A stretch of DNA of 47,180 nucleotides from Actinomycetota bacterium. GTDB taxonomy: Bacteria > Actinomycetota > UBA4738 > HRBIN12. Location of the stretch: positions 1 through 47,180 of the forward strand of contig JAJPHY010000113.1 in NCBI GenBank assembly GCA_021325015.1, in the 5' to 3' direction. The position numbers and the translations under genes are program-made. Every line of letters begins with the position of its first letter. Position 1 is the first letter of the stretch. Positions 1 through 47,180 of the stretch are shown here, piece by piece. The notes beneath the pieces are model-generated. The model was not told the origin of the DNA. It saw only the letters and a program-made list of their open reading frames with translations, and did not search any database.

Positions 1-24
1 CCCCACCCGACGGGAGTCAAACCT

Positions 25-783
25 GTGCTGTCCGAACACGACCTGGCCCGCGCGCTCGAACGGATCGGGGTCTCGGCCCCCGTTCGGTTCGACGAGGTTA
101 CCCGCTCGACGCAGCTCGCGGCGGCCGAGCTCGCCCGGGCCGGGTGTCCGGAATGGACTCTGGTCGCCGCCGGGCACCAGACCGAGGGGCGCGGTCGCCT
201 GGGCAGGCAGTGGCTCGACGTGCCGGGCGAGGCGCTCATGTTCTCGCTGGTGCTCCGGCCCGACCTGCCGCCGTCTCGGGGAGGCCTGCTCACGCTGCTC
301 GCCGGATGGGCCGTGGCCACCGGATGCCAGAAGGCCGCCGGGGTCCGCGCGACGTGCCGGTGGCCGAACGACGTGCTGGTCGCCGGCGCGAAGGTGGCCG
401 GCGTGCTGGCCGAGTCCGTCGTGGAGGAGGCCCGCCTGTCGCACGTGGTGCTCGGGGTCGGCGTGAACCTGGGGGCCGCGCCGTCGGGCGTGCCCGGCGC
501 CGGCGCGCTCGGGCGGGTCGAGCCGGGGGAGCTCCTCGCGGGGATCCTGGAGGCCTTCGCGTCGCGCTACGCGCCGGCCGACCCCGAGTTCGGCGAGCGC
601 GTGCTGCGGGCGTACCGGGACCTCTGCGCGACGCTCGGCCGGCGCGTGCGGGCGACGACGACCGGCGGCGCGCTCGTGGAGGGCACGGCGGTGGGCCTCG
701 ACGGCGAGGGCGGGCTCGTGGTGGAGACCCCGGGCGGCCGCGAGACCGTGCGGTTCGGCGAGATCGAGCACCTGCGGGGCTAG
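25..783 (+). CDS. birA: Biotin-[acetyl-CoA-carboxylase] ligase (no N-terminal HTH)
   Basis: Motifs QTEGRGRLGRQW, RWPNDV, KVAGVL, LGVGVN; C-terminal SH3-like region; GGGAG RBS at 12-16. Confidence 0.93.
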   Translation: MLSEHDLARALERIGVSAPVRFDEVTRSTQLAAAELARAGCPEWTLVAAGHQTEGRGRLGRQWLDVPGEALMFSLVLRPDLPPSRGGLLTLLAGWAVATGCQKAAGVRATCRWPNDVLVAGAKVAGVLAESVVEEARLSHVVLGVGVNLGAAPSGVPGAGALGRVEPGELLAGILEAFASRYAPADPEFGERVLRAYRDLCATLGRRVRATTTGGALVEGTAVGLDGEGGLVVETPGGRETVRFGEIEHLRG

Positions 784-818
784 TTGCCCCGGCCCCGGCC
801 CGGCGGTAGCGTCCGGGC

Positions 819-1451
819 GTGGCGTTTCCCAGGCGACTGCTCGTCGACGGCGAGGAGCTGGTTCTCGACCTGCGGCCGCATCCGATCGCCCTCGCGCGCG
901 CCGCGATCGTGACGGCCTTGGTCGTGGCCGGCTGGGTCCTCGCGTTCCTGAACCTCCCGAGCGGCGGCGCCCACGACGTCCTGTTCTGGCTCACCTGGGG
1001 CGTCGGGATCGCCGTGCTCGTGTGGTGGCCGGTTCGCGACCTCGTGCGGTTCCTCACCTCGCACTTCGTCGTGACCTCGGACCGGATCATCCACCGGCAG
1101 GGGTGGATCGCGAAGGACTCGATGGAGATCCCGCTCGAGGCGATCAACGACGTGCGGTTCCACCAGGGGGTGTTCGAGCGGATCATCGGCGCCGGCGACC
1201 TCATCATCGAGTCCGCCGGCGAGCGGGGGAGCGAGACGTTCCAGGACATCCGCAGGCCCGAGTCGGTCCAGAAGACCATCTACCACCAGGGCGAGCTCAA
1301 CCAGCAGAAGATGATGCGGGGAGCGGGCTCGGGGTCCCCGGCGGCCCCGTCCACCGCAGGCGAGCTCGAGCGCCTGGCCTCTCTCCGCGACCGCGGCGTG
1401 CTCACGGAGGAGGAGTTCCAGGCGCAGAAGCGCCGGATCCTCGGCGGGTAG
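819..1451 (+). CDS. Membrane protein with bacterial PH (bPH_2) domain and C-terminal SHOCT domain
   Basis: Two TM helices, FVVTSDRIIHRQG...IPLEAINDV...GAGDLIIESAG, C-terminal ELERLASLRDRGVLTEEEFQAQKRRIL; TAGCGT-6nt-GTG leaderless start. Confidence 0.85.
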   Translation: MAFPRRLLVDGEELVLDLRPHPIALARAAIVTALVVAGWVLAFLNLPSGGAHDVLFWLTWGVGIAVLVWWPVRDLVRFLTSHFVVTSDRIIHRQGWIAKDSMEIPLEAINDVRFHQGVFERIIGAGDLIIESAGERGSETFQDIRRPESVQKTIYHQGELNQQKMMRGAGSGSPAAPSTAGELERLASLRDRGVLTEEEFQAQKRRILGG

Positions 1452-1566
1452 CCCGGTTCGACGCCGGCGCTCGTCCCACCGGGCTCGTCGGGGGACAACG
1501 AGTCCATAACAGACGAGGTGTCCGGCCGGCCCGTCACGTCCGCGCCGTTCCTGATAGAACAGGCCC

Positions 1567-2733
1567 ATGGAGCCGCGAGTCGCCATCGTCGGCGTCGGGC
1601 ACGCGGGGTTCGCGCCCATCACCGCGGGACTCTCCTACAAGGAGCTGATGTTCCAGGCGGCCGAGCGTGCCTACGACGACGCGGGGGTGGACGTGCGCGC
1701 GGACGTGGACTCGTTCGTCTGTTGCTCCGAGGACTTCCTGGAGGGCACGAGCATCTTCGACGAGTACGTGCCGGACCAGCTGGGCGCGGTGCACCGGCCC
1801 GTCCAGACGGTCGCCGGCGACGGGTTGTTCGGGATCGTCACCGGCACGATGCTGATCCGCTCCGGCGTCGCGAACGTCGTCGTGGTGGAGGCGCACAGCA
1901 AGGTCTCGGACGTGCTGACGCTGGGAAGCATCGAGCACTTCGCGCTCGACCCGGTGTGGAACCGTCCGCTCGTGCCGAGCGTGCTCGCCGTGGCCGGACT
2001 CGACATGAACGCGTTCCTCGAGCGGACCGGCCTGACCGAGGAGCACTGCGCGCTGGTGGCCGCGAAGAACCGGTGCAACGCGCTCGACAACCCGCGGGCG
2101 GCGTACCCCGCCGACCTGTCGGGGGACGACGTGGACGACTCGGCGCCGCTTTGGTGGCCGCTGCGCGAGCTCGAGGTCGCGGGGCGCGCCGACGGATGCG
2201 TGGTGGTGGTGCTCGCCGCGGAGGACCGGGTCCGGGACCTTACGGAGGCGCCGGTCTGGCTGCTCGGCGCGGGCTGGTCGAGCGGGAGCCCGACGCTCGA
2301 GAGCAGGACCTGGGGGGAGGCCGACTTCGTCCGCCGGGCCGCCCAGCGCGCGTACGCGATGGCCGGCATCCGGGATCCCGCCGAGGAGATCGACCTGGCC
2401 GAGGTCGACGACACCTACGCCTACAAGGAGCTCCAGCACGTCGAGGCGCTGGGGCTCGCCGAGCCCGCCGATCTGGGCGACCTCGTGCAGGAGGGCGACC
2501 TCGAGCCCGAGGGCGAGCTCCCGGTGAACGTCTCGGGGGGCGCGCTCGCGCAGGGCAACCTGTTCGAGGCGAACGGCCTGGCGCGGGTGCTCGAGTGCGT
2601 CGAGCAGCTGCGGGGGGAGGCGGGCGAGCGGCAGGTCGAGGACGTCCAGGTGGCGGTCGCGCAGTCCTGGCCCGGCGTGCCGTCGACCTCCGCCGCCGTC
2701 GTGGTGCTCGGACGCGACGAGGGGCCGTCGTGA
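1567..2733 (+). CDS. Thiolase-fold (SCP2/archaeal-type) protein, subunit A, non-canonical active site
   Basis: VAIVGVG, VVVVEAHSK, AAKNRCNA, ADGCVVVVL, PVNVSGG, ARVLECVEQLRGEAGERQV; lacks CASG and GHP motifs. Confidence 0.85.
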   Translation: MEPRVAIVGVGHAGFAPITAGLSYKELMFQAAERAYDDAGVDVRADVDSFVCCSEDFLEGTSIFDEYVPDQLGAVHRPVQTVAGDGLFGIVTGTMLIRSGVANVVVVEAHSKVSDVLTLGSIEHFALDPVWNRPLVPSVLAVAGLDMNAFLERTGLTEEHCALVAAKNRCNALDNPRAAYPADLSGDDVDDSAPLWWPLRELEVAGRADGCVVVVLAAEDRVRDLTEAPVWLLGAGWSSGSPTLESRTWGEADFVRRAAQRAYAMAGIRDPAEEIDLAEVDDTYAYKELQHVEALGLAEPADLGDLVQEGDLEPEGELPVNVSGGALAQGNLFEANGLARVLECVEQLRGEAGERQVEDVQVAVAQSWPGVPSTSAAVVVLGRDEGPS

Positions 2734-3095
2734 GCGGCCGACGGATCGACCACGTGTGGTTCTGGGTCGCCGACCTGGAGCGCGCGGTGGCCTTCTACCG
2801 GGACGTGCTCGGGCTGAAGCTGCTGTTCCGCACCGGCGACGAGTGGGCCGAGTTCGAAGCCGGAGCCGCCAAGCTGGGCCTGCACGGCCCGGGGAGCGGC
2901 CGGCGCCGCTCGCCGGGGGGAACGGTCGTGTTCCGGGTCGACGACCTCGACGCGGTCCGCCGGGACCTCGAGACCCGAGGCGTCCGGTTCGAGGATTCGG
3001 AGGGCGAGGCGCAGGGGTACGCGCGGTTCGTGCACTTCGCGGATCCCGACGGCAACACCCTCGGCATCATCGAGTACGCGAGGGCCCCCCGGTGA
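2730..3095 (+). CDS. VOC (glyoxalase/bleomycin resistance) family protein
   Basis: GTG start overlaps upstream TGA; IDHVWFWVADLERAVAFYRDVLG...VVFRVDDLD...FADPDGNTLGIIE. Confidence 0.88.
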   Translation: MSGRRIDHVWFWVADLERAVAFYRDVLGLKLLFRTGDEWAEFEAGAAKLGLHGPGSGRRRSPGGTVVFRVDDLDAVRRDLETRGVRFEDSEGEAQGYARFVHFADPDGNTLGIIEYARAPR

Positions 3096-4807
3096 GCGCC
3101 CGGAGGGTCGCGGCCGTGGGCGCCGGCATGACCAGGTTCATGCGGCGGGCGCAGGAGACCGGCAAGGAGCTCGCGTGGGAGGCCTCGCGCGCGGCGCTCG
3201 AGTCCTGCGAGCTCACGCTGGACGCCGTCGACGCCGTGTGCCTCACGAGCGCGCCCGACGCGTTCGACGGCGTGCACATGAAGGGCGAGTACCTCTCCGA
3301 CGGCGCGGGCGCGTTCGGGCGGCCGTTCATTCGCACCTACGTCGGGGGCGGCAGCGGCGTGTTCACGGCGATCCAGGGCTGGTACACGGTCGCGAGCGGG
3401 ATGGCCGACGTGGTGCTGGTCGTCGCCGAGGAGAAGATGTCGTCGACGCAGCCGCACCCGCAGGCGGCGTTCCTCACGATCTTCGACAACGTGCTGGAGC
3501 GGCCGCTCGGGCCGAACCTGCTGTGGATCTTCGCGCTCGAGATGAACCGCTACATGTCCGCGTACGGGCTCGACAAGCGCGACATCGCCGCCGTCGCCGT
3601 GAAGAACAAGCGCAACGCCGCCGACCACCCTGCGGCGCTCCTCGGCCGGTCGGACATCACGGTGGAGGACGTGCTCGCCTCCGAGACGCTCGCCTGGCCG
3701 GTCCAGCGCCTGGACGTCTCGCCGGTCTCCGACGGGGCCGTCGCCCTCGTGCTCGCCTCCGAGGAGGCCGCCGAGCGCATCACCGACCGGCCCGTCTGGA
3801 TCCAGGGGGTGGGGTGGAACCTCGACACCGCCTACTGGACCAACCGCGACCTCGTGTTCCCCGAGTACGTCCGCAACGCGGCCCGCGCGGCGTACGCGAT
3901 GGCCGGCGTGACCGAGCCCCGCAAGCAGATCCACATCGCCGAGCCGTACGACCCCTTCGACTACAAGGAGCTGCACCACCTGGAGGGGCTGATGCTGTTC
4001 GATCCGGGCACGGCCCCGGAGGCGGCGCGCGACGGCGTGCTGAACCGCGACGGCGACCTGCCCTCGTGCCCCTCCGGCGGGCTCCTCGGGGTCGGGAACC
4101 CGATCGCGGCCGCCGGGCTGATGAAGGTCGCCGAGCTGTTCTGGCAGCTCCGCGGCGAGGCCGGCGCGCGGCAGGTCCCCGGCTCGCCGGAGCGGGGCGT
4201 CGCACAGGCCTGGGGCGACCTGATGCAGGTCGGCACGGTCGTCGTGCTCGGCAACGAGGGCGGGCCACCGACGACGGCCACGCGACTGCCCGACTCGCCG
4301 ACCCCTCCCGCCTCCACGCCCGGGCACCCGCTCACCGAGGCCGAGTTCCGCGGGGCGACCGGCGCGGTCGAGGACGCGGTCGACGCGCGGTACGCGTGGG
4401 ACGCCGGGGTGGCGATCTCGCGATTCCTGGGCGGGCTTCGGGAGGGCAGGATCCTCGGGCGCGAGTGCCGGGGATGCGAGCGGGTGCTCGTGCCGCCCAG
4501 GATGTTCTGCGAGCGCTGCTTCCGCGGCACCGACGCGTGGGTCGAGGTCGAGCCGACCGGCGTCGTGCAGACGTTTTCGATCTGTCACGTGAGCTGGGAC
4601 ATGAAGCCGCTCGAGACGCCCGAGATCCCCGCGGTGATCGCGATCGACGGCTCGAGCGGCGGGTTCCTGCACGTGCTGGGCGAGGTCGACCCGCAGGAGG
4701 TGCGGGTCGGGATGGCGGTCGAGGCCGTGTGGAAGCCCGTCGCCGAACGAACGGGCTCGATCCTGGATATCGCGTACTTCCGGCCGGTTCGAGGGGGCGC
4801 GCCGTGA
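3092..4807 (+). CDS. Thiolase-fold protein subunit B fused to a Zn-ribbon/OB-fold (DUF35) domain
   Basis: GTG at 3092 in frame with ORF 2756-4807; thiolase fold to QVGTVVVLG, Pro-rich linker, then CRGC...FCERC and OB fold. Confidence 0.85.
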   Translation: MSARRVAAVGAGMTRFMRRAQETGKELAWEASRAALESCELTLDAVDAVCLTSAPDAFDGVHMKGEYLSDGAGAFGRPFIRTYVGGGSGVFTAIQGWYTVASGMADVVLVVAEEKMSSTQPHPQAAFLTIFDNVLERPLGPNLLWIFALEMNRYMSAYGLDKRDIAAVAVKNKRNAADHPAALLGRSDITVEDVLASETLAWPVQRLDVSPVSDGAVALVLASEEAAERITDRPVWIQGVGWNLDTAYWTNRDLVFPEYVRNAARAAYAMAGVTEPRKQIHIAEPYDPFDYKELHHLEGLMLFDPGTAPEAARDGVLNRDGDLPSCPSGGLLGVGNPIAAAGLMKVAELFWQLRGEAGARQVPGSPERGVAQAWGDLMQVGTVVVLGNEGGPPTTATRLPDSPTPPASTPGHPLTEAEFRGATGAVEDAVDARYAWDAGVAISRFLGGLREGRILGRECRGCERVLVPPRMFCERCFRGTDAWVEVEPTGVVQTFSICHVSWDMKPLETPEIPAVIAIDGSSGGFLHVLGEVDPQEVRVGMAVEAVWKPVAERTGSILDIAYFRPVRGGAP

Positions 4808-5277
4808 TCGAGCGGATCGCTCGGCCGGACGAGGTCCGGCGGTGGCCGGGCTCGATCCCCGTGTCCCACCGCTACACCCCGGGCGTCGCGGGCCAGGCGT
4901 TTCTCGAGACCCTCCGGGACCGCGGCGTGATCCTCGGCTCTCGCTGCGACCGGTGCCGCTACACCTACGTGCCCGCGCGCCTGTTCTGCGAGCGCTGCTT
5001 TGCGGAGCTCGCGGCCGACGTCGAGGTCGGTCCGGCCGGGGTGCTGCGCTCGTTCGCGATCGGGTTCGTCGGGGTGGAGGGGGAGCCGCTCGAGTCGCCG
5101 CTGACCCTGGGGCTCGTCCAGCTCGACGGCGCCGACGCCTGCCTCCTGCACCTGGTGCTCGACCACTCGGATGAGCCGCTGGAGATCGGTCGGCGCGTCG
5201 AGGTCGTCGTCAAGCCGGCCGGGGAGCGAACCGGCTCGATCCTGGACATCGAGGGCTTCCGCCCGGTCGAGGGCTGA
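4804..5277 (+). CDS. Zn-ribbon/OB-fold (DUF35) protein
   Basis: GTGA overlap; CDRC...FCERC; ends ERTGSILDI like the fused DUF35 upstream. Confidence 0.88.
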   Translation: MIERIARPDEVRRWPGSIPVSHRYTPGVAGQAFLETLRDRGVILGSRCDRCRYTYVPARLFCERCFAELAADVEVGPAGVLRSFAIGFVGVEGEPLESPLTLGLVQLDGADACLLHLVLDHSDEPLEIGRRVEVVVKPAGERTGSILDIEGFRPVEG

Positions 5278-5297
5278 GCGCCGGGGGTCGTCCGGAC

Positions 5298-5341
5298 GAC
5301 GCCCGGACGCGGGACGAGCGACGCCTGGACGCGGGACGAGC
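5298..5341. repeat. 22-bp tandem duplication (2 copies, 21/22 identical)
   Basis: GACGCCCGGACGCGGGACGAGC at 5298-5319 and GACGCCTGGACGCGGGACGAGC at 5320-5341. Confidence 0.85.
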
Positions 5342-5370
5342 GCGTCGGCCGCCCCGCGTATCCTGGCGCG

Positions 5371-8300
5371 GTGAACCACCTGCGATGCGAACGGTGCGGC
5401 GAGCCGCTTCCCGAGCGGGCTCGCTTCTGCCCGAGCTGCGGGTTCCCGGCGGTCGCCGCCGCTGCGGCCGAGGAGCGCAAGGTCATCACGGTCGTCTTCG
5501 TCGATCTGGTGGGCTCGACGCGCCTGTCCGCGCTCGTCGATCCCGAGCGGTATCGCGAGATGCTGGCCGCCTACTACCGGATGGTGGCGGACGAGCTCGA
5601 ATCGCTTCGCGGCCGGGTGGTCAACGTCGCCGGGGACGCCGTCGTGGGCGTCTTCGGCCTTCCACAGGCGCACGACGACGACGCGCTGCGGGCGATCCGG
5701 GCGGGGCTGTCCATCGCCGCGAGGATCGAGGACCTCGGACGGACGCTGAGCCTTCCGGTTCCATTGCACGGCAGGGTCGCGGTCAACACCGGCTCGGTCG
5801 CGATCGGCGCGGAGGCCCCGGAGGCGGGGCTGCTCTCCGGCGCCGTCGTGAACGCGGCGGCCAGACTCCAGCAAGCCGCGGCGCCCGGCACGGTGATGGC
5901 CGGCGAGACCACGTGGTTGCTGACGCGCGACGCCGTGGAGTACGGCGAGCGCGTCGAGGTCGAGGCCAAGGGCTTCGAGGACGCCCTGCCCGGCCACCCG
6001 GTGGTGGCGCTCGCGCCGGGGTTCTCGCGGCGGACGATCCCGCTCGTCGACCGGCGCCGCGAGCTGCGGCTGCTCGCCGACACCTTCGAGCGGGCCGTCG
6101 AGACCCGCCGCGGCCACATGGTCACGCTCCTCGGCGAGCCGGGCATCGGCAAGAGCCGGCTCGCGCAGGAGTTCCTCGCGAACCTGCCTGAAGGGGCCAG
6201 GGCCCTCACCGGCCGGGCGAGCCCGTTCGAGGAGGACGTCACGTTCGCGCCGGTCGCCCAGATCCTCCTGCAGCAGATGGGCGAGCGCCCCGATGCCCCG
6301 CCCGAGCGCCTCCAGGCCCGCCTGGAGGAGCTCGTGATGTCGTGCTGCCCTCCCGGCGATGCCGAATCGACGGTGCTGCGGCTCGGCTACGCCCTCGGCC
6401 TCGGTGAGGATGCGCGGGGCGAGGGGCGTGGCGAGCGACGCTACCGGGTCGCCGAGATCCGGGCCGGCCTGGTCCCGTTCCTGCGGGGGCTCGCGAGCCA
6501 GGGGCCGGTCGTGCTCGTGTTCGAGGACGTCCACCTGGCCGAGCCGCCGCTCCTCGATCTCGTCGAGCAGCTCGTCCGAGAATCCAAGGGCGTGCCGCTG
6601 CTCGTGCTCTGCGTCGCGCGCTACGACCTGCTCGACGAGCGGCCCGACTGGGGCGGCGGGCTCGGCGACTCGCTCACCCTGCATCTCGAGCCGCTGTCGC
6701 TCGAGGACGCGACGGAGCTCGCCCTGCGGGCGGGGGAGGCGCTCGACCGCCGCGCGGCCGAGCGGATCGCCGAGCATGCGGGCGGCAACCCGTTCTTCAT
6801 CGTCGAGACCACCGGCATGCTGGTGCACCACTCGGCCGACCGCGCGATCGATCCCTCCGGGGGGCCGCAGGGCCTGCTCCCCCCGACTGTCCAGGCGGTC
6901 ATCGCATCCCGGATCGACCACCTGCCGGCGGAGGCGCGCGACCTCATCCGCAAGGCCTCGGTCTTCGCGCGCTCGGAGTTCGACGTGTCCGAGCTCGGTC
7001 TGATCGCCGACCCGCAGGAGAAGGTGCTCGCGCTGCTGGAGGACGAGGAGCTGCTGATCCGCCACCGGGATCGCCCCGGTGTGTGGCGGTTCCGGCACGG
7101 CCTGGTGCGCGACGTCGCCTACGAGAGCCTTCCCAAGCGCGAGCGCCGACGCCTGCACCTGCAGGTGGCCGAACGGCTCTCCGAGGACCCCGAGACCTCG
7201 GCCCGCTATCCGCGGTCGATCGCCTACCACCTGGAGCAGGCCGCGAGGGCGGCGCTCGACCTGGATCCGAACGACCGCGCGCTCGCCCGCCGCGCGTTCG
7301 AGTCGCTCGCGCACGCCGGGGACCTCGCGATGGAGGGCTCCGAGGCGCGGACGGCGGCCGACCTGTACGAGCGGGCGCTCGCCATGGCCGGTCACCGGCG
7401 CACGTGGGGGCTCTCTGAGGCGATCGTCCTGTCCAACCTCGGGGAGGCCCGGTACTGGCTCGGCGAGTTCGAGCAGGCGGTCAAGCCCCTGGCCCAGGCG
7501 CTCGAGATCGGGGGCGACGATCCGCGCGTTCGAGCGCACGCGTCCAGGTTCCTGGGCGACATCGAGCTGTCGATCAACGGCAACCCCGATCGGGCATCCG
7601 AGCTGTTCGAGCGGGCCCTCGCGGCGGCCCGCGAGCTCGGCGACCCGTGGATCCTCGCCCGCACGCTGCTCCAGGCGGGCTGGGCCCCCTACTGGCGCAA
7701 CGACCTGGCGACCGCCCGGGCGATGTTCCAGGAGGCGCTCGAGGTTGCGCGCACCAACCCCGCAGGCGATCGGTGGGCGGAGGCGCGCGCGCTCGTCATG
7801 CTCGCCGCCGTCGCCCAGGAAAGCGAGGACGAGGAGGCCGCGTTCGCGCTCGCCTCGGAGTCGCTCGCCGTGGCCGAGGCGGCCGGCGACCGGTTCGCGA
7901 TCGCCGTGGCGCGGGAGGCGGTCGGGAGCGCGCTCCGCAGGCTCGGCCGCCTGGAGGAAGCCGAGCCCCACCTCGACGCGGCCGTGGAGGCGTTCCGCGA
8001 CCTCGGAGCCCGGTGGGAGCTCGCGAGCGCGCTCACGTCGCGGGGCATCGCGCACCGCCTCGGGGGCCGGATCGAGCCGGCGGTCAGGGACCTGCGCGAG
8101 GCGTTCCGGCTCTGCCGCGAGCTGAAGGAGCGGAGCATCGTGACGTGGTCGGCGGGGGCGCTCGCCGCGGCGCTGGTCGACGCCGGGGACCCGAAGGCGG
8201 CGCGCCAGGTCGTCGAGGAGGCGGCCGACGTCGCGAGCCTCGACGGGCCGGCCTGGCGCGACTGGCTCCTCGGCGCCGAGAGCAGGATCCTGCTGGCCGA

Positions 8301-8520
8301 GGGCGACCTCGAGGGCGCGCGCGAGCGCGCGGTCGAGCTGCTCGCCGGCGTGCGCGAGCACGGCTTCGCCAAGGAGGTGGCCGCCCGCGTGTGGTGGGTG
8401 GGTCGGCTGTTCGGCGCCGACGCGGTCGGCGGTGAACGGGAGCTCGAGCGTGCGCGCACCACGCTCGAGTCCCTTCACTGGGAGCAGGCGCTCCGCGAAC
8501 CGGATCTGGTCCAAAGGTGA
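5371..8520 (+). CDS. Zn-ribbon + class III cyclase-like + AAA/STAND ATPase + TPR protein
   Basis: CERC...CPSC; VFVDLVGST, GDAVVGVFG, VNAAARLQ; Walker A GEPGIGKS, Walker B VLVFEDVH; GGNPFF; TPR-like C-terminus; TATCCT-6nt-GTG. Confidence 0.88.
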   Translation: MNHLRCERCGEPLPERARFCPSCGFPAVAAAAAEERKVITVVFVDLVGSTRLSALVDPERYREMLAAYYRMVADELESLRGRVVNVAGDAVVGVFGLPQAHDDDALRAIRAGLSIAARIEDLGRTLSLPVPLHGRVAVNTGSVAIGAEAPEAGLLSGAVVNAAARLQQAAAPGTVMAGETTWLLTRDAVEYGERVEVEAKGFEDALPGHPVVALAPGFSRRTIPLVDRRRELRLLADTFERAVETRRGHMVTLLGEPGIGKSRLAQEFLANLPEGARALTGRASPFEEDVTFAPVAQILLQQMGERPDAPPERLQARLEELVMSCCPPGDAESTVLRLGYALGLGEDARGEGRGERRYRVAEIRAGLVPFLRGLASQGPVVLVFEDVHLAEPPLLDLVEQLVRESKGVPLLVLCVARYDLLDERPDWGGGLGDSLTLHLEPLSLEDATELALRAGEALDRRAAERIAEHAGGNPFFIVETTGMLVHHSADRAIDPSGGPQGLLPPTVQAVIASRIDHLPAEARDLIRKASVFARSEFDVSELGLIADPQEKVLALLEDEELLIRHRDRPGVWRFRHGLVRDVAYESLPKRERRRLHLQVAERLSEDPETSARYPRSIAYHLEQAARAALDLDPNDRALARRAFESLAHAGDLAMEGSEARTAADLYERALAMAGHRRTWGLSEAIVLSNLGEARYWLGEFEQAVKPLAQALEIGGDDPRVRAHASRFLGDIELSINGNPDRASELFERALAAARELGDPWILARTLLQAGWAPYWRNDLATARAMFQEALEVARTNPAGDRWAEARALVMLAAVAQESEDEEAAFALASESLAVAEAAGDRFAIAVAREAVGSALRRLGRLEEAEPHLDAAVEAFRDLGARWELASALTSRGIAHRLGGRIEPAVRDLREAFRLCRELKERSIVTWSAGALAAALVDAGDPKAARQVVEEAADVASLDGPAWRDWLLGAESRILLAEGDLEGARERAVELLAGVREHGFAKEVAARVWWVGRLFGADAVGGERELERARTTLESLHWEQALREPDLVQR

Positions 8521-8524
8521 GCCG

Positions 8525-9673
8525 GTGGACTTCGAGCTGACCGAGGAGCAGGAAGAGTTCCGCCAGGCCGTGCGGGAGTTCGCGCGGGACGAGATCGCCC
8601 CCCGCGCCAAGGAGCTCGACGAGCAGGAGCGCTTCCCGCTCGAGATCGTCCGCCGGATGGGCGAGCTCGGTCTGTTCGGGCTCCCGTTCCCCGAGCGCTA
8701 CGGCGGGCAGGGCGGCGACTTCGTCACGTTCTGCCTCTGCCTGGAGGAGATCGCGAGCGTGGACTCGTCGGTCGCCATCACGCTCGAGGCGGCGGTGGGG
8801 CTCGGCGCCAACCCGATCTTCCGGTTCGGGACCGAGGAGCAGAAGCGACGGTGGCTCGAGCCGATGGCCCGCGGGGAGATCCTCGGGGCGTTCGCGCTCA
8901 CGGAGGCGGGCGGCGGCTCCGACGTGCGCTCGATGCGCACCACGGCGCGGCTCGAGGGGGGCAAGTGGGTCGTCGACGGCTCGAAGGCGTTCATCACCAA
9001 CTCCGGGACGCCGATCACCGCGGTGTGCGCGGTCGCCGCGATCACGGGCGAGGGCGAGATCTCGGCGATCCTGGTCCCGACCGACACGCCGGGGTTCGCC
9101 GTCGGCCCTCCGTATCGCAAGATCGGATGGCGGGCGAGCGACACCCGCGAGGTCACGTTCTCGGGATGCCGGGTGCCGGAGGCGAACCTGCTCGGCGAGC
9201 GAGGGCGCGGCTACGCCCAGTTCCTCGAGACCCTCGACGACGGGCGGATCGCGATCGCCGCGCTCGCGACCGGGCTCGCGCGGGGCTGTCTCGAGGAGAG
9301 CGTCCGCTACGCGCGCGAGCGCGAGGCGTTCGGCCGACCGATCGGCGCGTACCAGGCGCTCCAGTTCAAGATGGCCGACATCCGGGTCGGCGTGGAGAAC
9401 GCGCGCCTGGCCTACCTGCGCGCCGCGTGGCTGAAGGACCGCGGGCGCCGCTACAAGACCGAGGCCGCGATCGCCAAGCTGTACGCGAGCGAGGTCGCGG
9501 TCGCTGCCGCCCGCGACGCCGTGCAGATCCACGGCGGTTCGGGCTACATCGAGGAATCGTCCGTGGCGCGGTTCTACCGCGACGCGAAGGTGCTCGAGAT
9601 CGGCGAGGGGACCAGCGAGATCCAGCGGATCCTGATCGCCCGGGACCTCGGCCTTCCGGGCACCGAGCTGTAG
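8525..9673 (+). CDS. Acyl-CoA dehydrogenase
   Basis: GTG GAC TTC GAG start; FALTEAGGGSD, GSKAFITN, KIGWRASDT, QIHGGSGY, EIGEGTSEIQR. Confidence 0.93.
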   Translation: MDFELTEEQEEFRQAVREFARDEIAPRAKELDEQERFPLEIVRRMGELGLFGLPFPERYGGQGGDFVTFCLCLEEIASVDSSVAITLEAAVGLGANPIFRFGTEEQKRRWLEPMARGEILGAFALTEAGGGSDVRSMRTTARLEGGKWVVDGSKAFITNSGTPITAVCAVAAITGEGEISAILVPTDTPGFAVGPPYRKIGWRASDTREVTFSGCRVPEANLLGERGRGYAQFLETLDDGRIAIAALATGLARGCLEESVRYAREREAFGRPIGAYQALQFKMADIRVGVENARLAYLRAAWLKDRGRRYKTEAAIAKLYASEVAVAAARDAVQIHGGSGYIEESSVARFYRDAKVLEIGEGTSEIQRILIARDLGLPGTEL

Positions 9674-9677
9674 CGCT

Positions 9678-9692
9678 CGCGGGCAACCCGCG
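9678..9692 (+). terminator. Possible GC hairpin terminator after acyl-CoA dehydrogenase
   Basis: CGCGGG-CAA-CCCGCG starts 5 nt after the TAG; no U-tract. Confidence 0.3.
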
Positions 9693-9791
9693 CGCGGGTC
9701 GGCGGGTCCGCGCTCAAGTCCTCCGGGCAGGGCGACGAGGGAGATGGTTGAAAGGGCCGGCCCCTGGGAGCACGCTGAGCGGGCGCGGCCG

Positions 9792-9821
9792 TTGACATTT
9801 CGGCACCTCGTTCGATAGCAA
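9792..9821 (+). promoter_or_regulatory. Candidate sigma70-type promoter for the M23 peptidase
   Basis: Perfect TTGACA at 9792-9797; weak -10 (TAGCAA) at 9816-9821. Confidence 0.4.
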
Positions 9822-9831
9822 GGTCACCCAC

Positions 9832-11001
9832 GTGAGAGCGAACCGGGGACGCTCGAGCTCCATCTGGCGCCGGCTGGTCGGCGCGGCCGCCGCGTTCGCG
9901 CTCCTCGGGCTGCTCGCGCCGGCGGGCGCGCGGGCCGATATCAAGGGTCAGCTCGACCGGGCGAAGGCTCGCCTGGAGCAGCTCAAGCGCGAGATCGCTC
10001 ACCAGTACGAGGTCGTCAAGGCGATCGAGTCCCGGGCAGCGGCCGTCGCGGCCCGCCTGCTCGACGCGAAGGACGCCTACGATCAGATCACCGCCGAGCT
10101 CAACCGGACCCGCGACGAGCTCGCGCGGGCGAGCGAGCGGTACACGGAGCTCCGCGACCGCCTGAACGCGCGCGCCCGCGAGGCGTACATGCAGGGCGCG
10201 GGCAGCCCGATCGAGTTCCTGCTCTCGGCCACCTCGTTCGCCGACCTCACCGATCGCGTCGAGTACGTCGACGCCGTCACGCAGAGCGATGCCGACCTCG
10301 CGAACCAGGTGCAGAACCTCAAGAACGACCTCTCGGCCAAGGAGCGTGACCAGCAGCGGCTGCAGGAGCGGCAGGCGCAGAAGCTGAACGAGATCCAGAC
10401 GCAGCAGGCGCAGGTCGACGCGGAGCTCGCGCAGGCCAAGCGGGTCTACGACGACATCCAGCGAAAGAAGGACGAGGCGGCGAGGCTCGTCGAGAAGCTC
10501 GGGAAGCAGTACCGGAACTACCTGCAGTCCCTCTACAACATCGGGTACAACCCCAACGGGGTCTTCAAGGTCTGTCCGGTGGGGCAGCCGCACATCCTGA
10601 CCGACTCGTTCGGCGCGCCGCGCTACGCGGGCGGGTTTCACCTGCACGCCGGCAACGACATCATGGCCCCGATGGGCACGCCGATCCTCGCGCCCTTCGA
10701 CGGGACCGCCCGCTCGAGCTCCAACGGGCTGGGAGGTCTCGCCGAGTACGTGTACGGCCCCACCGGCTACGTCTACAACGCGCACCTCTCCGCCTACTCG
10801 GCCAGCTCGAACGGACCGGTGCACGCCGGCGACGTCATCGGCTACGTCGGCAACACGGGCGACGCCGCCGGCGGCCCGACCCACGACCACTTCGAGTGGC
10901 ACCCGAACCAGATCCCCTCGAACTGGCCGGCGAGCCCCTACGGCTACTCGGTCATCGGCAGCGCGGTGAACCCCTACCCGCTGCTCTCGCAGGTCTGCTG
11001 A
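9832..11001 (+). CDS. Secreted coiled-coil M23 metallopeptidase (murein hydrolase/activator)
   Basis: Signal peptide, PcsB-like coiled coil (FLLSATSFADL), HAGND (HxxxD), YNAHL, HDHFEW (HxH). Confidence 0.9.
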   Translation: MRANRGRSSSIWRRLVGAAAAFALLGLLAPAGARADIKGQLDRAKARLEQLKREIAHQYEVVKAIESRAAAVAARLLDAKDAYDQITAELNRTRDELARASERYTELRDRLNARAREAYMQGAGSPIEFLLSATSFADLTDRVEYVDAVTQSDADLANQVQNLKNDLSAKERDQQRLQERQAQKLNEIQTQQAQVDAELAQAKRVYDDIQRKKDEAARLVEKLGKQYRNYLQSLYNIGYNPNGVFKVCPVGQPHILTDSFGAPRYAGGFHLHAGNDIMAPMGTPILAPFDGTARSSSNGLGGLAEYVYGPTGYVYNAHLSAYSASSNGPVHAGDVIGYVGNTGDAAGGPTHDHFEWHPNQIPSNWPASPYGYSVIGSAVNPYPLLSQVC

Positions 11002-11094
11002 GCGTGCGCTCGCCCCGTGACGGCGGGCCACCGAGCCGCCCGCGAGGTCCGGCGCGCGCTACCCTTCGATCCTCGCGGTTCGACGGAGGCCAGG

Positions 11095-11958
11095 GTGAAG
11101 GCTGAGGAGATCGAGCGCGTCGGCGTGGTGGGATGCGGTGTGATGGGCTCGGGCATCGTGGAGGTCTGCGCGCGGGCCGGCATGGACGTGGTCTTCGTCG
11201 AGGCGACGCAGGGGCTGGTCGAGCGCGGCCGAGCGCTCGTGGAGGCCTCGACGCTCCGGGCCGTCGAGCGCGGCAAGATCTCCGAGGCCGAGCGCCAGGC
11301 GGAGCTCGGGCGGATCCGCGGCGCGACGAGCCTGGACGAGCTGGCCGACCGCCAGATCGTGATCGAGGCCGCCACCGAGGACGCCGGCACCAAGCGCGAG
11401 GTGTTCCGCCGGCTCGACGAGGTCACGCCGCCCGATTCCGTCCTCGCGAGCAACACGTCCTCGATCCCCATCGTCGAGCTCGCCTCGGTCACCAAGCGCC
11501 CGGACAAGGTGCTGGGCATGCACTTCTTCAACCCCGTGCCGGTGATGGGCCTGATCGAGCTCGTGCGCGCGATCACCACCTCGGAGGAGACCGTCGAGCT
11601 CGGGCGGGCCTTCGGCGTTCGCCTCGGCAAGACGACGGTGGAGTCGCGCGACCGGGCCGGCTTCATCGTGAACCTGCTCCTGATCCCGTACCTGAACGGC
11701 GCGATCCGGATGCTCGAGGAGGGGTTCGCGACGCGCGAGGACATCGACACGGCGATCCACCTCGGCCTCGCGCACCCGATGGGACCGCTGCAGCTCCTCG
11801 ACCTGATCGGGCTCGACACGGCGATGCACGTGGCCAACGTGCTCTACGAGGAGTTCAAGGAGCCGCTGTTCGCCCCACCGCCGCTGTTGAAGCGGATGGT
11901 CACGGCCGGCCGCCTCGGCCGCAAGACCGGCCGCGGCTTCTACGAGTACGAGACCTGA
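11095..11958 (+). CDS. hbd: 3-hydroxybutyryl/3-hydroxyacyl-CoA dehydrogenase
   Basis: GGAGG RBS then GTG; VGVVGCGVMGSG, LASNTSSIP, GMHFFNPV, GFIVNLLL, HPMGPL, GRKTGRGFYEY. Confidence 0.9.
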   Translation: MKAEEIERVGVVGCGVMGSGIVEVCARAGMDVVFVEATQGLVERGRALVEASTLRAVERGKISEAERQAELGRIRGATSLDELADRQIVIEAATEDAGTKREVFRRLDEVTPPDSVLASNTSSIPIVELASVTKRPDKVLGMHFFNPVPVMGLIELVRAITTSEETVELGRAFGVRLGKTTVESRDRAGFIVNLLLIPYLNGAIRMLEEGFATREDIDTAIHLGLAHPMGPLQLLDLIGLDTAMHVANVLYEEFKEPLFAPPPLLKRMVTAGRLGRKTGRGFYEYET

Positions 11959-11982
11959 GCGGGGCGGTCGTCGCCGCCGGTC

Positions 11983-12438
11983 TCATTCGTCCGGCGGCTC
12001 GCCGAGCAGCGCGGGCGCCGTGAGCGCGGCGATCACGAACAGCCCGAACGCGGTGACGTGGGCCACGGTGCACCACTCGCAGATCGCCCCGATGAGGAAC
12101 AGCTCCGCGTAGACGAGCCACAGGACGAAGGCCACGCCGGCGATCGAGCCGACCAGCCGCGCGAGGTGCACGAGCCGGTGCTCGGTGCTCCACGCGGCCG
12201 GGAGGCAGAGCGCGGTCATCGCGATGAACCAGACCAGCCCGAGCACCGCCACCGGCATGCCGAGGAACCGCGACTGGGCGCTGGTCGTCACCAGGGCGCA
12301 GTCGATCGTGCCGTTCGCGGGGCACGCGAGCACGTTCGGCGACGTGAAGTGGGCGATCGTGAGGTAGATCGAGGCACCGAGCCCGACGAGCGACAGGATC
12401 AGGCTCGCCGGCGGGACCCAGCGCGCGACCCGGCTCAC
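11983..12438 (-). CDS. Vitamin K epoxide reductase (VKOR) family protein
   Basis: Loop Cys pair CPANGTIDC, TTSAQS...GMPVAVLG, CEWC motif in TM4; GTGA overlap with upstream gene. Confidence 0.9.
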   Translation of the reverse strand: MSRVARWVPPASLILSLVGLGASIYLTIAHFTSPNVLACPANGTIDCALVTTSAQSRFLGMPVAVLGLVWFIAMTALCLPAAWSTEHRLVHLARLVGSIAGVAFVLWLVYAELFLIGAICEWCTVAHVTAFGLFVIAALTAPALLGEPPDE

Positions 12439-13376
12439 GGCCCCTTCTGCGCCTGCTGCAGGTAGGGCGCCGAGCACACGGAGGCCGGTCGCCCGCCGGT
12501 GAGGTCGCAGATCAGCGCCGTGATCTGGTTGGCCGCACCGAGGATCTCGCGCCCGACGGGGTTCGAGGGATCCGTGAGCAGGTTCGCGATCTGGTCGAAC
12601 GTGTAGGTGTTCAGCGTGTCGCCGTTGTAGGTCGCGCCCGCCCACGCGTACAGGTTCCCGATCATGACGAAGGGGATGCCCCCGTCGGTGCCGCCCGTGT
12701 ACTGCTGCCGGTCGTAGGTCTCGAACAGCCGCTGCTGCTCGGGCGTCATTGGGTCGAGGGCGGTGTACCCCCCGTTCGAGGTCGGCCTGTTCGTGTGGGT
12801 CTCGACGGCCGAGAACACGAGGTAGTCGCTCGTGTAGGTCGCGCCGTGGAACGTGAGCGTCGGCGTGTTGGGGTGGATGTCGTTCGCCGCCGAGGTCGTG
12901 GTTCGCAGGTTCGAGAACGTGCCGAACCGGCTGAGCGCGACCACGACCGGCCAGCGCTCCATCGCGCAGAAGGGGCAGTACTCGGCCCCGACGTAGGTCA
13001 CGACCGGCTTGCCGTCTTGCAGGACGGGCGGCGTCCCCGCCGGCAGGTGCGGGATCGTGGGGAGGTTCTTGGGGATGCCGACCTTCGCCAACGCCGACTC
13101 CGGAACGTTCGTGACCTTCGCGATGGCCGCCGCGGAGCCGCGATCGGTGCTCTGCGGGGTCGAGCGGTTGAGGGACAGCACGATCATGCCCGCCACCACC
13201 GCGACCACGACGCCGACGGCGATCCACGACCAGCGGGCCGAGGAGCGCCGGGTTGACCGGCGGGAGGGTGCGGCACCCGGCCGGTCGGCACGGTTCTTGG
13301 GCAACGCCTCGGCCGCCCGCTGTTGCTGGCGCAACCTGGCGCGCTGCTTCTGGGCGGTGGTGCGCTTCTTGGCCAC
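12435..13376 (-). CDS. DUF929-like membrane-anchored thioredoxin-fold protein
   Basis: Basic N-tail, one TM, GKPVVTYVGAEYCPFCAMERWPVVVALSRFGTF, GGIPF; C-terminal Cys pair. Confidence 0.8.
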   Translation of the reverse strand: MAKKRTTAQKQRARLRQQQRAAEALPKNRADRPGAAPSRRSTRRSSARWSWIAVGVVVAVVAGMIVLSLNRSTPQSTDRGSAAAIAKVTNVPESALAKVGIPKNLPTIPHLPAGTPPVLQDGKPVVTYVGAEYCPFCAMERWPVVVALSRFGTFSNLRTTTSAANDIHPNTPTLTFHGATYTSDYLVFSAVETHTNRPTSNGGYTALDPMTPEQQRLFETYDRQQYTGGTDGGIPFVMIGNLYAWAGATYNGDTLNTYTFDQIANLLTDPSNPVGREILGAANQITALICDLTGGRPASVCSAPYLQQAQKGP

Positions 13377-13436
13377 GCTCGGCTCACCCCGGGCTGGACG
13401 CGGACGGGCCCCGCGCCCGTCACCGTGCACCCGACT

Positions 13437-14399
13437 CTAGCAGCGGTCCCCGAGCCGGGAGGGGTCGGGTGCGGGCCGGAGGCCCCGCCGCGAGCGGGCC
13501 AGGAGCCCCGCCGCATAGCCGGCCATCTTCGCGACGTCGGTGAACGCCATCAGCGCCGGCACCGCCACGAGCGCCGCCGACCGCTCGGCGGGACGGTCGA
13601 GCCGGGCCAGCCCGCGACGCACGGGCCGCGCGACCCGGGCGAGCGCGCCGACCAGGGTCAGGACCTCGAGCAGGCGGCGACGCGACCCCCACGCCCAGGC
13701 GGCCGCCCCGTAGACCGCGTAGCGGAGCGCGTTGCGGCCCGGGTGCATCCCAGCGATGGCGTCGCCCCGCGCGTACCGGAAGTACTGCGTCCACGTCTCG
13801 GCGAGCGAGCCGCGAAGGCGCCAGCGCACCACCGCGTCGCGCGCAAGGCGCATGTCGAGCCCGAGCGCCCGCCACCGCAGGTCGACGTACATGTCCTCGC
13901 CGATGTCGAGCCACTCGGGCCAGCCACCCGCTGCCTCGATCGCCTCGCGCCGGAACGCCACGGACCGCCCGCTCGGCAGGAACCTGGACTCGTCCAGCTC
14001 GCTCGGGTCGGGGAGGTTCACGGCGGCCATGCACGACTGCAGGAAACCCTCGGCGATGGGCCGGTACGCGCCCATGGAGACGTCGGCGCCGCGCTCGATC
14101 GGCTCGAGCAGACGCTCGAGCCAGTCGGGCTCGAGCACGCAGTCGGCGTCGGTGAGCGCGAGCACGTCGTGCGCCGCCGCGGCGAGCGCCACGTTGCGAC
14201 CCCGGGCGATGTTCGCGCCCGGCTGCTCGATCAGCGTGATCCCCGGCGCCCGGCGGAGGACCTCGAGCGTCCCGTCCGTTGACCCGCCGTCGACCACGAT
14301 CACCTCGTCGGGCGCGCGGGTCTGCGCGGCGACCGAGGCGAGGAAGGGCTCCACCTCCTCACGCGCGTCCTTGACCGTGGTGATGAGCGAGACCTTCAC
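13437..14399 (-). CDS. Glycosyltransferase family 2
   Basis: GTG AAG GTC start; IVVDGGSTDGT, NIARGRN, LTDADC. Confidence 0.9.
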   Translation of the reverse strand: MKVSLITTVKDAREEVEPFLASVAAQTRAPDEVIVVDGGSTDGTLEVLRRAPGITLIEQPGANIARGRNVALAAAAHDVLALTDADCVLEPDWLERLLEPIERGADVSMGAYRPIAEGFLQSCMAAVNLPDPSELDESRFLPSGRSVAFRREAIEAAGGWPEWLDIGEDMYVDLRWRALGLDMRLARDAVVRWRLRGSLAETWTQYFRYARGDAIAGMHPGRNALRYAVYGAAAWAWGSRRRLLEVLTLVGALARVARPVRRGLARLDRPAERSAALVAVPALMAFTDVAKMAGYAAGLLARSRRGLRPAPDPSRLGDRC

Positions 14400-15523
14400 G
14401 GGGAGCCCACCACCCGCTCGTACACCTCCAGCGTCATCCGCGCGGTCTCGTCCCATGAGAACCGCTCCGCGCGGCGCCGCCCGGCGATCGACAGCCGGTC
14501 GGCCAGGTCGAGGTCGGTGAGGACGGTCTCGATCGCCTGGGCGATCTCGCGCACCGATCGCGGGTTCACGCCGAGGGCGGCCTCGCCGGCCACCTCGGGC
14601 AGCGAGGAGGTGTTCGACGCGACGGTCGGGATGCCGCGCGCCATGGCCTCGATCACCGGCAGGCCGAAGCCCTCGTACAGCGAGGGGTACACGAAGACGT
14701 CGGCGGCGCGGTAGAGGGCATCGAGGTCCTCCGGCGGGAGCGGTCCGGTGAGCGCGATCTCGCCGGGGCCGGACAGGGCGATCTCGCGCATCAGCGCGTC
14801 GTGATGCCATCCGAGGGCACCCACCAGCACCAGGGCGTGCGGCAGGCCGGTCGCCGCCACCCGCCGGTACGCCCGGATCAGCCGGACCAGGTTCTTGCGC
14901 GGCTCGAGCGTCCCGACGAACAGCACGTAGGGCTGCGGGACCTTCAGGCGGGACAGGACGAGCTCGGAGTCGGCGGTCCCCGGGGCCAGGGCCGGCGCGA
15001 GCGGGACCACGTGGAGCCTCCCCGGGTCGACCCTCGTGCGCGACAGCACGTCCTCGGCGGTGTTGCGAGACGGCGTGATGATCGCGTGGGCACGCTTGAC
15101 CGCGGCCCGAAGGCCGGCCTTGTACAGGTAACGCCAGGTCCGTTCGAACATCCCCGGGAAGAGCTCGAACGCGAGGTCGTGGACGGTGACGACGAGCCGC
15201 TGACGGCCCTCCGCCGGGGGGATCGCGGCCGGGTTCGTGGCGTGCACCACGTCCGCCGACTGCAGTCCCGGAGGGAGCGGCGGCCGCCCCGTGAGGGCCC
15301 ACCTCGGGTAGAGCGTCTTGATCGAGGCCGGGAGCTCCTCGACCCAGAACTCGCGGATCCACCGCTCCGGGGGCTCCCCGGAGGGGAAGCGGCAGTGGAA
15401 CAGCTTGACGTCGAGCGAGGGGTCGCAGCGAACGAGCGCCGGGACCAGGTGGCGCACGTAAGTGCCGATGCCGCCGGGCGTCTGGAACCAGAGCTGGTCG
15501 ACGTGGACCGCGACGCTGGTCAC
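14396..15523 (-). CDS. Glycosyltransferase family 4 (GT-B)
   Basis: VTVHDL, FVGTLEPRKN, YPSLYEGFGLPVIEAMARG, SNTSSLPEV. Confidence 0.92.
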   Translation of the reverse strand: MTSVAVHVDQLWFQTPGGIGTYVRHLVPALVRCDPSLDVKLFHCRFPSGEPPERWIREFWVEELPASIKTLYPRWALTGRPPLPPGLQSADVVHATNPAAIPPAEGRQRLVVTVHDLAFELFPGMFERTWRYLYKAGLRAAVKRAHAIITPSRNTAEDVLSRTRVDPGRLHVVPLAPALAPGTADSELVLSRLKVPQPYVLFVGTLEPRKNLVRLIRAYRRVAATGLPHALVLVGALGWHHDALMREIALSGPGEIALTGPLPPEDLDALYRAADVFVYPSLYEGFGLPVIEAMARGIPTVASNTSSLPEVAGEAALGVNPRSVREIAQAIETVLTDLDLADRLSIAGRRRAERFSWDETARMTLEVYERVVGSP

Positions 15524-15569
15524 GGCGGGCCGTCCGGACGGCCGGCAGCCGGGCTCGTGTCCGACATCG

Positions 15570-15824
15570 CTATCGCACGTCGCCCCGGCCGACCGCGCTC
15601 GGGACGCCGGGCCGGACGAACGGCGCGCGCTCGGGCAGGCCCCAGGGCCGCTCGACGTAGCGGCGCGCCTGCAGCGCGCCGAGGCCGGTCGCCTCCAGGC
15701 GCCCGGCGAGGACCCACGCGTCGGGGTGCGGGCTCTCCTGGAGAAAGTACCGCTCGAGGGCGACGAGGATCGCTCGTTCCTCCTCGGGCGAGAGCCCCTC
15801 CGGGAGCTCGAACCGTCGCTCCAT
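15570..15824 (-). CDS. Small protein, possible acyl-CoA carboxylase epsilon-like subunit
   Basis: Starts 4 nt after the carboxyltransferase stop; EEERAILVAL...AWVLAGRL pattern resembles actinobacterial epsilon subunits. Confidence 0.5.
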   Translation of the reverse strand: MERRFELPEGLSPEEERAILVALERYFLQESPHPDAWVLAGRLEATGLGALQARRYVERPWGLPERAPFVRPGVPSAVGRGDVR

Positions 15825-15827
15825 GGC

Positions 15828-17432
15828 TCAGAGCGGGATGTTGCCGTGCTTGCGCGCCGGCACCGTCTCGCGCTTGGTGGACAGGACGCGGAGCGCCCGC
15901 ACGAGCCGCGGTCGCGTCTCGGCGGGCTCGATCACGTCGTCGACGTACCCGCGCTCGGCCGCCACGTAGGGGTTGGCGAACTTCCGCTCGTACTCGTCGA
16001 TGAGCTCGGCCCGCCGCGCGGCCGGGTCCTCCGCCTTCTCGATCTCCTTGCGGAACACGACGTTCACGGCCGCGTCGGGACCCATCACCGCGATCTCCGC
16101 GGTCGGCCACGCGAAGGACACGTCGGCGCGCAGGTGCTTGGAGTTCATCACGAGGTAGGCGCCCCCGTAGGCCTTGCGCGTGATGACGGTCAGCCGCGGC
16201 ACCGTGGCCTCGGCGAACGCGAACAGCAGCTTGGCGCCGTGGCGGATGATGCCCCCGTACTCCTGAGCGGTGCCGGGCAGGAACCCGGGAACGTCCACGA
16301 ACGTCACGAGCGGCAGGTTGAACGCGTCGCAGAACCGGACGAACCGGGACGCCTTCTCGCTCGAGTCGATGTCGAGCGTGCCGGCGAGCACCTTTGGCTG
16401 GTTGGCGACCACGCCGACGCTCCGGCCGTCGAGCCGCGCAAACCCGATGACGATGTTCATCGCCCAGAACGGAAAGACCTCGAAGAACTCGCCGTCGTCG
16501 ACGACCCGCCGGATCACCTCGTGCATGTCGTAGGGCTCGCGCGCGGAGTCGGGGACGATGTGCGTGAGCCCCTCGTCGCGCCGCTCGGGGTCGTCCACGG
16601 GCGCGAACGCCGGCGGGTCCTCGAGGTTGTTCGAGGGCAGGAACGAGAGCAGGTGCCGGACCATCGCCAGGCACTCCTCCTCGTCCTGCGCCACGAACGA
16701 GGCGACGCCGGACTTGCTCGCGTGGGTCATCGCCCCACCGAGCTCCTCGAAGGAGACCTCCTCGCCGGTGACGGCCTTGATGACCTCGGGGCCCGTGATG
16801 AACATGTGCGAGGTCTCGCGGACCATGAACGTGAAGTCCGTGACGGCCGGCGAGTAGACGGCGCCCCCGGCGCAGGGGCCCATGATCACGCTGATCTGCG
16901 GCACCACGCCGGAGGCGCGAACGTTCCGCTCGAAGATGTGGCCGTAGCCGGCGAGGGAGGCGGCGCCCTCCTGGATTCGCGCGCCCCCCGAGTCGTTGAT
17001 CGCGATGAACGGCGCTCCGGTCGAGGTCGCGAGATCCATCACCTTGCAGATCTTCTGCGCGTGGACCTCGCCCAGGGATCCGCCGATCACCGTGAAGTCC
17101 TGGGACGAGACGAACACGCGCCGGCCGTCGATCGTGCCGTAGCCGGTCACGACGCCGTCGCCCGGCGGGCGGTTGCGCTCCATCCCGAAGTCGTGCGAGC
17201 GGTGGACGACGAGCGGGTCGGTCTCGACGAACGAGCCGCGGTCCAGCAGGAGGTCGATGCGCTCGCGGGCGGTCAGCTTGCCCCGCTCGTGCTGCCGTCG
17301 CACCGCCTCCTTCCGGTGGTCGTCGAGCAGCGCCGCCTTGCGCCTGCGGAGCTCCTCGATCCGGTCCTCGACGGTGCGGGTGCTCGAAGCCTCGGGCACG
17401 GTCACGGGCGCCTCGTCCTCGGTCTTGGCCAT
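15828..17432 (-). CDS. pccB: Acyl-CoA (propionyl-CoA type) carboxylase carboxyltransferase beta subunit
   Basis: [61 protein letters not shown]; TAGACT-7nt-ATG. Confidence 0.9.
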
Positions 17433-17503
17433 TGAGCGGAGTCTACGGCCGAGGGCGGGGCCTGGTCATCCGGCCGGGGGCCGGGCCCGGCCGTCGGGGG
17501 CGC

Positions 17504-17956
17504 TCAGCAGCCCTGCACGCCCGACCACGGACCCCAGCCGTCGGCGTTCACCATCCGGATCGTCACGATCGTGTTGGTTCGCCCGCTCAGCGCGCTCGGG
17601 TCCAGGCGCCAGGACTCCTTGGTCCAGGCCTTGTAGCGATCGGGCCAGGCGTCGGCGTCGTGCTGGAACAGGCCGAGGTACTTCCCGTCGGAGGAGGTCG
17701 CCTTCGGGTTCAGGCCGCTCTCCGCCCTGGCGATGCAGATGGCCTTCGCGGCTCCTCCGGGAACCGCCCACTTGTCCACGGCGCAGCGGATGAACGCCTT
17801 CATCCAGGAGGCCACGCTCTGGCCGTCCCGGCGCTCGATCGCGCAGGGGCCGGGCCTGGCCTCCCCGCTGGCGGTGCCGGAGCCCGGGCCGACGACGGCG
17901 GCGAGCGCCAGCGTGCCGGTCGCGAGCGCCGCGAGGACGAGCTTGGAGCCACGCAT
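17504..17956 (-). CDS. Secreted SLT/lysozyme-like transglycosylase-domain protein
   Basis: Signal peptide; IARAESGLNP (catalytic Glu), LGLFQH, GWGPW. Confidence 0.75.
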   Translation of the reverse strand: MRGSKLVLAALATGTLALAAVVGPGSGTASGEARPGPCAIERRDGQSVASWMKAFIRCAVDKWAVPGGAAKAICIARAESGLNPKATSSDGKYLGLFQHDADAWPDRYKAWTKESWRLDPSALSGRTNTIVTIRMVNADGWGPWSGVQGC

Positions 17957-18136
17957 CGCCGGCCGACCCTACCAGCGCTCGGCAGCGGCGTCTACGCGGG
18001 TGATGCCCTGCAGCGCAACGGTGGGAGAGGACTTCCAACGACGTCCGTCGACGTCGACGCGGCGCTTGGACTCCCTGGCCGGGATCTCGGTCGGCCGGCC
18101 GTCGCGGAAGCATCAGCGGGGTCGGCGTTTCGGTCA

Positions 18137-18158
18137 TGTCGGTGGCTCCTCCTACCAT
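18137..18158 (+). promoter_or_regulatory. PafBC/RecA-NDp-type DNA-damage promoter
   Basis: TGTCGG (18137-42)-N10-TACCAT (18153-58), then 7 nt to in-frame GTG at 18166. Confidence 0.7.
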
Positions 18159-18165
18159 CTCGGCC

Positions 18166-19152
18166 GTGGACGCGATGAAGGAGCTTTCCGCCGCGGCGAC
18201 GGTCGGACGGACGCCCGCAGCGGCGATCGAGCTCACGCCGGCGCAGCGGCGGACGCTGGAGGGTCTGATCGGCAACGGGGTACGGCCGGTCTTCGCCCCC
18301 GAGCTCGCCCAGCGCCTGCGCGACCGGATCGAGGAGGCCGTCCGGACGGCCGAGCTCGAGCGGCCGCTGTGGGTCGGCAAGTCGCTGCTGAACGACCTCG
18401 GGCGGTGCCCGGGCCTGTTCGACGCGGTGCGCTCGGGCGAGCGCGAGCCGTTCGCGTTCTCCTCCAGGTTCGCGTCCGGACGGCTCGTGCACAAGGCGAT
18501 CGAGCTCGAGGTCGCGGGTCGCGAGGACCGCGACCCGCACGCGCTCGCGTCCGCGGCCGCGGAGCGGCTGAATGAGGACGAGGCGTTCTCCGCGTACTGG
18601 AGCGGGCTCGACGAGCTGCGGCAAGACGAGACGCTGATGGAGGCCGCCAAGACCATCGAGCTCTTCCGCTCGACCATGCCCCCGCTCCGGCGCCTTCGTC
18701 GCGAGCTCTCGCCGTCGACCGAGTGGAACGTCCGGGTCGAGCTGCTGGGGGGCGCCCTCGTCCTGTCCGGGACCATGGACCTCGTGATCGGCGCGCCCGC
18801 AGCGGCCGAGCCGGGCCGGGCCACGCGGCTCGCGATCGACCTCAAGACCGGCAAGGCCTGGCCGGAGCACGCGGAGGACATGCGGTTCTACGCGCTGCTC
18901 CTCACGCTCCGATTCGGCGTGCCGCCGTACCGGGTGGCGACGCTCTACCTGGACTCGGGGGAGTGGCAGGCGGAGGACGTCGACCGGCCGATGCTCGACC
19001 GGGCGGCGGACCGGGTCGTGGAAGCGGTCCGGGCGGCGTCGGCCGCCGATCGCGGACACCCGACCCCCCTGCGGCCCGGTCCCTACTGCACGTGGTGCCC
19101 GCGCGCCGCGACCTGTCCGTCGAGCGCCGCTCCCACCGCGGCGATGGCCTGA
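18166..19152 (+). CDS. Stand-alone PD-(D/E)XK nuclease, Cas4/AddB-like with 1+3 Cys
   Basis: GRCPG; GTMDLV...IDLKTG...MRFYAL; PGPYCTWCPRAATCP; start moved from 18136 to 18166 on promoter geometry. Confidence 0.82.
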   Translation: MDAMKELSAAATVGRTPAAAIELTPAQRRTLEGLIGNGVRPVFAPELAQRLRDRIEEAVRTAELERPLWVGKSLLNDLGRCPGLFDAVRSGEREPFAFSSRFASGRLVHKAIELEVAGREDRDPHALASAAAERLNEDEAFSAYWSGLDELRQDETLMEAAKTIELFRSTMPPLRRLRRELSPSTEWNVRVELLGGALVLSGTMDLVIGAPAAAEPGRATRLAIDLKTGKAWPEHAEDMRFYALLLTLRFGVPPYRVATLYLDSGEWQAEDVDRPMLDRAADRVVEAVRAASAADRGHPTPLRPGPYCTWCPRAATCPSSAAPTAAMA

Positions 19153-19287
19153 CCCCACGGCCGTCGTCACGGCCGCTCCTCACCGCGTGCGTCGTCGCGG
19201 GCGACCGCCGTTGCCGCCCGCCGCGTCGGTCGCATATGTTCCGGGCGCCCGCGACGCCCCGACGACGCCCCAACGAGGTGAGCGCTC

Positions 19288-20529
19288 ATGGTCAAGGACC
19301 TGTACGAGATCGGAGAGATCCCGCCGCTGGGCGAGGTTCCGGCGCGCATGCACGCCCAGCTCGTCCGTCCGGACCGCTTCGGCGAGCCGGAGTCCGCGAT
19401 CCGCGACGAGGTGATCGACGTCCCCGAGATCGGGCCCCACGAGGCGCTCGTTCTGGTGATGGCGGCCGGCGTGAACTTCAACAACGTCTGGGCCGCCCGG
19501 GGGGTTCCCGTCGACGTCACCCGCACCCAGGCCAGGTGGGGGGAGCCGACCGAGTGCCACATCGTGGGCTCCGACGCGTCCGGGATCGTGTGGGCCGTGG
19601 GGTCCGAGGTGACGAACGTGAAGGTCGGCGACGAGGTCGTCGTCCACGCCGGCCAATGGGACCGGGACGACCCGTGGGTCCTGGCGGGCGGCGACCCGGG
19701 CCTCGCGCCGAGCTTCCGCGTCTGGGGCTACGACACGTGCTGGGGCTCGTTCGCCCAGTTCTGCAAGGTCCAGGCCCACCAGTGCCTGCCGAAGGCCGAG
19801 CACCTCACCTGGGAGGAGGCGGCCGCCCCCACGCTCACCGGCGCCACCGCCTACCGCATGCTCCACGGCTGGCCCCCCAACACCGTGAAGGAGGGGGACG
19901 TGGTGCTGGTCTGGGGGGCCGCGGGGGGTCTTGGGTCCCTCGCCGTCCAGCTCGTGACCCTCGCCGGCGGTAAGGCCGTCGCGGTCGTGAGCTCGGACGA
20001 CAAGGGCGAGTACGCGAAGCGACTGGGAGCCGCGGGCTACGTGAACCGGCGGAGCTTCTCGCACTGGGGCATCCCGCCGCGGTGGAACTCGCCGGAGTGG
20101 AAGGACTGGCTGGAGGGCGCGAAGGCCTTCGGCAAGGCGATCTGGGACGCGCTCGGCGAGCGCCGGAACCCGAACATCGTGTTCGAGCACCCGGGGCAGG
20201 ACACGATCCCGACCTCGATCTTCGTGTGCGAGCGGGGCGGCATGGTCGTGATCTGCGCCGGCACGAGCGGGTACGACACCATGGTGGACGTGCGCTACCT
20301 CTGGTACCTCCAGAAGCGCTACCAGGGCTCGCACCTGTTCAACGACGAGCAGGCGGCCGCCTTCAACGATCTGGTTCGCGAGGGCAAGGTTCAGACCACG
20401 CTCGGCCACACCTACCGCTACGAGGAGACCGGGCGCGTCCACCAGCTCATGGGCGAGGGCGGACTTCCCGAGGGCAACGTCGCCGTGCTCGTGAGCGCCC
20501 CGTCCCCGGGGCTGCGGACCCTGGGCTAG
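19288..20529 (+). CDS. ccr: Crotonyl-CoA carboxylase/reductase
   Basis: [44 protein letters not shown]. Confidence 0.9.
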
Positions 20530-20951
20530 GAAGCGCCGTCCGCGCCGCCGGACGGTGCCTCGACGAGCTCGACGAGCACGCCCCCCGTGCCGCGGGGATG
20601 GACGAAGGCGATCCTGGTTCCGCGCGAGCCGGGGCGGGGCTCCTCGTCGATCAGCGGGACACCGCCCTCGCGCAGGCGCTCGAGCGCGCCGGCAAGATCC
20701 TCGACGCGGTAGGCGACGTGATGGAGGCCCGGACCGCGGCGCTCGAGGAACCGCCCGACCGGGGTGTCGGGCCCCAGCGCGCCCAGGAGCTGGACGTAGG
20801 CGTCGCCCACGGCGAACAGCACCTCCTCGACGCCCTGCGACTCCACGACCTCTCGATGCGCGGGCTCGAGGCCGAGCACCCGGCGATGGTGCTCGACGGC
20901 CGCCTCGAGGTCGGCGACCGCGATCCCGACGTGGTCGATCGCGGTGAACAC
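20526..20951 (-). CDS. mce: Methylmalonyl/ethylmalonyl-CoA epimerase
   Basis: [43 protein letters not shown]. Confidence 0.9.
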
Positions 20952-20953
20952 GG

Positions 20954-21340
20954 TCAGGCGCCGCGACGGCGTCGCGGCGCCGGTCCCGGCCGCAGGCGCT
21001 CCATCAGGCGCATGGCCTGGGTGACGTGGTACGCGGGTGTGCCCAGGGCGTGCACGACGGCGGCCACGCCGAGGGCCCGCAGGTCCTCCTCGGGCTTGGC
21101 GTCGGCTCCGCGCGGGGCGCGGAGCGTGTAGAACTCCACGAGCTCGAGGAACTGCGCGAGGGAGGGCACGAGCCCGCCGCGCTCGTACGCGTAGATCGTC
21201 TGCGCGGCGGCCGGACACCCGGGCAGCGAGGCGGCGTCGTGGACGGCGCGCAGCCCCGCCGCCCGCCGCAACCCGCGGAGCAGCGCGCCGATCTGCCGGG
21301 CTTCCTCCGGCGGAACCGGGGGTTGCTTCTTGCGCGCCAC
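20954..21340 (-). CDS. XRE-like helix-turn-helix protein
   Basis: IGALLRGLRRAAG...AQTIYAYERGGLVPSL; ends 3 nt before the mce start. Confidence 0.7.
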   Translation of the reverse strand: MARKKQPPVPPEEARQIGALLRGLRRAAGLRAVHDAASLPGCPAAAQTIYAYERGGLVPSLAQFLELVEFYTLRAPRGADAKPEEDLRALGVAAVVHALGTPAYHVTQAMRLMERLRPGPAPRRRRGA

Positions 21341-21413
21341 CAGCGTCCTTTCTCGTCCGGGCTCCAGCAGGGTAGCGGGTCCGGCCCCGGCGCGGCACGC
21401 CGTCCGAAGCCCC

Positions 21414-21489
21414 GACGCCCGGTAGGCCGAAGGTCGCATGGCACGCCCGGGGAGACGCCCGGTAGGATGGCACGTCGGCGACGCCCGGT
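21414..21489. repeat. Three direct repeats GACGCCCGGT in the divergent HTH/FtsH-like intergenic region
   Basis: Copies at 21414, 21454 (both extend to GACGCCCGGTAGG) and 21480; ATGGCACG also at 21438 and 21467. Confidence 0.6.
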
Positions 21490-21519
21490 CGTCGACGGCG
21501 AGGCGGGCGCGGGGTTCCG

Positions 21520-23334
21520 GTGACGCAGAGCAACCGATCGACGGCGGCGACCTTCCAGGGGTCGGAGATCCTGCGCACGGGGACGGCCGACGTCGTTCGG
21601 ATTCGGGAGCGCGCGAGGCGGCGCCGGCTGTGGCGTCTGGTGCTGACGTTCCTCGCCGTCGACGGATATCTCTGGTACCGGTACCTCACGCGCAACCCGA
21701 TCACCCCGCCGCGTCTCGGGCCGGACTGGGTGATCTGGCTCCCGGTGATCCTGCTGATCGTCGCGATCTTCCTGATGATGCTGATGCCGCTGTTCAGCGG
21801 CCGCTCGCCCCACGTGCTCGTCCAGCCGGAGGAGATCGAGGTGGGGCTCGACCGGGTGCGCGGTCTCGACCCGCAGGTGGAGGAGGTCGCGCGAACCCTC
21901 GACGTGTTCCTCGGCTACGCGACGTTCCGAAACGAGCTCGGAGGCAACCCCCGGCGGGGCATTCTGTTCGAGGGCCCGCCGGGGACCGGCAAGACCTACC
22001 TCGCGAAGGCCATGGCGAAGCAGGCCGGTGTGCCGTTCCTGTTCATCTCGGCGCCGGCCTTCCAGTCGATGTGGTTCGGAATGACCGGCGCCCGGATCCG
22101 CTCGTTCTTCAAGACGCTCCGAAAGCTCGCGCGCAAGGAGGGAGGCGCGATCGGCTTCATCGAGGAGATCGACGCGATCGGCGCCGACCGCGGGTCGCTC
22201 GGGGCGTCGGCGGACGCCACGGGTCTGGGCCGCACGACCTCGGCCATGCTCGGCCCCGGCGGGTCGGGCATGGTGAACGAGCTCCTGATCCAGCTCCAGT
22301 CCTTCGACCAGCCGAGGTTCTCCGAGCGCGTGCGGGCCCGCCTCGTCGAGTGGGTCAACAGCTACCTGCCGCCGGGCCGGCGCGTGTTCGGCGCCAAGCC
22401 CCGCTACAACAACATCCTGCTGATCGCGGCCACCAACCGCGCCGACAACCTCGACCCCGCGCTCCTTCGCCCGGGCCGGTTCGACCGGCGCCTGTATTTC
22501 GACCTGCCGACCAAGCAAGGCCGGCGCGACCTCATCGACTTCTTCCTGGAGCGCAAGGCGCACCACCCGCAACTGGACGAGGAGGACGTCCGCGAGCGCC
22601 TGGCGCACGACACGTTCGGCTACACGCCGGTGATGATCGAGCACCTGTTCGACGAGGCGCTCCTGGTAGCGCTTCGGCGGGGCCGCCGCGAGATGAACCT
22701 CGACGACGTGTACGAGGCCAAGCTGACCGAGGAGATCGGAATCAAGCAGCCGGTCACGTACACGGAGGGCGAGCGGGTCTCGGTGGCCACGCACGAGGCC
22801 GGCCACGCGACCGTCGCGTACCTGCGGGGGAAGGGGCGCCGGCTCGAGGTGCTCTCGATCATCAAGCGCCGGGAGTCGCTCGGCCTGCTCGCCCACGGTG
22901 ACGAGGAGGAGCGGTTCACCAGGTCGCGCTCCGAGATCGAGTCGCACGTGGCGATCGCGCTCGGCGGCATGGCGGCCGAGGAGCTGTTCCTCGGCGAGTC
23001 CGGGACCGGCCCCGCCTCCGACCTCGCAACGGCCACGCAGCTCGCGGCCCAGATGGTCGGGGCCTTCGGCATGGCCGGCTCCCTGGTCTCGTACGAGGCC
23101 ATCGCGGAGGGCCCGATCGGCTCGCGGAACCTCGTCGGCAAGGTGCTCGCCGACGCCGACGGCAAGCGCCGAGTGGAGGACATCCTCCTCGAGCAGAAGC
23201 AGCAGGTCCTCGCGCTCCTGGACGACAACCGCGACGTGGTGATGGCGCTCCGCGACGCGCTGATCGAGCGCGACGAGCTCGTCGGCGACGAGATCCTCCG
23301 AGTGATCGAGGGGGCGCTCGCCGCCAGAGGCTGA
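21520..23334 (+). CDS. FtsH-like AAA ATPase/M41 peptidase
   Basis: N-terminal TM segments; GPPGTGKT; Walker B FIEEID; ATNRADNLDPALLRPGRFDR; HEAGH; ASDL. Confidence 0.85.
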   Translation: MTQSNRSTAATFQGSEILRTGTADVVRIRERARRRRLWRLVLTFLAVDGYLWYRYLTRNPITPPRLGPDWVIWLPVILLIVAIFLMMLMPLFSGRSPHVLVQPEEIEVGLDRVRGLDPQVEEVARTLDVFLGYATFRNELGGNPRRGILFEGPPGTGKTYLAKAMAKQAGVPFLFISAPAFQSMWFGMTGARIRSFFKTLRKLARKEGGAIGFIEEIDAIGADRGSLGASADATGLGRTTSAMLGPGGSGMVNELLIQLQSFDQPRFSERVRARLVEWVNSYLPPGRRVFGAKPRYNNILLIAATNRADNLDPALLRPGRFDRRLYFDLPTKQGRRDLIDFFLERKAHHPQLDEEDVRERLAHDTFGYTPVMIEHLFDEALLVALRRGRREMNLDDVYEAKLTEEIGIKQPVTYTEGERVSVATHEAGHATVAYLRGKGRRLEVLSIIKRRESLGLLAHGDEEERFTRSRSEIESHVAIALGGMAAEELFLGESGTGPASDLATATQLAAQMVGAFGMAGSLVSYEAIAEGPIGSRNLVGKVLADADGKRRVEDILLEQKQQVLALLDDNRDVVMALRDALIERDELVGDEILRVIEGALAARG

Positions 23335-23386
23335 ACCTCGCGGGCCGGGCGCCCGGCTCGCGAAGGCGGTCGTAGACTCCGCAAGC

Positions 23387-23929
23387 GTGGATCCCGCCGA
23401 GGAGCTCGTCGACGTCGTCGACGAGGAGGGTCGAGTCGTCCGCACCGTGTCCAGGCGGGAGATGCGGGCCGAAGGCCTGCGGCACCGGTGCACCTACACG
23501 ATCGTGCGCAACTCCCGCGGCGAGATCTACGTGCACCGGCGCACCGAGACCAAGGACGTGTACCCGGGCCTGTACGACGCGACCGCCGGCGGCGTGTGCG
23601 CGAGCGGCGAGACCTTCGACGAGGGCGCCGCGCGGGAGCTCGAGGAGGAGCTCGGCATCTCGGGCGTGCCGCTGCGCTTCTGCTTCGAGCATCGCTACGA
23701 CGGTCCCGGGGGTCGCGTCCTCGGTGCGGTCTACGAGGTGGTGTGGGACGGACCCATCCGGCACCAGGCGAGCGAGATCGCGTGGGGGGCCTTCGTCCCG
23801 CTCGATCGCCTGCGATCGATGATGGACGAGCGGCCCTTCTGCCCGGACGGCCGCGAGGTGGTCGAGCGGTGGCTCCGCGAGCGCGGCGACGAGCCCAACC
23901 GCGAGACCCCGGTACACTTTCCCGCATGA
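23387..23929 (+). CDS. NUDIX hydrolase (YfcD/Idi-like)
   Basis: Nudix box GGVCASGETFDEGAARELEEELGI; TAGACT -10 upstream. Confidence 0.88.
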   Translation: MDPAEELVDVVDEEGRVVRTVSRREMRAEGLRHRCTYTIVRNSRGEIYVHRRTETKDVYPGLYDATAGGVCASGETFDEGAARELEEELGISGVPLRFCFEHRYDGPGGRVLGAVYEVVWDGPIRHQASEIAWGAFVPLDRLRSMMDERPFCPDGREVVERWLRERGDEPNRETPVHFPA

Positions 23930-25110
23930 CCTCGTCGGTCCTGGTGGCGGGGGCCCGGACGCCGATCGGCAAGCTCGCCGGCGCGCTCGCCGACCTGACC
24001 GCGGTCGAGCTCGGCTCGGTCGCGATCCGCGAGGCGCTCCGCCGCTCCGGCGTCCCGCCGGAGCGGGTCGACTACGTCATCATGGGGCACGTGCTCCGCG
24101 CGGGCACCGGTCAGATCACCGCGCGGCAGGCGGCCGTCGCCGCCGGGATCCCCAAGGAGGTGCCGGCTCTCACCATCGACAAGGTCTGCCTGTCGGGGAT
24201 CGATGCGATCGCGCTCGCCGACCAGCTCATCCGGGCCGGCGAGGTCGACGTCGTGGTGGCCGGGGGGCTGGAGTCGATGACCCGGGCTCCGTTCCTGGTC
24301 GAGAAGGCCCGGCGCGGCGTGCGACTTGGGGACACCGAGCTCGTCGACGCCATGGTGCGCGACGGGCTGTGGTCGACCTTCACCAAGGAGGTCATGGGCG
24401 AGTCCTCCGACCGCGTGAACGCCGAGCTCGGCATCACGCGCGCCGAGCAGGACGCCTGGGCCGCGCGGAGCCACCGGCGCGCGCACGCCGCCTGGGAGTC
24501 GGGGGCGCTGGCGGAGGAGGTCGTCCCGGTCGAGGTCCCCCGGCGGACGGGCGGGCCGGTGGTCGTGTCCCGGGACGAGGGGATCCGGCCCGACACGACG
24601 GAGGAGGTCCTCGCGGCCCTGCCGCCGGCGTTCACCGAGGGCGGCACGATCACCGCCGGCAACGCGGCGCAGATCTCCGACGGCGCGGCGGCGGTGGTGG
24701 TCGCGCGCTCCGAGGTCGCGCGCGAGCTCGGCCTCGCGCCGCTCGCCGAGATCGTCGCGCACGGCATGTCGGCCGGTCCGTTCGCCCACCTGCACACGGT
24801 TCCCGCCCTTGCGTTGCAGGCCGCGCTCAAGAAGGCGGGTCTCGACGTCCACGACCTCGGCCTCGTCGAGGTGAACGAGGCCTTCGCCGCAGTCTCGCTG
24901 AACGTGACCCGGATGCTCGGCGTGGACGAGGCGATCGTGAACGTGAACGGCGGCGCCGTGTCGCTCGGGCACCCGATCGGGATGAGCGGCGCGCGGATCG
25001 TGCTCACGCTCGCCATGGAGATGCGCCGCCGGGGCGTGGAGCTCGGCGGGGCCGCGATCTGCGGCGGGGGCGGCCAGGGCGACGCGCTGGTGATCCGCCT
25101 CGCCGACTAG
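23926..25110 (+). CDS. Acetyl-CoA C-acetyltransferase (canonical thiolase)
   Basis: ATGA overlap; KVCLSG, NEAF, GHPIG, ICGGGGQG (all catalytic motifs intact). Confidence 0.93.
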   Translation: MTSSVLVAGARTPIGKLAGALADLTAVELGSVAIREALRRSGVPPERVDYVIMGHVLRAGTGQITARQAAVAAGIPKEVPALTIDKVCLSGIDAIALADQLIRAGEVDVVVAGGLESMTRAPFLVEKARRGVRLGDTELVDAMVRDGLWSTFTKEVMGESSDRVNAELGITRAEQDAWAARSHRRAHAAWESGALAEEVVPVEVPRRTGGPVVVSRDEGIRPDTTEEVLAALPPAFTEGGTITAGNAAQISDGAAAVVVARSEVARELGLAPLAEIVAHGMSAGPFAHLHTVPALALQAALKKAGLDVHDLGLVEVNEAFAAVSLNVTRMLGVDEAIVNVNGGAVSLGHPIGMSGARIVLTLAMEMRRRGVELGGAAICGGGGQGDALVIRLAD

Positions 25111-25124
25111 TCTGGGATGGACTA

Positions 25125-26300
25125 GTGCCGGCCGATCCCGAGCGCTTCGAGCTTCCCGAGGAGCTCCGGGAGTTCCGGACGCTCGTCCGGAAGATCGCGG
25201 AGGAGCGCATCGCCCCCAGGGCGGCCGAGATCGACGAGACCGACGAGTGGCCCGAGGACGTCTACAAGGTGCTCGTCGAGAACGAGCTCATGAGCGTGGG
25301 CTACCCCGAGGAGCACGGCGGCTCCGGTGGAGGCTCGCTCGCGTTCGGGGTGCTGATCGAGGAGCTCTCTCGCGTGTCGGCCGGCGTCTCGCTCACCCCG
25401 CTCGTCGCCAAGCTCGGCGTGATCCCGCTCGCCGTGGCGGGGGACACGGCCAAGGAGGCCGAGATGACCCGCGGGATCTGTCGCGGCGAGCTCCTCATGT
25501 CGTACGCGCTCACCGAGCCCGGCGCCGGCTCGGACCCCGCCTCGATGACCACGCGGTGGCGGCGCGACGGCGACGAGATCGTCCTGTCCGGGACCAAGCG
25601 CTTCATCACCGGCGCCGGCGTCTCGCACGCGTACGTCGTCTTCGCGACCAGCGACCCGGAGCTGCGGGCCAAGGGGGTCTCCGCGTTCCTCGTCATGCGG
25701 GACGACCCCGGCGTCTCCTTCGGCCGCAAGGAGGAGAAGATGGGGATCCGCGGATCGCCGACGCGCGAGGTGATCCTCGACGACGCGCGGATCCCCGCCG
25801 ACCGCCTGATCGGGGAGGAGGGGGCGGGGTTCCGGTACGCGATGCGAACGCTCGACTACTCGCGCCCGGCGATCGCCGCGCAGGCGCTCGGCATCGCGCA
25901 GGGGGCGTTCGACGTGGCGTCCCGGTACGCGACGGAGCGCCGGCAGTTCGGGCGGCCGATCGCGGAGTTCGAGGGCATCCAGTTCATGCTCGCGGACATG
26001 GCGATGAAGCTCGAGGCCGCCCGCCTGCTCGTGTACCGCGCGCTCGCGCTCTGCGACGCCGGCGATCCCCGGATGACGTACACGTCGGCCGTCGCCAAGT
26101 GCTTCGCGTCGGACGCGGCGATGGCGATCACCACGGACGCCGTCCAGGTCCTGGGGGGCTACGGGTACATGCGCGAGTATCCGGTCGAGCGCATGATGCG
26201 CGACGCCAAGATCACGCAGATCTACGAGGGCACGAACCAGATCCAGCGCGTGGTGATCGCGCGGGAGATCCTGCGCGGCATCCAGGCGTCGGCCGGCTGA
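25125..26300 (+). CDS. Acyl-CoA dehydrogenase (short-chain type)
   Basis: YALTEPGAGSD, GTKRFIT, KMGIRGSPT, QVLGGYGY, QIYEGTNQIQR. Confidence 0.93.
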   Translation: MPADPERFELPEELREFRTLVRKIAEERIAPRAAEIDETDEWPEDVYKVLVENELMSVGYPEEHGGSGGGSLAFGVLIEELSRVSAGVSLTPLVAKLGVIPLAVAGDTAKEAEMTRGICRGELLMSYALTEPGAGSDPASMTTRWRRDGDEIVLSGTKRFITGAGVSHAYVVFATSDPELRAKGVSAFLVMRDDPGVSFGRKEEKMGIRGSPTREVILDDARIPADRLIGEEGAGFRYAMRTLDYSRPAIAAQALGIAQGAFDVASRYATERRQFGRPIAEFEGIQFMLADMAMKLEAARLLVYRALALCDAGDPRMTYTSAVAKCFASDAAMAITTDAVQVLGGYGYMREYPVERMMRDAKITQIYEGTNQIQRVVIAREILRGIQASAG

Positions 26301-26325
26301 GGGCCGGCGGTCCGCTCGGTTGTCG

Positions 26326-26360
26326 GCATCCGGCCGGCGCCTCAGGCGCCGGCCGGATGC
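26326..26360. terminator. Perfect 16-bp hairpin between convergent genes (likely bidirectional terminator)
   Basis: GCATCCGGCCGGCGCC-TCA-GGCGCCGGCCGGATGC. Confidence 0.65.
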
Positions 26361-27754
26361 ACCTGGTTCTCGGACTCGGCGGGGGGCCGGGTCCCGGGGA
26401 GGGGCTCGGCGGCCGGCACGATCGGGGGCATCCCGATGATCACGCGCGGCCCGCGGTCGCCGGTCTCGACCACGACCTCTTCGTCATCGCCCGACTCCGG
26501 CCCCTGCGCCTCGGCGTTCAGCTCTCGAAACGCGGCGAGCCCGCTCGCCCGGGTCCGGAACCGGAACTCCTCGACCTCGGCGCGCGCCTCCCGCAGCTCG
26601 GCCTGGAGGCGCTCGGCCTGCTCGCGCCACTCGCGCGCCTCCGCTTCGTGGCGCGTCGCGCGCTCCTCGGCGGCCTGGAGCCGTCCGGTCAGCTCGTCGA
26701 GCTGGGTGCGTTGCAGGCTGAGGCGCTCCCGCAGGGCGTTCGCGTCGAGCTCGGCGGCCGCGAACCGCTCCCGGAGGGCGGTCTGCTCGCGTTGCTCGGC
26801 CTCGAGCCGCTCGGCCATCTCGCGCACCTGCTCGCGCAGGACCCGGGCGTCGTCCTCGTCCCTGGCGGAGGCCGACGCGCGCTCCTCGGCGCGAGCCTCG
26901 AGCTCCGCGATCTCCTGCAGCGCCTGCCGGTACTGCTCCTGCAGGCCCCAGTAGCTCTGCTCGGCCGCGCGCGCCCGGGCCTCGGCCGCGATCAGCGCCT
27001 CGTCCGGGGAGGAGGTCTCTGCGCCGGAGGCGGGTGCCTGCGTCCGGGGCGCGGGCTCGGGTTCGTTCGAATCGACCGTTGCCGGCTCGGGCGGTCCCGG
27101 GCGGTCGGCCGGCGTGGACCGCTTCCACGGGCGCGGCGGGACGTAGACCACGGGCTCGGACCGGCGCCGCCGGCGAAGGCCGGGCACGAGCGACAGGACC
27201 GAGAGCAGGAACAGGACGGCGAGCGCGACCTGGGGGATGCGCCACCAGCTCGCGCCGGCCTCGACCGGCGCGAGCGGCCGGTCGAGCTCGGCGACCGCGG
27301 TCTGGCCGCCTCCCGCTCCGATCCGGACGAACGTCTGCAGCTCCCCGCCCACGACGCGATGCAGGAGCCCCCCCGAGGACGCCGAGGTCAGGACCTCGCC
27401 CATCGACGGGTCGCGCGTTCCGACCAGAGCCCGGTCCAGGTCGAACAGGACCCGGCCCTGCGCCGACCAGAGCGTCACGCGCTCGATCGGGCCGGGCCCG
27501 GGGATGCGCTCCTGTACGGCTCGCAGGATCTGCGCGTACCGCTGGCCGGCGATCGGCCCGCGGAGGTCCTTCTGGGTGAGCAGGGGCGCGAGGGCCCCCT
27601 CCGCGGTCGCACGGGCGCTCGCGGCGGCGTCGTCGATCAGGCCGCTCCGCGCGATGCCTCCGAGGATGAAGCAGACGCCGACGCCGGTCGCGAGGGCCAC
27701 CGGCAGGCCCACCCGGATCACCCGACGCCGACGGCTCGTGAGCGATGCGAACAT
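26342..27754 (-). CDS. Membrane protein: TM-sensor-like domain-TM, Pro-rich linker, long coiled coil; function unknown
   Basis: GAAGGGGG RBS before ATG 27754; ERVTLWSAQGRVLF (Cache-like pattern); EAR/ELE-rich heptads. Confidence 0.7.
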   Translation of the reverse strand: MFASLTSRRRRVIRVGLPVALATGVGVCFILGGIARSGLIDDAAASARATAEGALAPLLTQKDLRGPIAGQRYAQILRAVQERIPGPGPIERVTLWSAQGRVLFDLDRALVGTRDPSMGEVLTSASSGGLLHRVVGGELQTFVRIGAGGGQTAVAELDRPLAPVEAGASWWRIPQVALAVLFLLSVLSLVPGLRRRRRSEPVVYVPPRPWKRSTPADRPGPPEPATVDSNEPEPAPRTQAPASGAETSSPDEALIAAEARARAAEQSYWGLQEQYRQALQEIAELEARAEERASASARDEDDARVLREQVREMAERLEAEQREQTALRERFAAAELDANALRERLSLQRTQLDELTGRLQAAEERATRHEAEAREWREQAERLQAELREARAEVEEFRFRTRASGLAAFRELNAEAQGPESGDDEEVVVETGDRGPRVIIGMPPIVPAAEPLPGTRPPAESENQVHPAGA

Positions 27755-27945
27755 CTGGCCCCCTTCCGCAACCAAGGCCACGTCCCGGTTATCGGCACCT
27801 CATCACCGGTCGGCGTAGTCCCCCCGAAGGCGGATGGTCCCGGCGGGCTGGCTCCAACTGACTACCGGAGGCGGGGGCGTGCGTTGGTCCTAGGTCCTTG
27901 GGCGGGGTCGCTCCGCGCGTCGTGGGCCGTCGGTAAGCTTCGCCC

Positions 27946-28899
27946 ATGCTCGCGCTTCGGGCGGACCCATGGACGCCGGACCACGGCATGGGGTTCGAGG
28001 CCAGGCTCGAGGAGCCGCCGGGCCGCGCGGAGCCGTTCGTCGAGACCGGGGACTGGTCCAGGCCGCTCGCCCCGACTCCCGCCGAGCCCGCGCCCGTGTG
28101 GTTCATCGACGGGGTGCGCCGCATCGACCAGCGCCTGATCGCGACCGACGGCGACCGTCGCGCCTACGGGCTGTTCGGGACGTTCGCGGTCGGGGCCGTC
28201 CGCTCCGACGGACGGGCGGTCTTCGCCGATGACCGCGTCGAGCGGGCGCTCGTTCTCGGCTCGGGCGCGCAGCACGACCCGGTGACAGTGCGGGTCGGGG
28301 AGGCCGATCTCGTGTACCGCTCGGTGAGCGAGCCCGGGGACGACCCGGACGACCCGCTGCTTCGCCTGCAGAAGCTGATGCAGGCCGGCGAGACCGAGCT
28401 CGCGATCCGCGTCTCCGACCAGGGGGGCGAGCTCGTGCTCGCCGACGGCCGGTGGACGTCGCAGCGGCCGACGGCCGGTCCGGTCGTCGGTGTCGTGAAG
28501 CGCTGGTCGCGCGAGTACCTGGATCCGGAGCTCGAGCGCCTGGTGGCGTCGCTCGGGCCGGGCGAGCGGACGCCGCTGTTCGGCCTCGCCGACCCCGACC
28601 AGCCGGTCGAGCGCTACGCGTGGTACGTGCGGCTCGTGCCGCTCCGCCCGCTCTGGCACGACCGCGCGGGGGTGGTCCGCTGCGAGATCCGAGCTGGGGT
28701 CGGGCTGGATCGAGCCGTCCGGATCGCGGACCGCGTCACGTCGCTGCTGCCCGGTTTCGCCGGCCGGCCGACCGACCCGAGGTACCCGCAGAACCTCACC
28801 CCGATCGCGGGGCTCGAGGGCTGGCTGCAGCACCGGATGGGCCACCGGGCGCTCGTGCGGCGCGCGATCCAGACGTGGTTGACGAGTCGGGGAGGATGA
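27946..28899 (+). CDS. nurA: NurA-family 5'-3' nuclease
   Basis: WFIDGVRRID, VLADG, VGVVK, PQNLTPIAGLE; TAAGCT-6nt-ATG; directly before herA. Confidence 0.8.
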   Translation: MLALRADPWTPDHGMGFEARLEEPPGRAEPFVETGDWSRPLAPTPAEPAPVWFIDGVRRIDQRLIATDGDRRAYGLFGTFAVGAVRSDGRAVFADDRVERALVLGSGAQHDPVTVRVGEADLVYRSVSEPGDDPDDPLLRLQKLMQAGETELAIRVSDQGGELVLADGRWTSQRPTAGPVVGVVKRWSREYLDPELERLVASLGPGERTPLFGLADPDQPVERYAWYVRLVPLRPLWHDRAGVVRCEIRAGVGLDRAVRIADRVTSLLPGFAGRPTDPRYPQNLTPIAGLEGWLQHRMGHRALVRRAIQTWLTSRGG

Positions 28900-30587
28900 G
28901 GGACGTGCAGGAGACGAGCGAGCAGGTCGGGATGGTCCTCGGGACCGAGGACGCCACGCCGCTCACGTTCTGGGTCGGCGTCGCGCCCGACGCCTACCTG
29001 CAGCTCGACGACGCGGTGGTGGTCGACACCGAGGTGCCGGGCCGGGGTCCGCTCCGCATCGCCGGCATCGTCCAGGACGTTCGGGCCCGGCACGAGGGCG
29101 CGCAGTTCGACACCGACGTGTTCCTGGTCGACCGCGGCGTGCTGCCGGTCGACACGGCGGTCGCCGCCGAGGTGGTCGCGACGAGGTTCGAGCCCGAGGT
29201 GTTCGTGCCGCCGATGCCGGGCCTGCCCGCGTTCCGCGCCCGCGGGAAGGACCGCGACGAAGCCCTCTACTTCGACCAGATGCAGCGGCGGGTGCCGGCC
29301 GGGCTCACGCGCGACGGCGAGCCGGTGTTCCTCGACCTGGACTTCCTGGACGGCTCGCGCGGCGCGCACGTGAACATCAGCGGCGTCTCGGGCGTCGCGA
29401 CGAAGACGACGTACGCGCTGTTCCTGCTCTACGCGCTGTTCCACTCGGACGTGCTCGGTCGCGCGGCCGTCAACACCAAGGCGATCGTGTTCAACGTGAA
29501 GGGCGAGGACCTCATGTGGCTCGACACGCCGAACGCGAAGCTGCAGGAGGCCGACCGCGAGGACTACGAGCGGCTCGGCCTGCCGGCGGGCGCGTTCGAG
29601 TCGGTCGGGCTGTGGGCGCCGGTCCGCCCCGACGCCGGCGGAGGGGCGATCCCGCACGTCGAGGGGCGCTCGACCGGCGTCACCGCCTACTACTGGACGG
29701 TGCGCGAGTTCGTGCGCGAGCGGTTCCTGCGGTTCCTGTTCGCGGAGGCCGAGGACGAGCGCTCGCAGATCGCCGACCTGGTTGCGCGGGTCGAGTCCCA
29801 CCTCGACCGCGAGTGCGAGGACGACCCCGAGCACGACGCGACGGTCGTGTTCGGCGGCGACCCGGTCGAGGACTTCGACGCGCTCTGCGAGGTCATCCGC
29901 CACAACGTCGAGGACGAGAACTCGCCCTGGCGAGGACGTCTCTCGGACGCGACGGTCGCGGCCTTCGTCCGCCGGCTCGATGCCGCGAGGTTCCGCATGG
30001 GCCACCTGATCTGGGGCCGGCGCGCCGAGCACCCCGAGCGCCACCGGATCGACTGGGAGTCGAGCCAGGTCACGGTCGTCGACATCCACAACCTCCACGA
30101 CCGGGCCAAGCGGTTCGTGACCGGGGTCGTGATCAAGCGGCTGTTCGAGCACAAGGAGCGGATGGGCCATCGCGAGCCGCTCGCGTTCCTCGTGCTCGAC
30201 GAGCTGAACCGCTACGCCCCGCGTGAGGGCTGGAGCCCGATCAAGGAGGTGCTGCTCGACGTCGCCGAGCGCGGGCGCTCGCTCGGCATGATCCTGGTCG
30301 GGGCCGAACAGACCGCGAGCGAGGTCGAGCGCCGGATCATCGCGAACAGCGCGTTCCGCGTGGTCGGGAGGCTCGACACCGCGGAGGCGCAGCGGAGCGA
30401 GTACGGGTTCCTGCCGGCGGTCACGCGCTCCAGGGCCTCGATCCTCAAGCCCGGCTCGATGATCCTGCAGCAGCCGCACATCCCGGTACCGCTGCAGATC
30501 CGCTTCCCGTTCCCGTCGTGGGCCACGCGCGCCGACGAGGCCGCCGATGCGGGCGAGGATCCGTTCGAGCGCTTCCGAGACGAGTAG
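28896..30587 (+). CDS. herA: HerA/FtsK-like ATPase (bacterial HerA type)
   Basis: N-terminal HAS barrel; variant Walker A ISGVSGVATKT; LVLDELNRYAP; ERGRSLG; GAEQ. Confidence 0.88.
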   Translation: MRDVQETSEQVGMVLGTEDATPLTFWVGVAPDAYLQLDDAVVVDTEVPGRGPLRIAGIVQDVRARHEGAQFDTDVFLVDRGVLPVDTAVAAEVVATRFEPEVFVPPMPGLPAFRARGKDRDEALYFDQMQRRVPAGLTRDGEPVFLDLDFLDGSRGAHVNISGVSGVATKTTYALFLLYALFHSDVLGRAAVNTKAIVFNVKGEDLMWLDTPNAKLQEADREDYERLGLPAGAFESVGLWAPVRPDAGGGAIPHVEGRSTGVTAYYWTVREFVRERFLRFLFAEAEDERSQIADLVARVESHLDRECEDDPEHDATVVFGGDPVEDFDALCEVIRHNVEDENSPWRGRLSDATVAAFVRRLDAARFRMGHLIWGRRAEHPERHRIDWESSQVTVVDIHNLHDRAKRFVTGVVIKRLFEHKERMGHREPLAFLVLDELNRYAPREGWSPIKEVLLDVAERGRSLGMILVGAEQTASEVERRIIANSAFRVVGRLDTAEAQRSEYGFLPAVTRSRASILKPGSMILQQPHIPVPLQIRFPFPSWATRADEAADAGEDPFERFRDE

Positions 30588-30644
30588 GACCTCGAATGAC
30601 ATCGCTGTGATCCGCGTCGCGGCCGTCCCCTACACTTGCGTCCC

Positions 30645-31805
30645 GTGAGGCTCCTGCACACGGCGGACTGGCACGTCGGCAAGGCGATCCGCGGCCGGTC
30701 GCGGAGCGAGGAGTTCGCGGCCGCCCTCGACCAGGTCGTCGGGATCGCCCTGGCGGAGGGGGTCGACGCGGTGCTGCTCGCCGGCGACGTGTACGAACAC
30801 CGCGCGGCGCCTCCCGAGGCCGACGAGCTGGTGTTCGACGCGTTCCTGCGCCTGCACGACGCCGGGATCCGCGTGGTCGTGATCCCCGGCAACCACGACT
30901 CGGCGCTGCGTCTGGCCGCGCTCGGCAAGCTGCTGCGACCGATCGGCGTGGAGGTCGCCGACCGCGTGCTGCCGCCGGAGCGGGGCGGCATCGTCGAGGT
31001 TCCCTCGCGCGACGGCTCGCAGCTCGCCCGGGTGGCGTGCGTGCCGTTCGTCCCCGAGCGGCGGTTCGGGGACGCGGCCCAGCTCTTCGATGCGAGCGAG
31101 GCCTGGCACCAGTCCTACGCGGACGGGATGGGCCGGCTGCTCGCTGCGATGGCCGCGGGCTTTCGCCCCGACGCCGTGAACGTGCTGCTCGCGCACCTGT
31201 TCACCGACGGTGCGCTGCTCGGCGGCGGCGAGCGCGAGATCACGATCGGCCTCGCGTACGCGATCGCCCCCTCGCGCCTCCCGGCGGACGCGAGCTACGT
31301 GGCGCTCGGGCACGTGCACAAGCCGCAGGCGGTGCGCGGCTCGCCGGCGCCGGCCCGGTACGCCGGCTCGCTCCTGCAGCTCGACTTCGGCGAGGTCGAC
31401 CAGCGGAAGTCCGTGACGATCGTCGACGCGTCGCCCGGACGGCCGGCCGCCGTTCGGGAGGTGCCGATCGAGGCCGGGCGCCGGCTGCTCGATCTGCACG
31501 GCACCATCGACGAGCTCGCCGCCGCGGCCGGGGGGGTCGGGGACGCGTGGCTCCGCGTGTTCGTGAGGACCGACGGGCCCGCCCCGGGAATCGCCGACCG
31601 CGTCCGCGAGCTCCTTCCGAACGCGCTCGACGTGCACCTGGACTACGAGCGGCAAGAGCCGGAGGCCCCGCAGACGCCGGTGTCGTCGCTTCGCCCGCGC
31701 GACCAGTTCGTCGCCTACTACCGGTCGCAGCACGGGGCGGATCCCGGCGAGGAGCTGCTGGAGGCGTTCGACGAGGTGCTCGCGCTCGAGCTCGAGGAGG
31801 CGTGA
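30645..31805 (+). CDS. sbcD: SbcD/Mre11 nuclease
   Basis: LHTADWHVG, AGDVYE, PGNHD, LAHL, LGHVH; TACACT-8nt-GTG suggests start 30645 (ORF track 30636). Confidence 0.93.
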   Translation: MRLLHTADWHVGKAIRGRSRSEEFAAALDQVVGIALAEGVDAVLLAGDVYEHRAAPPEADELVFDAFLRLHDAGIRVVVIPGNHDSALRLAALGKLLRPIGVEVADRVLPPERGGIVEVPSRDGSQLARVACVPFVPERRFGDAAQLFDASEAWHQSYADGMGRLLAAMAAGFRPDAVNVLLAHLFTDGALLGGGEREITIGLAYAIAPSRLPADASYVALGHVHKPQAVRGSPAPARYAGSLLQLDFGEVDQRKSVTIVDASPGRPAAVREVPIEAGRRLLDLHGTIDELAAAAGGVGDAWLRVFVRTDGPAPGIADRVRELLPNALDVHLDYERQEPEAPQTPVSSLRPRDQFVAYYRSQHGADPGEELLEAFDEVLALELEEA

Positions 31806-34364
31806 ATGCGGCCGCTCCGGCTCTCGCTCAAGGGCTTCACGGCCTTCCGCGACGAGCAGACGATCGACTTCGAGGGCCTGGACCTGTTCGCGATCGCCGG
31901 CCCGACCGGCTCCGGAAAGTCCTCGATCCTGGACGCGATCACGTACGCGCTGTTCGGGTACGTCGACCGCGTCGGCAAGCAGGTGGGCCAGCTCGTCAGC
32001 CAGGGTCAGCCGCGCATGGCCGTCACGCTCGAGTTCGCCGTCGGCGAGCGGCGGTTCCGCGTGACGCGAACCACGCCCGCGCGAGGGGCGTCGCGGATCC
32101 TGCTCGAGCGGTGGGACGAGGGCGAGTGGCGCCAGGCCGGCGAGGGGGCCGACCGCGTCCGCGATGCCGACGCGATGATCGAGCGCGCGCTCGGACTCGA
32201 CTACGCCGCGTTCACCCGCTCGGTCCTGTTGCCCCAGGGCAAGTTCGCGGAGTTCCTGGTCGGCGACGCGGCCTCGCGCCGCAAGATCCTGACCGAGCTC
32301 CTCGGGCTCGAGCTGTTCGAGCGCCTGCGGGAGCGCGCCGGCGAGGCCCACCGCAGCGCGCAGTCGGTGGTGGAGGCCAACGAGCGGATGCTCCGGACCG
32401 AGTACGCGGGGGTCACCGAGGAGCGCATCCAGGAGGCCGAGGCCGGCGCGGAACGCGCCGCCGACCTCGACCGGAGACTGGGGGCGGCCGAGCGTTCGGT
32501 CCGCGAGATCGCCGGTCGGTGGGACGTCGTGGAGCGTGAGGTCGCGGAGCTCGCGGCGCGGGCGAACGAGGCGAGCGAGCTCGCCGAGGCCGCGGCGCGA
32601 TCCTCGGAGTCGCTCACGACGCTGCTCGAGCGCCTGGCCGAGGCCGAGGGGGAGGCCAAGCGCGCCGCGCGGGCCGCCAACGCCGCCGCGAAGGAGGCCA
32701 CGAAGGCGGCCGACGCGCTCGCCAAGGCCGAGGCCGATTGGGGGCGTGCCAGGGACCTCGGCGCCCTGCTCGCCAAGGCCGAGGGGCTGGCCGAGGCTAG
32801 GGAGGGGCTCGCCGGCTTGGAGGCCGAGGCCAAGCGCGCGGCGGGCGTGCCCCCGAAGCTCGAGAAGGCCCTCGCGACGGCCGAGCGCGAGCTCGAGATG
32901 CGCGTGCGGGCGGTCGAGGCGGCGATGGCGGCGCTGGAGGGCGCCCGCGAGCAGCTCGACGCCGCCCAGCACGCGAATCTCGTCGCCGCCGTCCGCGCGG
33001 GAGTTCGCGTGGGGGAGGCCTGCCCGGTCTGCGGGGCCAAGGTCACGGCCCTGCCGAAGGCGGGCCGGGCGCCGGCGCTCGAGAAGGCGAAGGCCTCGCT
33101 GGAGAAAGCGGAGGCGCTCGCGGAGGCTGCCGGCGGCGAGCTCGAGGAGGCCCGGACGGCGCGCGACACCGCCGAGCGCGACCTGAAGGAGGCCCGCCGG
33201 GAGCACCAGCGCCTGCAGGCCGAGCTCGAGCGGCGACGGGGCGAGCTCGCCGGCGCCGAGGCGTCGGTGGCCTCCGCGTTCGGGGGAGCGCTTCCGGCGG
33301 ACCCGGTGGCCGCCGTGCAGGAGCGTCTCCAGGTGCTCGAGCGGCTCGAAGAGGCCGCTCGCGAGGCGGCCCGGGCCGCGTCGGAGGCGAAGGACGCGGC
33401 ACAGGACGCCGATCGCCGGCGGGACGGCGTCGCCGCCGACGTCGCGGAGGAGCGCGGGCGGCTGGGCGGCCTCCCGGTCGCCCGGCTGATCGCCGGGGCG
33501 CGCGAGCTCGGGGTCGCGGCCCCCGAGCCGCCACCGCTCGCGGCAGCGAAGACCGCGCAGGCGCTCGCCGCCGCGGCGGCCGGGCTCGCGGATTCCCTGT
33601 CGAACCTCGGCCGGGCGCTCGAGGAGCGGGCGTCGGAGCGCGCGGCGGGCGAGCGCGAGCTGCTCGATGAGGCCCTGCGCGCCGTCGACGGGCTGGTGGA
33701 GCCGGCGTCCTCGCTCGCGGAGCTCGTGGAGTCGGTCGCCGAGCGGCGGCGGCGGGCGACGGCCGAAGCGGCCACCGCGCAGCAGCAGGCCGAGGCCCTC
33801 CGGGCGCGCCTGGAGAACGCGCGGCGACTGGCGGAGGAGGTCGAGGTGCAGCGCGGGCGCGCCGCGCGGTTCGAGGCGCTCGCGCGCGAGCTCCGGAACG
33901 ACCGCGTGGTCGCGTTCCTCCAGCTCGAGGCGCTGCAGGTGCTCGCCGCGGCGGGGTCCGAGCACCTTTCGACGCTCTCGGGCGGTCGTTACCGGCTCGC
34001 CTACGAGGGGGACGAGTTCTTCGTGATCGACACGTGGAACGGCGACGAGCAGCGAAGCGCCCGCACCCTCTCGGGAGGGGAGACCTTCCTCGCCTCGCTC
34101 GCGCTGGCCCTCGCGCTGTCCGAGCAGGTGCGCTCGCTCTCGCTCACCGATACGGCGCGGCTCGACAGCCTGTTCCTCGACGAGGGGTTCGGCACGCTCG
34201 ATCCGGAGACGCTCGAGGTCGTCGTCGAGGCGATCGAGCAGCTCGGCGGCGACGGGCGGATGGTCGGAGTCATCACGCACGTGCGCGAGCTCGCGATCCG
34301 GCTCCCGACCCGGATCGAGGTCGAGAAGTCGCCGCGGGGCAGCCGCCTCCAGCTCGTCCGGTAG
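31806..34364 (+). CDS. sbcC: SbcC/Rad50 SMC-family ATPase
   Basis: GPTGSGKS, zinc hook CPVC, LSGGETF, FLDEGFGTLD, ITH. Confidence 0.93.
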   Translation: MRPLRLSLKGFTAFRDEQTIDFEGLDLFAIAGPTGSGKSSILDAITYALFGYVDRVGKQVGQLVSQGQPRMAVTLEFAVGERRFRVTRTTPARGASRILLERWDEGEWRQAGEGADRVRDADAMIERALGLDYAAFTRSVLLPQGKFAEFLVGDAASRRKILTELLGLELFERLRERAGEAHRSAQSVVEANERMLRTEYAGVTEERIQEAEAGAERAADLDRRLGAAERSVREIAGRWDVVEREVAELAARANEASELAEAAARSSESLTTLLERLAEAEGEAKRAARAANAAAKEATKAADALAKAEADWGRARDLGALLAKAEGLAEAREGLAGLEAEAKRAAGVPPKLEKALATAERELEMRVRAVEAAMAALEGAREQLDAAQHANLVAAVRAGVRVGEACPVCGAKVTALPKAGRAPALEKAKASLEKAEALAEAAGGELEEARTARDTAERDLKEARREHQRLQAELERRRGELAGAEASVASAFGGALPADPVAAVQERLQVLERLEEAAREAARAASEAKDAAQDADRRRDGVAADVAEERGRLGGLPVARLIAGARELGVAAPEPPPLAAAKTAQALAAAAAGLADSLSNLGRALEERASERAAGERELLDEALRAVDGLVEPASSLAELVESVAERRRRATAEAATAQQQAEALRARLENARRLAEEVEVQRGRAARFEALARELRNDRVVAFLQLEALQVLAAAGSEHLSTLSGGRYRLAYEGDEFFVIDTWNGDEQRSARTLSGGETFLASLALALALSEQVRSLSLTDTARLDSLFLDEGFGTLDPETLEVVVEAIEQLGGDGRMVGVITHVRELAIRLPTRIEVEKSPRGSRLQLVR

Positions 34365-34384
34365 GCGACTCCTATACTCGCCGC

Positions 34385-34708
34385 ATGGACCGGGAGAGAC
34401 GCGCGCGCCAGCTTGCGGCGGAAGCCGAGCGGATCACCGCGTTCCTGGTCGCGCGTGGCGCGACGCTCGTGCTGGCCTTCGGCTCGTTCGCCCGCGGGCA
34501 CGTGAGGTCCCAGAGCGATCTCGACATGATCGCGGTCATGGAGAGCGACCTGCCGTTCGTGAAGCGACTCGGCGAGCTGTACGGGGAGATCGTCCCGCAC
34601 GTAGGCCTCGACCTCCTCGTCTACACGCCAAAGGAGTGGCAGGAGATGCAGCGGCGGTCCTTTATCCGGCGCGCGCTGGCCGAGGGGAAGGTGCTCCATG
34701 CAGCCTGA
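34385..34708 (+). CDS. Minimal nucleotidyltransferase (MNT) antitoxin
   Basis: FGSFARG...SDLD; TATACT-6nt-ATG. Confidence 0.85.
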   Translation: MDRERRARQLAAEAERITAFLVARGATLVLAFGSFARGHVRSQSDLDMIAVMESDLPFVKRLGELYGEIVPHVGLDLLVYTPKEWQEMQRRSFIRRALAEGKVLHAA

Positions 34709-35107
34709 CCCCGCGGCGGAGGGCCGGCGCTGGCTCGAGCAGCCCGGCGGGACCTGAGCGATGCCCGATACCTCCGGGACGGCGACCGGCACAACCTGGC
34801 CTGCTTCCACTCGCAGCAGGCGGCCGAGAAGGCGCTGAAGGCGTTCCTCCTGCTGCGCGAGGCCGAGGACGTCTGGGGACACTCCGTCGCGGAGCTGTGC
34901 AAGCGCGCAGCGGCCATCGACCCGGCCTTCTCGGCGCTCGAACGCGATGGGGCGAAGCTGGACCGGCTCTGTATCCCGACCCGTTACCCGAACGGCCTCC
35001 CCGGTGGGTTGCCGGTCGACGCCTTCGACCGGGAGGACGCGGACGCGGCCATCGAACGTGCGACTCGAATCGTGGAGACGGTCTCCAAGGCGTTCGGCGC
35101 TGCATAG
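34698..35107 (+). pseudogene. HEPN-domain protein with a 1-bp deletion frameshift near 34742
   Basis: ATG 34698 reads MQPDPAAEGRRWLEQ then stops; adding one G gives QARRDLSDARYL...ACFHSQQAAEKALKA...GHSV...IPTRYP to TAG 35107. Confidence 0.85.
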
Positions 35108-35145
35108 GGCCTCCGGGCCAGCGCTGATCGGACGAGACGCTCCCG

Positions 35146-36324
35146 CTACGGAGGGCCGCGGTCCTCGAGCGCCGAGCCGTCCGGTCGCAGGAACTCCGGA
35201 CGGCCGCTCACCATCCGCACGCCGAAGAGCCGGTGCACCGCCCGGTGATGCGGCCGGCAGAGCAGCACCAGGTTGGAGAGCGCCGTCCTGCCGCCGTCGG
35301 CCCAGTGCACGACGTGGTGCGCGTCGCACCAGCCCGGAGGCCGTCCGCAGCCGGGGAACCGGCACCCGCCGTCCCGGATCACGAGCGCTCGACGGAGCGC
35401 GGGCGACACGACCGGCGTCCTGCGGCCCGCGTCCAGGGGTTCGGAGCGCCCTGCCGTCACGATTCGCGCCACCGAGGCGTCGCACGCGAGCCGCCGGGCC
35501 GCCTCAGGCGTGATCACTCCGGCCTCGTCGAGCTCGCACCGCCGGCCCGTCCGGCCCTCGAGGGTCTCGAGGTCCACGGTCACGGTGAGATGCGGCCGCT
35601 CGCCGGCCACGATCGGACGGTCCACCGAGTCCAGGTAGCGGCGGCAGATCTCTCCGAGGGCGTCCGCCCGGCGCTGCGCGTACGTGCGCAGGTCGCCCGT
35701 CGACCCGACGTCGGCGTCGATCACGGCCCGAAGCGCGGTGATCAGGGTCTGTCCGGTCTCGGGGTCGAGGTCGCCGTCCACCCGGACCATTCCCTCCAGG
35801 GTGGGTGAGACGTGGAGCCGCCGGAGCCCGTGGCGCCACTCGGCCTCGTCCTCGGCTCCGGCCGCATCGGCAGCCTGCCGCCAGTACGCGACCAGGCGGC
35901 GCAGGTCGCGCACCGGCACGCTCCTCGCCGCCTCCACCAGGGTCTCCTCGACTCCGGGGAACTCGTCCGGCCGCGACTCGGCCGCCGCGACCAGCACCGC
36001 CGCGGCCGACGGCGTCACGTCGCCGGCGGCCAGCGCCGAGCGGGTGAGCGGCATGCGCTCCAGCGCCCGCGCCCACCGCACGTAGCGACCGGCGCACGAG
36101 CCCGCGATCCGCAGCCGGTGGACGAGCCACATCGTCAGCGACAGGAGGCCGTCGCGCGCGAACGCGCCCCGGCGCTCGACCTCGGCCACGCGCCGGGCGC
36201 GCTCCGCGACGAGCGCCCCCATCGCCCGCTCGATCTCGACGAGCGATGCCTCGAGCTCATCGTCCGAGGCGAACGCGAGGTCCTCGGTGGCAAGCTCGTC
36301 GATGCCGGATCGGAGAGTGCTCAT
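35146..36324 (-). CDS. DUF222 + HNH endonuclease (13E12/Rv1128c-like) protein
   Basis: QRRADAL, RRLACDA, RDGGCRFPGC...CDAHH...GGRTALSNLVLLCRPHHRAVH; TAGCCT-7nt-ATG. Confidence 0.9.
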   Translation of the reverse strand: MSTLRSGIDELATEDLAFASDDELEASLVEIERAMGALVAERARRVAEVERRGAFARDGLLSLTMWLVHRLRIAGSCAGRYVRWARALERMPLTRSALAAGDVTPSAAAVLVAAAESRPDEFPGVEETLVEAARSVPVRDLRRLVAYWRQAADAAGAEDEAEWRHGLRRLHVSPTLEGMVRVDGDLDPETGQTLITALRAVIDADVGSTGDLRTYAQRRADALGEICRRYLDSVDRPIVAGERPHLTVTVDLETLEGRTGRRCELDEAGVITPEAARRLACDASVARIVTAGRSEPLDAGRRTPVVSPALRRALVIRDGGCRFPGCGRPPGWCDAHHVVHWADGGRTALSNLVLLCRPHHRAVHRLFGVRMVSGRPEFLRPDGSALEDRGPP

Positions 36325-36337
36325 GGGCTCGAGGCTA

Positions 36338-36353
36338 TCGAACACGTGTTCGC
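36338..36353. promoter_or_regulatory. LexA (SOS) box 1, abutting the DUF222-HNH -10
   Basis: TCGAAC-ACGT-GTTCGC vs actinobacterial consensus TCGAAC-N4-GTTCGA. Confidence 0.85.
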
Positions 36354-36394
36354 CTGTCTGTGAGCCGGATCACACCCGGGCTGAAATCACCCGC

Positions 36395-36431
36395 TCGAAC
36401 GCGTGTTCGTGTCGGTGGGGGATGGCACGAT
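36395..36431 (+). promoter_or_regulatory. LexA box 2 plus overlapping PafBC-type rightward promoter
   Basis: TCGAAC-GCGT-GTTCGT (36395-36410); TGTCGG (36410-15)-N10-CACGAT (36426-31); ATG at 36439. Confidence 0.6.
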
Positions 36432-36791
36432 CCTCCGCATGGAGCTCACCATCGTGGAGTCGGGGGTTCCGGACCGCCGGCCGATCGACACGCGATCCGC
36501 AGAAGTGCTTGGATACGCAACAGCGGACGGACTGGTAGCGGATGCGATGTTTCGCGGTCGCCACGCGGTGCGAGGTTCCTGTGGACCTCCGGCTGTCCCG
36601 CAAAGGGTGAAGCAACGCGCTCGCCCTTCTCGGGTCGTGCTGGGCTGGTTGCGGGGTGGGCCAATGCTTAAGTTCCGGGCGGAACCGGAGCTGCTTCGCC
36701 AAGCCAAGACAGCCGTCCCAACTTCCGCCTCCACCCCTGGCGGAGTCCGATCACTTCCCCTCGGATCAAACCGTACGTGAGGAGGTCAGCC

Positions 36792-42620
<5,829 letters not shown>

Positions 42621-42624
<4 letters not shown>

Positions 42625-43550
42625 GCCGCATCGACCTCAAGGGTGTGGATGGCTCCAATCCGCTCGGCTTCATGGCGGCACTAGGACTGCTTCGGATCGT
42701 TCCCGGCACGAAGCTCGCCTTCTTGGACGACGGTTCGTACCAGGCGTTTGTCGTCGGACTCGACATCAGCGAGTCCGACCTCAAGAAGCACATCTTGCGG
42801 CTCATCGCACGCGACGTCCAGTCCGCTAGAAAGCCGAGCGCCCCGTGGTGCTTCACATACACGAAGGCCGCGACCAGGAAGAAGCGCTCGGAGGTGGTCG
42901 CTGACCTCAAACCGCCGCCAGATGACCCCAACTTCACCAAGTTCCTGCAGGGCTGTGTCGAGGCCTGGCGCAAGGGTGACGAAGAAGCCGCAGCGTACGC
43001 CGCCGCCTATTTCACGGATGTGGCGGTCGATGGCAAGCGCAACACTAAGCCGACCGCATTCCATTTCACCGCCGCAAATCAGACCTTCCTCGGCCAAGTC
43101 GAAAGCATTCGGGATTTAGTAACCGAGGAATGGGTCGAGCAGGCGTTGTTCGAGGGCCACGCGGAGCGGCCGGGCACCAACCTTCGTTGGGACCCGGGTT
43201 CCGAGCGCAACTGGGCGTTGCTGGCTGAAGATCCGAACAAGAAAGGCACCCGCGTCAACGCGCCTCTCGAGTGGCTTGCCTTTCGCGGCTTGCCCTTGCT
43301 ACCGAGCTTCCCTCAAGGCACGAGAATCGCCACGACGGGCGTCGTCGGAAGGGGTGACGACATGACCTTCACCTGGCCGCTCTGGTCGGCTCCGGCTTCG
43401 CTGCAGACGACGCGCTCTCTCCTTCAAGTCGATTGGACCGGGAATGCGAAAGAGCGCGCTGCGCGCGGCATCTTCGCGATTTGTAGTTCCAGGATTCGGC
43501 GAACGAGTCAAGGCTTTGGCAACTTTGCGCCGTCGGCCGTCATAAGTTGA
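42621..43550 (+). CDS. Short Cas8-type large subunit of type I-G (Csb3-like)
   Basis: ATGA overlap with extended cas3; DGSNPLGFMAALG, KPTAFHFTA, WDP, EWLAFRGLPLLP; position after cas3. Confidence 0.7.
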
Positions 43551-43604
43551 CGGCTCTCCCGAGGTTTCGCAAGAACTAGGTGCTCACGATGTGCGCCTGG
43601 GTCA

Positions 43605-44070
43605 TGGATTTGACCACGTTTCTGGGGGATGTGACGCGGCCAACCGCGCCACCCCACTGGACTGAGGACGGAAACCGGGAAGTAGGGGCTAGCCAGGGCG
43701 GGGGACTCCGTGAGGTCGTAGTCCCAGACCTGGTCCGGCCGAGAGGCGTGCTGCTGGGGGCGGGGTCGGTCGCGGCGGCTCCGACGCCGGTAGACCGGGA
43801 CCTTGCCCGCCTCCCGCAGGACAGCACCGAGGACTCCGAGCGGTACACCCGGCCCTCCCGGGACAGCTGATGGGTGAGCTTGCGATGACGCAGGTGATCC
43901 AGGTGATCCTCGTCCGCGGTCCGCAGGATCGCGGCTCGATCGGACTCGGTGAACCGAGACGTGGAGACCCGAGGGATCTCCCCGGTCCCTGAGTCCACCC
44001 CGCTCGCGGAAACCGCTCTTCGGGCCGCTCAGTGCGGCGGTTCGGAGCCCGAGCGTGCTGCGGGATGCGC
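43605..44070 (-). mobile_element. Internally deleted, frameshifted IS3-like transposase remnant
   Basis: FTESDRAAIL...RKLTHQLSREGRVYRSESSVL, frameshift, VLREAG...RPDQVWDYDLTE; end TGGATTTGACC at 43605 resembles IS2/IS3 terminal repeats. Confidence 0.6.
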
Positions 44071-44202
44071 GTCGCGCCGTGGATCGCGAAAGCACGGAGG
44101 CCGTGTTCGGCCCATCGGACGACGCCGCGCATGCGGGAGCGCTCGTCGTCGGAGACGCGCGTCTGCGGCAACTCAACGATCCGCTCACGCGGCATCAGCC
44201 GC

Positions 44203-44604
44203 TCACACGGCCTTCACCCTCACGATCGCCTCCAGGCCGGCGAAGTCGGAGGGATTGCGCGTGTACAGCGGAAGCCCGTTGGCCGCCGCGGTCGCCGCGA
44301 TCAAGAGATCTGCGAGGCGGGCTCGGCCCGTCCGCCCGGCGGACTTCGCCGCCGCGAACACGAGGCCGTACGCTCGCGCCGCCTGGGCATCGAATGGCAG
44401 CGGATCCCAGGTCGCGGCCGCCCACTGCAGCCGATCCTGGCGCCGGGCCCGTTCGTGCACGTCGCCGGTCGCGTGCGGACCGGCGGCCAGCTCGGCCAGC
44501 GTCACCGCGGAGATGGCCGACTCATCGGGAAGGAGGGCAGGTTGGATCACGTCGTGGTCGATCACAACCGATGTGTCGAGCAGGCCGCGGCTTGGTTCAA
44601 TCAC
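44203..44604 (-). CDS. vapC: PIN-domain toxin
   Basis: LLDTSVVI, SAVTLAEL, DLLIAATA, LYTRNPSDF. Confidence 0.92.
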   Translation of the reverse strand: MIEPSRGLLDTSVVIDHDVIQPALLPDESAISAVTLAELAAGPHATGDVHERARRQDRLQWAAATWDPLPFDAQAARAYGLVFAAAKSAGRTGRARLADLLIAATAAANGLPLYTRNPSDFAGLEAIVRVKAV

Positions 44605-44845
44605 CGGCAGACTGGTCCACCACGGCGTCCAAGTCGGCGCGGAACCGCGTGGCATCCACTCTGGGCGCCCGCACCGCGGCTTCGGCGATCACCGCTCTGG
44701 GCGCGAACCTCCGCGGCTGAATCGGCCGCAGCTCGGCAACAGGGACGCCGTTGCGGGTGATGATGATGGTCTGTCCGGCCTGCGCCTCCCGGAGGATCGC
44801 CGCCGACTGGTTTCGGAGCTCGCGCTGGGAGATGATCCTGGTCAC
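44597..44845 (-). CDS. vapB: Phd/YefM-family antitoxin
   Basis: ISQRELRNQSAAILREAQAGQTIIITRNGVPVAEL; overlaps the vapC start. Confidence 0.9.
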   Translation of the reverse strand: MTRIISQRELRNQSAAILREAQAGQTIIITRNGVPVAELRPIQPRRFAPRAVIAEAAVRAPRVDATRFRADLDAVVDQSAGD

Positions 44846-44851
44846 GAGGGG

Positions 44852-44894
44852 AATGTAGCATCTGTAGCATCTCGTAGCAAGCTCGGGATAGCCT
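44852..44894. promoter_or_regulatory. Back-to-back promoters with three 9-bp repeats (candidate VapB operator)
   Basis: Minus-strand TACATT (44857-52)-6nt-GTG; repeats TGTAGCATC 44854, TGTAGCATC 44863, TCGTAGCAA 44872; plus-strand TAGCCT 44889-94. Confidence 0.6.
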
Positions 44895-44951
44895 GCTCGC
44901 GTGCCTCGTGGCGCCGTCAAGACCGAATGATCCGGGACCGATCCGTTCAAC

Positions 44952-46622
44952 ATGACGGTCGATGGGAGTGCATCTTCCGAGAACGGGGCCCCCGACCTCG
45001 TGCCGGCGCGGATGCTCAACGAGTTCGTCTACTGCCCGCGCCTGTTCTACCTCGAGTGGGTCCAGGGGGAGTGGGCCGAGAGCGAGGACACGCTCGAGGG
45101 CGCATCGGTCCATCGCAGGGTGGAGGAGGAAACCGGCCGGCTACCACCGCCCGAGGAGCTCGACCCCGAGGACCGGATCGCGGCGCGCTCGGTGCTCCTT
45201 TCCGCTCCCGACCTGGGCCTGATCGCTCGCATGGACCTGCTGGAGGGGGAGGGCGGGGCGGTGCGGCCCGTCGACTACAAGAAGGGCGCGCCGGGGCCGC
45301 AAGGTCCGTGGGAGCCCGAGGTCATCCAGCTCTGTGCCCAGGGGCTCGTCCTGCGTGAGAACGGGTACCGGTGCGACGAGGGCGTCCTGTACTATGCGGC
45401 GCCCCGGAAGCGGTTCGCGGTTGTCTTCGATGACCCGCTCGTCGAACGGACCAAGGAGTACCTCGTCCGGCTTCGCGACTCGGTCGAGGCACCGATCCCT
45501 CCGCCCCCGCTGGTCGACAGCCCCAAGTGTCCCCGCTGCTCGCTCGTCGGGATCTGCTTGCCGGACGAGGTCTCGCTTCTGCGGGGCGCGCCGCTCGAGG
45601 AGGTGCGTCGTCTCGTCCCCGCGCGCGACGACGCCACGCCGCTGTACGTCCAGGAGCAGGGCGCGACGGTGGGGAAGTCGGGAGAGCGTCTCGTCGTTCG
45701 CCGACGGGATGCGGATGACGTGCCGGTTCGGCTCCTCGACGTCTCCCAGGTGTCCGTGTACGGGAACGTGCAGGTGACCGCGCAGGCCATCCGAAGCCTC
45801 GCCGAACGCGAGATCCCCGTCTTTCATCACACCTACGGCGGGTGGCTCGCGGCGGTCACCACGGGCATCCACTCCCGCAACGTCGAGCTCCGCGTGGAGC
45901 AGTACCGGGTGGCCGACGAGGAGGCACGGGCGCTTCCGTTCGCCCGTGCGTTCGTCCTCGGGAAGCTCAGGAATCAGCGCACGCTCCTTCGCCGGAACTC
46001 GCCCTCGTCTCCCCGAGGGACCCTCGCCGAGCTCACGCGGATGGCCCGTCTGGTTCAGGAGGCGCCCTCCCGCGATCGCCTGCTCGGTCTCGAGGGGATC
46101 GGAGCCCGCGCCTACTTCGCTCACTTCCCGGAGCTGCTTCGGGATGCGATGGGGTTCGAGCTGTCGGGCCGCGAACGCCGCCCGCCTCCCGACCCGGTGA
46201 ACGCGCTGCTCTCGTTCCTGTACGGGCTCCTCGTGAAGGACGCGGTGCACGCGCTCGTCGCGGTCGGGCTGGATCCCTACCGTGGTCTGTATCACCGTCT
46301 CCGGTACGGGCGGCCTTCGCTGGCGCTGGATCTGGTCGAGGAGTTCAGACCGCTCGTCGCGGACTCCACGGTCCTGGCGCTGGTGAACAACCGCGCCATC
46401 ACGCGTTCGGACTTCATCCGGAGAGGTCGCGCATGTGCCCTCACGCAGACGGCTCGGCGACAGGTGATCCGGGCGTATGAAGCGCGCATGGACACGCTGA
46501 TCCGCCACCCGATCTTCGGCTACCAGGTGAGCTACCGGCGGGTGATCGAGGTGCAAGCCAGGCTGCTCGCACGAGCGATCGCCGGCGAGATCCCCGCCTA
46601 CCGTCCGTTCACGACGCGATGA
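44952..46622 (+). CDS. cas1: Cas4-Cas1 fusion
   Basis: YCPRLFYL, DYKKG, KCPRCSLVGICLP (Cas4); LGLEGIGARAYF, DPVNALLSFLY, HRLRYGRPSLALDLVEEFRP (Cas1). Confidence 0.95.
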   Translation: MTVDGSASSENGAPDLVPARMLNEFVYCPRLFYLEWVQGEWAESEDTLEGASVHRRVEEETGRLPPPEELDPEDRIAARSVLLSAPDLGLIARMDLLEGEGGAVRPVDYKKGAPGPQGPWEPEVIQLCAQGLVLRENGYRCDEGVLYYAAPRKRFAVVFDDPLVERTKEYLVRLRDSVEAPIPPPPLVDSPKCPRCSLVGICLPDEVSLLRGAPLEEVRRLVPARDDATPLYVQEQGATVGKSGERLVVRRRDADDVPVRLLDVSQVSVYGNVQVTAQAIRSLAEREIPVFHHTYGGWLAAVTTGIHSRNVELRVEQYRVADEEARALPFARAFVLGKLRNQRTLLRRNSPSSPRGTLAELTRMARLVQEAPSRDRLLGLEGIGARAYFAHFPELLRDAMGFELSGRERRPPPDPVNALLSFLYGLLVKDAVHALVAVGLDPYRGLYHRLRYGRPSLALDLVEEFRPLVADSTVLALVNNRAITRSDFIRRGRACALTQTARRQVIRAYEARMDTLIRHPIFGYQVSYRRVIEVQARLLARAIAGEIPAYRPFTTR

Positions 46623-46912
46623 GCCGCCACCGATACGTGGTCTGCTACGACGTCAGGGAACCGACCCGACTCCGCCGGACGCACGACACGATGCTCGGCT
46701 TCGGGGATCCGCTCCAGTACTCGGTCTTCGTCTGCGAGCTGTCCAGCTCGGAGCGGATCCTGATGGAGGAGGCGCTGAGACGGGTGGCCGCTCTGGAGGA
46801 GGACTCGGTGTTGATCATCGATCTCGGGCCGGCGTCCGGGGTGGCCCGAGCACGGATTCGCGCCCTGGGCAAGGGACGCGTGCCCGAGCGGGAACGGCTC
46901 ACCGTGGTTTAG
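46619..46912 (+). CDS. cas2: Cas2
   Basis: YVVCYDV, GDPLQYSVF, DSVLIIDLG. Confidence 0.95.
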   Translation: MSRHRYVVCYDVREPTRLRRTHDTMLGFGDPLQYSVFVCELSSSERILMEEALRRVAALEEDSVLIIDLGPASGVARARIRALGKGRVPERERLTVV

Positions 46913-47142
46913 GATTTTCAGTGCGCTGTTGTTCCTTGAGAATCGAAGAGTGAACGAGCGTCATGCGAGCAGCTCGGTGGTGCGGCTCTTCAGCACCCGC
47001 GCTCGAACGACGAAACTCGGAGGTGATGCGGGGTTTCGGCATCGCCCTTGGCTCACCGGCCTCCGGAGAACCCGTCGGGCGAACCGACCGCTCGCGTCGC
47101 GTACCATTTCGTAGCCCCTGACCTGGGCAGACGCGGTACGCT
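46913..47142 (+). promoter_or_regulatory. CRISPR leader
   Basis: Non-coding 230 bp between cas2 and the repeat; inverted GCGAGC (46965-70)/GCTCGC (47090-95). Confidence 0.7.
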
Positions 47143-47178
47143 GTTTCCGCGACCAGATGGTCGCGGCCCCATTGAAGC
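47143..47178 (+). CRISPR. First CRISPR repeat (36 nt); array presumably continues beyond the window
   Basis: GTTTCCGCGACCAGATGGTCGCGGCCCCATTGAAGC; 8-bp stem CCGCGACC/GGTCGCGG; ATTGAAGC 3' end; only one copy visible. Confidence 0.8.
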
Positions 47179-47180
47179 GA

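Follow-up and report, generated by a model that had tools for sequence, protein, structure and literature searches.

The window analysed here, meaning the whole stretch of 47,180 nucleotides, carries a CRISPR-Cas cassette on its forward strand. It opens with csb1/cas7g (36792..38048; PF09617, 4e-53, and TIGR02570), whose relatives align from residue 1, and continues with csb2 (cas5/6g, 38045..39655; TIGR02165, 3.6e-82) and cas3g (39421..42345; TIGR02621, 9e-200). The coordinate 39421 is the start of the longest open reading frame (ORF); the true start of cas3g is probably near 39650, since the matches to the family and to relatives begin at residues 36-84. Next come a 402-aa protein of the type I-G ‘Cas3-extension family’ (42342..43550; NF049934, 7e-79), syntenic in loci L001-L016, a cas4g/cas1g fusion (44952..46622; NF049935, 5e-228) and cas2 (46619..46912; TIGR01573), all on the forward strand. 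The first CRISPR repeat, GTTTCCGCGACCAGATGGTCGCGGCCCCATTGAAGC, occupies 47143..47178 on the same strand, and the array that begins at 47143 runs on in the same contig (L113) and comprises at least 38 repeats.

Matches to NCBIfam equivalogs and Pfam recover the type I-G signature, namely Csb1/Cas7g, Csb2, Cas3g with a C-terminal HD domain, the Cas4/Cas1 fusion, Cas2 and an array, which confirms the subtype assigned to the downstream operon in an earlier, sequence-only reading of this DNA. No match was obtained in the cassette for the large subunit Cas8g/Csx17; the Cas3-extension protein follows cas3g instead, as it does in the 15 closest loci that reach past cas3. A Cas3-extension gene after cas3g without Csx17 is a known gene-order variant of type I-G, and the remaining signature genes carry the subtype call despite the missing Csx17. 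With its intact genes and its array, the CRISPR-Cas system looks active. The nearest relatives of the cassette are found in Proteobacteria and Binatia, at 70-77% amino acid identity. The source organism is itself known from metagenomes only.

Two divergent predicted promoters upstream of the cassette

The distance from the start codon at 36324 on the reverse strand to that at 36439 on the forward strand is 114 bp, and this gap houses two back-to-back predicted DNA-damage promoters. As the sequence-only reading had reported, it contains two SOS boxes 57 bp apart (start to start), at 36338..36353 and 36395..36410, each matching 15 of the 16 positions of the actinobacterial consensus TCGAAC(N4)GTTCGA (PMC3381160). 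Both are therefore palindromes within the zero to one mismatch expected of an actinobacterial LexA operator, and both overlap or abut a predicted core promoter: box 1 the -10 of the leftward gene, box 2 the -26 element and -35 region of the rightward promoter. SOS boxes with at most one mismatch occur three times in the window, against 0.16 expected, and a count of three was reached in one of 100 shuffles. None lies at the sbcCD ‘resection operon’, so that the shared regulation proposed for that operon was not borne out.

The leftward gene (35146..36324, reverse strand, ATG at 36324) encodes a DUF222 and HNH endonuclease protein resembling the 13E12 family (PF02720, 7e-32; PF01844). It has 2762 homologs at E<=1e-60, several of them named ‘DUF222 domain-containing protein [Actinomycetota bacterium]’. 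A putative -10 hexamer, TAGCCT, read from the sequence at 36332..36337 on the reverse strand, lies 7 nt before the ATG in leaderless geometry, and the arrangement GTTCG-(N0-2)-TANNNT followed after about 7 nt by a start codon is repeated across loci homologous to the HNH gene. SOS box 1, TCGAACACGTGTTCGC (36338..36353), is the predicted LexA operator of this gene, covering -14 to -29 of its start. Of 63 distinct upstream regions of HNH genes, 50 have an SOS core at -18 to -45 of the start. Further out, a perfect Crp/Fnr-type palindrome, TGTGAGCCGGATCACA (36359..36374), is centred at -42.5 from the HNH start and is the sole such match in the window; 38 of the 63 upstream regions have a similar palindrome, 33 of these together with an SOS box, and in 26 of the 33 it is centred at -41/-42. 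The motif TGTCRK-N10-TANNNT was seen in 18 of the 63 regions, 14 of which also have an SOS box. We know of no description of a Crp-type palindrome at -42 for the 13E12 family. The leftward HNH promoter would thus consist of the Crp-type site, SOS box 1, the TAGCCT -10 and a leaderless ATG.

The sequence-only reading had counted both boxes towards the cas promoter. This was rejected for box 1, which on the strength of its recurrence in 50 of 63 loci is predicted to be a conserved operator serving the divergent DUF222-HNH gene and stands outside the cas promoter. Each box has a predicted promoter of its own, box 1 leftward to HNH and box 2 rightward to cas.

A composite of SOS box 2 and a PafBC-type promoter

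SOS box 2, TCGAACGCGTGTTCGT (36395..36410), is where LexA is predicted to bind at the cas-directed promoter; it covers -44 to -29 of the ATG at 36439..36441. Its last base is also the first of a PafBC-type -26 element on the forward strand, TGTCGG (36410..36415; -29 to -24), and 10 nt beyond this lies a candidate -10 hexamer, CACGAT (36426..36431). Written as TGTCGGTG-N8-CACGAT, the promoter motif spans 36410-36431, shares one base with box 2 and is followed by the 7 nt CCTCCGC and then the ATG, where the geometry predicts both the start of transcription and a leaderless start codon. The overlap and spacing described in the sequence-only reading are thus confirmed. The resulting module of 47 bp is directed into the type I-G operon. 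Searched as GAAC-N4-GTTC-N-TGTC-N13-A-N3-T, the composite has a single copy in the window and none in 100 shuffles.

The published PafBC promoter consensus, from ChIP-seq and cryo-EM, is tGTCgg(N10)tA(N3)T, with GTC strictly conserved and no -35 (PMC8635444). The window retains the strongly conserved GTC, the -10 A and the -10 T, which makes this a predicted PafBC-type promoter. The mismatch in the -10 that had been raised as a caveat is real, a C in place of T at the first base, but falls at a position at most 50% conserved in the published consensus (PMC8635444). A sigma-70 scan, crude for Actinobacteria, found no -35/-10 pair, and box 2 occupies the -35 region. The window contains a second candidate promoter of the PafBC class, a perfect motif at 18137-18158 followed after 7 nt by GTG 18166 of a PD-(D/E)XK nuclease gene, which hints indirectly at pafB/pafC elsewhere in the genome.

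Conservation of the composite among type I-G loci

The same composite is present in six non-redundant loci: the window, L020 (contig Ga0070741_10018080), L100, L102/103, L104/105 and L109. The five others come from uncultured Actinomycetota and sit in different genomic neighbourhoods. In each of them an SOS box abuts TGTC-N12-(T/C)A-N3-T, followed by 6-7 nt and then ATG. All six composites face the first type I-G cas gene from 300-510 nt upstream, and of the 81 SOS cores in the 668 kb of DNA retrieved, those at these I-G sites alone form part of the composite. The columns invariant across the six loci are exactly CGAAC, GTTCG, TGTC, the -10 A, the -10 T and the ATG, while the spacers, the discriminator and the leader vary. 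Changes in box 2 are confined to the N4 spacer and the outermost base pair of the palindrome, where the first base is C in L109 and the last is T in all six (consensus A). The distance from TGTC to the -10 A is fixed at 12 nt throughout. Window and L020 differ at six of the 47 module positions, all of them degenerate in the published consensus. If differences are placed at random and 21 of the 47 positions count as constrained, this simple model gives such an outcome a probability of about 0.02. The -10 hexamers of the other relatives are TAGGCT, TACGCT, TACCCT and TAACGT; that of the window begins with C, as in L020, and may be weaker than the TANNNT of L100-type loci.

Searches of other loci, suggested earlier for the region upstream of csb1, returned the composite at five further I-G operons, but not as a general feature of the subtype. 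It is absent from the actinobacterial I-G loci L106-L108 and L110-L112, from three Streptomyces plasmids (L141-L143) and from the 19 closest relatives of the cassette. Since it is missing from other actinobacterial I-G loci, the composite is clade-specific. The central idea of the sequence-only reading, a LexA-box and PafBC-type promoter aimed at an I-G operon, is strengthened by the five additional loci, and we consider it credible from these motifs that the composite is a conserved LexA/PafBC-type cas promoter.

These comparisons also bear on what box 2 and TGTCGG represent. Box 2 could serve LexA alone at an ordinary SigA promoter, or be an auxiliary HNH operator, with TGTCGG not a PafBC site. 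The -10 lacks its first T, and LexA regions with several boxes exist, such as lexA/Rv2719c in M. tuberculosis (PMC3381160). Nor was pafBC seen in the window: a non-exhaustive Pfam scan, in which four large ORFs had no match, gave no WYL domain among the ORFs scanned. The window likewise lacks lexA. Against a LexA-only operator, all six loci keep TGTC unchanged and at its fixed distance from the -10 A. The HNH version fares no better, as the homology of the HNH module stops at about 36380, before box 2; the 57-bp spacing places the boxes on roughly opposite faces of the helix; and the HNH neighbour seen in the window, L020 and L100 is absent from three of the five other composite loci, L102 and L104 having a PIN toxin gene beside the composite and L109 purH. 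The end of the HNH homology before box 2 and the loci without HNH also led us to reject the notion of a composite that moves together with the HNH element. We regard an operator of either kind as improbable.

The leader and the origin of the cassette

Between the composite and csb1 lies a predicted non-coding leader of 353 nt (36439..36791, forward strand), assigned from its homology profile. No other gene was found between promoter and csb1. An ORF runs from 36439 to 36780, the end given in the sequence-only reading, its TGA (36778-36780) lying within the GAGGAGG Shine-Dalgarno sequence of csb1/cas7 (ATG 36792). Its status as a gene did not hold up, as it has no Pfam match and no codon bias (GC3 0.63 and GC2 0.60, versus 0.68-0.86 and 0.47-0.54 in the cas genes), and the L020 sequence meets a stop at codon 25.

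Could the composite instead drive a leaderless gene for a small protein, or a small RNA induced by damage, with no relation to cas? The ATG stands exactly 6-7 nt past the -10 in all six loci, and the first eight or so codons after it are alike in L100-type loci (MK[RS]GSP..). However, neither the length nor the sequence of the ORF is conserved (113 codons here versus 24 in L020), and all nine nucleotide differences between window and L020 across it are non-synonymous. For an RNA, matches to Rfam families in 36200-36900 are at chance level, the single-sequence fold of the leader has a z-score of -1.12, and covariation contributes only -0.69 when four L100-type leaders are folded with RNAalifold, so that no family and no significant or covarying structure emerges. 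When the repeat is compared with 36325-36795, the best local alignment has a score of 17 and shuffles average 16.8, giving no sign of a CreR-type crRNA mimic. The element also always adjoins an I-G operon, and an unrelated product seems very improbable. Self-targeting spacers were also looked for and none was found.

The leader is shared with L020 from 36439 to about 36570, and this homology fades at about 36570-36600; for the remaining segment of about 220 nt, to 36791, no homolog was found. L020 shares its promoter with the window yet carries a different I-G cassette, which begins with cas3g. The 19 closest relatives of the present cassette, none of them actinobacterial, have no homologous leader, and no GAAC-N4-GTTC within 500 nt upstream of csb1; the proteobacterial LexA box CTGT-N8-ACAG gives a single match upstream of these cassettes, in L006. 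By these comparisons a foreign cassette now stands, as a replacement, behind a promoter that came from an earlier or different I-G cassette. The warning that the promoter might be left over from a host gene disrupted by the island was thus right in part: the cassette is foreign and the promoter inherited, but from another I-G cassette rather than an unrelated host gene.

The promoter may then be real but a relic here. It would once have driven an L020-like or L100-like cassette, the foreign cassette would use its own promoter within 36570-36791, and the damage promoter would give no more than a short leaderless RNA or peptide, if any product at all. The fading homology fits such a history, as does the fact that relatives of the cassette share nothing upstream of csb1 and lack SOS boxes. 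The orphan segment could carry a cassette promoter of its own, for example an AT-richer TAAGTT (TANNNT) seen at 36669-36674, or an unrecognised terminator, and decay has a precedent in L100, where a degenerate copy of box 2 plus TGTCAG without a -10 adjoins the HNH gene. Against a relic, window and L020 alike retain every key position of the module, with substitutions at degenerate positions alone. Consistent with the earlier reading, which had seen no clear terminator, a simple scan predicts no intrinsic terminator between promoter and csb1. The arrangement is also stable, as the junction (HNH 5' end, promoter and cas7) is identical in contigs from hot-spring, soil and mine metagenomes, which make up at least three of the four runs examined. 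We consider a relic unlikely, while giving it more weight than either alternative above.

Proposed mechanism

The reading that we favour, with somewhat more confidence than doubt, is that a damage-gated composite drives the I-G operon through the leader. We infer protein binding, transcription start, induction and read-through as follows. In the undamaged cell, LexA on box 2 would occupy the place where PafBC and sigma region 4 dock, keeping the promoter off; lacking a -35, it would be intrinsically inactive without an activator in any case. On DNA damage, RecA-ssDNA would remove LexA, and PafBC activated by ssDNA, or a PafBC-like WYL factor, would adapt SigA-RNAP to the -26 element, so that LexA removal and PafBC activation together would effectively form an AND gate. 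Transcription would begin at or next to ATG 36439 and cross the 353-nt leader into csb1-csb2-cas3g-extension, possibly continuing to cas4/1-cas2. The module is a feature of the type I-G cassettes of one actinobacterial clade; here the downstream cassette has been swapped for a foreign one, with the promoter retained along with roughly the first 130 nt of leader. Taken together, the data suggest an I-G immune system that would be switched on by DNA damage.

More tentatively, one uncultured Actinomycetota clade may have placed type I-G interference, and possibly adaptation, in both damage regulons through this AND-gate fused promoter. The promoter and leader stub might then serve as a stable docking point at which I-G cassettes (the csb1-first of two lineages, and cas3g-first) are exchanged by recombination. 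We hold this broader scenario to be possible rather than probable.

To our knowledge, the tuning of CRISPR-Cas expression to need is understood in only a few model systems. If our reading is true, damage-coupled CRISPR-Cas logic would extend to Actinomycetota, and CRISPR-Cas would be added to the PafBC and LexA regulons. A rationale is that the processive Cas3 nuclease would stay silent until ssDNA or damage marks prophage induction or DNA invasion, and that Cas4/1-Cas2 would be supplied while repair nucleases generate DNA fragments. The swapping of cassettes bears on the turnover of defence islands in which the host regulatory wiring is kept, and the 47-bp composite could serve as a tight damage-inducible promoter.

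Comparison with known systems

Our literature search found no link between PafBC and CRISPR or between LexA and type I-G, and no CRISPR-Cas operon in the described LexA or PafBC regulons, in agreement with the sequence-only reading, which knew of no described LexA/PafBC-controlled I-G system. The closest parallels in cis are the mycobacterial genes under both LexA and PafBC (RecA-NDp), such as recA P1/P2, Rv2719c and the 13E12 family, which in the same phylum have the same two elements without a -35 and a leaderless-type geometry (PMC3381160, PMC8635444). They differ in that the target here is a CRISPR-Cas operon and that the box is joined immediately to the upstream side of the -26 element within one promoter, whereas the mycobacterial dual-control genes use a separate promoter. 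In ‘type B’ HNH promoters the box lies downstream of the -10, unlike in the cas-directed composite.

The M. tuberculosis 13E12 (REP13E12) genes, regulated by LexA or RecA-NDp, have the same domain pair and promoter SOS box as the gene at 35146-36324. LexA binds this family in M. tuberculosis, and the homologs examined here carry an SOS box or NDp motif as reported there (PMC3381160). This likeness accounts for box 1 alone and not for the cas-directed module.

In function, the nearest case is DdaA, a WYL-domain activator of Moraxellaceae that governs CRISPR-Cas I-F and RM, where a WYL-family master regulator of the damage response is likewise wired to CRISPR-Cas promoters (PMC12392091). Damage-coupled control of CRISPR-Cas has so far been shown experimentally for DdaA in Acinetobacter, where the rise in immunity is tied to damage or prophage induction (PMC12392091). 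Phylum, regulator clade (PafB/PafC), motif, mechanism (sigma adaptation) and subtype (I-G) all differ in the present case, which was read from sequence whereas that of DdaA is experimental; the LexA layer is an addition here, while DdaA replaces SOS. Finally, CapW/BrxR of CBASS and BREX and the WYL/CARF regulators beside CRISPR loci likewise couple defence transcription to a nucleic-acid or damage signal. These regulators are local repressors encoded within the defence island, whereas control of the I-G operon described here would be exerted by global regulators.

Sequence motifs at the head of a type I-G operon

Two predicted LexA operators lie between the divergent start codons at 36324 (minus strand) and 36439 (plus strand), namely SOS box 1 (TCGAACACGTGTTCGC, 36338-36353) and SOS box 2 (TCGAACGCGTGTTCGT, 36395-36410). 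Each deviates from the mycobacterial consensus TCGAAC(N4)GTTCGA (PMC3381160) only at the last base, and the 47-kb window holds three SOS boxes at one mismatch or fewer, where 0.16 would be expected. Box 2 overlaps by one base a PafBC-type motif, TGTCGGTG-N8-CACGAT (36410-36431), and ATG 36439 comes 7 nt after the CACGAT. The sequence-only reading had described both boxes, the overlapping TGTCGG-type motif, the ATG and the end of its open reading frame before the cas7 ribosome-binding site, and the sequence bears this out. Its remark that the -10 has a mismatch is literally right, as the first base is a C, but this base is lower case (conserved at 50% or less) in the published PafBC motif, tGTCgg(N10)tA(N3)T, so the mismatch falls at a weakly conserved position; the GTC triplet is almost invariant across Actinobacteria (PMC8635444). 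The full composite, a 47-nt module in which an SOS box abuts the TGTC -26 element and -10 ahead of an ATG, did not occur in 100 dinucleotide shuffles. A simple scan of 35900-37100 gave no sigma-70 -35/-10 pair and, in agreement with the sequence-only reading, no intrinsic terminator. G+C content falls from 0.73-0.79 to about 0.65 near 36300-36400 and remains at 0.60-0.70 across the cas genes, so the promoter region is compositionally part of the cas island. Elsewhere in the window, a perfect PafBC-type motif (TGTCGGTG-N8-TACCAT, 18137-18168) is followed after 7 nt by GTG 18166 of a PD-(D/E)XK nuclease gene (to 19152), likely a PafBC regulon member; we take the motif as evidence that the genome uses this predicted promoter class.

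The predicted promoter points into a complete type I-G system, comprising Csb1/Cas7g (36792-38048), Csb2 (38045-39655), Cas3g (ending at 42345), a 402-aa protein of the ‘Cas3-extension family’ (42342-43550), a Cas4g/Cas1g fusion (44952-46622), Cas2 (46619-46912) and a CRISPR array with its first repeat at 47143 and at least 38 repeats, continuing in the parent contig. Csx17/Cas8g is absent from the I-G variant of the window, which has the Cas3-extension protein after cas3g instead, as do its closest relatives in several phyla. A PhdYeFM antitoxin and PIN (VapC-like) toxin pair (44203-44845, minus strand) is inserted between the Cas3-extension gene and cas4/1 in the orientation opposite to the cas genes, and PIN toxin modules also occur beside the I-G cassettes of comparison loci L102, L104 and L110.

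A predicted composite promoter accompanies type I-G operons

The closest relative, locus L020, encodes an HNH protein (DUF222+HNH, 13E12-like) with 96% amino acid identity to that of the window, and is homologous from 35198 to about 36570, with identities of 88-97% in the HNH gene and 79-87% in the intergenic part, then falling to background. It retains TCGAACATGCGTTCG-TGTCAG-N10-CACCAT-CCTCCGC-ATG, about 510 nt upstream of a different I-G operon in which cas3g comes first (TIGR02621, 1e-164; 30% identity to Cas3g of the window). The six substitutions separating the two 47-nt modules all fall at positions degenerate in the published motifs, a pattern with a chance of about 0.02 under random placement when 21 of 47 positions are treated as constrained. 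A second relative, L100 (HNH identity 83%), shares the sbcC-MNT/HEPN-HNH synteny. By its HNH gene it has box 1, a Crp-type site and a degenerate copy of box 2 plus TGTCAG that lacks a -10. An insert of about 600 nt separates these from an intact composite, TCGAACGTCAGTTCG-TGTCGT-N10-TAGGCT-CGACAGC-ATG, 348 nt upstream of csb1 of a third I-G cassette (33% identity to csb1 of the window). The stretch with both the partial and the intact copy (reverse complement of 3548-4200) looks like the footprint left when recombination inside the promoter replaced a cassette.

Protein search and look-up recovered relatives of the L100 cassette that carry the same composite, with -10 sequences TACGCT (L102/103), TACCCT (L104/105) or TAACGT (L109, where the discriminator is 6 nt long). 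An HNH gene is missing from all of these loci, and their neighbours differ, being PIN toxin genes or purH. In a six-way alignment, CGAAC, GTTCGTGTC, two G's, the A and T of the -10 and the ATG are invariant and all other columns drift. Across 115 sequences (668 kb, 81 SOS cores), the composite is confined to the sites in the six loci, always aimed at cas genes. Box 2 is, by this comparison, part of a predicted composite promoter accompanying type I-G operons, and the sequence evidence that these operons are linked to a conserved cis element under selection is strong. The sequence-only reading had thus identified the target operon correctly, as well as box 2 and the PafBC-type motif. The motif scan upstream of csb1 that it proposed is positive in L100, L102-L105 and L109 and negative in other actinobacterial I-G loci (L106-L108, L110-L112), three Streptomyces plasmids and the 19 closest cassettes; the composite is no general feature of I-G loci in actinobacteria. 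In L110, the region directly upstream of csb1 (2300-2500) translates like a Cas3g N-terminus (…YPYQRRIALEGLPELLKVPTGAGKT…), suggesting that a cas3g-first arrangement has been rearranged or has decayed here. A few viral contigs of high GC content also have an SOS box abutting TGTC(C/G)(G/T)-N10-TANNNT (four sites within 2.6 kb at 8188-10778 of L124; L119, 10439-10474; L130, 1201-1236), and the fused architecture is therefore a promoter class not unique to cas.

Box 1 and the HNH promoter

The DUF222+HNH gene (35146-36324, minus strand) was compared with relatives from 80 metagenomic loci plus two found by exact look-up, giving 63 distinct upstream regions. A GAAC-N4-GTTC core lies 18-45 nt upstream of the start codon in 50 of the 63, and in 30 of those 50 a TANNNT comes 1-3 nt after the box. 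Among the upstream sequences that were printed, the distance from TANNNT to the start codon is mostly about 7 nt, a leaderless geometry to which box 1, the minus-strand TAGCCT (36332-36337) and ATG 36324 correspond in the window. A perfect Crp/Fnr-type palindrome, TGTGAGCCGGATCACA (TGTGA-N6-TCACA, 36359-36374), has no second example in the window; its centre is at -42.5 relative to the HNH start and at -72.5 relative to the start predicted for cas. Counterparts centred at -41/-42, a class-II-like position, are present in 38 of the 63 regions, and a similar site is found there in most ‘type A’ DUF222-HNH promoters, which suggests that LexA and a Crp-family factor jointly control 13E12-like genes. 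Judged from distant HNH relatives and from a paralogue present in the same metagenomes, the HNH module is homologous as far as about 36380, past the Crp-type site and short of box 2. Box 1 is, on this pattern of conservation, the predicted operator of the HNH gene and not part of the cas-directed promoter to which it had been assigned.

A second group of HNH relatives has TGTCRK-N10-TANNNT instead (18/63 regions, of which 14 also have an SOS box). The two damage-promoter designs, one with a Crp-like site, SOS box, TANNNT and leaderless ATG and the other with the PafBC-type TGTCRK-N10-TANNNT and then an SOS box, are interchangeable (L020-L101, upstream 80 nt).

Before the HNH gene in window coordinates come sbcDC and, between sbcC and HNH, an MNT-like nucleotidyltransferase and HEPN pair (34364-35107). 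The sbcC-MNT/HEPN-HNH order is kept in L100, and sbcD, sbcC and HNH are syntenic in L021. Several large ORFs upstream of sbcDC (25247-30587, e.g. 27946-28899, 28452-30587 and the minus-strand 26342-27781) show strong coding bias but match nothing in Pfam. The proposal of a single stress-gated block with the resection operon did not hold.

Leader and origin of the present cassette

The ORF from ATG 36439 stops at TGA 36778-36780, within the GAGGAGG ribosome-binding site of csb1 (ATG 36792). We reject this 113-codon ORF as a gene, contrary to the sequence-only reading. It has no family matches; its L020 counterpart ends after 24 codons, over which all nine nucleotide differences alter the amino acid; and its composition (GC3 0.63, GC2 0.60) lacks the coding pattern of every cas gene and of HNH. 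The leader (36439-36791) matches no Rfam family, folds with unremarkable stability (z = -1.12) and contains no CRISPR-repeat-like element of the kind that would point to CreR-type autoregulation, and covariation among L100-type leaders was not convincing. With no assignable function and this ORF evidence, the leader is therefore regarded as non-coding. Its first ~130 nt were inherited with the promoter; its last ~220 nt (36570-36791) have no detectable relatives.

Within the genome collection, the 19 nearest csb1 loci come from MAGs of Burkholderiaceae, Gammaproteobacteria, Binatia, Acidobacteriota and others, with 58-83% amino acid identity to the window (most 66-77%) and the same csb1-csb2-cas3g-extension order. 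Their DNA similarity to the window starts only at about 36799. None of the 19 has the composite or a GAAC-N4-GTTC box, and scanning of LexA-box types up to 500 nt upstream of csb1 gave a single chance-level match. The cassette of the window is thus a horizontally acquired I-G unit, and the I-G cassette with the Cas3-extension gene has evidently moved between phyla, at 70-77% amino acid identity. Here it sits behind a predicted actinobacterial promoter that serves other I-G cassettes in relatives. Contigs of identical sequence span the junction of HNH 5' end, promoter and cas7 in at least three of four metagenome runs examined (hot spring, soil, mine).

The main rival explanation is that a promoter in the orphan segment 36570-36791, where TAAGTT (36669-36674) is one candidate, drives the foreign cassette and that the damage promoter is a relic in the window. 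Passage of the transcript into csb1 is consistent with the lack of predicted terminators and of an intervening gene, and with the constant distance of 300-510 nt in six loci. On balance we favour the view that the LexA/PafBC-type promoter is functional and directs transcription toward the cas genes; whether the present cassette depends mainly on it we judge to be an even call.

Proposed mechanism and comparison with known systems

With the predicted +1 set at 36439, the -10 hexamer occupies -13 to -8, the -26 element -29 to -24 and box 2 -44 to -29. In the initiation complex formed with PafBC, the element at -23 to -28 is read by PafB, and PafC bridges to sigma region 4 across the former -35 region (PMC8635444); PafBC is activated by ssDNA (PMC11804915). 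A LexA dimer on box 2 should block PafBC-sigma assembly, and firing would need LexA cleavage (RecA-ssDNA) plus ssDNA-activated PafBC, so that both signals would be required in a tight AND gate. At the divergent HNH promoter, LexA would act as the repressor, and a Crp-family factor may be needed as well.

In mycobacteria, control by both LexA and PafBC is textbook knowledge, as is LexA control of 13E12 genes (PMC3381160, PMC8635444). In the M. tuberculosis 13E12 family, LexA peaks lie at six members and RecA-NDp promoters at others (PMC3381160), and the split of HNH relatives between SOS-box and TGTCRK designs parallels this. A non-exhaustive literature search returned no report linking LexA or PafBC to any CRISPR-Cas operon and no description of such control for type I-G. 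Whereas the I-G promoter described here is predicted from sequence, damage-coupled control of CRISPR-Cas has been demonstrated for the I-F system of Acinetobacter, under the WYL-family master regulator DdaA (PMC12392091).
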